This document shows, piece by piece, positions 1 through 64,000 of a stretch of DNA of 64,000 bases. The stretch covers positions 14,694,001 through 14,758,000 of the forward strand of contig CM114271.1 in NCBI GenBank assembly GCA_050084515.1. Direction: 5' to 3'. A program made the position numbers and the translations under genes. Numbering within the stretch: position 1 is the stretch's first letter; every line of letters begins with the position of its first letter. Source of the DNA: Blasia pusilla (lineage: Eukaryota). The notes under the pieces were generated by a model. It saw only the letters and a list, made by a program, of their open reading frames with translations. It had not been told where the DNA came from and searched no databases.

Positions 1-22
1 AGCATCCACAACTTCTAGAGGC

Positions 23-335
23 TATTGAAGATTGAGTTACAGTCAAGCTTATGAGACACATGAACTGCTACATTTGGCACTCAAAGGAAGTAGGGAAGCT
101 TAATCTTAGTTAGTCAATTAAGCACAATTATCTTAACTAGGGTTAGTTAATCACAGTTAGTCTAACTCGAGACTTTGGTTAAGGGTAGGGTTAGGGTTTT
201 CTTGTACATATCCCATATAATTGAGAAGAGGACCAACCTCCATTCATTCTCTTATTGCAGATTTCGTTCTCCATGGTGATGTGTGTATGTGAGAGCCGTT
301 TTCCAGGAGTTATGATTGTTAAGCAGTTTTTCACA
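23..335 (+). repeat. 5' LTR of Copia-1
   Basis: Direct repeat of 3985-4296, ends in CA, followed immediately by the PBS. Confidence 0.93.
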
Positions 336-3300
336 TGGTATCAACGCGAGAGGAGAACATCACTTGAAATTCTTAGTGTTTGAAGAGAGAAGAGAGGCAA
401 GAGAAGGCACAATTTCAGTTTGGGAGAATGAAATTTTATTCAAAGCTCAGTGGGTGCAGATTTCAAATGGAGCTTTGACGGTGATAAAACTTTGGAGGCA
501 TTTTTTAGGGCTTTCCTGATCGATTCAGCCGTTTGGGTCCGCTGAGGCTAGAATGATGCCAAAGGTTGGTTCTAGCAATCTTGTAGAGCTCGTTGAGAGC
601 TTAACAATACACCCAAACTCGCTCAATTTTTGACACTATGAGCTCTTGCAGCATCAATTTCCATGTAGGAAAGTGCAATTAGTGAAGAAAAGTTGTGCAG
701 TTTGCTCTCTACACGCCAATTTTGACCAGTTCTTTCATACAGTTGATCAATTTTGGAAAATTTCACGTCAATTTTTGTGTAGGAGTGGTCTATGCTTCAA
801 TTGGAGCAGTAGAAAGCGTGAAATTATGTTTTTGTGAGTAAAATCGTTTATCATGGAGTATTCCTCAACAGCAATCACAGGCGAGAATCTAGACAAGTAG
901 AATTACAATGTCTTGAAGTTTCGCATGAAACAATTCTCATGGGTCAAGAAGTATGGGAGCTTATCACAGGTGATAAGTCCAAGCTAGAAGGAGACTCAAC
1001 AGACTTGAATGTTCGCGCTTGGAACAAACGCGCAAGGCAAGTAATCCATTATATTTCAATAACGATAAGTTCGCCTATGATAGGTCACATCCAAGATGTT
1101 GATATTCCAAAGGAGGCCTGGGATGCATTGGAAAAGTTGCTCGAGACATCTAAAAAGGCCATAAAGCTTCAATTGAAATAGTAATTGAATGAAGTGAGGA
1201 AAGGATCGCAAAGCATCAATGATTATATTTTGAGTATCAGACATATTATTGATCAGTTGAATAGCATTAGAGTGATAGTAGAAGATGATGATCTAATTTT
1301 ATTCACTCTTCAAGGCCTTCCAAAGGATTACAAGTCCTTTGAGACCTCTATCTCAGTGAGAGAGAAGTATCCAACCTTTCAAGAGTTAGTTAGCAGCAAA
1401 GGGTCCATGGATCTTACAATTACTGTTGGATAAAGGGTAATTATGCAAAATTTTGCTTCAAGAAGAGGGCAAATATGAGAACATGAGCCTTACAGCAACA
1501 AAACTATGTGGAGCAACAACACCAAGAGGAGTACCAAGAACAACAACATTCACAAACGTAGCATCTCTTGGTCATGACTCATCATATAGGAGCAATGGTC
1601 AAGAAAGACTCGACAGTAGATTGGTACATTGACTCCGATGCATCAAATCACATGACCTCACAAGCGAGATGGTTCAGTAGTTTGGAGCCGGTGAAAGATC
1701 TTGCAATTGTGCTCATAGGAGATGACACTCAACATCATATCACGCATACCGATAAAGTTCCAATAGCATCAGATGGTCTTTGTGCTCTTGGAAATGTTCT
1801 CTATGTTCCTACCATTGCAAGAAATCGGATCTCTGTAAGACAGATAGTAGAAAAGGGTTATCAAGTGAAGTTTAACGCAGATGGTTATTTTATTGAAAAA
1901 ATGGATGACCAGACTACAATAGCCATAGGAACTAGATCTGGAAGAATGTTCAAATTAGATGTTTCTATGCTAGAGATTCAAACAACAATATATGGTCAAA
2001 CTGGCCAACAAGTCACAAATCTAAATGTGTGGCATAAAAGATTTGGACATATGAATTTTCAAAGATTACAAAGTCTTTCATCATCTTATATAATAATAGG
2101 ACTCCCTAAATTAGCGAGTCCTGTTATGCTAGAGGTATGTCATGCTAGCCAATTTGGAAAACAAGCTAAGTTCATGATAAAACTCCATTCGAAGTCTTCA
2201 GAGGAAGTAAACCTGAATTTTCCTTCTTGAAAGTATTTGGTTATATCTATTACGCTCATGTTCCTTCTGAGAGACGTCAGAAATTAGACCCCAATTTTGA
2301 AAGATGTATCTTTATTGGCTATGCTGATGGAACTAAGGGGTATAAGTGCTATATTCCATCCTCTATGCAGCTTATTATTAGTCGAGATGTTGTCTTTCAT
2401 GAACTAAAGTCATGGTATGCTCCATCTGAGCCTATTCCACTTCTAAACTTGTCTATTGAGGGGGAGAATATGACTATAAACCAACAAACATTATCTTCAA
2501 CTTCCTCAAGTACTAGTGCAGGATTAGGAGAGGTCATAGATTCATCGGTTAAATCTGTGAGTCCATGAACGGGAAGAGTACATATTCAGTTTGTTGACAG
2601 TAGTCAGAGCTCGAGTCACGTGTCAGAGGCATCTACCTTTGAACAACAACTTCGTAGATCAAGTAGAGTTACACATCCAGTTCATAGATTCATAAATGAA
2701 GGTTTCCTTGCAACACATCATGCATATATGATGACTACCCTTCAAGAGCAGGAGCCGAGTTGTTTTGAAGAATTTGCGAGTAAAACCGAATGGATTGAAG
2801 CTATGAAGGAAGAGCTTGCTGCATTAAGACATCAACAAATATGAGAGTTGGTTGATATATCTTCCGGAAATATGAGATTATTGGTTGCAAATGAGTTTAC
2901 AAAATCAAACGCAATCAAGATGGTACAATTAACAGATACAAAGCGAGATTGGTGGCTAAGGGCTATGCACAACAATATGGTATCGATTATGAGGAAATAT
3001 TTAGCCCTGTTGCAAATATCGCGACTATAAAAACAGTGGTTGCAGTTGCAGTAAGTAAGAAGTGGAGATTATCTCACATGGACGTCAAGAATGCCTTCTT
3101 GAATGGAGATCTATACGAGGAGGTATATATGACTCAACCACTTGGATACGAGTATCCTAAGTTTCCATTTTGCGTATGCAGGTTGAAGAAAGCTCTATAC
3201 GGGCTCAAACAAGCTCTAAGAGATGGGTATGGCAAGATTACATACATCCTACAAGAGTTGGATTTTAGGATATGTGATTCTAACTCCTCGTTATATGTCT

Positions 3301-3984
3301 TGAGAGGACAAGATCATACAGTTCTCATTATGTTGTATGTTGATGATCTCTTGATTAGTGGGATTACTAAAGAAATGGTATAACAAGTCAAGCTTAATTT
3401 ACAAGTAGAATTTGATATGAAGGACTTGGGAGAACTCAAGTACTTCCTTGGTATTGAGTTTATCAAGGTTGGACAGAGCATCTGGTTACTACAATGAAAA
3501 TATTCTCTTCATATGCTTTCAAAATATGGTATGACGGTTTGTAAGCCAATCTCTATACCATTGGACCAAACCGTGAAGCTAAGAGTCAATGAAGGAGAGT
3601 TGCTTGCAGATTATAATATGTACATGCGCATGGTTGGAAGTTTAATCTATCTAACTATAACCAGATCAAATGTGAGGCGGTGTGGCTTCATCGATTACTT
3701 GTTGAGATTGGTGTTAGTAACTTAGGACCTAGTGTAACATATGCAGACAATATTAGCAGCATCAAGCTTGCCAATAACCCTATGTTTCATGCTCGTACAA
3801 AGCATGTTGAGGTGCACTATCATTTTATCAGAGAGAAAGTGTTTGGAGGAGAAATTGATCTTGTGTATATAGGTACAAATCAACAAATTGATGACATCTT
3901 TACAAAGGCATTGTATAGAGATAAGTTTGAGATGTTTAGAAAGGATGTAGGCATTAGAGATATCGATATGAGCTTGAGGGCGAG

Positions 3985-4296
3985 CATTGAAGATTGAGTT
4001 ACAATCAAGCTCATGAGACAGCTGAACTGCTACATTTGGCACTCACACGAAGTAGGGAAGCTGAATCTTGGTTAGTCAATTAAGCGCGATTATCTTAACT
4101 AAGATCAGTTAATCACAATTAGTCTAACTCGAGACAATGATTAAGGGTAGGATTAGGATTTCTTGTACATACCCTATATAATTGAGAAGAGGACCAACCT
4201 CCATTCATTCTCTCATTGCAAATTTAGTTCTCCATGGTGTTTTGTGTGTGTGAGAGCCGTTTTCCACGAGTTATGCTTGTTTAGTAGTTTTCCACA
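3985..4296 (+). repeat. 3' LTR of Copia-1
   Basis: Direct repeat of 23-335, preceded by a purine tract and followed by the TSD. Confidence 0.93.
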
Positions 4297-4301
4297 GAGG
4301 C

Positions 4302-7300
4302 GCCCAAGTGAGAGTTTGCCTGAGGCCTACACCTGCTAACACCGGATAATGAATGTCACTAAGGAGGTGACAGAGGCTCAGGCTATCCCCTCATGATACA
4401 CGATGTTGGACCAGACCTTACGGACACATGTGCGAGAGGGGGTGCTTCTTATGAACACGTCCCCTACATTGAGAGATGTTTGTAGGACCGCCGAGAACAT
4501 TGAGGGCAACATGACGGAGGAGACCGCAGCCACCATGCGTTATGGGCAAGAGCAATCACGATTTCTTGCACCACCAGTGTAGCAACGTGGATTCCGATAT
4601 AGGTTTGTGGTACCACGAGCTTAGGCAGGTTACCGAGAGGTCGTGCCACGGAGACCTGCACCTTCATATGCGGCTCAGCAGTAGCTGCCTATGATTATTT
4701 GTTGGTCATGTGGTGGAGCCCATTATCAGCGCGATTGCACTTGTCAGGATCATAATCGTTTGCCTTAGCATGGAGGAGGAGATGGTGCTACACCAAGAGC
4801 TTATCAGTGTGACTATTGTCAAAGGTACGATCACACACGCACTAGGTGTTTCAGCTTGCACCCTAAGTAATATTTGGATCGAGCACCAAAAAGGGCACCA
4901 TTGCAAGTTGCCGGTCTGGGTGGGTGTAGAGGTCGTACACCAGGTGGTCTCGTTGGGGGACGAGGAGTTGGATTCGCCCGAGAGGATGGTGGAGTTGCCG
5001 GTGGAGGATGAAGAATCCCATCACCTCGACGCGTCAAGAGAGACATCGGGCATGAGGCTGGGATGGCAGCTCAGATACAAGAGCTACAGTAGTAGATTGC
5101 CGCTGTGGCATTGAGGTTACCCGATGCGAGATCCGTGGCATCGACATCTTATGGAGCCTCCAGAGATATGGAGGATCGTGGTTGGATGTGTGCGGTTTCT
5201 TAGACGGAGGCCGCCACAGTTGTTACGCGTGGAGCAACCGTAGAGTTGGATCCAGAGCAAGGGGAAGCCAGGAAACAGACCAAGCTTCCTAAGTCCTTCA
5301 TGCTGTCCGATGCAATCAAGATCCCATCGATGGGTCCTATTCAGAGTTCTCATAGAGTTGGTGATGTTGTTGGTGTGCAGGCATGAAGGGCGATGGGAGA
5401 AACGAATGCAATGATTCCTATTTTTTATGCTCAGAAGGAGCATGTGTCAAGCACGTTGTTGGGGGCGGCCACTATTGTGTTCCGCACTCCTTTATTTTTT
5501 ACTTCCGATGTTGTGACGTTGGGAGGCATGCTCGCCGAGGTTTTTTGGGTGGCCGCAACGCTATATGAGCGTGGAGTTGGAGTTCTTGCATCACGTTTAG
5601 AGGTGATTGTAGAGGAGGTGATGGACCTGCCCTTGGAGCTGATGTTCATGCCATCCACGTCAGATTCATGGCAGGCTGCGGCTGCTAGGATGGCGGAGAA
5701 GCCTGCTAGACCCATGATAGAGCGTGCCATGGCTTCTCTTGGTGTTGTTTTTCTAGATAACCGGGGAGAGGTCTTCCAGTTGGTGAGTCCAAGAGGTAGA
5801 GCTTTTAGTCGGCAACGCATCTTGTTGGATTCGAGAGCGCAACCTCTGATGTTGGGGAAAGCGACATTCAGAGGTTTGGGCCTGACGAGGGCCGATGTAA
5901 AACATTGTCCATTCTAGATATAGACATCCTTAGGTGGAGCAAGTACCACACAGTTTATCACCCAACATGAGGTCGTGGTGAAGATTTTCCTGAGACATCC
6001 TACAAATGAGTCCATGGTGCGAGCCAAGGCGACAATGATTGATGTAGAGTCCTACGACATCTTGGTTGTTGGAGCAGTGTTGTACCCAATGGAGTTTTCC
6101 TTGGATTATTGGGAGGAGTCAGCCTTCTACAGACCAAGATGGCAGTCAGATGATGGATGCCTTAGCTAATTACCCGTTTGATTCACAAGTGCAGTGATCA
6201 GCGCCAGCTTGGAGAGATGGCGACCTTAGCACCATTTAACAGTGCCACCACTTGGCCTAGTGATTTGATTGAGGGACATGTCCATGCAGTGGATACTCTC
6301 GTTCCTGACATTTCTATGGAGAGGAGTGTCATGGTTGCCGTACCTGTTTGTGGTGGAGAGGTGCCGCTTTGGGGTTCGACTGAGGAGCTTCGACGCTTAT
6401 CCACTCAACATGTGAAAATCGCATGGAGGGAGACGTTTGCACCATAGTGTGATGGGTCAGAGAAACTCGAGATAGCCATGAGTGCTACTATGATGCCTTT
6501 AAACAATGCCCGATTGTGTGGTGCATCCATAAGGAGGGTATTCGTGTGTTGGATCTCTTTGGAGGGATCAACATTGGCTTAGCTGCTATTTTGCAGGCTA
6601 GAGTCCGCATGCAGTAGTACTTGAACGTGGAGGTTGATGATGTTGCAAGGCGCGCTTCACTTCACCATGTGGTGCAGTTACGCCTTCATTTTCCCGACTT
6701 GTTATCTGGATCCGCCATCAAGGGTTACCGGAGTTCCCTACCAAGGGACATTTCATTGTTGGAGGCGGAGGACTTGGAGCGGATAGGGACCATAGACTTG
6801 GTCATTTTTGGTTGGCCGTGTCAGGGCCAATCGAGTGTTGGATGAGGTAGTTGGTTAGCTGACTCTTGGTCCATGTTGTTTTGGGAGATGATACGGATTT
6901 TGTGGCACTTGCAAGAGCATCAGTCCCGTTCTCCAACATACATTCTGGAGAATGTGCCAATTTTGGGCGATTCGAGGTCCCGCGTGGTGACGAGTGCCCA
7001 ACTCGTGCGTGCATGGATCGGCTCAGTAGTGTTTTTTGGATGCGGCGAATGTTAGTTCTAGAGCACACCGCCTGCATCTTTCATGGACCAACTTGGTACC
7101 ATACGAGGTGTTGTGGAGGGCATATGCACGAGTGGAGCATCGCTCCTAGTTGCTGGTGGATTCCACATAAGATCCGGGATGTCAATCACACGCTGTGAGG
7201 CACGATGATCGACCGCCATTGACTGTGGTCAACAGGATTGGCATGCCATGGGCAGCCTTTCCCATATTTGTGAGTTTTCTTGCTTCCCATGGATTGAATG

Positions 7301-7630
7301 AGACCAGACCTGGCTTGGCTTGGATCTTGACTAGGTACACAGGTTGGTGGAGCCCAACGCTGATGAGCGAGCGAGCGGCAATGGGATTCCCCATAGGAGT
7401 GACGGTAGTACCGTCACTTTTAGAGGCATGACGACATCATGTCTTGGGTTAGGCATTGGACCTAAACTGCTTGACATGGATTTTCAGCTTAGGAGTAGTT
7501 GAGCCACAACATGGTAGCCACAACATCGAGCGTGGTTTTGGGCACTACATGTGGAGATCAGAGGTTGCAGTTGGATGCAGGGCAAGGACAAGTGTTACTG
7601 TCGAAGATGGTGTTGCACCATAGCAACCAC
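4302..7630 (+). mobile_element. Ty3/gypsy fragment carrying a DNA methyltransferase (copy 1): gag-protease-DNMT
   Basis: Two CCHC knuckles (CWSCGGAHYQRDC at ~4700, CDYCQRYDHTRTRC at ~4810); retropepsin-like ILLDSRAQ at ~5820 and YDILV at ~6055; then a C5-MTase domain. Linker and MTase are homologous to the RT/IN-bearing copy at 57-62 kb. Interrupted in gag by Copia-1 and truncated before RT. Confidence 0.85.
6534..7500 (+). pseudogene. DNMT3-like C5 cytosine methyltransferase domain (retrotransposon-borne, disrupted)
   Basis: Motif I IRVLDLFGGI; motif II YLNVEVD; motif IV DLVIFGWPCQG; LFWEM; motif VI YILENV; motif VIII RAHRLHLSWTNL; ERAAMGFP; motif X RHHVLG. Spread over several frames with stops. 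Confidence 0.9.
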
Positions 7631-9065
7631 CTACACATTAGAAAAATCAGAATCCCTCTCCTTACAACATAGTACAATCAGACATAATATGACCCCATTA
7701 ATACAATGACTTATCTTACCAAGTAGACCAGGTTGGTGATCATTTGGTGGAACCTGTGGGGCAAGTCCAAGATTTGGGGCAAAGAAATGTCCACCAAAGA
7801 AGCCAATGGGTTGGCCCCATCCAAGAGGAATAGAACCTGCATGCCATACTTCAATATGCATTAACAATATGCTTGTAAGGGCTGATGGAGCCCTCAAAAA
7901 ATGACCCCTTGTTCAAACTTCTAACTTCATGAAACAGTATGGGAGGTGTTTAGGATCCTTTTGAGTACTTGTCATGCCCGAAGGCCATTGTGTGGGCATC
8001 TGGAACCCTAGGTTCATCCCAAGAATCGGCCATTGTAGGACTCCGGGAAGATGGGAAAGTGGATTCTTCTCACTTTTTTTTTCTTCTTGCCTGGACTAGG
8101 ACGCTATCGCTAAACAATCTAAGTGAGTCATTTTAGTATTTGCAAGAAAGAAGTTATAAACAAATAAAGTACTATGCAATTATTTCAATGTTTGCAATTA
8201 AGAGACTTGTTACTTACACATTCGTCACACGCCTTGCCACAATTCTTCTTCTGCCTTTATGGAGACTTCCCCTTGGCTACTCGAATCTATTCTAAACGTT
8301 CAGGGGAAGATTGTTGAGGTGTTGCATCATAGTCTTTATCGGACTCATTATTACTACTGAACCCTTTCTCTTCATCATTTGATGAGTCCTCCGACATAGT
8401 TGTTTTCTATGCAACACTTCGAGTATTATATACCTTTGGAGTTGATTAACAAACACCCTCACTGGTTCTTGCTCTCTTTTGAAAAACAAGTTGGTTAAGA
8501 GGTGGAAGAACTCTCCTTCAAACCAAATTCATAGCCAATCCATCTAATGGTAGTAAGATTATAGTCACAAAGGATAAAAATTGAAACCATTATAAAGTAA
8601 GTCCACCAAAGAGCAAGTTCAAAGAGTACTTCTTACCGAAACTCCTCTCCAAGTTTCCTTGTCGCCTCTCTCACAAAAGCCACACGCTCCTCACGTAGTC
8701 GATGGTATTTACTGCAAGGACTCTCCTCTACAATGTGGGTCTTGTCATCACTCTCAGAGTCTCTGCCCACCTCCGATGGCATGATCATTTAAACGCTAAT
8801 GAAATTGGACCCGATGTCAAACTACAATCAAAGTCCAATTGTAAGTACTTCTCTAGGAATTTTTTTCTCAAAAAATAGATATGTCATCAAGTTGGGTAAA
8901 GTACCTGAAACAGATAGATCCAAAATCCAAAAAAAACATTTAGAAAACTTAATTTTCACAATTCCAAGGCATACTATTATCATTGAAAATCCTCCTCACT
9001 TAAAACCTTACAAGGTAAAGTTGTTGCCCTACTTGTATAGAATAACACCAACATTGATGATTTGA

Positions 9066-12000
9066 CTATTCATCTTGACTATCTGAGCTACTATTTTGCT
9101 CCTTCTCATCCTCAGATGTAGGAGCCTCATACAGTCCTTCATCTCTATCCTCTATACTAATTGTAGTGTAGTCCATATTCGCTAGTGCTATTTTTGCATC
9201 TGATAGTTGTATTGCCCCAACCTGGGTTACATCACGAACTTCACTCTCTAGTTTTGTATGAGCATCAAACCCTCTAGGTTGCAAGATATCATTTCTTGAT
9301 AAGTCTACACTCTCCCCCACTATCCTTCTTGATCGTGCTTGTTTTTGCATAACAATTTTCCATCCTGACCTATCTTCTACATCTCCATAAAATACTTGCT
9401 CTACTTGGCTGGGAAAAACATCAAAATTCAAGGGCAAGAATTTTGTAAAGTTGGCTTGTAGGAAACTATTATCATCATAAAGCATGTTGGGTTCTCGGGA
9501 GCCCCATGTAGATTGAACCTATTTTCCCCTCATCAAGATAATGGGCTACTCTAACCGGCCATAATCCATAATTAAAATATCATACAAGAGGCCAACATAA
9601 GGCATGTGATGGTTTGCAATGGCTTCCTCCCACGGATGAGATTCAAAAATTGATGCAATCCACGAATCAAAGGTTGTGTAATCACTTCCATCATCTATCC
9701 TAAAATGGTTTCCATAAGCTTTCATCTTTTTGTATGACAAGTAAAACCGAGAAGGTGGGACCGATAGTTTTATAACCATATCATCAATGGCATGGCCGGA
9801 AGCTAATTCTATAATCTTTGGACGGATCCATTGAGAGAATGTGGAATCCCCATTGCCCTCCTCTCTGAACTTTCTCCACAATAACCAGCGATGACAAACT
9901 TTTAAAAACCAACACCCTCCATTAACTACAAAAGGTAGTTATTTCTTGCCTGGAAAAATAATCTGATTCGATAGAAATAGAAAGGCTAGAAGGAAACTAG
10001 ATGGAAAGAGTTTACATAACATTAGTACTTACTCCAACCATATTGTGAAACATTCACTATTATGGAGCACATATGCATGTGCCACTTCAAGAATTTCAAA
10101 GCTCATTTGACGCTTGGTCCCGACACCTTCTAACACTTCGCCAACAACTCCTTCGTCCTCGCTCGCATCCCAAACTCTTGTTCGTATGACATCATAGTTT
10201 TGCATGTACTCGGTGATGAAACCAAGAGCTTCATCAAGTAGATATCCTTCGGCCATACAACCATATGGTCTAGCACGTGATCTGACATAATTCTTCAATA
10301 CACCCAAATATCAAGCTCTTCAACCAAATGGACAAGGAGATGAGTCATCACCTCAAAGAAGGAAGGGGGAAAGTGTATGACCATGAGGCAAAGCGTGGTA
10401 GAAACGTCTTCTTTTAAGGATTCAAAATCCTCAGGATCGTATGTCTTAACACAAAGGCATCGGAAAATTCTGGATATGCACATGATAGTCATCCTGATTG
10501 GGTTTTCCAAGAGTCTCCGCAAAAAGAATGGTAAGAGTTGTTGCATAAAAATATGATGGTCATGGGACTTAAGTGCACCCGGATTCTTCCGGAGCAAATG
10601 TTTCTGTAAAGCACTAGCATAACCGCCAGGAACTTTTAGACTTTGTACCCTAGCGTCTAATATCTTAACCTCCTCAGGGGTAAGCACGTAATCTGCCTTT
10701 GGTTTTAACTTGACGGATGCTATACTAGGATGCGCTTGAAGCCACAAGTGACGTCTAAATCCCCTAACCTCCATGTCTTGCCTAACTTGAACCGAGTCCT
10801 TGATTTTCATACCAAACAAGGTTTTCAACATATTGTCCACAAATTTTTTTTCATAATGCATAATGTCAAGGGTATGACGGATCAATAAATCCCGAAAAAT
10901 TATCAAGAAGGAATAATGTGAATTTCGGGTTCATCCATGCACTCAACAAAGAAACCAGTTTGTGATCAAACTAACACAATTACCACAAGAAATGGAAAGC
11001 CGGACAAATATGAAAAAATGCAAACATTTTCAATAGATTTTACTCACCTTCCAATAAGGCAGTTTGAATAGAATGCTCTTTTTGTGAGAAAACAGAAAGT
11101 GACGAAATCACTGAAATCTTTACAAAACTTAGAGATACAAAGTGGCCTAGTCCGTCCGTGCGCTCATAGAAGAGCTTCGATGGAACCTGAACTGGGAGAT
11201 AACTCGACATACGAGAATGCGCTACCGCTGCGGCTCCCGACTATTTGACTACTCGGGAAAACTAGGGTTTTACCTATTTTTCTTCGTTTCTATTAATAGA
11301 AAAAATTTGCCGGGGGCTGCGCCTTTGGACCCCCGCGCCCGTTTATCTACCCCTATATTGCATCACGGTGCCCCGCACCCTGATGCAATATAGGGTTAGA
11401 TAAACCTAGTAACGCTACTCCGTAAATCACCTACGTCATATTACTATGACTCCTTCGACGTCTAAGTCGGAACCATCGATCTAGGCTTCTCCTCGTACAA
11501 GGGGGCCGATCAAATCAATGGTGCTCAGAGGAGTGGATGTTGAGAATCCAATACCCCCCCTCAATATCCATTCTCATGTGGACTATTGTCTTGGACCTAT
11601 GCCAAGACCCTTCAGATGTCGGTGAAGCTGATCTCCGCTCAAGGCTTTCGTGAAGATGTCTGCACGGTTATCCTCTATTGGACAATAGACTAACTTCAAA
11701 ACCTCTATCTCGATCAATTCACAAACAAAATGGTACTGGATCTCTATGTGCTTCGTACGAGCATGAAACATAGGATTATGTACTATGGCAATGCAACTCT
11801 GATTGTCACACCACATTACAGTAGCACTTTCTGGTGCTTCTCCTATGTCCTCCAGTATCCATCTCAACCATAGTGCTTCACAAGAAGCATAACAAGCCGC
11901 CTTGTACTCTGCCTCGGTAGAAGAAAGAGCCACTGTAGGTTTCTTCTTGCTGACCCATGACACCACACCTGATCCTACCAAGAAGCAATAACCCGAAACT

Positions 12001-15000
12001 GATCTTCGAGAATCTAAATCTCCTACCCAATCTGAGTCACAAAAACCTATCATTTTCGTCCCTGCTCCATAGGTGATGCCGTACTCGATAGTGCCTTTGA
12101 TGTACTTCAACACACGCATCCCTGCCTTCCAATGGTTCTCACGAGGCTTAGTTGAGAACCTACTCAATACTCCCACAGCGAAGGTAATGTCTGGTCTACT
12201 GTTACACAAAAATATCAAACTGCCTACAAGCTTTCTGTACATCTTTTCATCTACCAATGGTGAAACATCCTCCATCGAGAGTTTCAACTCTACCTCCATT
12301 GGCGAGACCACTGCCTTACACTCAGTCATCCCGAATGCCTTCAAGATTTCTCTAGCATACTTACTGAGAGAGAAAAAAATAGAATCATTTGTTGCCAAAT
12401 TTCCAGTCCTATAAAGTAGTGCAGAAGACCTAAATCTGACATTTCAAACTCAGATTCCAACACTCCCTTCATTTCCTCTATTTTCTTATTGTGGTCTCCT
12501 ATGATGATCAGATCATCCACATACAAGACTATCAACATATACATCCCATCTTCGCAAAACACATACAAATTTGCTTGTGAAGGACTCTTCATGAAACCCT
12601 TCTCTCGAAAGAATGTATCTATTCGTTGATACCATACCCTTGGGGCTTGCTTCAACCCATACAATGCTCGATGAAGTAAACAAACTTTCTTCGATCGGGT
12701 GTCTCAAAACCTGGTGGTTGAGAAACATATACCTCCTCCTTGAGACTCCCGTTCAGAAAAGCAGACTTCACATCGTATTGGTATACAGGCCAACGTCTTG
12801 TTCCTACAACCGCTAGAACAATTCGAATGGTTGTCATCCTTGCAGTGGGAGCAAAAGTCTCATAGTAGTCAAAGCCTTCAATTTGTCAGCATCCTTGGGC
12901 GACCAACCTCGCTTTGAATTTATCCAATGTACCGTCCGACTTGTACTTGGTCTTGTACACCCACTTGGTGCGTATTATCTTCCTGTCCTCTGGATTTTCA
13001 ACCAAAGTCCAAGTTTCATTTCTCTGAATAGCGTCCATCTCCGTTTGCATGGCCTCTCTCCATTGAGGATGAGCCAGGGCCTCATCCAAGCATGATGGCT
13101 CTTCCACCTTCAAGACCTCTGTCATCAGGGCCATGTTGACAAGATGTGCGGAAGCTCTATTCTGCTCCTCTAGTCTCTTGGATCTCCTTGGATGTGTAAC
13201 AACTTCATCGATTCTTTGGTGGATCCTTACCATCCAAGAGCCGCTTTATCCACTTAGGGTATGACGACCGTAGTGGAAGAGCAGTTTGCTCTTTGTAATC
13301 ATCACCAAATTCTTCTTCTTGATGATCTGGTGTAAACATCTGTGGTGTGCTCTGGTGGGTTATCTCTTCGTTTGATGATAATGTGGACGGACCACTGATA
13401 TCCGCCACTTGACGAGGCTGTTCCTAGAACACCACGTCACGACTCACAAGCATCTTCTTTTCCTCAGGACACCAAAGGCGATAAGCTTTAGACTCATCAC
13501 TGTATCCCATAAAGATGCACTTCCTGCTCTTGGACTCCAACTTGGTCCTCTATGCTTCAGGAATATGTACAAAACACTCACTACCAAAAGTCCTGAAATG
13601 TTGGACTGATGGTACCTTACCTCAGTATGATTGATGAGGAGTCATGCCTTGCACTGACTTGGTAGCACTTCTATTTAGAATGTATACGGCAGTATTAACA
13701 GCTTTAGCCCAAAATCCTTCTGTCAAACCTTTTGCTTTCATCATACATCTTGCCATCTCCACCACTGTACGGTTTCGACGCTCAACAACTCCATTTTGTT
13801 GTGGTGTATGTGTCGTGGTTAACTGTCGCTTGATTCCATGCTCTCCCAAATATTTGTTGAATTTGTTGATAAAATTCTCCTCCTCGATCGGTCTTGAAGC
13901 TTTTGTACCTTCTTTCCTGTCTCATTCTCAACCAGCTTGTGCCATACTTTAAATTTTCCAAAAGCACTTGCCTTATCACGAAGGAAATACACCCACATCT
14001 TCCTACTATAATCGTCGATAACTAAAAAGAAGTAGGAAGAACCACCTAATACCACTGTTCTCATTTTACCACAGAGGTCAACATGTATAAACTCTAGAGG
14101 AGCCTTTGCCCTATTGCTGGACTCTTGTGGAAATGGTTGTCGGTGTTTCTTGCCCATCATACAAGCTTCACAAGTATCCGACACTCCAGAAATTGTTGGT
14201 AAATTAGCAACCATGCCATATTTCTGCATCTGACTTAGTAAGGGAAAGCTCAGGTGACCAAATCTTTCATGCCACAACTTACTACTACTAAGATCTGTAC
14301 CTACACTTGTCGTGAAAGCGTACAACTCGTAGATATTTCCACGTCGTATACCTTCACCCACTACTTTCCCATTGGCATCCTCAATGACTGCTCCAGTTTT
14401 CTTAAACGAACTTCTAGATCACGATCACATAATACTTCCACTGAAATCAAATTTCGCTTCAACTCTGGTACGTACAGTACATCAGTTAACTTCTTTTCAT
14501 CTCCTTTTTGTGAGACTAAAGAAATTGTGCCTTTCCCTTCTACAGGGCACTTTGCATTTTTCCCAACAGGAATAACGATGGGCCTCAGAGAGGCCAGAAG
14601 GAGCTATACTAATCCTTATGATTGGTCATATGCCTAGACGCTCCACTATCGAGCACCCATGCATCTTCACTCTTTGTCTTAGTGGAATGTTCTGCCTGTG
14701 TGCAAAACTCTTCTATTGCTACCCAAGCATCTACTTCATATTCTCCCAATTCTACAGAATTTCCAGACTCCTTCTTAGGTCTTAAACAACCGTTCTTCTC
14801 ATCCTGACTCCTCTTCCTACAATCTTTGATAAGATGACCTAGCTTACCACAATAAAAGCATTTGAAGGTTTTTCTTGGAAATTTCTTCTTGACATTTGAG
14901 CTGTAATCCTGATTTCTACCTCTCAGATGCGTTGGCAAAGTAAATGCGTCACTTCCCTCTCTTGCTTTGAAGCGCATTTCCTCTTCTACCAACATTGCAC

Positions 15001-16790
15001 TAAATTGTTCAAAAGTAAGCGGCGTGGGTCTTACTTGAGTATTCAAAGGATCTGATGACCAAGCTCATCATACCTTGGAGGCAAAATCCTTATGCACCGA
15101 CGTGCCAAATCTTCGCTAGACTTTGAAATTCCCACGGATGCCATCTGATCTTGAAGATTCTTGATCCTTGTCAAAAATTTCTCCGCGCTTTCTCCTTCTG
15201 AAAATTTCTCGGACGTAAGCTGATTCTCCAGATCTGAATCCGAGTCTCATTCCTTGTTTCATACTGATTCTTCAAAATGTTCCACGCCTCAGCAACAGTG
15301 GTTGTATGTTGAATGAGAGTCATGACAGAATCAGTTACATTCGTGACAATCGCATATAGAGCATCAACATTTCTGCGTCTCCATGCCAATAATACAACAG
15401 GATCGATGTCCCCAGATGAAGATGAACATGCATAACTCACACTGGCTTGTGGATTTGAATTGACCCCTGTGGCCGTTTCCCAGATCTCAAATGATTCGAG
15501 AACAGTTCTCATTTTGAACTTCCACAACGTATAGTTAGACCCATCTAACTTCCCTTCACCGAGCGGAGGAGGGCGAGCAGGAACTGACGAAGAGGTAGCC
15601 ATCTCTCAAGATTTTGTGCAAACACACTAGATCGCGGATACAAAATCTTTGGAAAACCTCGCTCTCGATACCATATGAGAAAACAGAAAGTGACGAAATC
15701 ACTGAAATCTTTACAAAACTTAGAGATACAAAGTGGCCTAGTCCGTCCGTGCGCTCACAAAAGAGCTTCGATGGAACCTGAACTGGGAGATAACTCGACA
15801 TACGAGAATGCGCTACCGCTACGGCTCCCGACTATTTGACTACTCTGGAAAACTAGGGTTAGATAAACCTAGTAACGCTACTCCGTAAACCCCCTACGTC
15901 ATATTACTATGACTCCTTCGACGTCTAAGTCGGAACCATCGATCTAGGCTTCTCCTCGTACAAGGGGGCCGATCAAACAATGGTGCTCAGAGGAGTGGAT
16001 GTTGAGAATCCAATACTTTTTTTGGACCCCATACACTTTGTAAGGATCAACGAGAACCTTCTCACCCTCTTGTGCCTAGGTCTTGGTGTTTCATCAAATA
16101 TCTTCTTCATTTCAGTCCATCTCAATATGTCATGGCTGGTCACGCAATTGGGCGTTGGACGATTTTCAATCTGTCGATTGAAAAGATGCACAAAATTGGA
16201 TCTTCCTATAAGGATGATTCCTATCTTTATACTGTTGGTGGCCTTGACATGCTAGATTATGCAAAGTTTTAGAATAATATGAATCTCCTTATGATCCACA
16301 CACCACACATGCCACTTTTCCCTTGGTACATTGGCCAGAGACCACACCTACCCCAAGATAGTCACTAATAGTCCATATGATCATGGCTCTAAGAAGGAAC
16401 TTATCTTGGCCTTCAGGAAGAGAACTATCATATGCAAAAACTCCTTTCCAACGTAGTTGTAACTCGTTTATAAGTGGAGCTAAATACACATCTAAGTTAT
16501 GAGAATACACGGACTCCTTACCAGGAATGATCAAAGCCAATTGGAGAAAGAATTTCTTTGTACACAACCATGGTGGAAGATTGTAGTTCACCAAAACAAC
16601 AGGCCAAGTTGACCAAATTGATCTCTTATCCCTAAAAGAATTTACTCCATCTAAAGCGAGCCCTAATCGAAAATTATGAGGCTCGTTCATGAACTCTAGC
16701 CAACGCTCATCTATATCTTTCTATTGTCGACAATCTCCAGCATGACGCACCTTACCATCGCTACTTCTGATTTCTCATATCCATTTCATT
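9066..16790 (-). pseudogene. CACTA (En/Spm) TnpD-like transposase, intron-containing, split by Copia-2
   Basis: NFRLGLALDGVN...WPVVLVNYNLPPW (16289-16690), LPYWK/DLLIRHTLDIMH, LKSHDHHIFMQQLLP, FPPSFFEVMTHLLVHLVEE, LKNYVRSRARPYGCMAEGY, FPSQVEQVFY. These match the Transposase_21/DUF4218/DUF4216-type blocks. Confidence 0.9.
11083..16015 (-). mobile_element. Ty1/copia LTR retrotransposon (Copia-2), full-length but frameshifted
   Basis: LTRs at 15674-16015 (5') and 11083-11553 (3'); CTTTT TSD at 11078-11082 and 16016-16020; PBS (rc tggtatcgagagc) at 15661-15673; poly-G PPT at ~11554. Gag, CFYCGKLGHLIKDC, WVLDSGAS, integrase (IHVDLCG, PQQNGVVERRNR), RT LYVDDL, RNase H FCDSDW. Confidence 0.96.
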
Positions 16791-17059
16791 ACACTAGAAG
16801 AAAAAGATGTTTTTATGACTACATTATATGATTGACAGGATTCATGTTATACATGACATCACTCATGGTGACTGATGACTACATCAGTCATAAAAGACAA
16901 GTCATTTTTGTCTCATGACTAAGCACCACTTGAGTTTTGTGTACATGACTTCATTAATTTCAATGACTAGAGTCATGGGGCGAGGGACATAATTAGTCCA
17001 CCTGGACATGACTTTTAATCCACGTGATACTAGTGACGTGGATGATAAGCTTTTTACTA

Positions 17060-17684
17060 AGTGTGAGTCATATTTGATACATAAAGAATGACTTGGATGA
17101 GTCATTCCCCTAGTTATAGCATGATTCATTTGTTTTGTTTTGTAGTCATGGTGGAGTCATAATTGATAGTCCTAATGAGTGAGGTTCAGTCATCATATGT
17201 CATGACGAGTCATGCCAAGTCGTTGTGTGAATAATGAAGTCATATTTGATACGTAAAGAACAACTAGCTTGAGTCATGATCCTAGTCATAGCATCAGTCA
17301 TAATGTTTTGTTTTGTAGTCATGGTGGAGTCATAATTCATAGTCCATGATGAGTCACGATCAGTCATCACAGGTCATGACTAGTCATACCAAGTCATTAT
17401 TTGAATAATGAAGTTATATTTGATACATAAAGAACAACTAGCTTGAGTCATGCGCCATGACATGGCATGAGTCATTGGTTTTTGTTTTGTAGTCATGTGG
17501 GAGTCGTAAGTGGTAGTCCATGAGTCAAAAACTAATCAATATTTTTAGATAGCTAGTCAATAAAGTTAAGTCATGATCAGTCATCATAGGTCATGACTAG
17601 TCAAGCCAAGTCATTAATTGAATAATGTAGTCATATTTGATACATAAAGAACGACTTGCTTAAGTCATGAACATAGTCATAGCA
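17060..17684. repeat. ~173-bp imperfect tandem repeat rich in AGTCAT
   Basis: tatttgatac recurs at 17071, 17243, 17417 and 17634; the unit resumes at 22012 after the hAT insertion. Confidence 0.85.
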
Positions 17685-20600
17685 ACGTCCGGGGAGAACC
17701 GGAGCTGCATGTAAAGCTAGCCGTGAAAATTTTGAAATTGCCGCCTCCTCGGGGAAACCTTCAGTCGAATTTCCGGGTCATGTCTTCCCCTTTTCGGCAA
17801 CTGGCTGGTCGTGAAATTAGATGTCAGAATTTGGCTCTTTTCCGGGAGGATATTGTTGGCAAATTGTCGTTTCCACATGTAGGGAGCCAGAATATGGCTG
17901 GTAAGCATTTTCAGGGGGCCGGAGTCTCACCGGGTTAGTATTTGATTGTCGGTAAACCAACAGTACTATATTTGTTGGATCAGTCTGAGGAGGAGATGTA
18001 AGTCGTCTGATTAAGGCTCCGATTTAGGGCAAGCCGCCTCCAACGGCTCTAGTGCTCCACGTCTGAGTAGTCCGAAGACTCCGAAGTCTGAGTTGGTCCG
18101 ACTCTCAAGGGGGGTAGTGGGTTGGGTGGAGTTCGGGGTGCTCACTTCCTGTTATTGCTGCAGGATCAATCCTCTTGTCGTTTCCCCTCTCGAGTGTGGA
18201 CTCTTTGTGTTTCACTCATCGTTGCTCCTGTGTTTCCCCTCTCGAGAGTCTATTCTCGATTCTCTTGCTTTGTACTCGTGATTTCTTTGTTGTGAGATTA
18301 TCGAGGAGATTATCAAATCTCGACTCATTCATTTGAGTCTCAGCAGTTGTAAGAGGTTCTCAAAGTGAGAGGTGGAGGAATTTTTGTTTAGGAGTCAATC
18401 TATTTTCTCGAGACTGGCCATTCTGAACTTCTGAATTCGAGGGGAGAAACACTATCGTTGCATCGAGCTCGGCTTATCTATCGACTTGCCTCGATTCTAG
18501 CTGTGCGCGGTAGTAGCAGGTGTCTTCACTCTCGACGCTCGGTTTGCGGCTGACAACTGGTGTGGACACTTGCTTTTACCACGCTGTGAGCTCGTGAATT
18601 TGGACTCTTGACTTTTGTGGCTATTTCTTGATTTTTGTCTAGCGTTGGTCTGAGCCTCTATGAAACAACTTTCATTGCATCTCGCCATTTCCAGAACTCA
18701 TTGTAGTAGCCGTGAGCTTAGTTAACTCCCTCGGACGTTCTTTCCCATCTTTCGGCCCAATCTCTCAACCCGCAGTCCTAGGACCCAACTCCGCATGTAC
18801 AAAAATTTTGCATATTGGTCTGCCCTCCATATACTTGGTTTACGCAGGTTCGGATCATTGTTTAGATAGTTTTCTTACCTCATAGGTTTCTTAACACACT
18901 TTTCTGTTTTTCATTGCTTCATTTAGTGGTTTTAGACCTGTATTTGTTGTCCTTCCGCAACTCCCTTTGCTTTGCACTTGCGCATTGTATCCTTTCCTTC
19001 TTGAAAATAGGGTATTGATTTTTGTTTAGGGGTGGGAACTTTGGCTTAAAGGTCTTAAGCCTTACCTGTACTACAGTAGATTAGGTTGTCCCTTGTTTGC
19101 TTGGACATCGATTGTGTCTCATAGATGGCTAAGAGACAACAGACTATGAGCGAGATGTTAAACAAAGAGGTAGGCCATGACCTTCCATAGGATAGCAGTC
19201 GCTCAGAGTCATCAGATGGACAGGAAGTTAACAGATCATGCTCTCCTTCTGAAGCCCAGATTGAGAATAATAGATTGGCTTGGAAGGATGTATGGTGCTC
19301 CTTATTTGATTGGATAGAGTTCCATATAGAATCCGGTAGAATATTTTGTAAAGTATGTAGAGAGGGGAAGGGCAAGAATTCTTTCGCAAGGGATGATGCT
19401 ATAAACTGTAAGGTTTCAGCCTTCATTGATCATGATAAATCTAATGAGCACATGAAGCTTTCTTGGGCTGCTTATGTAGGAAAAAAGTCCATGGCCAAGG
19501 CCATTGCCATTTCTAATCATACTTGTGACACTACCTTATTGATATTTTTTAAATGTGCTTATTTTATTGTGAAGGAATCAATGGCTTTTTCCAAATTTCT
19601 GAACTTGAGTAAGTTGTTGTTGTCAATAAATGCACCCATTACTCGAGATTTGTACCAGGATGAGAAGAGTTGTGCATATATGTGTTACTACATTAGTCAG
19701 GTTATAAATAGAAGAACTCTTTTAAAAGTACAACAATCTCCTTTCTTTGGGATAATGATAGATGAGTCTACTAATATTTCAGTAACGGGTCATCTGGTGG
19801 TATTTGCAACTTACTTACAAGAGGGGCAAGTGGATAATTCTTTTCTAGGATTGTTGCAATGTCGAGAGAAGTGTTCTAATGCAATTACCAAAAATCTTAT
19901 AGAGTTGATTAAGGACTCTGGACTAGACAGTTCTAAAATGGTAGCTTTTGGATCAGACGAAGCCTCCACTATGGTAGGTAGTCAGAATGGAGTAGCAAGT
20001 CAATTGAAGCAGAAGGTAAACCCTTTTTTGTTGTCTGTACATTGCGTTGCACATAGGACCAACCTTGTTGCTTTGACATCAGCCAAAGGACCGGGTGTAA
20101 AGATGTATCTATAGAAATAGACTCTCTCTTGAATGCTATAGCTGGATATTTTAGGAGATCTTCAAAGAGGACGTGTGGGCTTGTTGCTTTGTAGGAGAAG
20201 TTGAATGATTCTCAAAGAATGATGAAAAGATATCACAAAATTCGTTGGTTGTCATGAGGGCAAGCCGTGACTACTTTGTGTCTCGTTAGAGTCTGTCCTC
20301 ACATATCTCCAGGATATTCCCCGCTCCAAAGATGATGGTAATGCTGCTAATATGTACAACAAGTTAAGATCAGTTGAAATGATCTATCAGTTGTACTTCA
20401 TGGCAGATATCTTGTTTATACTTGCTAATTTGAGTAAGGTATTCCAATATAAGTTTGTAGATGTTAGTACCATTGGTAGTATTGTGAATTCTGAGGGAGC
20501 GTCTATTACAATGAACTTTGTGATGGAGAATCATGACTTGAATGCTTCTACATTCTTTGAGGCAACAGGTTATCATCTCTTATTTGATTTTGGACCCCCC

Positions 20601-22011
20601 TGGAGGATATTTTAAATGATTGCAATCTGAGATTAGGGGTAGAAAGTACCACAACATTGAAATGTTGAGGGATCATACTGGAAAGGATTTGCAAGCTGCT
20701 CTAGCTTTCCAGAAGAGTTATGCTGAGAATGTATGTGCGGCCTTACATGATCGATTAAGGGATAATAATCTGATTGGTGCAATGAGGATTATGAATCCTC
20801 ATCATATGCCCTCTAGGCTAGTAGGGTTGAACAATTAGGGTTGTAAGGATGTAGATGATCTCTGTGCATATTTTGGAAGGGATGCTCCTCTCAGGGGTCA
20901 TGTACAACCTGCTGTTGTGAACTCATGAGCTGTGAAACTAGAGTTTCAGTCATTTAAGCTCATGGCCACAACAGAATGGAAAGACAAGAACTTTCGAGAT
21001 CTTTGGAATGGTAAGTTGGAGCCCATCCTTGTAATGTAAGTTCTCAAATTTGTTGGTATTAGCTAACATTGCTAGGGTGCGATGTGTGAGTACTGTGATT
21101 TGTGAGAGAGCATTCTCAATGCAAAATATGATAAAGACAAAGTGTCGTAATAGAACACCGAGTAAGCATTTAGATGTTGTTCTTAGGATAGCCTTGGAGG
21201 GGAAGATTGTTGACTATGAGGATCTATTGGTTGAATCGGTAGTGCTTTGGAAAAACTCTGCACAATTTAGATATGTGTATGCTAACCCAGAGAGACATGT
21301 GAATGATGTGGACACTATAGTAGGGTTGCAATTATAGAAGATTCTCCAAGTGCATTAGTTTCAGATGTTTAGTAGATAGGGAGGGAGTGAGAGGTGTGAC
21401 GGTAGGGTCCCTTTTGTAGTACATGAAAGGTTTTATGATAAAACCTTTCATGTACTATGAAGGGGTTGGATCCTTGGTTTCCAAATGGTGGGAAGCCTGG
21501 CCAGGTTCAATTCCTGCGAAGGATGTGAAATTATGAATGTGGGATAGAAGGAGTGAGGACCTGAGAAACTTGGATGATCCTTGGCTCCCAAGTGGTGGGA
21601 GGCCTGCCAGGTTTAAATCCACCCAAGGAAGTTTTAAGCAGAGAGGTGAGATTTTTTAGATGAGGGTGCTCAAGGTGGAATTCTGAAGACTTTGAGAAGT
21701 TTGGGCTTAGGAAAGGACTGTGGATTTTGGAGAGGATTGTTGCACAATGAAGTTCCTAGAGAAAAAATTTCCTGGATATATTAAGAGTTTTTTCGGATAT
21801 TTTCCGGGGCCTTTCAAATGAATAGGAAACTTGCCGTTTAAATATTGAAATATTTAGAAATTTATTGTAGCTGAATTAAATCATGAAAAAATTGCCACCT
21901 AATTCCAAAACAACCAATTATTACCGATTAGAATTTCCAGAAATCTGACCCCAGACGGCAAAGACCGGGTAACTCACTGGTTTCCGTAGAAAAATTGGTT
22001 CCCGGAGAAAA
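17685..22011 (+). mobile_element. hAT-superfamily DNA transposon
   Basis: Near-perfect 8-bp TSD (tcatagca at 17677-17684, acatagca at 22012-22019); weak TIR (tccggggagaacc / ggttcccggaga); contains a hAT transposase. Confidence 0.7.
19145..21337 (+). pseudogene. hAT transposase (ZNF862/ZMYM-like), disrupted
   Basis: IFCKVC zinc finger, FFGIMIDEST, FGSDEASTMVG, VHCVAHRTNL, IRWLS, C-terminal CERAFSMQNMIKTKCRNR dimerisation motif; stops and frameshifts. Confidence 0.88.
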
Positions 22012-23299
22012 ACATAGCACGAGTCATAATTTATTGTGTTGTAGTCATGCTCGAGTCATAAGTGGTAGTTCATGAGTCATGGAATAATCTATATTTTTAC
22101 ATGGCAAGTCATTAAAGATGAGTCATGGTTAGTGGTCGCAAGTCATTACTAATCATGCCAAGTCATTATTTGAACAATGGAGTCATCACATTATATGTAG
22201 TCTATGATAGCCAAGATATAGAAGTGAGTCATGATAAGTCATGATTAGTCATTCCAAGTCATGGTTTGCAAAATGGAGTCATTTATTTGAGTCATTTTAC
22301 TCTAAATAGAGTGCATATTATTAAATCAAATAAATGTGATAGTCATACAATATGAGTCATTTCTGCTCAATGACTGCATGTTCTTTTGTCATATGCTTCT
22401 TTTGGTGTGTGTAACGCTGCAAGCCATTTCATCACATTCATGACATATTAGATCCAGATGATCTCAATACCATTGCAATATCCAATGGTAAACGAGTGCC
22501 TATGCAAATGACAAATCACTTACACCTATGAAAAAAGCGAGCCATTACTATACTTTTATCTAAAACAATCCACGACAGTCCCGAAGCTTTCTTGGAAACG
22601 ATCGAGGAAAGAAGAGTATGAACTTGTTCAAAAAAAAACTATCATCTGAGTTACTTTCTTGAGAGTCACATTCAAAGACTCCTAAAGAAACTTGTTGCTT
22701 AACAAATCATATCCAAAGTCAAATATGCAAACAAACCACGATCATTTCACATGATAGCTTTAATGAAAAGTTGTTACATTAATCAAAATCCTACTTTATG
22801 GCCTTTAACAAGCTTAATCAAACTACCAATACCTATCAGGTGCTGGAATTCTCTGCCATGTAGCGGCATAACATATTCTGAAACAACAAATACATATCCT
22901 TCCAGAAACCATTTGGTTCCTTGAGCGAGTGCAAAGTTGCTCTCATGGACTTTTCCCTTCCCAAAAATTACTGTACTTGGACATTTTTCCCACCGACCTC
23001 AATTGCATACTCTAACAAAGGCACCAATTTTATAACATTTACATCAGTATCTGTCCCAATAGCCATTCCTTGCTTATCGTGGCATATATGAACAGTGACC
23101 TAACCAACCACCCCGACCATTATCCAGGCAAGTAAAGAGAATCTATCATCATGGCGGAGAATAATATCAACAAACCTAACATAGTAACGACACTCTGTCA
23201 CTTCAAATAATGTCTCTTCCCAACCCTATAACCATTGGCATGGTTATTTCCTCTGGAATCATTAATCAATTGCAAAATCCTTACTCGTACACAACTTGA

Positions 23300-26200
23300 A
23301 ATAGATAATTGTGCACAAGATCTGAGACGTGCCTACAACTGGAGGGCTATGGTAGTGGAGGGTGGTTCCAGCTTGAAGGAAAGGCCCATCTCCACAAAAC
23401 CGCTGGTGATCTACACACCTAATGTCTTTAGTGTTCTCCAAGGGACCAGCGAAGAAGAGCCTGCACATGAAGAGGTTCCATGTCGCAAGCAGCCACACCG
23501 ACGCCAAAGCGTGCCCGCCGATCCCCAACCCACTTAGTGACAGTCTCCGTTTGGGTACTGGAACTTCGTGGATCGACCCATGCAATGAAGCAAATTGGAG
23601 GTTGCTGAAGTTTTGCTGAAAAATCAAATACATATATGGGGGTCGTGAAACTTGGGAAACCAAGTTAATGGAGATACCCCATGTACCACACTATGCATGG
23701 TTTGGAAAGATGTGCAAGACCCAAAGGACAACAACAGAGGTATGAAGGGTGTCGGGTTCTTCATCGAGACTTCATGGTGGGAGTGTGAGATCATCAACAT
23801 AGGGCTCGAGTATGAACACAAAGATATGGGTCAAAGTCCGAAATGAGTGCAACTCTCGCGGGATATGTATATCGGGTGTATTTACATGCCTACAAAAAGT
23901 GAATCTCGCAAAGAGAGGCAACATTTGATAGTGTGAAACTGATTGCCTCCGGTTCCGGACAAAGGGGAACATAGTCTTCTTGGGAGACTTCAACAATTTG
24001 GGTGGGGCAAGGCACCGATCCCCAAGCAGAGATCGGGATGTTTGGAGATGTGAGAGTGAATGGCAATGACACACGGCTGATCACGATGTTGAGGGAACTT
24101 CAACTGATGGCACTTAATGATAGGCATAAGGTGGGATCCCCGGCTTGGACTAGGGTCAACTTCAAGGAGAATGAGAGCTCCATTGTGGACTACATAGTCT
24201 GTGGATGAGGAACTCTACACACGCAAAGTGGGAAGATCATAGTGGATCGTGGACATTGGAAGATCAGATCATTCATTGGTCTGGACAGAGTTGCAACAAA
24301 GGCTAAAATGCTCGACCAAACTAGTGAAGAGGGTGATCAAGAAATGGAGGATAGAGGACTTCCAAGATGAGGGCAATAAGAAGGTGTACATTGGCAAGTT
24401 GGAAGAAAATCTCTTGGCATTTGACACTTTCATTGAATCTACCGTCAAGACCTTTGGGTTCACAAGAACAACTGTGGACATGGTCTTTGGCATGGTGGGA
24501 GCGTGGAGGACAGATGCCGCCGAGATTTCTTTGTCGGCAGAAATTGATAATATGCGTGAGCCGTCAAATGGTGGTCCTTGGAACTCAAGGCGATGACCAT
24601 TGCCAAACGAAGGGAAGCGTATGTCACAAGTGCCAAAGCCAGGGACGATGCATCCTTGCGGGCAGAGTATGTGGCCCTACGCAAGGAAACCCGTCTTCTC
24701 GTGCGCATGCACAAGAAGAAAATGAACCAAGCCACATACTCATCCATCAATGAGAATTTCACTGAGAATCAGAAAAAGCTATGGATGGAAGTGCAGAAAT
24801 TGAGCAAGGCCAGGGGACGAAACGACGTAAAGGCCTTGAAGAGAAAAGACGGTGGAATGTGACCACGGCTAAACAGATCCGACATGTGTTGGAAGGCCAT
24901 TACAAGGAGTTAGGCAGAAGCCCGCTGGACATCCCTTGAAGAGCAGAACTTCGAGAGGGTGGTGGAGGATTTTTAAAGATACAACGGGAGAAGGCAAATG
25001 ATGAGGTTGAGTGGGCAACGCATATAATGATTGGTTCTCCTGGTTGAGGTGGGAGCAGCGATCAAAGAACTTTTGAACCATAAAGCAGGCGGTGGTGATG
25101 AGCTTATGAATGAGTGTTGAAGTATGGCGATCTTTGCTATGGCTCGTTCTCTAGTGAGTCTCTTCAACCTGGTCTCAGCGGCGAAGTCATCCCCAAAGAT
25201 GGCGGATGGGTGTCATCGTGAACCTCTTCAAGAAGGGTGAGCGAGAAGATCCGAAACTCAGGGGTATTACATTCTTTGAGTGTAGTCGGGAAGCTTCTTT
25301 GCCGTATACTCAACAATAGGATCTCTGTGCACTGGAGGAGAAGTGTCATCAAGGAAGGCCACTGGCTTCCGGCAAGCCCGAGGATCGTGGACCACATCTT
25401 CACCTTCATCGAGATCATCGGGGTAGGAAAAAGAGGGGAAACCCACCTATTGCTTCTTCTTGGACCTCAAGAAGGCATATGACACCGTATGGCGTGACGG
25501 GCTTTCTTATAGCCTGTGGAAGGCGGGTGAGGGAAAATGTGGAGGGTGGTGGAGAAGATGAAGGCAAATGTCTTTGAAGTGCGGTGTGATGATTTTCAAT
25601 GGCAAGGAGGAGGACCAAGACCAACAAGTGGTACTGGGGTGACCAAGAGATCCCCTGTGTGGCTACCTACACCTATCTGGGCATAGAATTCTTGGAAGAT
25701 TGCATGTGGGATGCACACATTAAGAAGACTACTTGAGAAAGGCTACAAGAAAGTGAACAGGTCGATTCCTCTGATTCGGGACATCACATCGAAGTAAAGC
25801 GCTGTGTCATTTTGCATACCATTCGTCCCTCGCTGGAATACGGGCAGCAGAGTGGGATGCCAATACCAAACAAAGGGATAGGCTTGAAGTCATGCGGTGA
25901 AGGCGTTTGGGTATGATGTCAACTTTATCACGAACGACCAGCGTTGGTGTGAGATCAGAACTAGGTGTGGAACCCTTGGAGGATAGACGTGACATCGCCA
26001 AGTTGAAATGGCGGAGGAAGTGGAGACAATGGACTCCCATCGCTATCCTAAAGAGGTGATTGGGAAAAGGACAAAGAAGAGTAAAAGCCAAATCTTGAAA
26101 AGGTTCAAGATGACCTCTCCAAAGAAGGCCCGAATCAGGGGAGCGGTGGATATAACCAAAGAGAGCAAACGCTCACGGTAGAATAGCACGGAGGAAGCCA

Positions 26201-26759
26201 TGAAAAGAACGAGAGGGCAGAACTGAAGAACTTTGTGGGGAACCCCTTGCTTGGGAACCCAGCTCAAGTTCAAGTTCAGGACGGGGGAAATCCCCTTGAA
26301 CCATAAGAAAAACAGGATGGGAACATAACTAAACTCTTGTGCCTTGTGTGACGATGGGGACGAAACCTCTAGTCATTACTTGGTCTCATGCGCAAAATTC
26401 ACAACACACAGAGCAAGAGCATATCCGATATTGCTACCTGGTAGTAGCACCAGAATTGTTCAACACATTTAGTAGCCTTGATTCATTGCCCAAAGCTGCT
26501 GCACTGATAAGTAATGTCTATTGGGGATCCCAATTAGGTAAAGTAGATGGTGTGGTGAAGAGCTTATTGGTTGACACTTGGAAGCTCCGCACAAACACGT
26601 TGTTTAGTCAGCACTCACACTATATGAGAGTGTCTCCCTCCTCTCATATGGTACCTTCTTCACTTGCTTCTCTCTCTACACCCATCCCAGTCTCAAGCAC
26701 CGTCCAACCAGGGCGCGGGGTCTATGGTCGCAAGGCTACGACATGCACTACTTAATGAG

Positions 26760-26764
<5 letters not shown>
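23300..26764 (+). mobile_element. APE-type non-LTR retrotransposon (LINE), degenerate
   Basis: APE motifs VFLGDFN (~23975), SIVDYI and GRSDH; RT fragments (VVGKLLCRILNNR, KKAYDTVWR, YTYLGI...WDAHI); C-terminal CALC-x8-H-x4-C at ~26338; the YADD region appears deleted; ends at a (TC)n tract. Confidence 0.88.

Positions 26765-26833
<69 letters not shown>
26765..26833 (+). repeat. (TC)n microsatellite at the LINE 3' end
   Basis: About 34 perfect TC units. Confidence 0.98.
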
Positions 26834-26836
<3 letters not shown>

Positions 26837-29296
26837 ATGCGGACAACGCTTTGGATTGGCTTTGGGCTAAGAAAAAGGCCTCACTCGGCCAGTAAAAGGT
26901 CCGTGATTTATTGACGGGTCACAGTGATTTATATCTTCCACTTACGGTTGGGGACTCAGACTGTACGAGCATGAGGAGTTCTTACGGTAGTTGCAAAAAT
27001 AGTTGCGTTGAGATCCATTTAACTAAGTTGTTTTTTGAACTTCAACTATCCTAACTACTTCCATTTGTCCCGCTTGGTCTTTGACTCGAACAAGAATGGC
27101 TTGCGATGAATAATTAGCAATGCATCAATGGGAGCTTTTCCCCAATTAAATTAGCCACAATTATGCACACAAATCTGTTGGTATGCCTCCAAATGAAATT
27201 TTGGTGGATTTCCTCGTTGTGGTGCTTGCTGCTAAGACAACCAAAGTGAATCAAGGAGAAATTGTGATTTGAAGGGTCTAGGAACATCATCTTGTTTATC
27301 CACAATATTGTGTGGCACCTCCCTACCTACGGACTTATTTCTGGTTCCTTCCGTGTTCATTTTTTCATACTAGTCTTTCAGGCGTAGGACGAGTGTGGAC
27401 TTAATGATTAAGAGTGGTGTGTCCCTAGGACCTATTTCCAAAACTTATGTGAAATTGAGATATGATTAGAAATATTTTTGTTAGCACGTGGTATGGCTGG
27501 CTACTCACTGTAGTATGATTTTTTGCAAAATATATGAGACACTCTATCCTGAACATCAGTAGCGTGCGGGTCTTGGAGAAACTTTTCTCCAAGACCAGCA
27601 GACTCTCTTAGGGATTAGTCGTCTAACGGTGATAGCTATGAGGAAATCGATTTGAAAATGTCGTAGATCAAGAAGTTGTGCATGATGTTAAAGAAACAAT
27701 GCAAAAATTGGGCATTTAAGCACGAAGTTGTGACCGTTTCGATGGGGCTTCCAAAGCCAACTGGTGAAGAAAGGAGCAATTTCAAAGTTGTCATATGAAA
27801 TTCATCCTCTAAGGAAAAGTTCAAAACAAGTCTAGGCTATCCGAAAACTCTCGAAGACCATGTGTTTGAATCAGATGTGATTTTATTCACATCGAACATG
27901 TATTTGATTAGTACTTAAAGAATAATATTATAAAGTAATAAACACTCGAAATCTTACCTACGAGCCCGTAGAATCTGCATTCTTTGTAATGCCAATTGGT
28001 AAAATTTAAGAATTTCGGATTCGACCAACAAAATTTTGGAAAAAATTCAACCCAAAAGATTCAATTTCTTTGTAAAACATTGAAAATAACCAGCAAGTAT
28101 TTGGAAATTTCCAAGTGTCCAAAAAAACCAATGAGCTTGGAAAAATCTATGCGCTTCTTGAACCTTGATAGCTTTAGAGTTGGAAATAAATCACCCTCAC
28201 TCTGATTTGGAGAGAGTTGTCAAAGGAAGTTAGTGAAAGAAGTGGAGGAAACTATATCAGCCTAAGCAGTGGCCTTAAAGAATGATTCCATCTAGGCCTC
28301 ATTCAACATTATTGCTCAGGACTTGATCCCATGCGTGCCAGTTTTGGAAACAATATAAGGTTGCTAATTTTTCTATGCCCAAAACTTTTGGGCACAGAAT
28401 TGGCCCAACATTTTCATGACCCTAATTTAACGAAAAAGTGAAAGTAATTAGTTGAGACCAGTTCTTTTTGCTGAATAGACCATGCCCTATCAATTATATG
28501 TAATATTATTAAAATTAGGATAAAAAAGACCCACTTTACAATAGGAAGTGATGGAAGTTAATTTAAACCAGTATCGGAGATATCCATCTTGATTGTAAGC
28601 ACTTGAGATGTCAAAAATTTGTTTTACCAACATAGGTTGCCACCCATCCCCACATATCAACTGGAGGGTTTGTACTTGTAATGATGATTTCCAATTCAAA
28701 TTTCTAATTAATCACAAGGCACATAATTTTATCATTATCACGTAAAGCGCGTGCCCATGGAATCAACTCCTAAGGGGTTGGTCCCATGGACACGCGTAGT
28801 GGTCGCGCCAACCTATTTTCTGAACCCAAAGTGATTATCCAACAATTTATGGAGGGGAAAAATTGGTCTTTGCTTATTACTTTTGGTCCTTCATTAAATA
28901 AGGTCGCCAATATGTTGGCGACATTAAATCATATATCCTAAATCCCAAACACATGGGATCTCATGCGTGCAGGGTCTGGGTGGACATGGAAGGTCACCAA
29001 TTGTTTTGCGTCTAAAAGTCTTGGGTGCATAATTGGCCCAATGTCATGATGACTTTATTTAACGGAGGACCAAAAGTAAATAGGAGAAAATTAGGTTGCT
29101 ACAATCTCCGTGCGTGTCCATGAGAGGTCCGGTGTCTTGGCAACCCCTAGTGATACATATCTAGTGGTTATTACGTAAATATGACGTATTTTCTTGGTTT
29201 TTCCGTCGAAACATAATTTGATCAGGCCTTTAGTCTCCAAAATATAAATCACTAATATAATCCTTGTGCTATGCACGGGTGAAAGGGCACGTCATC

Positions 29297-29664
29297 TGTC
29301 ATGACCATATGGATTATGTCATAGAGTATAGTGTGCTAGTAGAGGCCAGACCTTATGTAGGGCCCTAGTGGCTAGGTAGAGATACGGTTTCATACATAGG
29401 GTTGGGGGTTACTCAATTGAGGGTGACTTTTCCCATAGGGCCTGCTCTTAGGTTGGAGGATATAGTGTGGAGTGCACTAAAAGAATAGTTAGTTCTTTGA
29501 GTTGAGCGTGTTGCGTTGGGAGTTAGCCTTGGTAGTGAGTAGAGCTCTTGGCTATCGTGGTTCCCGCAAGCTTCGACCTGGATTCTCCCATTGTGGAGTG
29601 GGTTTGGCTCGATTGTATGTGATTCTATATGTGTTTAATGATAGTAGTTCTTTCACGGATTTCA
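29297..29664 (+). repeat. Terminal repeat segment B (368 bp) of the DNMT/PHD gypsy family
   Basis: TG...CA ends; highly similar to 55077-55435 and to the reverse complement of 57191-57558; followed by ctcaaagaacta and ~1.4 kb of unassigned sequence (putative leader). Confidence 0.9.
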
Positions 29665-30916
29665 CTCAAAGAACTAGAGTAGATCGATGGTAGCTTCGAT
29701 TGTGGATCAGTAGGATCTCGTTAGCTCTGATTGTGTACTCAGCCGTGGATGTTTGTGGCTTGTGGATTATGTTGGAAGTGGAAATCTGGTACGTGGTTGG
29801 TTGGGAAAGAAGCATCTTGCTGAGAGCTTTCCAACGCGCTTTAGATCGCCGGATTTCGTCAAGGGAGTCGGAAGTTATCAAGGATTGAAGATTCTGGTTC
29901 GTGTTTGACGGTTTTCTGATGTGGAGAGCTTGGAGTGCGGAAGCTCTGTTGAAGTTCATCCAGATTGGGTGAGAGGTTCATGTTGCTACTTGTATTGTGA
30001 TCTCATGTGAAGCTATCTTCTTGAGTGTGTGGAGCGTTGCGGATATTTGCTTGCATGAATATGGGCGGAAGCGCTGTCGGATTTGCGATTCTGGAGGTGT
30101 ATGGACAACAAGTTTGTCTGATTTTTAGCTCGGAGTACAGAGCTTGGTTATAGCTTATTTTTTGTGGAGAGATAGCTATGGTGGTCAATTGAATTGTGGT
30201 TGAAACAAATTCAATTTTGGTTGAAGATTTGTGGAGTAATTTTTGATCAAAATTTTGCGGACTAGCTCAAGGTCTGGCTATGGTGGACAATAGATCGGAG
30301 GGGCTGGTTGGTTGGTGATTCGTATGTTGTTGGAGACGCCTATCCCATTGGGGGCGCCCTGGTTGAGCCTCTCTCGATAGCGAAGCATGGCAAAGCGTGG
30401 CATGTCTCGAGCATTTTGAGGCTTCAAGGCAACTCGTGGTAGCTCGGGGTGAGTGGGCGTAAGAGGCGGAGTAAGGAGCAAGGAGCAAGCAAGCAAGGGC
30501 GTGAGGTAGCTTTTGCAAGATTTGTGATTTGAGTGTTGCATAATTGGTCACCCATCTTTGGGCTATTCTGCCTAGAAGATGCTTAACTGCTAAGTTCTTA
30601 ACTATGCCAATGTACACACTCGTGTAGCTCATTTGGTGCTGTTCGGAGATCTGTTAGGCACTTTATGCATCTCAAGTTTTTGGTTGATGGACCTCTAGCG
30701 CATAGTACGGTATAGCCTCTCCATGCAGGTGATAATTTCAGGTGCTGCGAGTCTGACTAGCACGTCATCGACCCGCGATGGAGTAGCTATTGCGTTAGAA
30801 TTGTGTGGTGGGTTCTGTGGATTCAGGGGGCGCCACGTTTGGTGGATTGTGTTACCTTGCTTTCCATTTGCAATTGGAGGGTTGTCGTTGGACTTCTTGT
30901 GTTTGGATCCCCTCCA

Positions 30917-32612
30917 TCATTGCTTCTTGCTTGCGCGCCCATTGTTAGGGTTGACGCTGATTTCCATAGTAGTGTTACTCCTGTGTGCTACCGATATTGA
31001 GGCTGGTGTGATGACCAGTAGACCGTGGGAGGCTTCTTGTGGTGATGACAGGTTAGGTTGCCTACACCCATAGCTAGTAGAGCTAGAATAGTACAGCGAC
31101 ATCGACATCGACGTCACTTGGTTACTTAGTGGTGGTAATTTGGTGGTGGTGCGGCATCGGCGTTGGTCGAATTCCGATATCACCTTGCTCTCTTCGGCCA
31201 TCTGGTCCGCCATCACCTTCATCAATCCCAACCTTTGGACATAAAAGACCGGATCGTTTAAGTTTGGACCTAAAGGTCCCGCGGAAAGATTTTTGGTTGG
31301 AACATCTTCATGTCTGGGACTCGGCACTTCGGGAGTCGCAAATTCCACCTTTGGCTCTCCGTCCGTCATTGATTCGTCTCTCTGCTTCTTTGCTTTGACT
31401 CGCGGTTTCCTTGGTTCTTCGCCTTTGGTCGCCATTGCGAGTCATCGCTTTCTCAGATCTCCTCCTCGCCTCTTGCGTTCCTCCTCGGCGTCGCGGTCTT
31501 CCGTCTACCTTGAGTTCCCCCAAACGTCCAGATCTTCAACGATCCCAAGTTCACGCTCATCAAGGACAAGCTCTGATACAACGTATCATGCGCCTACTCT
31601 CCTTGAACGTTAATCTTGTTTGTTGCGGAAGCGTGCGTTCAGTAGGTCACGCTCTCAACGCTGATCTACATCCAAACACACACTTCGGTTAGTCGGGTCT
31701 TGGATCAATCAGCGGGATTACTTTCCGAGTTCTCGTCTCGGGCTGTCATCAAGCTGCCCCTTCCTAGTTTCGCGGTTTACAACACGGGAAAATCTCGAAA
31801 GACTTGGGACAGACTTTCTGGTCGGTTCAGGAACCTGAAACGGCGTTTCGCGCCTAGCGATTCCAACAGTTCGATGGAAATCCAATGAGTTCCTCACCAA
31901 GACTCGCACAAAGTGAATCTCAGGTTGGGATCCAAGTGTGGCGTACAAAGTCCACTCCCTTGGATCAGGTTTGGGTTTCAGGTTTCCGCGCCAAACTCCC
32001 GTTCATCCCGTGCCTCTGAAACGCCGTTTGGCGCCCAAAGTGGGGATTCGTTTCCCCAGACATCTCGGAGAAGGTTCTCCCTTACTAGTACTTCTGGGGA
32101 TCTCTAGGGGCCCCCTACATTTAGGGAAAGACACCCGGGCCTCTCCAATTGGGCCTCAACCCGATTGCTCTCTCAATTGTTTTCGGCCAATATCTCAGCT
32201 TGTACTTATGAGTTTGCTAAGATCTTTGTGCGTTGGAAGCGTCTCAAGATCAACTTTCCAACGCGCCCTTACTTGTCTCGAACGCATCTTTGAGCTCAAC
32301 GTTATGGTCCTAAACAAAGTTAGATTCTCCCAAACGCTAGTCGTGTTCCAAACTGGTTCTCACCTCTTTGGCAACCAACCTCCCAAGACTCAACTCATCT
32401 CAAGTCTTGGCTCGAGTTTGGTATAGGTTTCCTGGTCGCGACCACTAACGCGTGAAACGCACAACTCTGTTCCGCGTTTCGTCTCTTAGACTTTTCCAAG
32501 AGACTCTTCCAAACGCCTCTCCAAAGCGCAAACCTTGCAGCGTGAGTTCCTTTGAGTTCTAATGTTTCGCTTGGCGCCTATTTGGTGTTGTTTGGTTATG
32601 AGGGTTGCAACA
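30917..32612 (-). mobile_element. LTR retrotransposon 5' fragment (likely gypsy): LTR, Met-PBS and start of gag
   Basis: ~1 kb LTR-like segment at 31584-32612 ending gggttgcaaca; PBS-like gctctgatacaa at 31570-31581; basic gag-like ORF 30917-31435; abuts Copia-3 RT exactly after IYGLK. Confidence 0.6.
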
Positions 32613-35600
32613 GCTTTAGTCCATAGATACATTTTAGAAGACGGCATACTTTACCCTTAGTTTGAAAACCGGGAGGTGGTTTCATGTAGATCTCCTCCTC
32701 TAAGTCTCCATTGAGGAAAGCCGTTTTTACATCAATGAGCTTGACTTCCCAACCATGATAGGCGGCCAATGCTTATGAAATTTTGATGGAGACAAACTTG
32801 GAAATTGGTGTGAATGTCTCCTTGAAGTCAAGTCCTTCAACTTGACTGAAGCCTTGCGCCACAAGTCTAGCTTTGTACTTGAGAACTTGATTATCTTGAC
32901 CTGTCTTAGTTTTATACACCCACTTACTTCCAATAACCTTCCTGTCTAGGGGCAGATCGGCCATTTTCCAAGTCTGATTTGACTCATGAGACTTGAGCTC
33001 TTCATTCATAGCTTTCTCCCATTCCTCCCAATCAACACTCTCTTGTGCCTCTTTTAAAGATGTAGGGTCAGATTCATGAATATCTGTACCAGAACATATG
33101 ACGACATTGAATTGAGAGCAGAAATCCATGAGTTGTTGTTGCTGACTTTGTGTGTTTGGATCAAGAATTCTTGATCAAATCCAAATCTCACACGCTTCTT
33201 GGTTGTCCTGTTGGACCTTCGAGCTGATTCTGGCTCCTCAACAGTATTGTCTCAGGAGTAGTAACCAGATTGGCAACTGACTCCTCAAACATAGAAGTTG
33301 GAACTTGATTTTCATTGAAAATGACATCCCTGCTCTTGATAATCTTCTTGGTGGTAAGGTTACACATTCGATATCCCTTGCAATCTGGCTGAAGGCCAAG
33401 ATGTATGCACTTCAAAGATCTAGGATCCAGTTTCTTTCTCTGCTCCTTAGGGATAAGAACAAAAGCTTCAACACCAAACACCCGAATCATAGACACATTA
33501 GGTTGTGTTCTTGACCATGCCTCTTCAGGGGTTTTGCCTGCAAGAGCTCTGGTAGGACTAAGATTACGCAGGATATTTGCATACCTGGTTGCCTCAAACC
33601 AATATCCTTTGCTTAACTTGGAGTCACCAAGCATGCAATTGGTCTTGGTGACCAACGTACGATTTAATCTCTCTGCAACTCTGTTCTGTTGAGGACTATC
33701 CCTTGCTGAAGATTGAAGTGTAATCCCTTTTTCAACAAGATACCTGTCAAACTCTTGGTTGAAGAATTCTCCACCTCCGTCAGATCTGAAGGTTTTGACT
33801 TTCTTCCCAGTTTGAGTTTCTGCCCAATCTGCAAATGCTTTGAACTTCTGTAGAACATCTCTCTTCAGTTACAGAGGAAACACAAAAGATTTCCTTGTAC
33901 AATCGTTGGCGAAAGAGACATAGTATAAGGCATCTCCAAGGGACTTCATCTCGAAAGGACCACATACGTCACTATGGATTAGGCCAAGCCTGGGCTCAAA
34001 CCTGGACTTCGTTGTTGCAGGAAAACTTCTCTTGCTGTGTTTTCCCTTAATGCAGAATTCACAGAAGAATTCAGAAGGAACAGTGAACTTTGTACTTGTG
34101 GTAACTTGTTGAAGTTGCCTCATACCTTCCGCACTTAGATGCCCCAACCTTCGATGCCAAAGTAGGAAAGTTGACTCAATTTGGGCAAGGTTTGCCTTGA
34201 CCTTCATGGTACAAGTTCCATCTAGATGGTAAAGAGATCCACATGGGGACAAGCGAGAATAAGCCACCACTTGACCTTTCTGGTTGAGGAAAGAATACAC
34301 CTCGTTTTCATCAAGTCTAACGTTGATGCCATCATTTTTCAGTTGCGTAGTAGCAATCAAATTGTGGAAATTCTCATGATATAAGACATATGTTAGTTTG
34401 ATAACATTGATGTGAGTCCCAACTTTCGTGTAGATGGTAGCACTCCCACTCATTAATATGCTACAGAGAACTCCATTGGCAATAGAGATAGTGAATGGAG
34501 TTATACTATGTATCTCATCAAGCATTCGTGCCTCTCCACACATGTGTCTGGACGAACCACCGTCAATAATCCATATATCCGATGCCTTTTGGATAGAAGA
34601 TATGGGCAGCATGTTGGATTCTAAAGAATCACTCTCATTTAGAGTCGTGATAGTATTGACTGATGGGTGTGCATGGCCTTTTCCCTTTAACTTTCGCTTC
34701 TTGATCTCTTCCTTCCTCTCTGCCTTAAACTTGATTATCTTAAAACAATCAAAAAAATTTATTTGCCCGGTCTTTTCACAAAATGTGCAGATGAGGTGAG
34801 ATAGAACCTTCTTCTTCTTCTTCACCTTCTCCTTCTCCTTCTCCTTACATCTGATGTGAAGTTGATTTGATCAGATTCAAACTCACATAGACGCTGGTTA
34901 GTGTTCTCCTCGCGTTGGATCACACCAATGGCATACTCCATGGTTAAAGTAGAAGATGCTCTCTCAGATATCATGTTTAATACAAAAGCATACTTCCTAC
35001 CAAGGGTCACACAAAGAGCACTTACTTTTTGATTTTCATCCATAAGTAAGCCTCGAGAAATAAGGGCATCAAGATAAATATTTACTAGAGCAATATGATC
35101 AGAGATGGGGGTCTCACCATTATGCCTAAGGTTTCCTAGCTTTTGCCAATTTCTAAGTAAGTTAGTACTGGAAGTTGTAGCATAAACTTTCTTCAAAGCC
35201 TCCCACATCTCATAAGCTTTATCATACGATCGAGACCTTTCTTTACATGGTTTCGATATGTTGGAAACCATGTATCTAATGGCCACATTGTTATATCTAT
35301 TCCAATCCTTCATTGTCATCTCAGATGGAGTCGGGATGTCTACGATCAGATTCAGTAGGCATTTTCCAGCCAATAGAATTTTGACGTCGTAAGAAAATGA
35401 TTGACCAGCAGAAATATATCCTTGTACAAAGTCAGAGCTAGCATCAACTAGACCATCCATGATTTCAGCTTGTACACAATCAACAAATCAGTTCCTATCT
35501 CTATTGTTAAATTAGAGCCCTACCATGATGTGACTCTTCTTACTATCTAAGAGATACTAAGAAGGATTCTACACAGTCACACCTTGCACTCACACTACAG

Positions 35601-36072
35601 GTCCTCACATGTCACCATCTCAGAGATCAGACATGGCTCACCATTGAGCACAAACAATCTCCATCAGCATACTAGACAAAAGAACTTGCCTTCCAGTGAG
35701 GCTCTAGCAAGCACAGCAATTAGTCTCAATCTCCTCTTCCTACTCTCTAATCACTCTGCAGTAGGACCAAGAGCCTCAGGAGTCCTCACCAAAACTGTGC
35801 ATGCTGTAGAATTGGCTTCTGCTCTCTAAACAGAGACATTATATACATGAGGGTGAGCACTTCTGGCCCTTAGATGTTCTTGAACAGATCCATACCCTAA
35901 ATAACAGATGGTGGCTAGCCCTAACTCTAGAATTGCCCTAATTCAAGGTTATCCTAAAAAGATAGAGGAACATTAAGTTATCTCTAGCTAACTAAATTAG
36001 TATCCAACTAAGTTAGTATTTGACTAACTACTTTTAGGGCATGACTAAACTAGATATTAACAAATTTCAACA
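32613..36072 (-). mobile_element. Ty1/copia element (Copia-3), 3'-truncated
   Basis: Gag 34822-35460; WIIDGGSSRHM; WHRRLGH; IHSDVCGP; QQNRVAERLNR; RT start (WVYKTK...YKARLVAQG). Putative 5' LTR at ~35526-36072 with an adjacent tggta PBS. Confidence 0.9.
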
Positions 36073-36889
36073 GTGGAAACCATGGTTGCTAATTTTGCAA
36101 CTGTGTCAAAATAGGGAGAAAGAAATATTTTCCTTTGACAGAAATTCTTACTCCCTTATGATTTGTTGCACGTTGCTATTCTATGAAAAGAAATCGCGGG
36201 CCCATAACCTGTTGAAATCAGAATTCTACTTCCTCTTAGATCTACTTTTAAAACTTTTAAAAAGATGGAAAGATAGTAGATCCCGACAGGATCTTCCACT
36301 GAACCATGTACATGAGGGTAATCACTTACAAACCTGAAAAGAGCAAATCTGAAATGGATTGCATGTAAAATTGGTCTACAACTTCTACTGAGAACTAGGT
36401 GCTTGAAAAGCAACACCTTATTAGAATACACAAGTCCTGAAGAGAGGTGGTTGAAACCAAGATGCAGGAGTTTATGCTAGATTGGTACTTGGAGCATTCT
36501 CCACACCAATGCACATTCCTTCTTAGTTGATCAAGGCACCAACAAAGGTTCAGATATGTAGGAGCTAATCTCAAAATCCACAGCATTAGAGGGTAGGAGT
36601 AGAAGTGAATCAAAGAAGAAGGGAAGAGAGGGGGAGTTAAATAGTTTCCTACAAGAGACCAACAGAAGGGACCACTGCATGGTAAGGCAAGGTGGAAGGG
36701 CCAACACAACAGGGGTAGGCCATCACACCATGTGCACAATTAAACATAACCAAAACTCACAATAATAGTTAAAGAGGTAACTAGTAAACTAACTGAGACT
36801 TGTAACTATGATAAACTTCCAACCATAGTTTGCAGAACTAACCATAGTTAAAAAAACTGGAAGAAAATAACAGACAAATTTATGTGAAA

Positions 36890-38183
36890 TCCTAACATTT
36901 ACTGCAAAAATGGTACATTAGTTATTGTAGTTTATGCAGATCACCTCCTGTTGTTAGGAAAAAGTAAGAAAGCCATCCAGCAAGCAAAGGAAAATCTTTG
37001 CTCAGTCTTTGCTATGACTTTCATAGGTCCAGTGAAGTTCATTCTTGGAACCAAAGCTAAGAGGAACAGAGCTGAAGGATGGATTAGACTCAGTCAGACT
37101 CATTATATTGATGCAATGCTGACAAGGTATAGAATGGATGAGGGAAAGCCAGTTTCTACTCCACTGGAGCCTGGGTGGGAACTTGCCACAACAAGTGCAG
37201 ACAAACAGGAGAAGGAGAATGTTGAAAACCTTCAACACTTGTATCAGAGTGCTGTGGCTTCTCTGATGTTTGCCATGGTTTGCACAAGGCCAGATATCCC
37301 ATAAGTAGTGGGAGCACTGGCCAGGTACACATCTAAACCTACTCTCACACATTGGAGATGTGTAAAGAGAGTCTTACGGTACTTGAAAGGTACCAAGAAT
37401 GCATATCTCAAATACAGGAAACAAGGATGTTTTCCTACATTGACTGGCTTCACATATGCTAGTTGGGGGGATGATCCTGACAAATGAGCAAATAGTCCAA
37501 GTAGTATATTGTCCTACAGAGGATATAGCAGCTGATGTATTGACAAAGGCATTGTCAAGAGATAAGCACAACAAATGTGCTCAGAGGATGGGTCTTATAT
37601 TAAACTCAAGTTAAGTGGGAGTGTTGTAAAACATAGTAACTTGGAGTTTACTATAGTGAAAAGTAACTGATACAATTACTATAGAAATTTAGTGTTTTAC
37701 CATAGTAAATAGTAATTTGTTGCTACTGTAGATTCACCTCAGTAATTTTGATCATTAGTATGGGCGGCAGGCCCTAACCCTAAAACCTAGAAACTCATTC
37801 TCTTGGCTGTATATAACCCCTTGAGGGTGCCCTGCAAAATTACATTCTCTTACACCTTTTCCTACACAACTCTCTGAGCTGAGGAGCTGATTGAGCAGCA
37901 CTGGGTGTGCTTTGCTTACCTGAGTGGATTGTGCTTCTGACCTCAGTAGTTGAGTGTGCTTCTGCTTACAAACTAAGAGGTCTGCTGACCTGAGGGGTTC
38001 AGTGAGACTTGTGATGCAAGGTGTCTAGTAATACTAACTTGAGTGGTTGCTATTGAGATGTCTTCTGCTGCTCATCTGAGTGGTTGCTATTGCACTAACT
38101 GTGCTTGAGAATACTAGGTAGTCTGGTGGTACAGGTTGTCTAGTGCTTTTCTCTACACTTTGACCTGAGTGGTTGCTATTGCT
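36890..38183 (+). mobile_element. Ty1/copia 3' fragment (RT/RNase H and 3' LTR)
   Basis: LSQTHYIDAMLTRY, YQSAVASLMFAMVCTRPDI, AADVLTKAL; PPT aagtgggag then tgttg at ~37623; three tgagtggttgctattg repeats in the LTR. Confidence 0.85.
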
Positions 38184-38275
38184 CTAATTGTGCTTGTAAG
38201 AGCTAGGTTGTAGAGAAACTATGATATTCTCAAATAGGTAGTCACGATTTCTTACATGAAAATTCAAAAAGTTAC

Positions 38276-39879
38276 CTGAGTTTCTGGGATCTATACAAGA
38301 GCAGTCCGACAACTTGCCAGGAAGCATAGAAGACTTCAGAACGTTCTTATGCCTAACCAGCTCCCCAGCTTTTGTAGCAGCCTGAAGCAACAAACCAGTT
38401 TTTAGCCCAATTATGTATGCCAAGAACCAAGTTACAATCTTGTGCCAAGAACCAACTCACAATCTTTGTTGAAGGAAAGATTCTCAGTATTCATATCTTG
38501 AAAATTATTCAGACATGAAAATCAAGCTTGAGAGTGTCTTAACAACACTCCAAACACCTCTTACATTGAAGGCATGAATAGCTTTTGCAAGAATAGTTTC
38601 TCAGACATCAGGGTGGCACTCCAGATACTCGATCACAAGTTGTTGCACAGCCTGCTCAACCACACGCCGCACTTCTTGATTTCCCAGTCGTGTCTGAATC
38701 ACCACCAATAGTAAGAACCTTATCAGTTCAAAATAACTCAATCTCAAGAGTATAAAAGATCATGATATGACAATGTTGTGCCAGTACCAGAATGTAGATG
38801 ACAAACACCAATTGATTTAACATTTCCCTTAAATGGCCCCCAATTGAACCGCAATTTTTTTGCAATTTTTTGGATTCTATGGATAAATCAGAGAAGAAGT
38901 TATCACTGCGCATGTGAGGTATAAGCCCAACATATATATGTTGCAATCCGCTAATGATTTGGGCTTAACCAGCCTTATCTGCGGCGTACTTTGGTTTCTC
39001 CTGCAAACTCGGGATTCCGAACCTTCACCGCAACAACGCAAGTAAGGCCTTCTCTTGCATGATCTCCCATTAAATTTTCATCTTTCTCCTGCACATCCAA
39101 AGAAGGTCACTTACAGAGAATTTGCTTTCACACCCAAGCCAGCCACGGCCTCAATACCCCATAATAATTGATAGATCTCATGATAAGAGAATGGCCACTA
39201 AACTTTGTCAAGCAAGGAAAAACATGTGAAGGATAAGGATGGTGTAAACCGAAAAAGGTTGGAACTACAGAAAATCCATGCGTGGAATTACATGCACCCT
39301 AATTATTCATATTCTTCTCCAGAGTGTTGAGTCTACTGGAAAGAGCATTCACCACTGAGATTCCAACCCCATCCAATCCACCAGAAACAGAGTAACCACT
39401 GCTCTCACCGCCAAATTTACCTCCAGCATATAGAACCTGTGAATGTCATCAGTAATGAATTTCATGAACCCCACATCTTACATTGTCATGGATCAGGGTA
39501 TATCATAAAAAAACATGTTCCAAAAAAATACCTCCGGCCTCTTCACTGGCTATGCAACCTTTCTTAAGGTTAGGAGGTACATAGCACTCTCCAGGGCTTC
39601 CCTGAACTATTACTTATGCATTGTAGGAGGATCAACACTTGCACTTCCTCTTTCAGTATTTCTCAAAGAAGACTCAATAAGAGTTTTCTTAATACTTAGT
39701 ACTTATTAAGTAAATTGACATGAATCTACAAATATAACACTCTTGTCTGGATCGGCAGGGAAGTGAAAGGTAACCTACATATAATGCATCCTAGATTAAA
39801 ATAGAAAGATGTAAAAACTCACTATTAATACAGTTTCTACCGTAGATTTTCCAGTGGCTGGATGAATTCCACTTGGAAT
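38276..39879 (-). pseudogene. gyrB: DNA gyrase subunit B partial pseudogene with GT-AG introns
   Basis: Exons 39823-39879 (IPSGIHPATGKSTVETVLI), ~39300-39437 ([29 protein letters not shown]), 38990-39088 ([28 protein letters not shown]), 38565-38693 (TRLGNQEVR...HPDV*E) and 38276-38381 (LPGKLSDC). In-frame stop, internal deletion, no TOPRIM exons found. Confidence 0.9.
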
Positions 39880-40268
39880 CTGAGGGATTAAACGGATGAG
39901 TTAGATCTGGAACACCCCGCTATGCTTGTGGTGAGAAAAATATTGCATACAGCACTCCCTTAAACCAGAATAGACACACACACATATTGTAAGCTCTCTA
40001 TAGATATTTGGGTTGCAACGTGCACTCGAGCAACGAAAGAGTACACAGCCACCCCAGCAAGTGAGGCGATGGCAAGGAGGTTTCCGTCGCCATCGCTCTT
40101 CCTCTCCACACGCAAACTCTGCAACCACAACTTCCTGCATGCACACAAACACACACAGAGGGACCACTAATCCTCCCTACAAACAATCTCCACGCACACA
40201 CTGCAGCTCATAGAGAGGACGCTGGATGAGGTCTCGGAGAGAAGGATTACAGAATTGTAGTATGCACA

Positions 40269-43200
40269 CTAGTTAGAATGCCCGTGCGATGCACCAACAT
40301 CAAAATTTAGCATTTAAAATATTTAACATACATTCAATAACAAGCTCAGATAACGAATTCCGGGTGCGGAAATCAAGAGTTACTGGTCTAGTAGAAGATC
40401 TCGTGGCTTTGCAAACAGAGGATGTAAGAGTCTAGGAAAGTTCCCATGTGAGAGAACGCGAAAGCTTGGAGAAGCATACCTCCCGAAAAAGTGCACGGGC
40501 GATGTGATGTCCACCTTCGAACGTCTGGGTGAAACTAGCAGTCTCCAGAGGTTGAAGTCGGCCGTGCTAATTTCGATTTTGTTTTGATTTCATCGGAGGT
40601 GCTCCGGATCGTAAGCACGTTCAGGGTGAGGGAGGACGCCGGCAAAAGGCTTCACTATAAATCCTGCAGACGGAAGTGGAAGCAGCACAGAGATACAGGA
40701 GAAGAAGCGCAGCGTGCGTGAGGAACTAACCAACTTGCGAAGGAGTCGGAGAGCATTCAAGGAGCTTGATGTATACGAATAGCAGGGCCCACCTGGTGTG
40801 CGCGCTCGTTGATGAGGAGAGTTGGGAATCGGAAGCTTGAGAACGTCATCGATCGTCTACAGGTTCGTCCACGGCGAGGGAGTTTGCTCGTGACGGGCTT
40901 TTTGAATATTCGCGATGAAACATGTCGCGCTTTGCCACCAAAGTAGCAGATTCTGAAAACCCGTGCGATGCACCGGCGTTAAAATCTAGCGTATAAAAAA
41001 ATTAACATCGTGAAAAATATCTTTTATCGACTGGAAAGGTTGTGTAGAGGAAGTCTGGCGTGAATTTAATCCAACAACGATTCAGGCATTTGGCCCCACA
41101 GAGACTTGTCCATTGCTCCATGTTCAAAGCCTGTGCCCTCGTCTGCTTGCCCACTTCCCGGATCTACGGCGTCTAGATTCAATGCTCGAAATCATTCTTC
41201 CATCAGTGTAGAAGAACTCGAGCACGAAGATGACATTGCAAAAGATGAGGGGATTGGATGAATAAAACTTCGCCGTGGTTCAAGATACCCTGAAATTCGG
41301 GGTGAGAATCCATTCAGAGCGATGCGAGGAGAGAAACAGATTCCCTTCTCATCAACATCATCTCTGATTGATCTTCTCAAGGTCTTGGCCCATACAACCA
41401 ACGAGACTTCCTCCGTGACTGCAACTGATGCAGATTAAACTCTTGTGGATGCCTAACGTGTAAATGTCGAGCCAACCAGATAAATCAGTAGTATTTCCAT
41501 AGCCTCTTAGAGGAAACGGAGATGCAACCCCTAGGACCAGAAGCTTGAAACCAATCGATAATGAAATCCACGGCACCAGTGTCATGACACCATGGAGCTT
41601 CAGTAAAACGATCCCAGCAAAGATGTCTACGAACGATCGACACGAAATACTCAAGTATTCACAGTAGTGTGGAAAAACTACTGCAGCGATCACTACGACA
41701 AATCATGCGATCCCAGAGATGAGCGGACTGCTTGCCAACAGTGTTAGGACCTAAGGCTATTGTTCAGTTCGTAAGACCAAGAGAACATGTCCGACAGCGC
41801 TCGGCTCATAGCGAGGACCAATCAACACGTTACATTTCACGGAAACAAATCCTCCTGTATTCTCTGTGCATCCAACTCCACTCAAATCAAATGTCACAGT
41901 GCAAATGTCAGCGTTTCCTTCATAGGTTCTTGACGCAAAGGCCAACCATCTCCAGACAGCGTCGAAGACCAGTTCGAGATCGGTTCCTTTGAAAACTTGC
42001 AATTTCGTCCGTTGAAAATATCAAGGAATTGCAATCCATTGCAGTGATTACCTTTCATTACAGACAGGTTCCTTCGTAAACTTGCGATTTCGTCCATTGA
42101 AAAAATCAAAGAATTCCAAGCCATTGAAGCGATTACCTTTTATTTGAGACCGGTTCCTAGAACGATTGGACAGATATGGCTAAGAAGGAAGGAGGCTGAC
42201 GGCAATCAGAGCGAGACAGTCGTTAAGACGGGTTCGCAATGATTAAGAGTTGGAGTCAAATTGGAAGCGTCTTCCAATTCTTTCTTGGGATCACAGCTCG
42301 GCTAATCCGAAGCCTAGAGCGATGTGTCACGTGTATCTCCGCAGCGGCTATAATGCTTAATAACTTGTTCAATCAGCTCTCCAAGCCTGGATCGGAGCAA
42401 GTTCTCAGAACTTGTGAATGAATGAAAAGCACGTGCCATACTTCCAAACAATCGGGAGCCATTGGAAATTCAAAAAGTGGTTCAAGGTGCACAAAGAACT
42501 TCCGTTCGCCTCGGCAACAAGCGTCGTGAGTTTGTGAGCATGTCCTCTTGGAGAATTTTTAGGTGGTAAGAGTGTCCCTAATTTTTAGTGGCAGGTGTGC
42601 TCTGTCCATAATATGCACAGGTGAAGTAAGGTTTGAACAGAAAATAAGGTTTATAAAATTTATTACGTTTCGTGTGTAATTATTTTCCTTATTTTTATAT
42701 CCCTTCGGATGGATACAATCTCTAGATCTTAGATAATGTTACATATAAATGCAACAAAAGGTTGGCATTTGGTTTAGTCATAAAAAAAGAAAATTCAATA
42801 GGGAATTCCAATTTACATAAATCAAATGGCAAATCAAAATCTCATGCAATCAATGGAATAAAAATGCGATCTCCAATATTCTTCTGTGTGATAATTTCAG
42901 GAACAAGGAAGTCACCTTCCTTGTTTGAATGAAACTTTTCTTTCCTACTTTTCTTTGCTACAAACAAATTATGAGAAAATAGATATCATGAGAAAATACA
43001 TGAGTAGGTAAGTAAATGCCAACTTTTTTGCAAAGTTTGATCTTAGTCTTTTTAATATTCATAAGAAAATCGGGTCTAATAGGGAATTGAAACCTACATA
43101 AGTCAAATGATAAATTGGAATCTCATGCAATCAATGGAATACATGAAATAAAAATGCGATCTCCAATATTCTTCCCAGTGATAATTTCAGCATCGATGCA

Positions 43201-46200
43201 ATATCTCATAAATCCACGAATCACCAATCTTGTCCACTTTGCTTGTCCATGTGACCCATTCCTGTTTCGTAAGAGCGTGATTGGTGCACCAATATTCAAA
43301 CACAAACGATGCGGAAGAAGTCCAAAAGGGAAGCATGTGTTCAAGAATTTAGTTGCGTAGATATGACTCATCCCCTCTTTTGGAATAGAGTCGATGTTGA
43401 GGTAAATATGCTCATGTGCACAATATATAATGAATTAGTAAGAAAAAGTAATATTAGTGCTAAAACTTCCCAAAAACATATATAGAGGTACCGAGAAGAG
43501 AAGTAAAAAGGATTACCTCTCCATGAAATCGAGTCATAACGTCTGTATTTATGTCGTCAACATCTTTATTTCTTAGATTCAAAATAGTCGTATCTCTTAA
43601 GAAATCAATGTCATGGAATCGGCTAGGAAAATTGCCATAGATCAAATCAATAAGATCAAATATTTTGTTACTATTTGTAACAATTTCAAATGGTAATTGT
43701 ATAAAGTCTTCTCCCATATGAGGGTGCAAAGATACACGACCCTCTCCCACTTCCAATAACCAATCAGCAAAAGTTTTTTGTTCATCACGCAAATGACCAT
43801 CCAACCTTTGAACTCGCATGTTTGTTTTCAACTTCATGACCTTTACATTATACCAAAGAGACAACCTCTTTATGGTGGCTTGGATGATTTGCGGCCCATC
43901 CCCATGACAAACAACACGTAACACTTGATGAAAATCACCACCAAATACCATAAGTTTTCCACCGAATGGTAAGTGCCGTAAATCATCTGAAACAACTCTC
44001 ATACTATCATGCAAAGTTTGATTCACAACCTCAAAGGCATGACGATGAGCCATAGGTGCCTCGTCCCATATAATGAGCATCGCCTCACGGATTAAGCGCG
44101 CCCCATCACAATGGATCGATAAACTACCAACAAAAAGGGATGAAAATTAGAAGTTGTAATAATTGGAGTAATAAAATTTGACATTGTATTAACACAATTG
44201 AAGCTAATTAAAACAACTTATGATACTTAGTTGCAAGTAGAGCTTTCATGAAGATTAATGGGGATCTTGAAGCGCAAATGAGCAATACGTTATCCGTCTA
44301 ACAATAGAGCAGCTATACCAGCTGATCATCAACCAAAGCTATACCTCTTGCACTCCTTACACTTGCAAGGAGAAGATTATATATATGTAAAAAAATCCAG
44401 TTCCACCTGGACCATCGTTGAAAAAACCTTTTGGAGATGGGGGAGCATTCGCGCATATTTGATCAAGCTCATCATGTATAGCATCCCAGATAATGCATTG
44501 TCCTTCGTTTAGACATGCTTCTCCCAATTGCATTTGCTCAAATAATTCTTTTGTATCATATGATAGCTCTTGTTCCTCCAAATATGAGTGTGAACAAAGG
44601 CTTTCGAAATTAGCTTGGGGCATATGTGGAAAGTCAGATAGTCTCTTTCCTTGATCTTGTAAATAATAATCAACTTCCAATAATGTTGTATTCATAATAA
44701 CATCATCAACGCGAAGCTTAGGAATTCCTATTTTTGTAATGGAAGAGTTCCAAAAAAGATCCAAATCATGGTTAATATGTTGGATTCTCAATATAAGATA
44801 CAATTAGGAAGAAATTTTTTTATGTAAGGAGTGGTAGTATTGAATTCTCACCTGACGTCATTCATATAAAAGATCTTTTACCGATAGAACTAAGAACCGG
44901 CTCCATAGTGTAGCAGGTGTAGCAGGTGTTGTAAGCTAGAATAATTGCAAATAGACGTCAAAGTGAAGAACCCGCACGGATGATAGAAGCTTCTCCGAAG
45001 CAAGAAAACAACTCCGTATCATCCTCAAGAAGTTCCGATTGGATAGGAGCCTCCTTGAATGTTGGACACAATCCTATGAACAGTTCTCAAGCATTGGTAT
45101 GTAGTTGCTCCTCGAACGTGATGGAGGAGTAATCTCAACCAATGACGTTCTCCTTCACCTATGAAGAAGTGAAATAAATTAGCTCATCTATTATCGAATG
45201 TACAAAATTATGTGCTTACCGCCACTGATATATAAAAGAAAATTAAATATATACAAAACACTTTTTAGAATTTACCTGGATAAGTAAGGTATAAGAGGCC
45301 GATGGGATGACCCATTTTTTTATCCTACGAATCCACTTCTTGTTACTCCAATGATAATATGAAGGAAAATCTATATATAGATATTATCGAGTGATGGAGT
45401 CATATGTATTGGTTGCAAACCATTGGGTCAGAGTTGTCTCTCTATTTTGTTGCAAAACATCTTGAGGAAAAATGATGTAAACTATTTTTTGTTCAGGAAG
45501 ATGAATTGCTAATCGCACAATACATGGAAGTTTAGCATGTAGACTAAACTTGAACAAACGCCAACATGTCTCTGAAGAAGATATATATCTGGAGAACAGA
45601 ATATGAATCTTCAGAGTAATTAATATACCCTTAAAGTAAGTATAAATAACATGGTGGATGAGAAATAGAATATAATTCATGAGAGTAATTAATTAGCAAA
45701 AACATACTTTGCATCAAGGTATGATGTAGTCTCGTCAACAATGTCATTTGCATTGGATGTATCCATATTCTTTGACAATTTAAAGGACACGGCACCATAC
45801 ACCTTATAAACATATTTGTTTAAGTATTTAACGGCAAACACACTACTTGTGATTTCCAAGTTAATGTGACAATAAAAAATGGTGGATAGCATTGGATTGT
45901 AGGGCACAATCCAACGAGTGTCCAATGAATGTTCAGACTTGATTATTGCCCTCCCATTCTCCAAACTATAAAAACATAGTAAGAAATCATAAATACATCA
46001 ACGTCATATGCCCTATAGTAATAAATATAAGCAAAGATAAAAGAATCCTTATCTGCGAAAAATTGGATAACCGTCTTCCGTCTCTACAGTGTTGGCCGCA
46101 AAAGCTTTAAGATAGTCTTTTGTATATTTTTTTGTTTCCTTATCCATATATGGAGCATTAGGATTTAATGGTCCACATGGCCCATGAACCATGCGATTAG

Positions 46201-49100
46201 CAAGAGTAGAATACAACATTGGATGGATAGATTGATCAGGGAATTCAGTTGAAATGATACGATCATAATCATAAGTGGTACGTGATTTATCCTCATGACC
46301 TAATATAATAAGAACGTGCACATGCGGAAAACCTGTTTTGTGGAATTCCACCACATGGATGCATCCAACAACTTGACCCAATATTTTCTTCTTGATGATA
46401 AGTCGTAATAACTCCTTCTTTTTCTTCTAAAAAATCCGTATCACCAAATGTGATCGGCCTGCAGTTGATTGACCAAGGAGTAAGGCTGATGTAATCTCCT
46501 CCCACTTTGGATTATATGTCATGGTCAAAAAGTGGTCATGCTTTCCCAAATTCCTCACAATTGCCATTGCATCTTGATACAATTGATGTTTGTGATGTGG
46601 CCCTCCAATAAAAGAAGGAGATAACACAATGCGTCTCCCAAACCTTCGACTATCCACATATTATCAATGCATGGCATCTTTTACACCGTGATATCATTTG
46701 GCCCTCAACTCCTTCTGATTTAACTAAACCCAAGATAAGGGTTGCATCTCTATAGTGGCATAGAGGTCAATCATATATTCTTGGGTAAGTTGACCAAACC
46801 ACAATAACTGATTGTCATCTTCGCCTCCAGTTCGCGTTTGAATTCGAAAACATGCAAATTCCAGCGCTATAACACTCTTTGTTTTCCTTCCACAATAGTA
46901 TCAGCGTCAACTCTTCCTTCATCATCACCATCTTTTGAAGGTTCAATGTGTCCCTCCTCATGAATAATGCGGCCCAATTGTTGGGATTCTCTATAGCCTT
47001 TGATTCTCCCAAAGGGTATTCCAAGATGCCAACCAACTTCACAATAGATAGATAATAGAACAAAGTGTAATGGAATATATGCTTCATTGAGGTCAGATAT
47101 GCGCTTCACTCCCCTTCCATGTAGCCGTACAATAATATCACGATGGTCAACATGTTCACTTCCATCACCCAGCAAAATAGCAGCAACCTCAGAAGCAGTT
47201 GGTAAGTTATAACGCTTTGCATTGAGACCTCTCTTGCTTGCCTTGAGGATGATCTGCATATTAAGGTCACTTGCTTCATATGCCATATGACAAAAAAAAC
47301 TTCACATATGGATTGGATTCACATAATATGTCTTGTGGCCCTTTTAGAATGTCTATATTAAGATCAGATGATATGGACATAATTCTTCCACGATTCTCCA
47401 ATTCATTTGCAGTATCATGGATGTAGAGTTGAGCAATTTGGGAATGACCCCCTATCTCAAGATGTAAAAGGTCCAATAGAATGATAGATCCTGCCTTGGA
47501 CCCTAAAGTGTCCAGTGCCACCAATTTTTTCATTTACATACACTCCAGTAGATGCAAGTTGGAGTGCAAAATTGTAAGCTCGAGCATGTGTAAAAAGATG
47601 ATGACTTCTAGGATCAACACCCAGAATCAATGATTTCAAAAATGGAGGTGTTGATTTCAAAAGAGGTAACTCGATTCTCCCATGGCCATAACGCATACCA
47701 TATGTTGAATCACTAACTTTCTACCTTTGATAATTGCACATTTCCAATGCAAAACATAACATGATGGGCATATCTCTGTCATAGAACCCAATGTATGACA
47801 ATTGTTAGTACGATTCAAACTCCTTTGTAATTGCAACTTCTTAATATCACTTTCTTGGAAATTTGGTTGCCTTGCAAGATTGAGTAATGTATTCAATCTT
47901 CCAACCCCATTAATATTAGGCAACAGACGAATTCTAGAAGCATTTGGTATAGTGGCACTTTGTGGAGATAACACAACTCCATCAATGGTAGAAGATAGGT
48001 GATCTACTCTTAACCTTACTTCATCCCCCATATGGGAAAGAGTCGAAGAATTCTCAACAACTTCGTGTTCAACCTGAATGGGAAGAGTGGTAGGTAATTC
48101 AACCCATGGTGTCACATAAGTAGTTGGTATAGTCATGGATATATTCTCAATAACTTCATGTTCAACCAGAATGTGAAGAATGTTATGTAACTCAACTCGT
48201 GGTGTTACATAAGTAGTTGGCCTGGTCGTGGATATATTTTTGATAACTTGATTGAGTCCACTATCTGGTAACTCAAATCTTGATGATATACCAATGCGAT
48301 TTATGGATAGAAGGTTAGCTTCTTGATTTTCTCCTACCGTTACTCCATCCTCAATAAAAGGCCCGATAAAATATCAACATATTATAAAGAATAAATACAA
48401 ATAAAGATGACCAATGAAATATTTTGAGCGAAGATTAAAAAAATTTAGATATGTACCTCATAAACTGACTATCAATAGTCATGAGGTCCTTATTTGGAAT
48501 AGTTGAAATACTCTTAACTACCAAAGTAGGTTCAAGTTGAACATTAAGCGCTTTCCTTCTTTTTATATACTCTTGATAAGAACTCCTCTTCTTTTCTTTG
48601 AGAGCTTCCATTTTATCAGCAGGAATAACACGCTTTCATTTTTGGGCTTCGCCGCGTAGAACCTTCCAAAAATCACGTATATCGATATGATTTGATGAAA
48701 TGGGAAGTCTGGAACAACCAATGAATGTTAAGAACAAAGGGAGTTGAGATTATGTAGAGTGAATTTGAAAATACTAAATAGTGGTTAATGCATTCAACTT
48801 ACATTGGAGATATAACGAGGAGAAGTTCATCTTCAACATGTGTTTTTTTGTGCTAAGATTTCCTTGCGACGGACACTACTTTTTTGCTGCATGTTTGCTC
48901 GCATCAAATTTTGGAAGTCGTTCAAATCTGTTGGGTTTGATGGAACAAAAAGTCTTTGCAAAATTTCATGATCAGAGTATAAACTTAGGAAAAATGGCAC
49001 GGAAGACATCATCGTGGAAATGGAACAAAGCCATAAAGCAAAGGTGCTTACATTAGAGATGTGTTCTTCGATTCTTCAATTTGTGTCTCTAAAATTCGTT
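40269..49100 (-). mobile_element. Helitron with degenerate Rep-helicase
   Basis: Rep motifs FLTMTYNPKW, VEFHKTGFPHVHVL and YLNKYVYK; PIF1-like helicase DGPGGTG, LIIWDEAPM, VFGGDFHQ, GAPITLLRN; 3' end hairpin (cccgtgcgatgcacc, 40281-40295) plus CTAG|T at 40269-40272 on the minus strand. The 5' boundary is approximate. Confidence 0.88.
41030..42570 (-). pseudogene. Degenerate F-box-like gene fragments inside the Helitron 3' arm
   Basis: MDKSLWGQMPESLLD*IHARLPL at ~41040-41115 resembles an F-box motif; a weaker LQEDML..RLLP at ~42520-42560; ~85-bp tandem duplication at 41982-42156. Confidence 0.5.
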
Positions 49101-49269
49101 GCAGAATTGGTATATTTGTGATAACGTCGAGTGGTTGTCTCTCCAAGTCCAGTAATAATCCACCGACTCTCACCATCTATATGACACATCGCAAAACTAT
49201 TAATCAAACTTGAGAATTAAAATTAAATAATAAGAGAAATAAAAAAATAAATCCATTTAATTATAAAAA

Positions 49270-52200
49270 GTAGGATATCACAGGATAAAAAAACTCCATT
49301 ATGAACAAAGAAATTTTTCTCAATCAACACATCTCCGATACGAGTTTTGACAGATAGACAAGCACCATAGAGTTCACCTTTTTGGTTGTTAGCCGCTCGT
49401 AGTATCCATCCATGCCCTGTATCAATTGGCCACATCCCTTTGCGTATACACTTTGCGACATGATGTTGAACTCCAAACCATGATCAACAAGAGCCAAAAT
49501 TGACTCTTGAAGATAGCCAAGTCAAACTCTAGCCTCTGTCGTTGCACGCGCCCAATATGGCCGAGACTAGTGTCCACCATTGTGCCTTTCTTCACCTTGT
49601 TCTGTCAAGGCTTCTCCTACTCTCGCCTCTTCTCCTTATAAGTCAAGCTTTTGTCCAAAAACTTGGCAAACCTCTTCATCTTCTTCTTCTCTTATGTTAG
49701 TATCCAATGCGCTCACCATCACCATATTTGCACTCATCTGCCTTTTCCTTTTGATCACATCTATGATCAACTCATGAAAGTCACGTTTGGCTATGCCTAA
49801 GACTTCCCTAAAAGGAAACTCTATTTTCGCACCCAAAATCCTCTCCTCAAGAATCTCCTTCAAATTCGTGCTTATCTCTATATCAGATTGCAACTTGTAT
49901 GTAGGAGTTTTACCCTTGGTTTTCTTAGAAGACCTCAATTCTTTCTCCTTAATTCCACCTTCTTTCATATGAGAATCCATCATAAATTCAGATGTAGAAG
50001 GCCCTTCTTCTCTTGATGGTTGCGCCTCTGGTTGCCCTTTCCTTCTTGCGATCCTAGCTCTTCTTGTTGCTTCTTCAAGATCAACACCATCATTGTCGCA
50101 TCTCCTATTCTCCTCCATACTAGCATCTTGCCAACTACATTTTTCTCTTGTGCTAGGTATGGTTTAACACACCCAACTTCCACTGGATCATCCAATCCTG
50201 TTAGATGACGGATAGTCTCAGCCCCTCGTAGCATCACTTCTTGAGGAAATTTTAATGATTCACTTCTAGCTATAGATATAATAGGCGCTTCTATTTTTAT
50301 TGCAAAGATATCATAATCTAATGCTGTAGTGGCAACTCCCACTTGACCTCTCACTAAGCCTATCATTCCTCCTCTACCAAAGTTCGTATTCAACGACATA
50401 TCAGTCTGCGTTGAATGAATCTTTGAAGTTTACTATTCCATTCCTAAGAGCTTCTGAAAACTCATCACATTCTCGACGTTGATGCTCAACACTATCACAC
50501 CATATACATCTTCTCACAAAGTTCCTACTTGTCGAAGGAGCACCAACACTAGGATTCCTATCAAGTTTAAATTCAGCCATTTCTACTCTCAACTCTCTCA
50601 AACCTTTCACCAACTCATCAATGGCAAAATCTTCAAGCTTTGTTGACATGGGCTTAGGCAATGGATTTAAAATTGATACCTCAAACTTGAATAGTGCACT
50701 TCTACCTCTACTTTGACTTTACTTTGTGAGGATAACAACAACTTCTTCCACTTTCTTCCAATTAGTGTTGACACCTCCTTCTTTGGTCTTGTCCGCCAAT
50801 ATTATGAAAAGCTTGTCCTCCAAATTCTCATTAGCCGCCTCAAGGAATATCTCGGTTTTCCTCAAGTCTAGAGTTTCCCTTTCAGAAGAAGAAAGTTGAA
50901 AAAACCGCTTCTCAAACTCGGGCTACAATTCATTTGGAGTCATTCCCTTCCAGGGACGTTGCTCTATCCATTCTAGAAAACTTTTCTTAGTTGCACGATC
51001 CACATCATTATCGAAGATTCGCCTTTCAGAAATTGCTCATACTCCTCCCACGAGGTTGGATATTCTACTCTCAACTACTTTACTTGACTCCGGATCTTTG
51101 GTATTACAGCTAACTCAAAACTTGACACCATATCACCTTCGGATACACGGTTTACCTCAATCTCACAAACGTACTCTCGAATGTACTTGGTCATGTTTTT
51201 CCCATCAAATCTCCCCAACTTCTTTATAATCGTTTGTAGAGTCCTTTTTGATCTTTGCTCTCCTATGTGAACTCCTCTTTGCTCACTCAACAATGGTGTC
51301 AAAGTTTGGAGAAGATCCTCAACTCTCTTAGTTCCCATTGATGAAGTACTATCAAAAGTAGTCATCTTGATAAGACTCCAACTTGCAAACACAATCTACC
51401 GCCTCAAAGAGCTCTCAGTGGAAGCATCATGTGTCGTATCGAGAGTCTTTCTTCGGACCTTCTAGCTGCAGCAGACGTGGTTGATGCAAGTCACACTCTA
51501 TAAGAAGTTCTCATTTGTCACTAAAAAATTATTATGTAAACCCTCCATTCTCTCACGACATGAATCACGAATGGTAGTGTCGAGGCGATCACTTCTTCAT
51601 AAAATGTGACTATGAAATTCCTAACTATGAAGTCCATGTAAACTACTTTACATTTGTACACAAGAAAAATAACACAACTGGTGTTAAACCCTACTCGAGA
51701 AAGCCTATTGACGTCCATAGATTGCTATATAAGAACATACAAAGTACAATCCCATGTTCTTCCGTATGTGACTGTAGGAAAAATCACCCGACTTGGAGAT
51801 TGTATGACTTGGTTCATGAATTCCTTCCCAAAGTGATAAACTAGATAGCGAGTGAACTAGTGCCTATCTACAAAGAGAATCTTGACGTGGTACGGGTTAA
51901 GAAAAGGAAAATCGGACACAACTCGTGCTCCATTCATATCCATATTTGATAAACATTTTCTATTCTCCTCTAGAATGGATTTGGCGGAGTTGATTTCCCA
52001 AGAGAGGTAATCCACTCTCATTGGGAAAATAAAAATCCAAACCATCCACTATTTCTAGTATGACTAAACTCCCATAAGGTGACAAGTCTCTCATCTCCAC
52101 ACATACCACACACTATAATCCTCTCAAAAAGTATATCATGTTATTCTCAAGTTAATCCACTCTCATTGGAAGAGCAAGCAATCCCAAAGCCATCCGCTCA

Positions 52201-54310
52201 AGAGTGACATTAGAAACTCAAGATTTGAAGTAGAAGATGATGAACCCTTGAAGGTCCATCCTCTTTATATAATCACAAGGGATCCACAAAAGTACGAAAT
52301 ATGACTAATCTTATCTTGTGCCATATGGCTTCCTCCCAAGGCTTACCCAATCACATTTTGACATAAGTAGATTATCTCTTATATCTTCCAAAATATCCTG
52401 TTTTACTCACTTCATATCTTCCAAACTACTCCAACTACCCTAGCCACCAACCAAGACTACCTTTATTTTCTTTCATTAAAGCATCAATCCCACTACTTTA
52501 CTTTTATAATCTGATCTTTTATTCATTACCTTTTTTTCTAAAGTTGGGCCCGCACAAATGAGTCACCCTAAAGAGGTATAAACATGATAATTTCATTTTC
52601 CTAGGCTAATTTACTTAATACCAATAAAAATCTCTCTAACACTTAATGAGAGAGGATTTTACACATTGGGTGATTTTACTGTACGACATTCACCCCCTCC
52701 AAATATGCACATGCTCCGGTATATGCCAAAAATATATATACTTCTTGTTATTTCACTCACACTTTATTTTTGCTGTGTTTCTAAACACATTGAGTTTAAA
52801 TCAAAAAATCTCTCTCGTCTACGGAAATCTTGACCTTTTTTCCTACAATGGGCAGCTTGAGGATTATTCCATCTAGTTCACGTAGTTTGTAAGTGGCATT
52901 GTCAAAAGCAAAGACTACAAGGTATGGACCAAACCAACGACGTGCAAACTTCTTAATTGTACTATGCTGGTTTTTGAGGCTGTTGTCATGCACCAAGATC
53001 CAATCTCCTTCTCTTATAGGCTCCTTCCGAATTCGATGAGTTTTGTCAAAGCGCTACATATTTTTCAACCTTGCTTTCTTCATTTTGACTAATGCTTCTA
53101 CAATATCTTCTTCACGCCAATATAGCTCGTGTATTCGAACTGTGAGGAGCTCTTCCCTATCGAGCCCGTTCTCCCACGGCAAACCCATCCAAGTGGGAAT
53201 ATCTCCTTTGCTGGCATTCTTGGCTTTTGACATGTCATCAACTCTGTAGGCATGAACCCTATAACGGTGTTGTGAATGGTTTTGATTGCCCATAAAGCAA
53301 ATAGAAGCAATCTAGGCCAATCAGTATAACAATCTCCACACGCCTGTAACAATGCTTGAATAATTGGCGGATTTCCCGTTTCACTCTTGCCATTTGCCTC
53401 TGGATTCATGGAGGTTGTTAATCTCGATTGGACTCCATACCTCTTGAAGAACTCTCGTGCTTCCTCCGCATTCAGCTCACCTCTATCTCCATGGATTCTC
53501 CCGACACTCCCATATCAAGCAAAAATATCCTCTAGAATAAAACGACATATAGGCTATGTTGTTTTAAGTCCTCTCTTCTACAAAGTTGGAAAACTCTTCT
53601 CGTTCTAGGACCAAGTATCGCTTTCCCCAAAGACCTAGTGGCATAACAACTAGATCTATAACCCAATGATGATGAATAGACAAAGGATACGTAGGTTTAA
53701 GTCCATCTCTCATCCTCATTTTTTATTGAAACTGACATTCAACACATGACCCAACATATCTCTCAACATCCTTGTACATGCCTTTCCACAAATACCTCTC
53801 TTTTATCTTGGTGAAAGTTGCCCAAGTACTTCTATGTCCTACCCATAAAGAATTGTGGAATTCTTTGAGCACTTGCATTTTTATCCCAGTGTCATCCACC
53901 ACCCGTAAGGGCATTCCATCTCTCCTCTTTGGCCTTTTCCAAAGATATCCATTTTGTAGTAGATAGCCATATGCCTTATGCCGAATCTCCTTAAAGAACT
54001 TATCTATCCACCCTCCGTCCCTTTGCAGAGTGCTTCAATAGCGCCCTATTTCTTTTAACCTGCCTTCATACAAATTCTCTTTGAAGGCTAGAACATCCTC
54101 TATGCCACCCTGTTCTTGAGATGACACTTGCCATACATATGCATCATCCTCATCTATCTCAATTGCCTCCATATCTTCTTCTTGAGTAAATCTAGCTCTA
54201 GAGAACATATCAACTACTAAGTTCTCTTTTCCAGCTATATGCCTCAATTGTGGATTTAAGGACCTAATATAGGCTATCCAAGGTAACATGGCTATATCTG
54301 GACTTATAAA
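49270..54310 (-). mobile_element. Two tandem Ty3/gypsy fragments sharing one LTR
   Basis: RNase H end and integrase (HIAGKENLVVDMFSR, H..H..C..C, PEANGKSE, RWFGPY) at 52796-54289; PPT at ~52690-52700; LTR at 51516-52688 (TGTCA...CGACA); then gag (RFDGKNMTKY, CIWCDSVEHQRREC) and protease (ALVDHG) at 49270-51392. Confidence 0.8.
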
Positions 54311-55076
54311 ATTTACTGTGATTCCTAATGCGCTCCCTAGTTATGAAAGTTTAAGACGATGCTGGTAGGCTATGCAAATTAATTGCCATGTGTAGGTTTA
54401 GGAGTTACTATTTTATGTTCGGTCGGTTTAGGTTGAGGTCGTTCGCAAGTCCTCTGTAGTTTCTTACGCGGATTTTTGTACTACACAAAAATTGACCACA
54501 ATAGGTCGCTACCGCTGAAGGTATTGGGAGAGTACCTTCATTGTGGACTCTTCTATGGGGGCTATGAACCTCGGCACTTTGGTCTACATGTCTTATTAGT
54601 ATCATAACTCGCCCCGAGGCCAACAATGCCAGCTAGTTACATGTGAGTGCGCAAGTAGGGTTAAAGTCTAGAGTACTCGATCTGAGTACTTCGAGATAGA
54701 GAAGGCCAAGTGTAAAGCCATTCGTACATACATATTTCATCTTACACCGTGTATCCCCAAGCAACTTTCATTCTCAAGTAAGTTTTACATGTCTGTAGAT
54801 TACTATGCTACTCATGATCTACGGAGTTGAGTCTTCCTAGCTATCAAGTGAGAGCATAATCTAGATGTTCACTACAACACCTTTTCCTTTTTTCCCTTTT
54901 TGAGGCAACTTCTTAGTTGCGTCGAGATCTGAGCTAGGTGTAGTAGGTACAACAACAAGGCCGATTGAGCATCTCTCTGTCGATGGTGAACGACACTCTT
55001 ATGGGTTGGGTTGTGGTGTCTTCTGAAGTTTCTTTGCAGATTGTCCCTCAATAGCACATTCCTTTTCATTGCCAGG

Positions 55077-55555
55077 TGTCATGACCATACGGATTATGTC
55101 ATAGAGTATAGGGTGCTAGTAGAGGCCATACCTTATGTAGGGCTGTAGTGTCTAGGTAGAGATGCGGTTTCATACATAGGGTTGGGGGTTACTCCGTTGA
55201 GGGTGAATTTTCCAGTAGGGCCCGCTCTTAGGTTGGAGGATATACTGTGGAGTGTACTCAAAGAATTGTTAGTTCTTTGAGTTGAGCCTGTTGCGTTAGG
55301 AGTTAGCCTTGGTAGTGAGTAGAGCTCTTGGTTATGGTGGTTCCCGCAAGCTTCAATCTGGATTTTCCCATCATGAAGTGGGTTTGGCTCAATTGTATGT
55401 GATTCTATATGTGTTTTATGACAGTAGGTCTTTCACTCAAAGAACTAAAGTTGTGGTACACTTGTGTTTGTGGATGCTCTCGTCTATGTTATGTATGTAT
55501 GTGAGTATGATATATCAGCGATGTATGTTGTATGATGATGTGGATTCGCACGCCA
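55077..55555 (+). mobile_element. Miniature B-PBS-A derivative of the DNMT/PHD gypsy family
   Basis: B at 55077-55435, ctcaaagaacta at 55436-55447, A at 55452-55555; flanks cagg / tagg (4-bp TSD with one C>T). Confidence 0.8.
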
Positions 55556-57084
55556 TAGGCCTCCTATGTTTATAAGGGGAAGTCCCTTGTTCCTCGAAGA
55601 GGATCTCATTTTTGGAGCTCCCACAGGATTTGGGAAATACCCTTTTTCTGATAACGCAGGGTGTTCCCCCACTGGTAGGGAGTCTTTTATTGCATCCTCG
55701 AAGTCGGGAGTGTGCTCGGGTGTAAGTCTCTCACCCCAAGGAGAAAATTTGTGGAAGTGGGATTTCTTCCACTTACTCAAATGCATACAGTCCTCTTGGG
55801 AAATCTGTGACCATTTGGAACTCTCCAACACTTGGAGATCACCTGACTTTACACCATAGTGCTTTTTTGATGATGTGGTCTTGGTAACGCTTTTTCCCTT
55901 CCCTTATGTTGACTTTTTCCTTGTGATCCTGGTTGCCATTCTATCTCATTCTTTTCTGTTGCTTGCTTGCTATGCTTGTAGGGTTGAGTCGTTGTTGGCT
56001 TAAAAGGAAGGGACGGGGAGCCGTTTGCGGCCTATCGAGCTGAAGCTGAAGTCGAACCTGAAGAAGCCTCTCGAGCAAAACCTGAAGTCAAACCTGAAGG
56101 AGCAGAAGTTGAAGTCAAACCTTTAGCTAGCTAGCGTTGTTGCAGAGTGGAGGTGTTGAAGTCGAGCGATATTCAAAGATATGTCGAATACATGCATTAT
56201 GGCAGGTAGATTGACACGTTTAGTAGAGCTACTTGAAAGCTTACCCTTATCGACTACAATCGTAAAGCTACTTGAATAATACATTAGTGTATAGTAGATC
56301 TGCAAGATCCCTAACACAACCTACTATATAGTTCTTATCGACTAAAGAAATGAACCTTAGTAGCTTAAGCCTCTCTGGCTTATGTAATACGAAACGCATT
56401 TACCTCTTCCAAGTAACGCCTCAAAGTGCATGCACAGAATGGAGTCTGTCAATTGGATGGAAGCAATAAAATTTTTTTTTGGTAAGCTCAAAACCCTAAG
56501 CACGATATATGACAACTCTTTGAGAAATGGGAGGGTGTCTACATCGACGGATATCCCTTGTCAGATCGTAACTGTTGGGTGGTAAAAAATTCAAAAAAAG
56601 CCGTGAGACCACTTTGGTGCAGATCTATGGAGGATCCATGAAAATCAAAAACCATAAGACTCACATGGGAAATACGCGTCCCAAGCTCCCCTCGAAACAC
56701 GTGCCGCAAAGGAAGGGAATCACATGAGAGGAACGCCCGAAATGGAATAAAGCATACTTTCAATTGTGTAGAGTGCCACCAGTCAATAACGCGAGGGTTT
56801 GCACTACAAGAGTGCATTGGCACTTAATAGATAGATTAGAGAGTGCTGCCTTGATTTTCAAACATCTCTATGCTTGACATGTGGCAACCGGGCAGCAAGA
56901 AAATGTTTTCCATTCTACGGACAATAATGAGTTGCACACTAGTATTATCAAAAGAGAATGGGGTTTGGTAACCCCTTCCTCCTTCTTTGACACTTAAAAC
57001 ATTTTGGCCTCTTGCGGTGTTGATACTTGTAGTGTTTTCCATGTGGCTTAACATGTTTAGGTATAATAGATGATTTAAGAGATG

Positions 57085-57664
57085 TGTCGTGTGAATCCAC
57101 ATCATCATACAACATACATCGCTCATATACCATACTCACATACATACATAACATAGACGAGAGCATCCACAAACACAAGTGTACCACAATTGAAATCCGT
57201 GAAAGACCTACTGTCATAAAATACATATAGAATCACATACAATCGAGCCAAACCCACTCCACGATGGGAGAATCTAGGTCAAAGCTTGCGGGAACCACCA
57301 TAGCCAAGAGCTCTACTCACTACCAAGGCTAACTCCCAACGCAACAGGCTCAACTCAAAGAACTAATTGTTCTTTGAGTGCACTCCACACTATATCGTCC
57401 AACCTAAGAGCGGGCCCTATTGGAAAAATCACCCTCAACTGAGTAACCCCCAACCCTATGTATGAAACCGCATCTCTACCTAGACATTGCGGCCCTACAT
57501 AAGGTATGGCCTCTACTAGCACACTATACTCTACGACATAATCCGTATGGTCATGACAACTGTCGTGCAAATCCACATCGTCATACAACATACATCGCTG
57601 ATATACCATACTCACATACATACATAACATAGACGAGAGCATCCACAAACACAAGTGTACTACA
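57085..57664 (-). repeat. Composite 3' terminus A(57561-57664)-gt-B(57191-57558)-at-A(57085-57188)
   Basis: Two 104-bp A copies flank one 368-bp B copy; every segment begins TG and ends CA. Confidence 0.92.
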
Positions 57665-57839
57665 ACTTGCTCCCCTAACTGGCGGTTAGGTCCCTCTAAC
57701 TCCCAAGTAGCCCTATACATCTACTACATGCTATACACCTTCTTGGGTGCACGAATCAAAAGGCCGGGTGCTAGGTTGCCCCATCGTTAGTTGCATATCT
57801 GTAATCCATATCAAGCAAAGATCAATTCATCAACCTCTC

Positions 57840-58133
57840 CTAAGTACATCGAGGACAAACCCACCTTCCAGTAGGAACAACATCCACATGTGGAGTCAAA
57901 CACATCATGTGCCAACCCCTAGAACACCGATCACACACCAACATACGGGCTTCGTTACCAGCAGACCCACACAACATGCACCTCAAGCTAGCACGTATCA
58001 TGGCTATGCTTGGGTCAACAGTACCATCCACATTTGGAAGATGACATGGCGCACAATTACGCACATGGTCCTTCCAAACAACTCCATCACGACCCTCCAA
58101 CATGAGAACTCCAGAAGCTAACACCTCGCGCAC
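57840..58133 (-). CDS. Integrase C-terminus ending in a PHD finger
   Basis: CMLC-x11-CDRC-x4-H-x2-C...WVCPRC, a complete C4-H-C3 pattern directly after the integrase C-terminal region. Confidence 0.9.
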   Translation of the reverse strand: MREVLASGVLMLEGRDGVVWKDHVRNCAPCHLPNVDGTVDPSIAMIRASLRCMLCGSAGNEARMLVCDRCSRGWHMMCLTPHVDVVPTGRWVCPRCT

Positions 58134-61100
58134 TCATAAAATAGTGCGGCCTGCCGTCACATCCAACGTTGTCGGTGCAATCTGCTGCAAATAGACATAG
58201 TCCCCCACATGGAACCTACAAATTGATGGTTGATAACTTCCACTCCGAATGGTTGCATACCGCAACGTATCCCTGTGTTAAGCAATGGCAAGATTCTCAA
58301 AGGCTATTGGCATAACTCTCCGAAAGAGCTCTGCCCGCTGAGAACACACTCTCATCCACATCTCTTGGTCATTAAGGTTCACCACCTCACTAGACTCCCA
58401 ACGAATTGCTGTTGGCAAGTCTGGATATCGGCCGTATAATAGAAAATAAGGTGAGAAGGAAGCCAAGGATGCTTGGCGACTGAACCTATACCCCATGGCT
58501 AAACATGGCAACTGAATATCCCAGTCTCCAAGATGCCCCTTTTGTAGGCCATACTTGCGCAATGCCCTTTTCACCGTCTGAACCACATGCTCAGCCAAAC
58601 CATCCGCCTCTGGATGATCTCAAGATGTGGTCCGATGATCAATCAACGCCTTGTCACACAAGACTTGAAACTCACCCTGAAACTCTGTACCTTGGTCGGT
58701 CAACACTTCAGCTGGTGCACCAAAATTACTAAGCACTCTATCAAGAAATGAATATGCCGTTCCCTCACTTGCCTTATCAGGTAATGCCACCAACTCAATC
58801 CACTTGGAGAAGTGCTCCACCATCACCAACACATATTGATGATGTCGTATAGTCAACGGTAACGGTCCCGCAAAGTCCATACTCGAACGGTAACCCAACC
58901 CCATAATAGGCAAGGGGTGTAACTGTGATGTAGGGGCATTGAATGATGCCCTCACCCGGTCACAAACCATACAACATGACACCAACTGCTGCATCTGAGT
59001 ATGCATGCCACGCCACCAATATTGACCAAGGAGTAAGCCATACGTACGCTTTACCCCAAAATGTCCCAACTCCTCATGGGCATGTCGCACAATGCGCTCT
59101 CTCTGAGCCAAATGCAGCACTACTCGTACTCTACCATCCTCCCACACACAGAGAATCTGTGTTCCCTCCAATCGATACCTCTTAGCACGATGAAGAACAT
59201 GGTCTCGCTCCTTGGCTCTCACTATGCCTGGCACCCTACTGGTCCGTAGGAACTCCAACACCAATGCATCATCATGAATATCACGCTGATCCGTACCACC
59301 ATCTCCATCCTTAGGATGTGAAGGCTGGCCATCTACCCTCTGACTAGAGTAAGATGTCATGTGGTCCTCCATACTAGAGTCCACCCCTAACCAACATAAA
59401 AAGGCGAATGCATGCCAACCTGGCACCATCTCCTCATCAACCTCGTCATGCCATCTAGCCCCAGTTGCATCCTCTTGGCTAGTACATGGGTTCCTACTCA
59501 ACCCATCAACATCAAGGTTGGCAACTCCAGGTCTATGTACCACATGGAAGTCATACTCCTGTAAGATAAGAGCCCACCGTGCAAGCTTCCTTGTGAGCTT
59601 GTCAGACTCCATCAACCACTTGAGCGGCTGGTGATTAGTAACAAGGTAAACTGTGTGCCAAACAAGTAACACCTAAAGTGTGCCACAACCCACACTAGTG
59701 CCAAGCACTCTCCCTCATATGAATTGTAGCGCGACTCCGCTGCATTATTCGAACGACTTGCATAGGCCACCACAAACTCCATGTGCTCATCATCATGTTG
59801 TGTCAACACCGCTCCAAGTCCCAACCTACTCCAATCAGTATGTAATTGAAATGGGCGCCCTCTGATAGGTCTCCTCAAGATAGGCGCCGCCACCAACTAG
59901 GCCTTGAGCTCCATAAAAGCTCTCTCCTGATCATCTCCCCAGTGCCACTCCTGATCTGATTTCAACAATTGGTTCAAAGGCTTTGCGATAGCACTAAATC
60001 CCTTCACATACCTCCGATAGTAGTTCGCCAATCCCATGAATGCCCGAACTCTACTCACATCTATCGGACGAGGAATAAGTGCAATAGCCTCCACCTTTGC
60101 TTGATGAACTCCCAAACCACCTGGATAGATCACATGACCCAAATACTCAACATCCTCATGGAAGAACTTACACTTTCCTGGATGCAAACGTAGACCATGA
60201 GCTTTCAACCGCTCAAACACCATCTGCAAATGTATCTGATGCTCCTCCACCGTGTTACTGAACACCAACATATCATCAATGTAACACCGAACAAAATCCA
60301 ACCCTGCTAGGATCCTGTCCATCACTCTCTGAAACTCGGCAGATGCATTCTTCAACCCCAAAGGGTAAGAATTTCCACTAGTACAAACAATCCTTGCCAT
60401 GAGAGTTGACACCCCAAAATGTTGTCTTGGCCTTGTCACTCTCTCGAATCGGCAACTGATGATATCCTGCCCGAAGATCCAAAGTACTGAAAATCTTTGC
60501 CTGTGCGACCACATCAAAGATCTCCTCAAGTGTAGGCATGGATTACCTATCAACCTTGGTGTGCCGATTGATAGGACGGTAATCTCCACACATCCGCCTA
60601 TCCGTGTAGTTGCCATGCATTTCCTTTTTAGCAGGCATGAGAGTGGTTGATGCATACTCTCCATGCGACAACTCCACTAATCCAGCCTCCAAAAGGTCCA
60701 ACGTCCTACTCTGAATCAGATCCCTCTCCATATCACTATATCGGTAGGGACGACAGAAGATTGGTGTATCACTAGCCAAATCAATCCGTATACCGGGTCC
60801 AACCAAAGCACCCAAGTCCTTCATGCTAAAGGCAAAACAACTCCTATAAGCACGTAGGAACTGTGTCAAGCGTTGTTTCTCACCTCTCATAAGCTTGGGC
60901 CCAAGTAATGGCTCCCAAGTCTCCTCCACTGGCACACTAGAGAGAGAGGACGATGCCATTTGCTGCTACGCAACCCCCTCACAAGATAGTACACCCTTAG
61001 CTACACCATCATCTGAGCAAATAACTCCTCCAGCAGCATGAGCAACCAACTCCACATGCCCAGCCATTACATCCCATTTACTCCAAGGATGCAAAATACT

Positions 61101-61209
61101 ACTCTCCTCGCCCCCAGCCGATACCTCTACCATCTCGGTAGCCATCGAGCTCATCACAAGGGGTGGAAGACCCACAAACATAGTCCGAAGTCCACGCTGC
61201 TCGGCCATA

Positions 61210-62160
61210 CCAAGACTCAAAATCCAAGTCAAACAATTCAGGTCCATGGCGTGATCCAACACATGACGTCGTGAAGCCTTAGAAATGGAAGCAACCGCTG
61301 TCACACCAGTAGCAAATCCCATCGCACGCTCTCTCTCATGAGCATTAGGCTCCACTAACTGTCGCACATGAGAATCCCATACAAGCCCATGAACACCTTC
61401 CCTGTAGGCATATGACGAGGAAAAACTCACAAATGTGGGTAGTGCCATCCTAGGCTGGCCCACACGGTTCACCACTTCCATGGGTGACCGATCAATAACC
61501 CTCACCACTTGAGAAAGTCGCCCAGTATCCAAGATACTATCCATTGTAAGGCAAGGATCCCACTGCACTGCATCATATGCTCGATGTAGAACCTCCCTAG
61601 GCAACAAGTTTGTCCACCACAAGCGTGGACGATGTGCACGCGAGCCAACTCGCGCTGCATCCAACAACACTGTTGGTCCAATCCAAGACCGCACCTCATG
61701 AACACTCGCCATCATCCGGGTCCGAGTGTCACCCAACAATGGAACATTCTCCAGAATGTAAGCTGGAGCACATGCCTGATGAACCTGAAGATGTCGTAAC
61801 ACCCGTAACATCTCCCAAAACAATCAAGACCTAGGATCGTGTAATCCCTCAGCACGACCAACACGTGTATGACCCTAACATGGCCATCCAACAATCACCA
61901 AATCCACAGGACCAACCCTCTCAAGGTCCTTTGCCCCCAACAATGCAATGTGTGAAGTCAAAGCACCCTGGTACCCACGAATAGCTGATGGCGGCAACAA
62001 CTCACGATATCTCCGCATCAACTGACCGATATGTCGAGATGAGACTCTCTAGGCCGTCTCATCTCGCTCCACATACATGTATCTCCGCACAGGAATACCG
62101 GTCTGCAACACTGCAGCCAAACCAGTGCTAATCCCACAAAAGAGATCTAACACACAAATG
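61210..62160 (-). pseudogene. DNMT3-like C5 cytosine methyltransferase domain (single frame, three point stops)
   Basis: ICVLDLFCGISTG, YMYVERD, GPVDLVIVGWPC*G, LFWEMLR, YILENV, LLDAARVGSRAHRPRLWWTNL, ERERAMGF, RRHVLDHAM. Confidence 0.93.
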
Positions 62161-62989
62161 CCCTTCGGCGGATACTGCCATACAATGGGTTTAGTATCCA
62201 AAGGGAATACCCCAACAAGACCAGAAATAGGAGTCCACCATGGGGCCTCATCTTCCTTGCGAGGTATAACAACCTCACACCAAGCCTCCTGCACTAGGCG
62301 ATCAGCCTCTTGCCATAGTGCACCGCCTAAACTCCAAAGTGGCACATCCAACAATGAGGATGCCACTACTGCAAAACTAGGGACCTCCTCTACCTCCGGG
62401 GGTTGGTATTTTGACAGGAGAGAGTAAGAGAGGAGAGGAAGAGAGGAAGAGAGGAGAGTCTCTCTTAAAAAAAAAAGGCCAAATCCGCCTCCTCTCTTCA
62501 AAACTTTTTGACATATTTGAAATTTTTGTTTGCTTTAAAATTCAGGAAATCTTTAGAAGAGAGTATTTAGTGGTCCACATTTGGCCCTAAGAAAACCTCC
62601 TCTTTCTTGGGGGCGAGAAAAAAGGAGACATCATAAGACCACCCTAAACATTTTTCCATCACTCTCCATGTGAGCCTAAGTTTCTTAACATTCCCTGTCT
62701 CGGTCAACAAAAAGCAGTGCCCTTGGTATTTTTGTTGGAGGACCACCCGGATGGGTACCTCTCTTTTTGCAGGTATTTTTTCCTGCATTATGGCCTCCCC
62801 TAAATTTCCCCATAACCAACTTTCTGTCGGTTATGAATGGTGTCTGCTCAAGATCAACTTTCTGAAATGTGAACAAATCAGATCCTAAGGCTGAGAAACC
62901 GAGAAGCTGCACCCCTCCCAACCCGTAAGAAAGCTCACCATAAGAAAGGAAAAGATTTTTAGAAGTGATTTTCTTCCATCCTGCACCCA

Positions 62990-64000
62990 CGACGATCTAA
63001 CGGGTTGGGAATCCGAAATGGCAATCCGACAGGTAGTAGGAATCCTGCATATCTTAGACAAGAAAAGAAGCCTACAACTGGTTGGACGAATGAAGGGGAA
63101 CGAGCCAAAAGTCAAGAAGCCCGCCACAATGCGTCAAAAGTTGGTCTCACCGGGATCACTCAAGCAGTCAACCTGTCGGAATCCGACAAGTTGCCTGGAA
63201 ATGGTTAAAAAGTTGAAGTGGGAAAAAAACAAAAAGTCGGAATCATACGGGTTGCAGAATTGTAATTCTGAGTATCTAAAAGAACACAATCCACAAGTCC
63301 AAAAACAGATTCCAGCAAACTTTTACAAACACCATTATGGGTTGAAAAAATCTCGTCCTTTATTACCTCCGAAGGAACCTCGGAAATGTACATTTCACCT
63401 AGTCTATGATTTCTTCAGCCTCGTCATCTACAAATTTACTCCTAACTCTCCTCGATGACAGTACCAAAGGAATGTTTTGGGATTCAAGTGGCTCCTCTGG
63501 CCGATTGTAGACGGGGATAGAAAATGTTGGCGAATTCGAGAGCCTTGGCCCCCCCCTAGGTACACCATAACGGTCCCATGTAACCTATCTCGAGTCCCAC
63601 CGCCTTCCTAGGCAGTATACCTTGTACGCTCTGCAATGTGACACCCATCCAGTATCAATATCTGCTCCGTCCCCGGTAATACCACTATGGCAACCGCACA
63701 GGTAGAAGGAATCCAACACGTCTGAGAGAAGAAAAGAAGCCTACGCCTGCCTTTACGAGTTGAGGGGAAGGTGCCAAGGAAGAAGCCCGCTAGATCGCCT
63801 CTTAAGTTGGACCAACAGGAAAGGTCCGATCAGGCAACTGTCGAATCGAATCAGGACGAGTTGCCTGGAGGTGGTAAAAAGGGTGCAGTGGTCAAAAAGC
63901 GAAAAGTTGCAAGGAGGAGAAATCCGACGGGTTGCAGTGGTCATAAAGTGAAAGTTGCAAGCAGGAGAAATCCGACGGGTTGCAAAGTAGAAGTCCGTGG
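62990..64000. repeat. Degenerate direct repeats of an unclassified element
   Basis: 63020-63260 resembles 63690-63940; recurring atccgacgggttgca-like motif. Confidence 0.6.

What the first reader, a model, noticed from the sequence alone, without database searches (positions are those of the whole stretch)
4302..7630. Second, diverged MTase-bearing copy places the domain between protease and RT
Seen: here gag with two zinc knuckles and the protease are followed by the same linker (VPLWGS..AWRE versus VPLWSL..AWCE) and an MTase with an intact GWPCQG. The two copies differ substantially in protein sequence yet keep the catalytic motifs. Inference: the MTase is a long-retained family component under purifying selection, not a one-off gene capture.
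Basis: partly seen in the sequence, partly recalled or inferred. Interest (0 to 1): 0.78.

Follow-up and report, generated by a model that had tools for sequence, protein, structure and literature searches.

The report
Decayed retrotransposon carrying a DNA methyltransferase
This stretch is a broken, long-dead piece of a jumping gene that carries its own DNA-methylating enzyme between its protease and its reverse transcriptase, and it belongs to a family so far described only in a green alga but evidently old, widespread and still transcribed in moss-like plants.

Summary
Real, and mostly as described. Window 4297-7620 (+) holds the end of gag (two zinc knuckles), a protease, a conserved linker and a Dnmt3-type C5 cytosine methyltransferase (MTase) with an intact GWPCQG. 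It is a pseudogene fragment: 7 stops and 4 frameshifts in the linker and MTase alone. A Copia insertion cuts its 5' side, and it has no RT. The other copy (62397-57085, minus strand) runs linker-MTase-RT-RNaseH-integrase-PHD finger. It has 10 stops and 2 frameshifts, and its own motif IV reads GWPC*G.

The two MTases are 51% identical in protein and 59% in DNA. Transversions (247) outnumber transitions (222). dN/dS is about 0.2; a transversion-only test gives 0.34 raw, 0.20 corrected. Neither refutation criterion is met.

Relatives with the same order occur in Marchantia, Sphagnum, Calypogeia and Klebsormidium, and 19 metagenome loci are collinear with copy 2. Across those 19 loci the MTase (omega 0.22) is nearly as constrained as RT (0.16) and integrase (0.17). 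A relative's model matches DNMT3A/3B (TM 0.79-0.84).

Stranded RNA reads from 95-99% similar sister copies cover copy 2.

This is a new member of the published Gypsy-DNMT3 kind (de Mendoza 2018), here in a bryophyte-like genome.

The parts
1..22 (+). Probable upstream remnant of copy 1, split off by the Copia insertion. GAGGC at 18-22 repeats 4297-4301 (putative target-site duplication).
   Evidence: Sequence read; Copia LTR pair. Inference only: 2-3 unexplained bases lie between 22 and the LTR start.
4297..5383 (+). Copy 1: C-terminal part of gag (reading frame of 4298), with 11 in-frame stops.
   Evidence: P0037 residues 65-136 match 4634-4867, E 1.3e-12. No Pfam hit for this piece.
4700..4738 (+). 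Zinc knuckle 1, CX2CX3HX4C. The Marchantia relative P0037 has the same spacing.
4808..4849 (+). Zinc knuckle 2, CX2CX4HX4C.
5663..6170 (+). Copy 1: aspartic protease. The catalytic motif reads LLDSRA (D-S-R at 5828-5836) where relatives have LLDSGA.
   Evidence: Frameshift-aware alignment to P0015; relatives' sequences. No Pfam hit.
6358..6507 (+). Copy 1: conserved linker, an N-terminal extension of the MTase (VPLWGS 6361-6378, AWRE 6421-6432).
   Evidence: Linker omega 0.26 between copy 2 and 19 loci. Helix 38-56 in the relative's model, where 10-residue blocks run from pLDDT 52 to 96.
6510..7515 (+). Copy 1: Dnmt3-type C5 cytosine MTase. Motif I at 6549-6578, motif IV (GWPCQG) at 6810-6827, motif VI at 6942-6959. 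The 6358-7515 alignment (linker plus MTase) has 7 stops and frameshifts near 6508, 7032, 7333 and 7371.
   Evidence: Pfam PF00145 E 1.8e-10. tblastn E 2e-49.
7516..7620 (+). Copy 1: tail of the spacer after the MTase. Homology ends here, before any RT.
57085..62397 (-). Copy 2 as a whole: linker-MTase-RT-RNaseH-integrase-PHD plus 3' terminal repeats. It is cut at the 5' side near 62397. The 1515-codon read-through has 10 stops and 2 frameshifts.
   Evidence: Loose read ends at 62397 and 57191.
61194..62384 (-). Copy 2: linker (62384-62163) and MTase core (62162-61194). Motif I LDLFCGISTG at 62150-62121, motif IV GWPC*G at 61889-61872, motif VI ILENVP at 61757-61740.
   Evidence: PF00145 E 7.1e-8, 32.7 bits.
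59523..60869 (-). Copy 2: reverse transcriptase (60869-59897, YIDD at 60283-60272) and RNase H (59896-59523).
   Evidence: Pfam RVT_1 E 5e-20 and RT_RNaseH_2 E 1e-25; coordinates.
58278..59270 (-). Copy 2: integrase (H2C2 zinc domain and core domain).
   Evidence: Pfam Integrase_H2C2 E 1.8e-14 and rve E 6.9e-13.
57843..57980 (-). Copy 2: PHD finger (C4HC3) at the C-terminus of the integrase, where chromoviruses carry a chromodomain.
   Evidence: Pfam PHD E 1.7e-10. 71% identical to Marchantia Mp_7g09570 (P0052).
57085..57665 (-). Copy 2: 3' terminal repeats in split-direct-repeat order. B1 57665-57561, A2 57562-57199, B2 57189-57085.
   Evidence: Metagenome relative L070 has the same order, with A1 at its 5' end.
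55073..55555 (+). Solo A-B terminal-repeat remnant of the same family (93-95% identical to copy 2's A and B), lying tail-to-tail with copy 2.
29297..29656 (+). Solo A repeat of the same family (93% identical to copy 2's A).

Best explanation
Window 4297-7620 is the middle piece (end of gag, protease, linker, MTase) of an old, dead Ty3/gypsy-type retrotransposon of the 'Gypsy-DNMT3' kind. The minus-strand copy at 62397-57085 is a younger but also dead member of a different sublineage of the same family. It supplies the rest of the order: linker-MTase-RT-RNaseH-integrase-PHD, then split direct repeats.

How it works in live family members:
- The Dnmt3-type MTase is translated inside the Gag-Pol polyprotein, between protease and RT.
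- Inferred: the protease releases it together with its conserved N-terminal linker helix.
- Inferred: it methylates cytosines de novo on the element's newly made cDNA or on the fresh insertion.
- Inferred: the PHD finger on the integrase reads histone H3 tails and steers integration.

Shown here: homology, the Dnmt3 fold of a relative, the domain order, purifying selection on the MTase comparable to RT and integrase, and strand-specific RNA from sister copies.

Inferred only: catalytic activity, substrate and benefit to the element. I put the chance that intact members are active DNA methyltransferases at about 0.7.
For: Identity and order:
- PF00145 hits both copies above the cut-off. The rest of copy 2 is RT, RNaseH, integrase and PHD by Pfam.
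- Copy 1 is collinear with protease-linker-MTase of P0015.

Dnmt3 type:
- phmmer of relative P0002 (68% identical to copy 2) against PDB: the best hits are all DNMT3A/3B/3C, E 2e-7, against M.HhaI 0.012 and DRM2 0.55.
- The AF2 model of P0002 from 115 sequences has mean pLDDT 85.3. Every Foldseek PDB hit listed is DNMT3A/3B/3C, best E 1e-18. The catalytic-domain chains have target-normalised TM 0.77-0.84, over about 330 aligned columns.

Family:
- 77 proteins of similar length and 30 longer ones match.
- All 16 named Marchantia rows and the one Sphagnum fallax row among the longer hits show gagZn/PR-MTase(-RT...) order.
- K. nitens KFL_000540020 (P0077) matches at E 1e-31 and runs from the MTase into the start of RT.
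- 19 of the 29 metagenome loci aligned span MTase to integrase collinearly, at 70-77% amino-acid identity.
- L070 shows the whole element: A1-gag-PR-MTase-RT-RH-INT-PHD-B1-A2-B2.

Selection: copy 1 against copy 2 gives omega 0.21, and a raw transversion-only ratio of 0.34. Copy 2 against the 19 loci gives MTase 0.22, RT 0.16, RNaseH 0.14, integrase 0.17 and spacer 0.47.

Distinct sublineages: blastn aligns only 323 nt, at 68.7%. In the MTase tree both copies sit in a 48-row clade (SH-aLRT 100). Copy 1 is near its base and copy 2 is nested among Marchantia, Sphagnum and Riccia rows.

Transcription: three stranded RNA-seq runs of the same species label give depth 5-141 per bin over 57201-62225, almost only with the first mate on the + strand. 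Depth beyond 62427 is about 0. Of the laid reads, 1670 of 1707, 1566 of 1588 and 1670 of 1702 are 95-99% alike, so they come from sister copies.

Published: KnitGypsy-Dnmt3 sits in the Pol ORF of a Gypsy element, has Ka/Ks below 0.2, and has DIRS-like repeat structure (PMC5890265, section 9 read in full).
Against: - Both window copies are pseudogenes, so nothing here is functional now.
- dS between the two copies is near saturation (1.9), so that ratio is rough.
- The codon alignments are protein-guided, which favours low dN.
- The 19 comparisons share one deep branch and are not independent.
- None of the 80 metagenome loci has a long uninterrupted pol ORF. The longest ORF on the matched strand is 957 aa. 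76 of the 80 MTase matches carry stops; the 4 without are partial.
- Among close pairs of those loci the MTase omega rises to 0.58, against RT 0.36. That fits neutral decay after insertion, but it also means recent constraint is not shown.
- In the published yeast assay the KnitGypsy-Dnmt3 domain gave no detectable methylation. The authors call this inconclusive (PMC5890265, section 10).
- My trees contain no cellular DNMT3, so I did not test whether the element-borne MTases form one clade apart from host DNMT3.
'Bryophyte-like' rests only on the nearest named relatives.
- Copy 1's basal position rests on a long branch (0.64) and an unstarred node (86).
Confidence: 0.85

Rival explanations
1. 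The two copies are recent products of one element, and their difference is post-insertion decay (methylation-driven C>T). On this reading the 'diverged yet conserved' pattern says nothing about selection.
For: Copy 2 does show such decay. Against the DNA run X1, the window has T or A where the reads have C or G at 93 listed places, against 27 the other way. Both copies carry many stops. CpG observed/expected is 0.65 and 0.56.
Against: - 247 of the 469 differences are transversions.
- Four-fold sites differ by transversion at 40%, against 13.8% at zero-fold sites.
- Copy 1 shows no C>T excess at family-conserved sites.
- blastn aligns only 323 nt.
- The copies fall in different parts of the family tree.
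Confidence: 0.02
2. Each copy, or each host lineage, captured a host DNMT3 gene on its own: repeated one-off captures rather than one retained module.
For: DNMT capture by retroelements is known to be recurrent (PMC5890265 abstract; preprint 10.64898/2026.05.21.726589, passages). My trees lack cellular DNMT3 sequences.
Against: - Both copies and the bryophyte relatives share the same non-catalytic linker (PLW...AW.E) and the same insertion point after the protease.
- All 19 rows with the PR-MTase-RT order lie on one side of a branch (SH-aLRT 96). The tree needs one change of order, against a mean of 17 in label shuffles.
- Element-borne relatives are 30-46% identical to P0002, whereas DNMT3A/3B are about 21% identical in the structural alignment.
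Confidence: 0.04
3. The MTase domain is retained under selection, but not as a DNA cytosine methyltransferase. It may instead methylate RNA, or serve as a structural or nucleic-acid-binding part of the polyprotein.
For: The KnitGypsy-Dnmt3 domain gave no methylation in yeast. The same paper raises RNA methylation as a possibility for its LINE-borne DNMT (section 11). The family's motif X block reads LGQAMDLN, which differs from the GN(A/S)V form that I recall for bacterial enzymes (recalled, from no call).
Against: - Family members conserve motifs I, IV (PCQ, with the catalytic Cys), VI (ENV), VIII and IX.
- The model superposes on DNA-bound DNMT3A/3B catalytic domains over about 330 columns.
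- The yeast result is inconclusive: in the same assay human DNMT3B also induced no methylation.
Confidence: 0.15
4. The protease-MTase juxtaposition in copy 1 is an accident of nested insertions or of assembly, not a true in-frame module.
For: The window is a dense pile of nested transposons, and copy 1 is cut on both sides.
Against: The same junction stands in many independent records. These include single annotated Marchantia and Sphagnum proteins, metagenome locus L070 and uninterrupted long ORFs such as P0094. Copy 1 is collinear with P0015 across the junction.
Confidence: 0.01

Closest known systems
KnitGypsy-Dnmt3 of Klebsormidium nitens (de Mendoza et al. 2018, Nat Commun 9:1341, PMC5890265; sections 9-11 read)
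   Same: A Dnmt3-type, non-rearranged C5-MTase lies inside the Pol polyprotein of a Gypsy-type element. There is direct sequence homology: P0077 = KFL_000540020, E 1e-31, with the MTase followed by the start of RT. It falls in the same PR-MTase-RT clade. Selection on the MTase is purifying (published Ka/Ks below 0.2; here about 0.2). The repeat structure is called 'the same as that of a DIRS retrotransposon' in their Fig. 4 legend. Here it is A1...B1-A2-B2.
   Different: The host is not that alga: the nearest named relatives are liverworts and Sphagnum. Identity to the K. nitens protein is only 31-39%. The paper ascribes the acquisition to the K. nitens lineage, and its main text names no moss or liverwort element. 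I could not see whether the K. nitens element has the C-terminal PHD finger, because figures and supplements are not held.
SymbioDIRS-Dnmt3 and SymbioLINE-Dnmt of Symbiodinium (same paper)
   Same: Retroelement-borne DNMTs under purifying selection. The DIRS-borne ones are Dnmt3-like and methylate CG de novo in yeast.
   Different: The element classes differ. Those are DIRS (which use a tyrosine recombinase, as I recall, not from a call) and LINE. The element here has a DDE integrase with an H2C2 zinc domain and the RT-RNaseH-INT order.
Chromoviruses (Ty3/gypsy elements with a chromodomain at the integrase C-terminus)
   Same: The Gypsy backbone carries a chromatin-reader module at the end of the integrase. 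The 2026 preprint's introduction states that the chromodomain has a targeting role.
   Different: No chromodomain was found.
EpiLTRs (preprint 10.64898/2026.05.21.726589; abstract and passages seen)
   Same: LTR elements that combine a DNMT with a chromatin-reader domain.
   Different: In the chlorophyte elements the DNMT is appended at the 3' end of pol. The EpiLTR DNMTs are sister to DNMT4 and are combined with an adenine MTase and a chromodomain. The preprint itself says this is distinct from the streptophyte Gypsy-DNMT3.
Animal DNMT3A/3B/3C catalytic domain
   Same: These are the best sequence and structure matches. Motif order is canonical. The blocks FxGIxTG, PCx, ENV, AHRxRxxWxN and ExERxxGFP...R..LLG align.
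   Different: Only about 21% identical. The element's MTase has no PWWP or ADD domain on the same chain. It carries its own N-terminal linker helix and is expressed as part of a retroelement polyprotein.

Membership tests
Gypsy-DNMT3 retrotransposons (KnitGypsy-Dnmt3 kind) | C5 cytosine MTase of Dnmt3 type, not domain-rearranged, encoded within Pol | tested here: met
   PF00145 above the cut-off in both copies. DNMT3A/3B/3C are the best hits by sequence and by fold for relative P0002. Motifs run in the order I, IV, VI, VIII, IX, X.
Gypsy-DNMT3 retrotransposons (KnitGypsy-Dnmt3 kind) | Sequence homology to the K. nitens element's protein | tested here: met
   P0077 (KFL_000540020): E 1.3e-31 to copy 2. 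tblastn to copy 2 covers residues 186-533, E 2e-37, and to copy 1 gives E 1e-10. It falls inside the PR-MTase-RT clade.
Gypsy-DNMT3 retrotransposons (KnitGypsy-Dnmt3 kind) | Gypsy-type domain composition (RT-RNaseH-integrase) | tested here: met
   Copy 2: Pfam RVT_1, RT_RNaseH(_2), Integrase_H2C2 and rve, in that order. Copy 1 lacks this part.
Gypsy-DNMT3 retrotransposons (KnitGypsy-Dnmt3 kind) | DIRS-like (split) terminal repeat structure, as in the Fig. 4 legend of PMC5890265 | tested here: inconclusive
   The 3' end of copy 2 is B1-A2-B2, and relative L070 is A1...B1-A2-B2. The 5' ends of both window copies are missing. I could not see the published figure to compare the layouts.
Gypsy-DNMT3 retrotransposons (KnitGypsy-Dnmt3 kind) | [quoted passage not shown] | tested here: met
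   Omega 0.21 for copy 1 against copy 2. Raw transversion-only ratio 0.34, interval 0.26-0.46. Median 0.22 for copy 2 against 19 loci.
Gypsy-DNMT3 retrotransposons (KnitGypsy-Dnmt3 kind) | DNA methyltransferase activity of the domain | not testable with these tools
   Both copies are pseudogenes. The published yeast assay of the K. nitens domain was negative and inconclusive.
Ty3/gypsy LTR retrotransposon (Metaviridae) | gag with CCHC knuckle(s), a D-S/T-G protease, a YxDD RT, RNase H, and an HHCC plus DDE integrase, in the order PR-RT-RH-INT | tested here: met
   Knuckles and protease in copy 1 (the protease motif is mutated to DSR). YIDD, RNaseH and integrase in copy 2. The extra MTase between PR and RT departs from the standard order.
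Ty3/gypsy LTR retrotransposon (Metaviridae) | Simple long terminal repeats at both ends | tested here: not met
   The repeats are split (A...B-A-B) in relative L070 and at the 3' end of copy 2. Neither window copy has both ends.
Chromovirus clade of Ty3/gypsy | Chromodomain at the integrase C-terminus | tested here: not met
   Pfam finds a PHD finger and no chromodomain.
Plant DRM methyltransferases | Circularly permuted motif order | tested here: not met
   Motif order is canonical. DRM2 chains score E 0.55, against 2e-7 for DNMT3A.

The most novel reading that the evidence does not exclude
Gypsy-DNMT3 is not a Klebsormidium oddity. It is an ancient retroelement lineage spread across streptophytes, abundant and still transcribed in bryophytes. 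It carries a self-contained epigenetic kit: a Dnmt3-type writer plus a PHD reader on the integrase. Live copies would methylate their own cDNA or insertion sites and choose chromatin for integration, and so could add to de novo methylation in their hosts. A large sister group moved the same MTase to a second site in pol, between RNaseH and integrase, which would show that the module is portable within pol.
Probability: 0.3. Interest if true: 0.8.

Novelty: new member of a known kind. Interest (0 to 1): 0.55.

Why it matters
Cytosine methylation is the main way plants silence transposons, so a transposon that carries its own de novo methyltransferase is counter-intuitive. The only streptophyte case described in the papers I could search is in the alga Klebsormidium nitens, and it is ascribed to that lineage.

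The window shows that two diverged sublineages of the same family coexist in a genome whose nearest named relatives of the element are liverworts and Sphagnum. The MTase has been kept about as strictly as RT and integrase, and sister copies are transcribed.

That moves the question 'what does a retrotransposon gain from a DNMT?' into bryophytes. Among them Marchantia polymorpha is, by general knowledge and not from a call, genetically tractable, and its public proteome already holds at least 16 such proteins under 'hypothetical' names.

The PHD finger, and the sister group with the MTase at another position, add two testable features.

Tried and rejected
- The search for related loci with the broad alignment A1 failed because no stretch was conserved enough. 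I repeated it with the narrower A2.
- The first AF2 run, with 8 sequences, gave mean pLDDT 45.2 and was not used for any search. The second, with 115 sequences, was used.
- A strict codon-level mask of all CG and CHG sites and their decay products left only 47 of 383 codons. I dropped it in favour of the transversion-only test.
- Pfam found nothing at E <= 0.1 for copy 1's gag piece, protease piece and C-terminal MTase piece. It also found nothing at E <= 0.01 for copy 2's separate MTase ORFs before stops were read through. Identification of gag and protease therefore rests on relatives and motifs.
- Looking for the rest of copy 1 (RT, RNaseH, integrase) elsewhere in the window found only a 22%-identical integrase hit at 53576-54280, which belongs to another Gypsy element.
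- Run index: no RNA holder was listed. The RNA evidence comes from laying three raw-read runs.
- Literature searches for a description of DNMT-bearing Gypsy elements in bryophytes found none. Passages read from PMC11982613, PMC5784723, PMC9033089, bioRxiv 363937, PMC6453930 and PMC10952607 mention none either.
- Supplements are closed. The supplementary figures and data of PMC5890265 and supplementary Fig. S3 of PMC12344493 may list bryophyte sequences that I could not see.
- Complex prediction and the ESM Atlas were not used, because no binding claim is made.


Full report
WHAT IS THERE. The window is a pile of nested plant-type transposons: Copia elements, a CACTA-like transposase, Gypsy fragments. 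The finding's stretch reads, on the + strand, as follows.
- The end of gag, with two zinc knuckles at 4700-4738 and 4808-4849.
- A protease at 5663-6170.
- A linker at 6358-6507 containing VPLWGS...AWRE.
- A C5 cytosine methyltransferase (MTase) at 6510-7515, with motif I (LDLFGGINIG), an intact motif IV (GWPCQG, 6810-6827) and motif VI (ILENVP).

Pfam PF00145 hits the 6510-7031 piece at E 1.8e-10. The other copy's MTase ORF matches this one by tblastn at E 2e-49.

Copy 1 is thoroughly dead.
- There are 11 in-frame stops in 4298-5383.
- There are 7 stops and 4 frameshifts in 6358-7515, and another frameshift near 6209.
- The protease D-S-G motif reads D-S-R.
- The strongly conserved block RAHRPRLWWTN reads RAHRLHLSWTN.

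Copy 1 is also only a fragment. It starts at 4297, directly after the 3' LTR of a Copia element whose LTRs (38-335 and 4000-4296) are 89% identical. GAGGC at 18-22 and at 4297-4301 looks like that insertion's target duplication. Its homology stops near 7620, before any RT, and apart from copy 2 itself no other RT, RNaseH or integrase of this family lies in the window.

The second copy lies on the minus strand, 62397-57085. It runs linker, MTase, RT (YIDD), RNaseH, integrase and a C-terminal PHD finger. It has 10 stops and 2 frameshifts in 1515 codons. One of those stops sits on the Q of motif IV (GWPC*G). So 'both keep the catalytic motifs' is only half true. The order protease-MTase-RT is obtained by joining the two copies.

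THE ORDER IS NEVERTHELESS RIGHT. Relatives carry it in one piece.
- Of the 30 longer database proteins, all 16 named Marchantia polymorpha rows and the one Sphagnum fallax row read gag knuckles/protease-MTase, and several continue into RT, RNaseH and integrase.
- Of 29 metagenome loci that I aligned to copy 2's read-through, 19 are collinear from the MTase to the integrase at 70-77% amino-acid identity.
- One locus, L070, shows a whole element: A1, gag, protease, MTase, RT, RNaseH, integrase, PHD, B1-A2-B2.
- The Klebsormidium nitens protein KFL_000540020 (P0077) matches at E 1e-31 and runs from the MTase into the start of RT.

I aligned copy 2's MTase protein to copy 1's DNA with a frameshift-aware aligner of my own.
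- 383 codon pairs; 195 identical residues (51%); 59.2% nucleotide identity.
- The differences are 222 transitions and 247 transversions. Third-position identity is 42.8%.
- Nei-Gojobori on 373 codons: pN 0.309, pS 0.691, dN 0.40, dS 1.9 (near saturation), ratio 0.21.
- MTase core alone: 314 codons, pN 0.276, pS 0.684.

A strict CG/CHG mask left too few codons (47 of 383), so I used a test that C>T decay cannot touch, counting transversions only. These are 93 of 675 zero-fold sites against 56 of 140 four-fold sites. The raw ratio is 0.34 (bootstrap interval 0.26-0.46), and 0.16/0.80 = 0.20 after correction.

At sites conserved in the rest of the family, copy 1 shows C>T or G>A at 45 of 331. It shows T>C or A>G at 88 of 514, and transversions at 173 of 845, so there is no deamination excess.

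Decay is real but small. For copy 2, the DNA run X1 lists 93 places where the window has T or A and the reads have C or G, against 27 the other way. Neither refutation criterion is met.

A CLEANER MEASURE. Copy 2 against the 19 collinear loci lies at an unsaturated distance (dS about 0.77). Median omega by segment:
- MTase 0.22
- RT 0.16
- RNaseH 0.14
- integrase 0.17
- linker 0.26
- C-terminus with PHD 0.32
- spacer after the MTase 0.47

These 19 values share one deep branch and are not independent. They do show that the MTase and its linker have been kept nearly as strictly as the core enzymes. Among close pairs of the loci, omega is higher (MTase 0.58, RT 0.36), as expected if most recent change is neutral decay of dead copies. 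None of the 80 loci has a long uninterrupted pol ORF, and 76 of the 80 MTase matches carry stops.

WHAT KIND OF MTase. phmmer of relative P0002 (68% identical to copy 2, no stops) against PDB sequences gives DNMT3A/3B/3C first (E 2e-7), M.HhaI at 0.012 and DRM2 at 0.55. The alignment covers the Dnmt3-style blocks.

An AF2 model from 115 sequences has mean pLDDT 85.3; a first model from 8 sequences was useless. Every listed Foldseek hit in PDB is a DNMT3A/3B/3C chain. The best E is 1e-18 and about 330 columns align. Chains holding only the catalytic domain have target-normalised TM 0.77-0.84; longer chains score lower. Motif order is canonical, not DRM-like.

TWO SUBLINEAGES, NOT TWO COPIES OF ONE ELEMENT. 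blastn aligns only 323 nt between the copies, at 68.7%. In a tree of 79 MTase rows, a clade of 48 rows (SH-aLRT 100) holds both copies and every named bryophyte row. Copy 2 nests among Marchantia, Sphagnum and Riccia rows. Copy 1 sits near the base on a long branch (0.64), outside a 44-row group supported at 86. That basal place is tentative.

TERMINAL REPEATS. After the PHD stop, copy 2 has B1 (57665-57561), A2 (57562-57199) and B2 (57189-57085). L070 has A1 at its 5' end and B1-A2-B2 at its 3' end, and its A and B are 73-81% identical to the window's. This is a split direct repeat. The Fig. 4 legend of de Mendoza et al. says the K. nitens element's repeats are 'the same as that of a DIRS retrotransposon'. 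A solo A-B (55073-55555) and a solo A (29297-29656) of the family also lie in the window.

TRANSCRIPTION. Three stranded RNA-seq runs with the same species label as the best DNA holder were laid on 57000-63000.
- Depth per bin is 5-141 from 57201 to 62225, almost only with the first mate on the + strand. The other direction is at most 11.5. Beyond 62427 depth is about 0.
- In the usual stranded libraries this means RNA of the minus strand, which is sense for copy 2. I did not verify the library type.
- 1670 of 1707, 1566 of 1588 and 1670 of 1702 laid reads are 95-99% alike, and only 37, 22 and 32 are 99% or more alike. The RNA therefore comes from sister copies, not demonstrably from this locus.
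- At one of copy 2's two frame breaks, most reads carry the unbroken form (33 of 41, 51 of 56, 30 of 33).
- Loose read ends at 62397 and 57191 mark where copy 2 stops resembling its family.
- The DNA run laid 97,937 contig pieces at 95% or more. This suggests many variants, but it is not a copy number.

WIDER FAMILY (OUTSIDE THE WINDOW). A full HMMER pass over 1.84 billion cluster representatives with P0002 found 2363 proteins at E <= 0.001, 793 at <= 1e-10 and 230 at <= 1e-30.

I examined 80 relatives of 900 aa or more: the long ones among the best 150, plus long cluster members. Eleven have protease-MTase(-RT-RNaseH-integrase). Sixty-seven have the MTase between RNaseH and integrase, mostly with a C-terminal PHD finger. 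The remaining two rows read PHD-MTase and RT-RNaseH. Pfam confirmed one example of each main order.

On an MTase tree, the 19 rows with the window's order lie on one side of a branch (SH-aLRT 96). One change of order suffices, against a mean of 17 in shuffles, and the K. nitens row is inside that group. I assigned eight of those 19 rows to that order from family knowledge, not from their own flanks. RT and integrase of both groups are about equally similar to copy 2's. The hosts of the second group are unnamed.

COMPARISON WITH WHAT IS KNOWN. This is the Gypsy-DNMT3 kind of de Mendoza et al. 2018 (PMC5890265; abstract and sections 9-11 read). That element has a Dnmt3-related, non-rearranged DNMT in the Pol ORF of a Gypsy element of K. 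nitens, with Ka/Ks below 0.2. The paper ascribes the acquisition to the K. nitens lineage, and its main text names no moss or liverwort element.

Two later papers from the same group speak only of 'streptophytes' and cite that work: PMC12344493 (passages) and preprint 10.64898/2026.05.21.726589 (abstract and passages). Six further searches and the passages read found no description in bryophytes. Supplements were closed and may hold such rows.

The published yeast assay of the K. nitens domain gave no methylation, and the authors call it inconclusive. Activity of this family therefore remains unshown.

MECHANISM, WITH ITS STATUS. Shown: homology, fold, position in the polyprotein, selection, and transcription of sister copies. 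Inferred, following the proposals in the paper's discussion:
- The MTase is released from Gag-Pol and methylates the new cDNA or insertion de novo.
- The PHD finger steers integration, by analogy with chromodomains.

I put about 0.7 on intact members being active DNA methyltransferases and about 0.15 on another retained role, on RNA or structural.

VERDICT. Novelty: a new member of a known kind. The added points are land-plant-type hosts, two coexisting sublineages, a PHD finger, split repeats, and transcribed sister copies.

Noticed in passing
Outside the window: proteins P0095, P0099, P0112, P0271-P0273 and others: A large sister group of Gypsy-type polyproteins carries the homologous Dnmt3-type MTase at a different place, between RNaseH and integrase, mostly with a C-terminal PHD finger. 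It accounts for 67 of the 80 long relatives examined. All come from unnamed metagenome or assembly sources. On the MTase tree, one change of position suffices. I found no description of this arrangement in the papers searched.
   Followed up: partly
window 57843-57980 (-): A PHD finger (C4HC3, Pfam E 1.7e-10) ends the integrase where chromoviruses have a chromodomain. It is shared with Marchantia Mp_7g09570, with the metagenome loci that align to the end of copy 2, and with the sister group. Omega for the C-terminal segment is 0.32. Its histone ligand is unknown.
   Followed up: partly
window 57085-57665 (-), 55073-55555 (+), 29297-29656 (+); L070 1676-2003 and 10238-10805: The family's terminal repeats are split direct repeats (A1 ... 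B1-A2-B2), not simple LTRs. The window also holds a solo A-B, the product expected from A1/A2 recombination, lying tail-to-tail 1.5 kb from copy 2, and a solo A.
   Followed up: partly
window 23-4296 (+): A Copia element has 89%-identical LTRs (38-335 and 4000-4296) and a putative GAGGC target duplication. It is inserted into the gag of copy 1, which makes copy 1 older than this already old insertion.
   Followed up: partly
window 9066-10930 (-) and 7631-7912 (-): ORFs that look like a CACTA/TNP2-type DNA-transposon transposase lie just beyond the 3' break of copy 1 and may be what cut it. This name is my recollection of the family and was not tested by any search.
   Followed up: no
window 11583-13245 (-): A second Copia-type pol (RT/RNaseH region) lies on the minus strand. 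It is seen only in the ORF listing.
   Followed up: no
window 62400-64000: The sequence that replaces the missing 5' part of copy 2 holds a diverged direct repeat (63018-63237 against 63687-63907, 72% identical). Its nature is unknown.
   Followed up: no
window 57000-63000, RNA runs X22-X24: Some RNA reads join 58312 to 59321 (skipping 1008 bases, with 9 other letters between) and 57616 to 57714. This suggests transcribed sister copies with internal deletions.
   Followed up: no
window 53576-54280 (-): A weak integrase match (22% identity to copy 2's integrase, E 2e-4) points to a fragment of a different Gypsy family.
   Followed up: no

Follow-up and report, generated by a model that had tools for sequence, protein, structure and literature searches.

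A decayed Ty3/gypsy retrotransposon of Blasia pusilla from a family that combines a DNMT3-like methyltransferase with a PHD finger

Results and Discussion

The element and its state of decay

Can one mobile element encode both a DNA cytosine methyltransferase (MTase) and a chromatin reader, and if so, do the two act as a unit? The question is raised by a locus in a 64,000-nt stretch of Blasia pusilla DNA (contig CM114271.1, positions 14,694,001 to 14,758,000; hereafter "the window"), in which a sequence-only reading had proposed a dead Ty3/gypsy element with a DNMT3-like MTase and a PHD finger at 57085-62420. Pfam and PDB matches, together with the linear order of the MTase motifs, confirm this observation, and the proposed limits are essentially correct; homology begins at ~62397 and the outer repeat A2 ends at 57085. 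The element runs on the minus strand from 62397 to 57085 and encodes the MTase, reverse transcriptase (RT), RNase H (RH), integrase (IN) and the PHD finger, followed by the 3' LTR:

60969-62397, minus strand: remnant of ORF1 with post-protease linker, DNMT3-like domain and C-terminal tail; three copy-specific stops (codons 162, 220 and 237 of P0002)
61200-62165, minus strand: C5 cytosine MTase catalytic domain of the DNMT3 type, motifs I to X linear (PF00145, E-value 8.8e-8; DNMT3A in PDB, 1e-12)
60966-60968, minus strand: conserved in-frame UAG ending ORF1 (gag-PR-DNMT), with a homologous stop in 41 of 42 sequences; ORF2 continues in the same frame
60128-60965, minus strand: RT (RVT_1, 5e-20); copy-specific frameshift near 60356, frame change at 60345-60364
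59553-59896, minus strand: RNase H (RT_RNaseH_2, 1.3e-25; RT_RNaseH, 1e-22); in-frame stop at 59897-59899, frameshift at 59612-59672
58134-59105, minus strand: integrase with H2C2 zinc domain, DDE core and C-terminal region (Integrase_H2C2, 2.2e-14; rve, 4.4e-12; read-through translation P0042); three copy-specific stops
57840-57980, minus strand: C4HC3 PHD finger (PF00628, 7e-11) and natural stop of ORF2 (57840-57842)
57561-57668, minus strand: repeat A1, the final internal segment ahead of the 3' LTR, 95% identical to 57085-57189
57191-57559, minus strand: 3' LTR, ~369 nt, TG...CA, with termini resembling the LTR pair of L048
57085-57189, minus strand: repeat A2, immediately past the 3' LTR; A1 and A2 form a split direct repeat, with A2 as its outer half
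4295-7640, plus strand: second fragment, from an element of this kind, diverged and decayed, with gag, PR and DNMT only

The coding features of the minus-strand copy are spread over three reading frames: frame A (62534 to 60543) covers the MTase and the first part of RT, frame B (60676 to 59612) the RVT_1 and RT_RNaseH_2 matches, and frame C (59672 to 57840) Integrase_H2C2, rve and PHD. The assignment to Ty3/gypsy LTR retrotransposons is supported; this copy is a dead, 5'-truncated and decayed member. Besides the stop at the MTase-RT junction it contains seven copy-specific in-frame stops, as well as the two frameshifts listed, and C-to-T changes dominate its decay. Gag, PR and the 5' LTR are missing; the truncation point lies at ~62397, beyond which RNA reads of relatives continue into unlike sequence. 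At the other end, the arrangement A-LTR-A was found in all five sequences in which a 3' LTR is followed by 110 nt or more (the window, L003, L030, L048 and L053), and the actual 3' terminus of the element is the outer edge of A2. Further LTR copies lie at 29287-29664 and 55073-55436; the window as a whole is a transposon graveyard of nested and truncated elements.

The MTase of the second fragment is 48-52% identical to that of the main copy (tblastn), and its gag and PR are matched by ORF1 of Marchantia. It retains its own stop, in the context TAG CAA CCA (7621-7623), and ends ~20 nt later.

If the libraries follow the usual dUTP scheme, related copies in the host are transcribed in the sense direction: 57187-62422 is covered in three RNA runs to a depth of ~50-200, with first mates ~10 to 100 times commoner on the plus than on the minus strand. 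The reads derive from copies that differ from the main copy by 1-10%; only 22-37 of ~4100-4400 per run are at least 99% alike to it, and near 60356 most reads lack one base (83/95, 109/120 and 80/87). Depth is even across the MTase-RT junction region, and many RNA fragments stop at 57398, within the 3' LTR.

The methyltransferase domain

Individual ORF pieces of the region, searched alone, gave no MTase match. The translation of frame A through its stops (as X) reports both PF00145 and DNMT3A with the E-values listed above. Motifs I (FxGxG), IV (PC), VI (ENV), VIII, IX and X are all present in linear order, with the PC of motif IV followed by a stop in the next codon. Searches of the PDB with a family profile identified DNMT3A (5e-24), DRM (6e-14, with the alignment confined to the motif I-IV half), bacterial MTases (2e-7) and DNMT2 (2e-4); DNMT1 was absent from these matches. 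The predicted model of P0312, a relative with 77% identity, is confident and DNMT3-like, matching DNMT3A/B/C with E = 3e-19 and a TM-score of 0.83. By sequence and predicted fold the domain is closest to DNMT3A/B, which bears out its description as DNMT3-like and not permuted in the DRM manner. It shares catalytic-domain sequence, motif order and fold with the DNMT3 enzymes of animals and plants, but is embedded in a retroelement polyprotein, and neither PWWP nor ADD domains nor introns were found at the MTase; alignment gaps indicate that the insert separating motifs VIII and IX is longer than that of DNMT3A.

A conserved stop between the methyltransferase and the reverse transcriptase

The sequence-only reading placed a stop and a frameshift at the MTase-RT junction of this dead copy and proposed a single polyprotein. 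The stop is present, but the homologous codon is TAG in 30, TAA in 11 and TAC in 1 of 42 sequences, and the nearest frameshift lies ~600 nt downstream, inside RT. Five ORF1 gene models (liverwort or metagenome) terminate at this stop, which is a conserved feature of the family and not damage. In four diverged loci and in the second copy in the window it reads TAG CAA CCA, TAG CAG TTA or TAG CAA TCA, like the tobamovirus-type (type I) leaky-stop consensus UAG_CAR_YYA (PMC3542737). The CAA CCC that follows it in 38 of 42 close copies and in the largest subfamily is one base off this consensus, and the decayed main copy has CAG CAA. Unlike its viral counterpart, the stop is located in a retrotransposon, between DNMT and RT. 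We infer readthrough from this sequence context; an AUG two codons past the stop would also permit reinitiation, and a conserved RNA structure downstream of the stop was unsupported (covariation term +0.44). The conservation of the stop and its leaky context in diverged lineages mean that the family is built of ORF1 (gag-PR-DNMT) and ORF2 (RT-RH-IN-PHD), and that a single polyprotein is not its design. Members that are intact begin with an LTR, continue with ORF1 (gag, which has a CCHC knuckle, then aspartic protease and DNMT3-like MTase), the UAG and ORF2, and close with A, LTR, A; in L046, for instance, ORF1 has 1369 aa (PR, DNMT) and ORF2 1047 aa (RT, RH, IN, PHD). P0054 carries PR-DNMT-RT-RH-IN-PHD within one 2358-aa ORF.

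In a window so crowded with nested and truncated elements, and with the main copy cut off a short way 5' of the MTase, a DNMT3 gene or pseudogene of the host might have come to lie beside an unrelated gypsy insertion at this single locus. We regard such a chance juxtaposition as refuted by collinear loci, by the conserved stop at the junction and by the gene models that end there. MTase and RT are collinear in 29 of 42 metagenome loci of at least 6 kb (16 of the 29 extend to the PHD finger), the order, frame and junction recur in the second fragment, and the same arrangement is found in intact ORFs and in gene models of four bryophyte genera (the named hosts of close relatives being Marchantia, Calypogeia, Riccia and Sphagnum). 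The lack of detectable introns, PWWP and ADD and the RNA reads spanning the junction region also speak against it.

Distribution of the family and selection on the methyltransferase

The MTase is not an insertion of its own but is in frame with its neighbours, and it occupies a fixed place in many copies. A larger sister architecture, RT-RH-DNMT-IN-PHD (106 proteins, 8 loci), has the MTase adjoining IN-PHD, and all 33 of its sampled DNMTs are set apart by a single branch (SH-aLRT 99). MTase matches with E-values of 1e-30 or better comprise 201 representative clusters, many of them inside polyproteins. The catalytic motifs are near-invariant in alignments of 12 and 36 family members. For pairs at dS 0.5-2 the dN/dS ratio (NG86) is 0.25-0.26 for the MTase, 0.20 for IN and 0.31-0.34 for RT, while L046 and L047 give 0.155 for the MTase; the domain is under purifying selection, like the integrase.

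These observations bear on the idea that the MTase is a passenger, i.e. a captured host DNMT3 fragment, RNA-acting domain or structural spacer that hitch-hikes without a role in the life cycle. Its Pfam scores are weak (E ~1e-8), every close genomic copy seen is decayed, and the only streptophyte Gypsy-Dnmt3 domain tested, that of Klebsormidium, gave no DNA methylation in yeast, a result described by its authors as inconclusive (PMC5890265). Nonetheless, the constraint at depth, the motif conservation, the number of clusters, the fixed position within each architecture and the confident DNMT3-like model make this idea very unlikely.

A PHD finger at the integrase C-terminus

In the PHD finger the eight C4HC3 ligands are all retained, and the domain ends one residue short of the last stop of frame C. 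A chromodomain was not found in the domain search of the ORFs of the element, and the proposal that the PHD finger sits at the integrase C-terminus in the position of a chromodomain is upheld. Compared with pol proteins from Haematococcus, Tetrabaena, Pleodorina and Volvox, the IN-PHD tail shows 42-49% identity. The nearest solved relatives of the finger are KMT2C, CHD4, DPF2/3, KDM5A/B PHD1, BAZ2A/B, PHF21A and AIRE, which we take to be readers of the unmodified H3 tail; the specificity of a PHD finger cannot be predicted from sequence alone.

Both domains occur together in 138 of the 217 long homologues collected, and the finger is of a class resembling what are presumably H3K4me0 readers, the same signal that ADD reads. 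MTase and PHD might be coupled as reader and writer in a single module in which the PHD finger guides or gates the MTase, the mobile counterpart of the ADD+MTase pairing of DNMT3 that the sequence-only reading proposed; in the sister architecture, where the MTase adjoins IN-PHD, they might even stay on one polypeptide. For the family in the window this analogy is loose, because the domains belong to different ORFs: they are separated by the conserved stop and by ~1,300 residues that include RT, RNase H and integrase, and protease processing would part them. Moreover, the PHD finger takes the place of the integration-targeting chromodomain of chromoviruses, and it is a common accessory in green-algal transposons without MTases. 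Our collection includes 23 RT-IN-PHD proteins without an MTase, though many may be ORF2-only products. We consider the coupled module unlikely.

Comparison with known elements

A close published parallel, judged here by its description, is KnitGypsy-Dnmt3 from Klebsormidium nitens (de Mendoza et al. 2018, PMC5890265), presented as a Ty3/gypsy element whose DNMT3-like domain has no introns, is not permuted and evolves under purifying selection (Ka/Ks below 0.2, compared with 0.16-0.26 here). A legend in that paper likens the arrangement of its repeats to that of a DIRS element, which fits the LTR ... A-LTR-A split direct repeat of our family. The element reported here is from a land plant, with the closest named copies in liverworts and Sphagnum. 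In KnitGypsy-Dnmt3 the DNMT is stated to have entered "into the Pol polyprotein ORF", whereas in our family it forms the last part of the gag-PR ORF and is followed by a conserved leaky-type stop; the main text of that paper does not contain the word PHD.

PHD fingers as accessory domains of green-lineage gypsy pol are in print for Chlamydomonas, in REM1 (Perez-Alegre 2005, as cited) and in Gypsy-7a_cRei (PMC9940879), although these descriptions include no MTase and the figure legend for the latter lists PHD before INT, i.e. not at the integrase C-terminus. Chromoviruses (Gao et al. 2008, cited in PMC6673714) likewise have a histone-tail reader at the integrase C-terminus, with the proposed logic of tethering the intasome to a chromatin mark for safe insertion, but use a chromodomain instead of a PHD finger. 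EpiLTRs of Cymbomonas and Euglena, as described in a preprint (bioRxiv 10.64898/2026.05.21.726589), also unite DNA MTases with a chromatin reader in a single LTR element, yet their MTases are a DAM adenine enzyme and a DNMT4-related cytosine enzyme and their reader is a chromodomain, where our family has one DNMT3-like MTase and a PHD finger. The supposition that the pairing of MTase and PHD in one element is undescribed holds insofar as our literature searches found no paper on it, but the pairing itself is not rare. The sequence-only reading also mentioned PHD-tailed integrases in a lycophyte gypsy lineage; in the main text of the REXdb paper the words "PHD" and "methyltransferase" do not occur, and the family is missing from the lineage scheme described there.

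A putative life cycle

The best explanation, to which we assign a probability of roughly 0.78, is that the locus is a dead copy of a two-ORF gypsy family whose members would use a leaky UAG, a self-marking MTase and PHD-guided integration. With decay in every close genomic copy observed, current mobility in those hosts is unproven; for functional members, an active MTase and targeting by the PHD finger are what we infer. In these, most ribosomes would halt at the UAG and yield Gag-PR-DNMT, so that the MTase would be produced in Gag-like amounts and carried into the particle, while a minority would read through UAG-CAR-YYA and append RT-RH-IN-PHD, with the protease then separating the products. 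The MTase could methylate new element cDNA or fresh insertions, which would enter the genome pre-marked and cost the host little. The integrase PHD finger may tether the intasome to histone H3 tails, most likely those unmethylated at K4, and steer insertion off active promoters, as chromodomains do for chromoviruses. The family to which this copy belongs is widespread in mosses, liverworts and green algae, and barely described in print.

Domain organization and decay of the main copy

The main copy, a 5'-truncated and decayed Ty3/gypsy element on the minus strand (62397 to 57085), is spread over three minus-strand reading frames and ends in a long terminal repeat (LTR) with a copy of a short segment, A, on either side:

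62534 to 60543, minus strand: frame A, C5 cytosine methyltransferase (MTase) domain, then the start of the reverse transcriptase (RT)
60676 to 59612, minus strand: frame B, RT core (Pfam RVT_1, 5e-20) and RNase H (RT_RNaseH_2, 1.3e-25)
59672 to 57840, minus strand: frame C, end of RNase H, Integrase_H2C2 (2.2e-14), rve (4.4e-12) and PHD finger (PF00628, 7e-11), all by Pfam
57561-57668, minus strand: segment A (105 nt), copy before the LTR
57191-57559, minus strand: 3' LTR, TG...CA, with termini resembling those of the LTRs of the related locus L048
57085-57189, minus strand: segment A, copy after the LTR, 95% identical to the other

The Pfam domains found in this order confirm the observation of the sequence-only reading that an MTase, an RT and a PHD-tailed integrase occur in one gypsy element. 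The succession of RT, RNase H and integrase, with the integrase last, is that of Ty3/gypsy elements; the protease (PR) has been lost from the main copy and lies upstream in relatives. The 3' LTR has TG...CA ends and the 5' LTR is absent from the main copy; LTR pairs are present in relatives from metagenome contigs, namely in L048 (92% identical, around the full domain set) and in L008 (94%). The flanks of L048, a single full-length relative, revealed neither a clear target duplication nor a TGG-type PBS beside the 5' LTR.

Homology to the relatives starts at ~62397 and RNA reads of relatives diverge into unlike sequence at the same point, which indicates that gag, PR and the 5' LTR are missing; upstream lie a CT-rich simple repeat and unrelated repeated DNA. 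The reading frame changes near 60356 in the RT, where one base is absent in 83 of 95, 109 of 120 and 80 of 87 reads of three RNA runs, and again at 59612-59672 in RNase H. The main copy carries seven copy-specific in-frame stops, and in the read-through of frame A (P0002) in-frame stops fall at codons 162, 220, 237 and 523. At 24 of the 40 best-supported differences the main copy has T/A and the reads have C/G (the reverse in 2). Seven of these 24 are in a CG context, compared to 12.6% of the remaining cytosines, and the CpG observed/expected ratio is 0.56; in this small sample, the bias is what the decay of methylated DNA should leave behind.

In the flank at 62398-64000, the truncation point adjoins the CT-rich repeat (~62410-62470), and a repeated sequence occurs at 63018-63108 and 63687-63777 (77% alike). 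The depth of this sequence in the DNA run is very high, and its RNA shows a strand bias opposite to that of the element.

Related elements, hosts and architectures

Proteins 61-77% identical to the MTase were found in Marchantia polymorpha (many gene models), Calypogeia fissa, Riccia sorocarpa and four Sphagnum species. Marchantia models of the ORF1 type (e.g. P0003, 1278 aa) contain gag, a CCHC knuckle, a protease motif and the MTase, in this order. A scan of metagenome contigs revealed 80 loci, of which 42 are at least 6 kb long. In 29 of these 42 the MTase is followed by the RT on one strand, mostly with gag/PR ahead, and RNase H, integrase and PHD continue in 16 of the 29; the MTase is therefore collinear with the element and not confined to isolated copies at variable positions, an outcome that would have spoken against the sequence-only reading. 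Eight of the 42 display a sister order, RT, RNase H, MTase, integrase, PHD. The close copies in the metagenome loci are all decayed. The locus L046 is intact: its ORF1 (1369 aa) encodes PR and MTase, and its ORF2 (1047 aa) encodes RT, RNase H, integrase and PHD. The single polyprotein supposed by the sequence-only reading thus does not hold for L046 or for the liverwort models of the ORF1 type, but it does for the relative P0054, where PR, MTase, RT, RNase H, integrase and PHD share one ORF of 2358 aa.

The HMMER search reported 201 representative clusters at E <=1e-30, many of them within proteins of 1000-3400 aa. Among 217 homologues of at least 900 aa that have one or more of the four domains, gathered with the window's own domains as queries, we counted RT-MTase-integrase-PHD in 106, MTase-integrase-PHD in 27, MTase-RT-integrase-PHD in 5, MTase-RT-integrase in 6, the MTase only in 29 (ORF1-like) and RT-integrase-PHD in 23 (ORF2-like). 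MTase and PHD occur together in 138 of the 217, a share that, given these queries, is no population estimate. The sister architecture (loci L058-L070; proteins such as P0034, P0037 and P0064) is the larger group, with 106 of the 217, and its hosts include Hariotina and Tetradesmus, both chlorophytes. For the clade of integrases with a PHD tail, hosts with names are, among others, the green algae Haematococcus, Tetrabaena, Pleodorina, Volvox, Hariotina and Tetradesmus, and the charophyte Coleochaete.

In an MTase tree of 64 rows, built without a host DNMT3 outgroup, all 33 sampled MTases of the RT-MTase-integrase-PHD type are set apart from the other rows by a single branch (SH-aLRT 99), and the window MTase is nested among ORF1 rows of the liverwort type. 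By this grouping, the MTase is passed on together with the element and has changed its position once on the tree.

The methyltransferase is DNMT3-like

Pfam searches with the separate ORF pieces gave no MTase match; with frame A read through with X, PF00145 was matched at 8.8e-8, so that both profiles proposed for comparison by the sequence-only reading, PF00145 and PF00628 (on the tail of frame C), were recovered. The MTase of the main copy (METHYLTRANSFERASE) is DNMT3-like. Against the PDB it matched DNMT3A at 1e-12 with both lobes aligned, and a profile of 12 aligned family MTases (profile A1) again matched both lobes of DNMT3A (5e-24), followed by DNMT3B/3C (~1e-22), M.HaeIII and M.HhaI (~1e-7) and DNMT2 (2e-4), and DNMT1 was not among the PDB matches listed for this profile. 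Plant DRM enzymes were matched at 6e-14 to 1e-8 only in the half that carries motifs I-IV, as expected of a non-permuted query. The catalytic motifs I-X follow one another linearly and not in the DRM order, and of the C5 MTases DNMT3 is the closest, which bears out the assignment to DNMT3 and not to the permuted DRM type.

P0312 is an intact relative whose MTase shares 77% identity with the window domain; its AlphaFold model has a mean pLDDT of 90.7, and its top Foldseek matches in the PDB are all catalytic domains of DNMT3A/B/C (E ~3e-19, target-normalised TM 0.83-0.84); in the ESM Atlas P0312 matched generic DNA_methylase clusters only. Pfam identified no PWWP or ADD domain in the ORF1 remnant or in the Marchantia ORF1, DNA_methylase being the sole domain; this is therefore a DNMT3-like domain and not a canonical DNMT3 enzyme.

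Pairwise Nei-Gojobori comparisons (32 MTase, 36 RT and 12 integrase segments) gave dN/dS values for deep pairs (dS 0.5-2) of 0.25-0.26 for the MTase, 0.20 for the integrase and 0.31-0.34 for the RT. For shallow pairs (dS 0.1-0.25), mostly of decaying copies, the values are 0.54-0.56, 0.52-0.53 and 0.36-0.37, respectively; single pairs gave 0.25 (window and L008) and 0.155 (L046 and its relative L047). The MTase, for which neutral evolution would have counted against the sequence-only reading, is thus non-neutral at depth, and the similarity of its values to those of the integrase indicates that the two are equally constrained. Catalytic columns are invariant or nearly so in the family alignments; DNA methylation by the family MTases is a putative activity.

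The PHD finger of the integrase

The read-through of the integrase-PHD frame (P0042) retains all eight C4HC3 ligands, with the spacing C-x2-C-x11-C-x2-C-x4-H-x2-C-x14-C-x2-C, and the finger ends one residue ahead of the last stop in frame C. Pfam found only PHD families and no chromodomain in the integrase tail, and PF00628 is present in 117 of the 120 listed relatives of this tail. PDB searches matched PHD fingers at up to 1.4e-16, the nearest solved structures being those of KMT2C, KMT2D, CHD4, DPF2/3, ATXR5, KDM5A/B PHD1, WSTF, BAZ2A/B, PHF21A, UHRF1 and AIRE. Most of these read the unmodified N-terminus of H3 (H3K4me0 or H3R2me0); the histone specificity of a PHD is not readable from sequence alone. 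On this basis the finger may target integration to chromatin. The further proposal that MTase and PHD act as coupled writer and reader is weak for the window lineage, where the two domains lie in different ORFs, and is more plausible for the sister architecture.

Element ends and other elements in the window

The arrangement A-LTR-A was found in the window and in the loci L003, L030, L048 and L053, i.e. in all five sequences in which a 3' LTR is followed by 110 nt or more; in 16 loci the 5' LTR has no A in front of it. The outer A after the 3' LTR makes a split direct repeat, which is unusual for a gypsy, integrase-using element. Split direct repeats are known from PAT/DIRS-like elements. Two further LTR copies of the family, 91-93% identical, occur in the window on the plus strand. 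The copy at 29287-29664 runs on into a leader as after the 5' LTRs in L048, with no gag detected behind the LTR; the copy at 55073-55555 consists of LTR and 14 nt of leader joined straight to segment A and looks like an internally deleted derivative.

The stretch at 1-54400 is a transposon graveyard in which no host genes were recognised. It contains:

~24-4296, 11085-15977 and 33188-35487: three Copia elements
4295-7640, plus strand: second fragment, a diverged relative of the main copy with gag, PR and MTase only, the MTase 48-52% identical to that of the main copy
10295-10930 and 16289-16720: CACTA-type transposase (DUF4218 and Transposase_21, respectively)
19191-20114: DUF4371/zf-C17orf113 ORF
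43460-44146: Helitron-like PIF1 helicase
53576-54340, minus strand: another gypsy integrase

The second fragment starts right after a Copia 3' LTR (3986-4296) and ends ~20 nt beyond its own stop, TAG CAA CCA (stop at 7621-7623). We rejected the possibility that the two fragments are halves of one element: they lie on opposite strands, both contain an MTase, and these MTases have only the identity listed.

A conserved stop codon between ORF1 and ORF2

The sequence-only reading had noted a stop at the MTase-RT junction of a dead copy. This TAG (60966-60968) lies between the MTase tail and the first RT residues, with the same frame on both sides. Comparison of the window with 41 loci whose RT start is >60% identical (n=42) revealed TAG in 30, TAA in 11 and TAC in 1 at the homologous codon, followed directly by CAA CCC ATG in 38. 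Being a stop in 41 of 42 sequences, the codon is not damage but a design feature of the family. Gene models from Marchantia (P0003, P0004, P0009), Calypogeia (P0314) and the metagenome (P0006) end at the homologous stop, and two further models (P0007, P0029) cross it via a predicted intron that excises it. At the homologous place in the more distant relatives P0054, P0032 and P0300 the stop is absent.

In diverged lineages the peptide around the stop is unrelated, but the stop itself is kept, together with the six bases that follow: TAG CAA CCA in L032 and the second fragment, TAG CAG TTA in L046 and L047, and TAG CAA TCA in L072. These five sequences match exactly the tobamovirus type I readthrough consensus UAG_CAR_YYA, as worded in the text of PMC3542737; 38 of the 42 close copies are one base off and the main copy is two bases off. 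We infer that ORF2 may be expressed by leaky termination at the UAG. Alternatively, ORF2 could start by reinitiation at the conserved AUG two codons past the stop. A hairpin predicted by RNAalifold after the ORF1 stop (10 sequences) was rejected, as the covariation term (+0.44) gave no support and the hairpin overlaps conserved codons.

Public models from Marchantia and Sphagnum (P0007, P0029, P0362) splice over the conserved stop or fuse fragments, one of them linking part of an MTase with a PHD. Transposon copies of this sort may be mistaken for DNMT or PHD genes of the host, and counts of bryophyte "DNMT3 genes" may be inflated.

Transcription

Three RNA-seq runs with the same species label as the best-matching DNA run cover 57187-62422 at a depth of ~50-200, with coverage near zero outside. 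The first mate lies 10 to 100 times more often on the plus than on the minus strand, which, given the usual stranded library layout, makes the RNA sense to the element on the minus strand. Only 22-37 of ~4100-4400 reads per run are at least 99% alike to the main copy, so the RNA derives from related copies and not from the main copy itself. Many RNA fragments end at 57398, inside the LTR. In each of the three runs, 15-30 reads skip from 58312 to 59321, the two sides being linked by 9 other letters, which indicates a transcribed family member without ~1 kb of the integrase. In the DNA run, 159,352 contig pieces matched, so the family is highly repeated there.

Comparison with published elements and implications

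A DNMT3 in a gypsy element was reported for Klebsormidium nitens with Ka/Ks <0.2; expressed in yeast, its domain (KnitGypsy-Dnmt3) produced no methylation, a result called inconclusive by its authors (text of PMC5890265). No K. nitens sequence was among the named matches to the window's domains. Compared by description only, that type and the window family share a DNMT3-like domain within the gypsy coding region, under purifying selection. They also share split terminal repeats, A-LTR-A here and a DIRS-like arrangement there (PMC5890265, Fig. 4 legend). They differ in that the MTase ends the gag-PR ORF here, whereas the text places it "in the Pol ORF" there. The main text of PMC5890265 does not use the term "PHD", and its figures and supplements may bear on the Klebsormidium architecture. 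Chromoviruses differ in carrying a chromodomain at the integrase C-terminus, where the window family has a PHD.

As far as their texts go, later papers mention "streptophytes (Gypsy-DNMT3)" in passing only, PHD fingers of Chlamydomonas retrotransposons are in print (PMC9940879), EpiLTRs combine MTases with chromodomains and not with PHD (bioRxiv 10.64898/2026.05.21.726589), and the main text of the REXdb paper names no lineage with PHD or MTase. The element thus belongs to the known Gypsy-DNMT3 kind, as a variant with three features that we did not find in the text of the literature, as distinct from its figures and supplements: the distribution on the land-plant side, with no bryophyte Gypsy-DNMT3 found there; the MTase as the last domain of the gag-PR ORF, with a conserved stop of the leaky type behind it; and the regular pairing of an MTase with a PHD-tailed integrase.

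Taken jointly, the results could describe a Viridiplantae-wide gypsy clade with its own epigenetic kit, a DNMT3-like writer and a PHD that reads the H3 tail. In bryophyte members the writer is joined to Gag-PR, and a leaky stop of the tobamovirus type follows; the writer would consequently enter particles at capsid-like stoichiometry and would methylate the cDNA no later than at integration, yielding pre-silenced "stealth" insertions. We regard this reading as speculative and give it roughly one chance in five. As intact ORF1 models exist in Marchantia polymorpha, transposon DNMT3 activity may add to land-plant methylomes, and, if the reading is true, transposon-encoded DNMT3 could possibly even be a source or sink of host DNMT3 genes.

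For Gypsy-DNMT3, the texts in print describe one charophyte alga; the window adds abundant, transcribed kin in a genome on the land-plant side, with close relatives in Marchantia, other liverworts and Sphagnum. Three hypotheses are raised: that the MTase is made at Gag-like amounts, that pol is under readthrough control, and that insertion is histone-guided. Marchantia, as a tractable model in which they may be tested, is a suitable host for asking why a transposon bears the class of enzyme that silences transposons.

Follow-up and report, generated by a model that had tools for sequence, protein, structure and literature searches.

Split terminal repeats on a DDE-integrase gypsy element of Blasia pusilla point to integration at a junction inside the LTR

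How does a retroelement that encodes a DDE integrase come to carry split terminal repeats, with one repeat, B, alone at its left end and the order A-B-A at its right? This question is raised by the window, a 64,000-nt stretch of Blasia pusilla contig CM114271.1 (assembly GCA_050084515.1, positions 14,694,001 to 14,758,000; all positions below are those of the window). A sequence-only reading had noticed that, after a purine tract (PPT), the 3' end of an element reads A-gt-B-at-A with CA-nn-TG at both joints, and we found exactly this on the minus strand. There, the PPT (57676-57667) and a GT dinucleotide (together 57665-57676) precede A1, the PPT-proximal repeat A and putative start of U3 (57561-57664). 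A GT spacer follows (57559-57560), which is the centre of CACGACA-GC-TGTCATG, the candidate integrase attachment site, and then the 368-bp 3' repeat B (57191-57558), which would hold the rest of U3, R and U5. An AT spacer (57189-57190), presumably the joint of two cDNA ends, leads into A2, a 104-bp copy of A (57085-57188) whose final CACGACA is the right integration end. A1 and A2 are 95% identical, and the window's spacers, GT at A|B and AT at B|A, are decayed forms of the family majority, GC and GT, respectively. The outer ends, TGTCATG and CACGACA, form inverted repeats at six of seven positions, in agreement with the earlier description.

On the same strand, upstream of the PPT, lie a PHD finger at the end of pol (57843-57980, limits approximate; PF00628, E 3.7e-9 on the full copy L035), the end of RNase H with the DDE integrase (H2C2 and rve, 58620-59672, with stops nearby that mark a dead copy), a reverse transcriptase with a broken frame (59897-60676, PF00078) and a broken C5 cytosine methyltransferase region (60966-62397; PF00145 on L035, weak DNMT3B/3A matches in the PDB). 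The window element is 92-93% identical to L035 over the stretch matching PHD, and its similarity to full copies ends at 62397. A second piece, on the plus strand and thus in the reverse orientation to 57085-62397, begins with B alone (29297-29664), as had been reported, with TGTCATG as the left integration end. This B contains a candidate self-primer (29490-29502, B positions 194-206) that pairs in folds with the primer-binding site (PBS, 29664-29676) directly after B; the 5' leader follows (29677-31168), and similarity breaks off at 31168. The same letters, CATC, a candidate target-site duplication (TSD), flank both pieces (29293-29296, plus strand; 57081-57084, minus strand), which suggests that both ends of a single insertion are present. 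On this view, 29297-31168 and 57085-62397 are probably halves split by an inversion of about 30 kb. The gag-protease part is missing between the halves, and the 5' end that the window's element lacks does not lie within 9 kb past the window. The pairing of 29297 with 57191 is suggested by the CATC flanks alone; variants in B do not confirm it, the two having two common variants, which is typical of unrelated copies. A third copy, at 55077-55555 (plus strand), had been read as a product of a 1-LTR circle. Its order stood, with 12 nt of PBS and then AAGT between B and A, but it is a solo B-A remnant with no internal region and its own TSD (CAGG/TAGG), not a full circle product. Solo B-A units also occur elsewhere in the family.

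The window holds further transposon remnants. A distant relative is preserved in its methyltransferase region at 5731-5940, 6533-6598 and 6748-7487, with 64-69% DNA identity; one short piece of this 5731-7487 remnant reaches 82%, and it represents a third family of the methylase gypsy lineage. Copia-type pol fragments lie at 1562-3383, 13819-15064 and 33188-35487, the last of them in the interval that separates the gypsy halves. Other remnants are a Helitron-like PIF1 helicase fragment (43460-44146), DUF4218 (10295-10930), a zinc finger with DUF4371 (19191-20114) and DUF4100 (49636-50163).

The layout in the window is that of its family. We counted at least 860 copies by exact 5' B+PBS ends in a genome-wide motif search, and full copies, of about 9-10 kb, have the order B...internal...PPT-A-B-A. 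Searching the 390-Mb genome with the 592-bp A-B-A unit gave 2833 candidates, the best 40 of which matched nearly end to end at 95-96% identity, and an exact A|B-B|A motif had 389 genome matches, against none for the reversed control. At the 30 ABA loci fetched, a GGGGGGCGAG-type purine tract precedes A and unique flanking sequence starts where CACGACA, or a decayed form of it, ends. An intact 5' B on the same strand was found in 7 of 19 ABA-anchored 10-kb stretches, each time without a preceding A. A PPT+A query returned 30 loci, of which 24 read A-B-A, four stop after A, one has leader between B and the last A, one runs from B into the start of A, and none ends at B. Complementarily, 34 5' ends were traced 7-12 kb downstream; 16 had no 3' end in the stretch, and the other 18 gave 13 ABA-type ends, three with PPT-A only, one truncated end and one lone A.

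The sequence-only reading had named canonical AB...AB copies, and a majority with ordinary LTRs, as the things to look for. Sought in three ways, neither turned up: a B+leader query had A upstream in 0 of 30 loci, canonical copies numbered none at the 30 PPT-A loci, and none appeared among the 860 5' ends by exact motif, a search blind to the roughly one in four copies with a mutation in the 6-base prefix. An A-end motif preceded 6 of the 860 exact 5' B+PBS ends; two of these were chance flanks, three lay after PPT-A, and one belonged to a mirror-form copy, BAB...A. At similar stringency, B...ABA thus stands at 389 against a single BAB...A. Short-read contigs labelled as two other organisms likewise contain the B|A joint of the main family. 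Between 5' and 3' B copies, divergence was 4.4% within and 5.6% between elements (16 elements), a small gap. A reading of the PPT-A-B-PBS copies as tandem dimers fails for one of them, which is a single insertion with 159 nt of leader in the B|A joint and an exact TSD; the coordinates of a second point the same way, and two others are rearranged. Rare forms comprise A-B-A-b-A (L086:742-1721) and a 1-kb tandem duplication of the 3' end (L010:367-2092).

The earlier proposal that integration uses the internal A|B junction gained support from the insertion ends. Across 36 insertions (11 single-locus, 16 paired, one variant and eight solos, leaving out copies with a broken or missing end), a 4-bp TSD at the start of B and the end of A matched exactly in 19 and with no more than one mismatch in 34, and one of the two exceptions was a mis-picked end, the proper end matching at three of four letters. 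Registers of 3, 5 and 6 bp were exact in 0 of 36, and mismatched pairs were exact in 0.5% of cases. The same ends are common to B...ABA, B...A, BAB...A and solo copies, and the mirror-form copy (L181) carries an exact TSD. The NCGN target preference described for Phygy in the part of that source covered here (PMC6317226) was not evident in the 36 TSDs. Fifteen of the 36 TSDs had one mismatch, a transition in 11 of the 15; this decay is faster than that inside the repeats, perhaps owing to methylated flanks.

By Pfam, the domains upstream of the PPT run C5 methyltransferase, reverse transcriptase (RT), RNase H (RH), H2C2, rve and PHD. That the integrase is of the DDE type, as had been claimed, is supported by the H2C2 and rve domains and by a D-D(34)-E triad in 11 of the 12 frames matching the pattern. 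In copy L035, the best solved relative of RT-RH is the Ty3 RT (E 7e-63), and the methyltransferase matches PF00145 at E 9.5e-7. All 16 PDB matches of the methylase piece are DNMT3A/B, weak at E 0.016-0.05, and this region aligns with that of the Klebsormidium protein P0063. Protease had no Pfam match in the copies checked and was seen only via relatives. Among the matches listed, named proteins of Marchantia come closest (71-80%), followed by those of Klebsormidium, Closterium and chlorophytes, with the Klebsormidium proteins 42-44% identical over pol. In a midpoint-rooted FastTree phylogeny of RT-RH (query plus 118 of 120 listed matches), the query fell inside a clade of 84 (support 1.0) that held 68 of the 69 methylase- or PHD-bearing proteins and neither an arthropod nor a chromodomain-bearing match; a narrower clade of 41 (support 0.83) includes the query, Klebsormidium and Closterium. 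The pol order with a Ty3-type RT, the DDE triad and the TG...CA ends with a 4-bp TSD are those of Ty3/gypsy, and two complete direct LTRs bounded by PBS and PPT were found at none of the 860 5' ends or 30 PPT-A loci. The element is gypsy by protein descent and not a canonical LTR element in layout.

Split repeats had been held to be foreign to gypsy elements, a view that must be given up. For KnitGypsy-Dnmt3 of Klebsormidium nitens, the Fig. 4c legend gives a DIRS repeat structure on Gypsy domains, the DIRS layout being defined in Fig. 1e of that paper as A-coding-B-A-B (de Mendoza et al. 2018, PMC5890265). Both elements have a Gypsy pol with a Dnmt3-like methylase domain, DIRS-like split repeats and a place in the same RT-RH clade, and we infer from species and domains that P0063 is a copy of KnitGypsy-Dnmt3. 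Unlike KnitGypsy-Dnmt3 as described in the parts of that paper covered, the present element sits in a land-plant-type genome at high copy number and has a C-terminal PHD. The passages covered in that account contain no TSD, PPT, PBS, attachment site or mechanism. As far as these sources go, the layout is already in print, unexplained, in one figure legend (PMC5890265); the evidence for an internal attachment site, for self-priming and for a remade joint is new. Our search of the open-access literature yielded no account of how DDE elements with split repeats integrate.

The priming sites define a different unit from the integration ends. The PPT adjoins A, not B, and the last 13 bases of the 5' B can pair with B positions 194-206, with all 13 matching in 25 of 30 copies, 12 in four and 11 in one. 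In the Tf1/sushi group, including moss Tcn1, an LTR self-primer likewise complements a PBS abutting the terminal CA (bioRxiv 2022.12.06.519325, PMC6317226, both consulted in part). That group differs, according to the parts covered of the second source, in having ordinary LTRs and chromodomains (PMC6317226), whereas our element shares the LTR-internal PBS complement, bears a PHD instead and groups apart from the chromodomain-bearing matches. Minimum-free-energy and centroid folds both contain the helix of PBS and self-primer, and the whole region folds no better than shuffles (z -1.0). This complementarity suggests self-priming of the minus strand. With a PPT before A and a Tf1-like self-priming site after B, the cDNA should be AB...AB, and the positions of PPT and PBS bear out the earlier statement that together they define the reverse-transcribed LTR as A+B. 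A PBS-like copy immediately upstream of the self-primer (29477-29502 including the self-primer, B positions 181-206) pairs with it in a hairpin, which could mask the second primer copy within the transcript's 3' B.

Reads from two RNA-seq runs (1409 and 1827 reads) were overwhelmingly in the orientation expected for sense transcripts from a stranded library. Depth was about 100-270 over PPT-A-B and dropped through the second half of B, and no transcript start site was visible from read placement. Among the RNA joints listed, the B|A joint had no sense and one antisense read. The RNA is supportive only, since the joints listed are the best-supported ones and the reads derive from many copies plus a sister family, the start of whose A' is among the loose ends of the RNA, indicating that the sister family is transcribed as well. 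At L230:803-1091, four and nine RNA reads return 289 nt within B, which might reflect back-splicing of the RNA or a tandem duplication carried by an expressed copy.

If the cDNA is AB...AB and insertions start at B and end at A, where does the second A come from? In 102 distinct elements, A1 and A2 had minor variants in common 44 times, against 9.6 +/- 2.9 in shuffles (maximum 23); for non-deamination variants, the figures were 24 and 1.8 (maximum 7). Subfamily marks travel together in the two copies, in eight of eight cases at one site, and no column showed a fixed difference between A1 and A2 across the 102 A-B-A ends. Most B|A joints have the commonest form (69 of 114) and 12 of the 114 differ in length, compared with 5 of 110 A|B joints. 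The length variants include PBS-side letters (4 and 12 nt), PPT-side letters and inverted filler, and the leader-retaining joints (12, about 83 and 159 nt) all three join at (G)AG, the PPT end. Taken from the sequences of integrated copies, this pattern suggests that A2 and the B|A joint are made anew in each cycle.

A sister family, 71-74% identical in pol, has the corresponding layout, PPT-A'(131)-B'(~510)-A'; it is found at L037:3268-4041 and L231-L262, with 5,000-7,000 first-look candidates. Twelve B' matches among the best 40 gave six 5' ends without A', four solos and two A'B'A', and 19 PPT-A' matches among the best 40 led into B' in 16 cases, into flank in two and into an inverted copy in one. 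The four solos are flanked by 4-bp duplications, one exact and three with one mismatch. The sister junction reads CACGACA-GC-TGTCACG, so that CACGACA-GC-TGTCAYG is common to both families, and B' is otherwise unrelated to B. The self-complement differs too, pairing over 13-16 nt in four of six 5' ends and over 8 nt in a fifth. The right end defined by reverse transcription is TTTTA, without the CA that integrase needs, and the sister B|A joint is not CA-nn-TG. As a rare form, L258 has an A' end of the sister family joined to an inverted junction copy, and L037:5796-8364 is a near-perfect palindrome of about 2.5 kb centred on scrambled B-like sequence, with many arms 100% complementary, possibly a foldback or an assembly artefact.

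We consider it fairly probable, counting both orders of events together, that the two cDNA ends are joined and that integrase uses the internal A|B junction, whether a circle forms first or joining follows strand transfer. The evidence consists of integrated copies, from which circle, cDNA and cleavage are deduced. Transcription would begin within the 5' B and stop within the 3' B. The minus strand may then be self-primed at the PBS after B in the manner of Tf1, which keeps its self-primer on the cDNA, and the plus strand would be primed at the PPT seen before A, giving AB...AB. The right end (...TTTCA) would join the left end (GTTGTGG...) into the B|A joint, whose scars we see in the variants. 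A staggered cut by the DDE integrase in the palindromic CA-GC-TG would leave a normal retroviral substrate, a 3'-CA with a 2-nt 5' overhang, which inserts with a 4-bp TSD. The copies indicate that the PBS-proximal junction is used nearly always, perhaps because that LTR becomes double-stranded first; B...ABA would be the only product keeping R at both ends of the next transcript. The attachment site would thereby have shifted inward, from the termini of the reverse-transcribed LTR to an internal junction, and end joining may precede integration, as a circle, or come after it. The TSDs, the lack of a canonical copy, the variants shared by A1 and A2, the joint scars, the BAB...A copy, the sister family with its motif, own self-complement and CA-less right end, and the sense RNA over PPT-A-B argue for end joining. 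Against it, the 389:1 asymmetry needs an extra assumption, BAB...A is a single case, and the three to four joints with 83-159 nt of leader are not given by simple end joining of AB...AB. About 90% of copies have a precise B|A joint, which a programmed template switch would explain as readily as host end joining.

The strongest alternative, which we regard as unlikely, though a real contender, does without end joining or a circle. On linear DNA, the plus strand finishing B would jump back by 1-3 nt of microhomology to PPT/A and recopy A; the left end would come from either a further plus-strand priming event or cleavage at A|B, and integrase would trim a GC dinucleotide from each end. This loop-back accounts directly for the B...ABA asymmetry, predicts A1 = A2 at birth as well, and finds an echo in the joints: in both families, a single A of the PPT end is shared with the normal joint, and the aberrant ones sit at (G)AG. 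However, it cannot make the BAB...A copy with its perfect TSD except via several later steps, and it requires the choice of two distinct internal sites, with no purine tract before B.

The circular intermediate of the sequence-only reading, in which one or the other A|B junction of a free and complete 2-LTR circle would be cut open and 1-LTR circles would yield B...A, fared less well and is improbable in this form. Its internal A|B ends were upheld, and all three expected products exist, B...A at 4 of the 30 PPT-A loci. But the two junctions of such a circle do not differ over 104 and 368 bp, and B...ABA and BAB...A should therefore be about equally frequent; the observed 389:1 contradicts a symmetric free circle unless BAB...A copies were selectively removed after insertion. 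Nor does B...A prove 1-LTR circles, as had been argued, because recombination between A1 and A2 can yield it too. Still less probable is transcription of the whole B...ABA, with both A copies and the B|A joint inherited through RNA: most B|A joints are indeed identical, but A1 and A2 are homogenised within elements, sense reads across B|A are absent among the joints listed, and the positions of PPT and PBS are left unexplained.

The repeat layout itself might suggest a tyrosine recombinase, the element's own or one borrowed from a PAT/Ngaro element. PAT/TOC/Kangaroo and Ngaro elements have split direct repeats, A1...B1-A2-B2, and encode such an enzyme (PMC4157794, as far as covered). Our element has the split repeats, but differs in its DDE integrase with intact triad, gypsy RT and TG...CA ends with random 4-bp TSDs, and PF00589 was found neither in 39 reading frames from two full copies nor in the domain lists of near full-length relatives, making this explanation scarcely credible. 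Local rearrangement or an assembly artefact, suggested by the broken and probably inverted copy in the window, can practically be dismissed given hundreds of copies with unique flanks and TSDs, a second family and a B|A joint that recurs in short-read contigs labelled as two other organisms.

The preferred reading, joined cDNA ends cut at the internal A|B junction, has a partial counterpart in retroviruses. There, integrase cleaves the 2-LTR circle junction, which is palindromic with CA..TG (PMC4372172, PMC1180852, PMC1905944, as covered in part). The circle junction was proposed as the precursor in 1984 and dropped once linear DNA proved to be the retroviral substrate (PMC11054761, in the passages covered), and in the same literature, as far as covered, integration from it persists only as a secondary route, in HIV and in foamy virus. 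According to these sources, the retroviral junction is a true LTR-LTR joint with four bases between CA and TG; here, in contrast, the junction has two bases, is inherited inside U3 and serves essentially all insertions.

A broader proposal, quite possible but held more tentatively, is that the methylase- and PHD-bearing gypsy lineage of green plants and algae replicates via an obligate end-joined, circle-type intermediate, with integrase opening the inherited CA-GC-TG; the PAT/Ngaro layout would then have been reached by convergence, without a recombinase, and the linear cDNA ends would go unprocessed. As the junction is defined, the family is transcribed and close relatives exist in the tractable Marchantia, the question of a circle precursor is directly testable. 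If true, this would be the first natural system with circle-junction integration as its main route, and a Ty3 integrase that cuts internally instead of trimming ends would follow. Structure-based LTR finders would miss the whole lineage: tools demanding two matching TG...CA LTRs (PMC6317226, in the part covered) would miss or mis-bound the at least 860 copies described here, together with the sister family.
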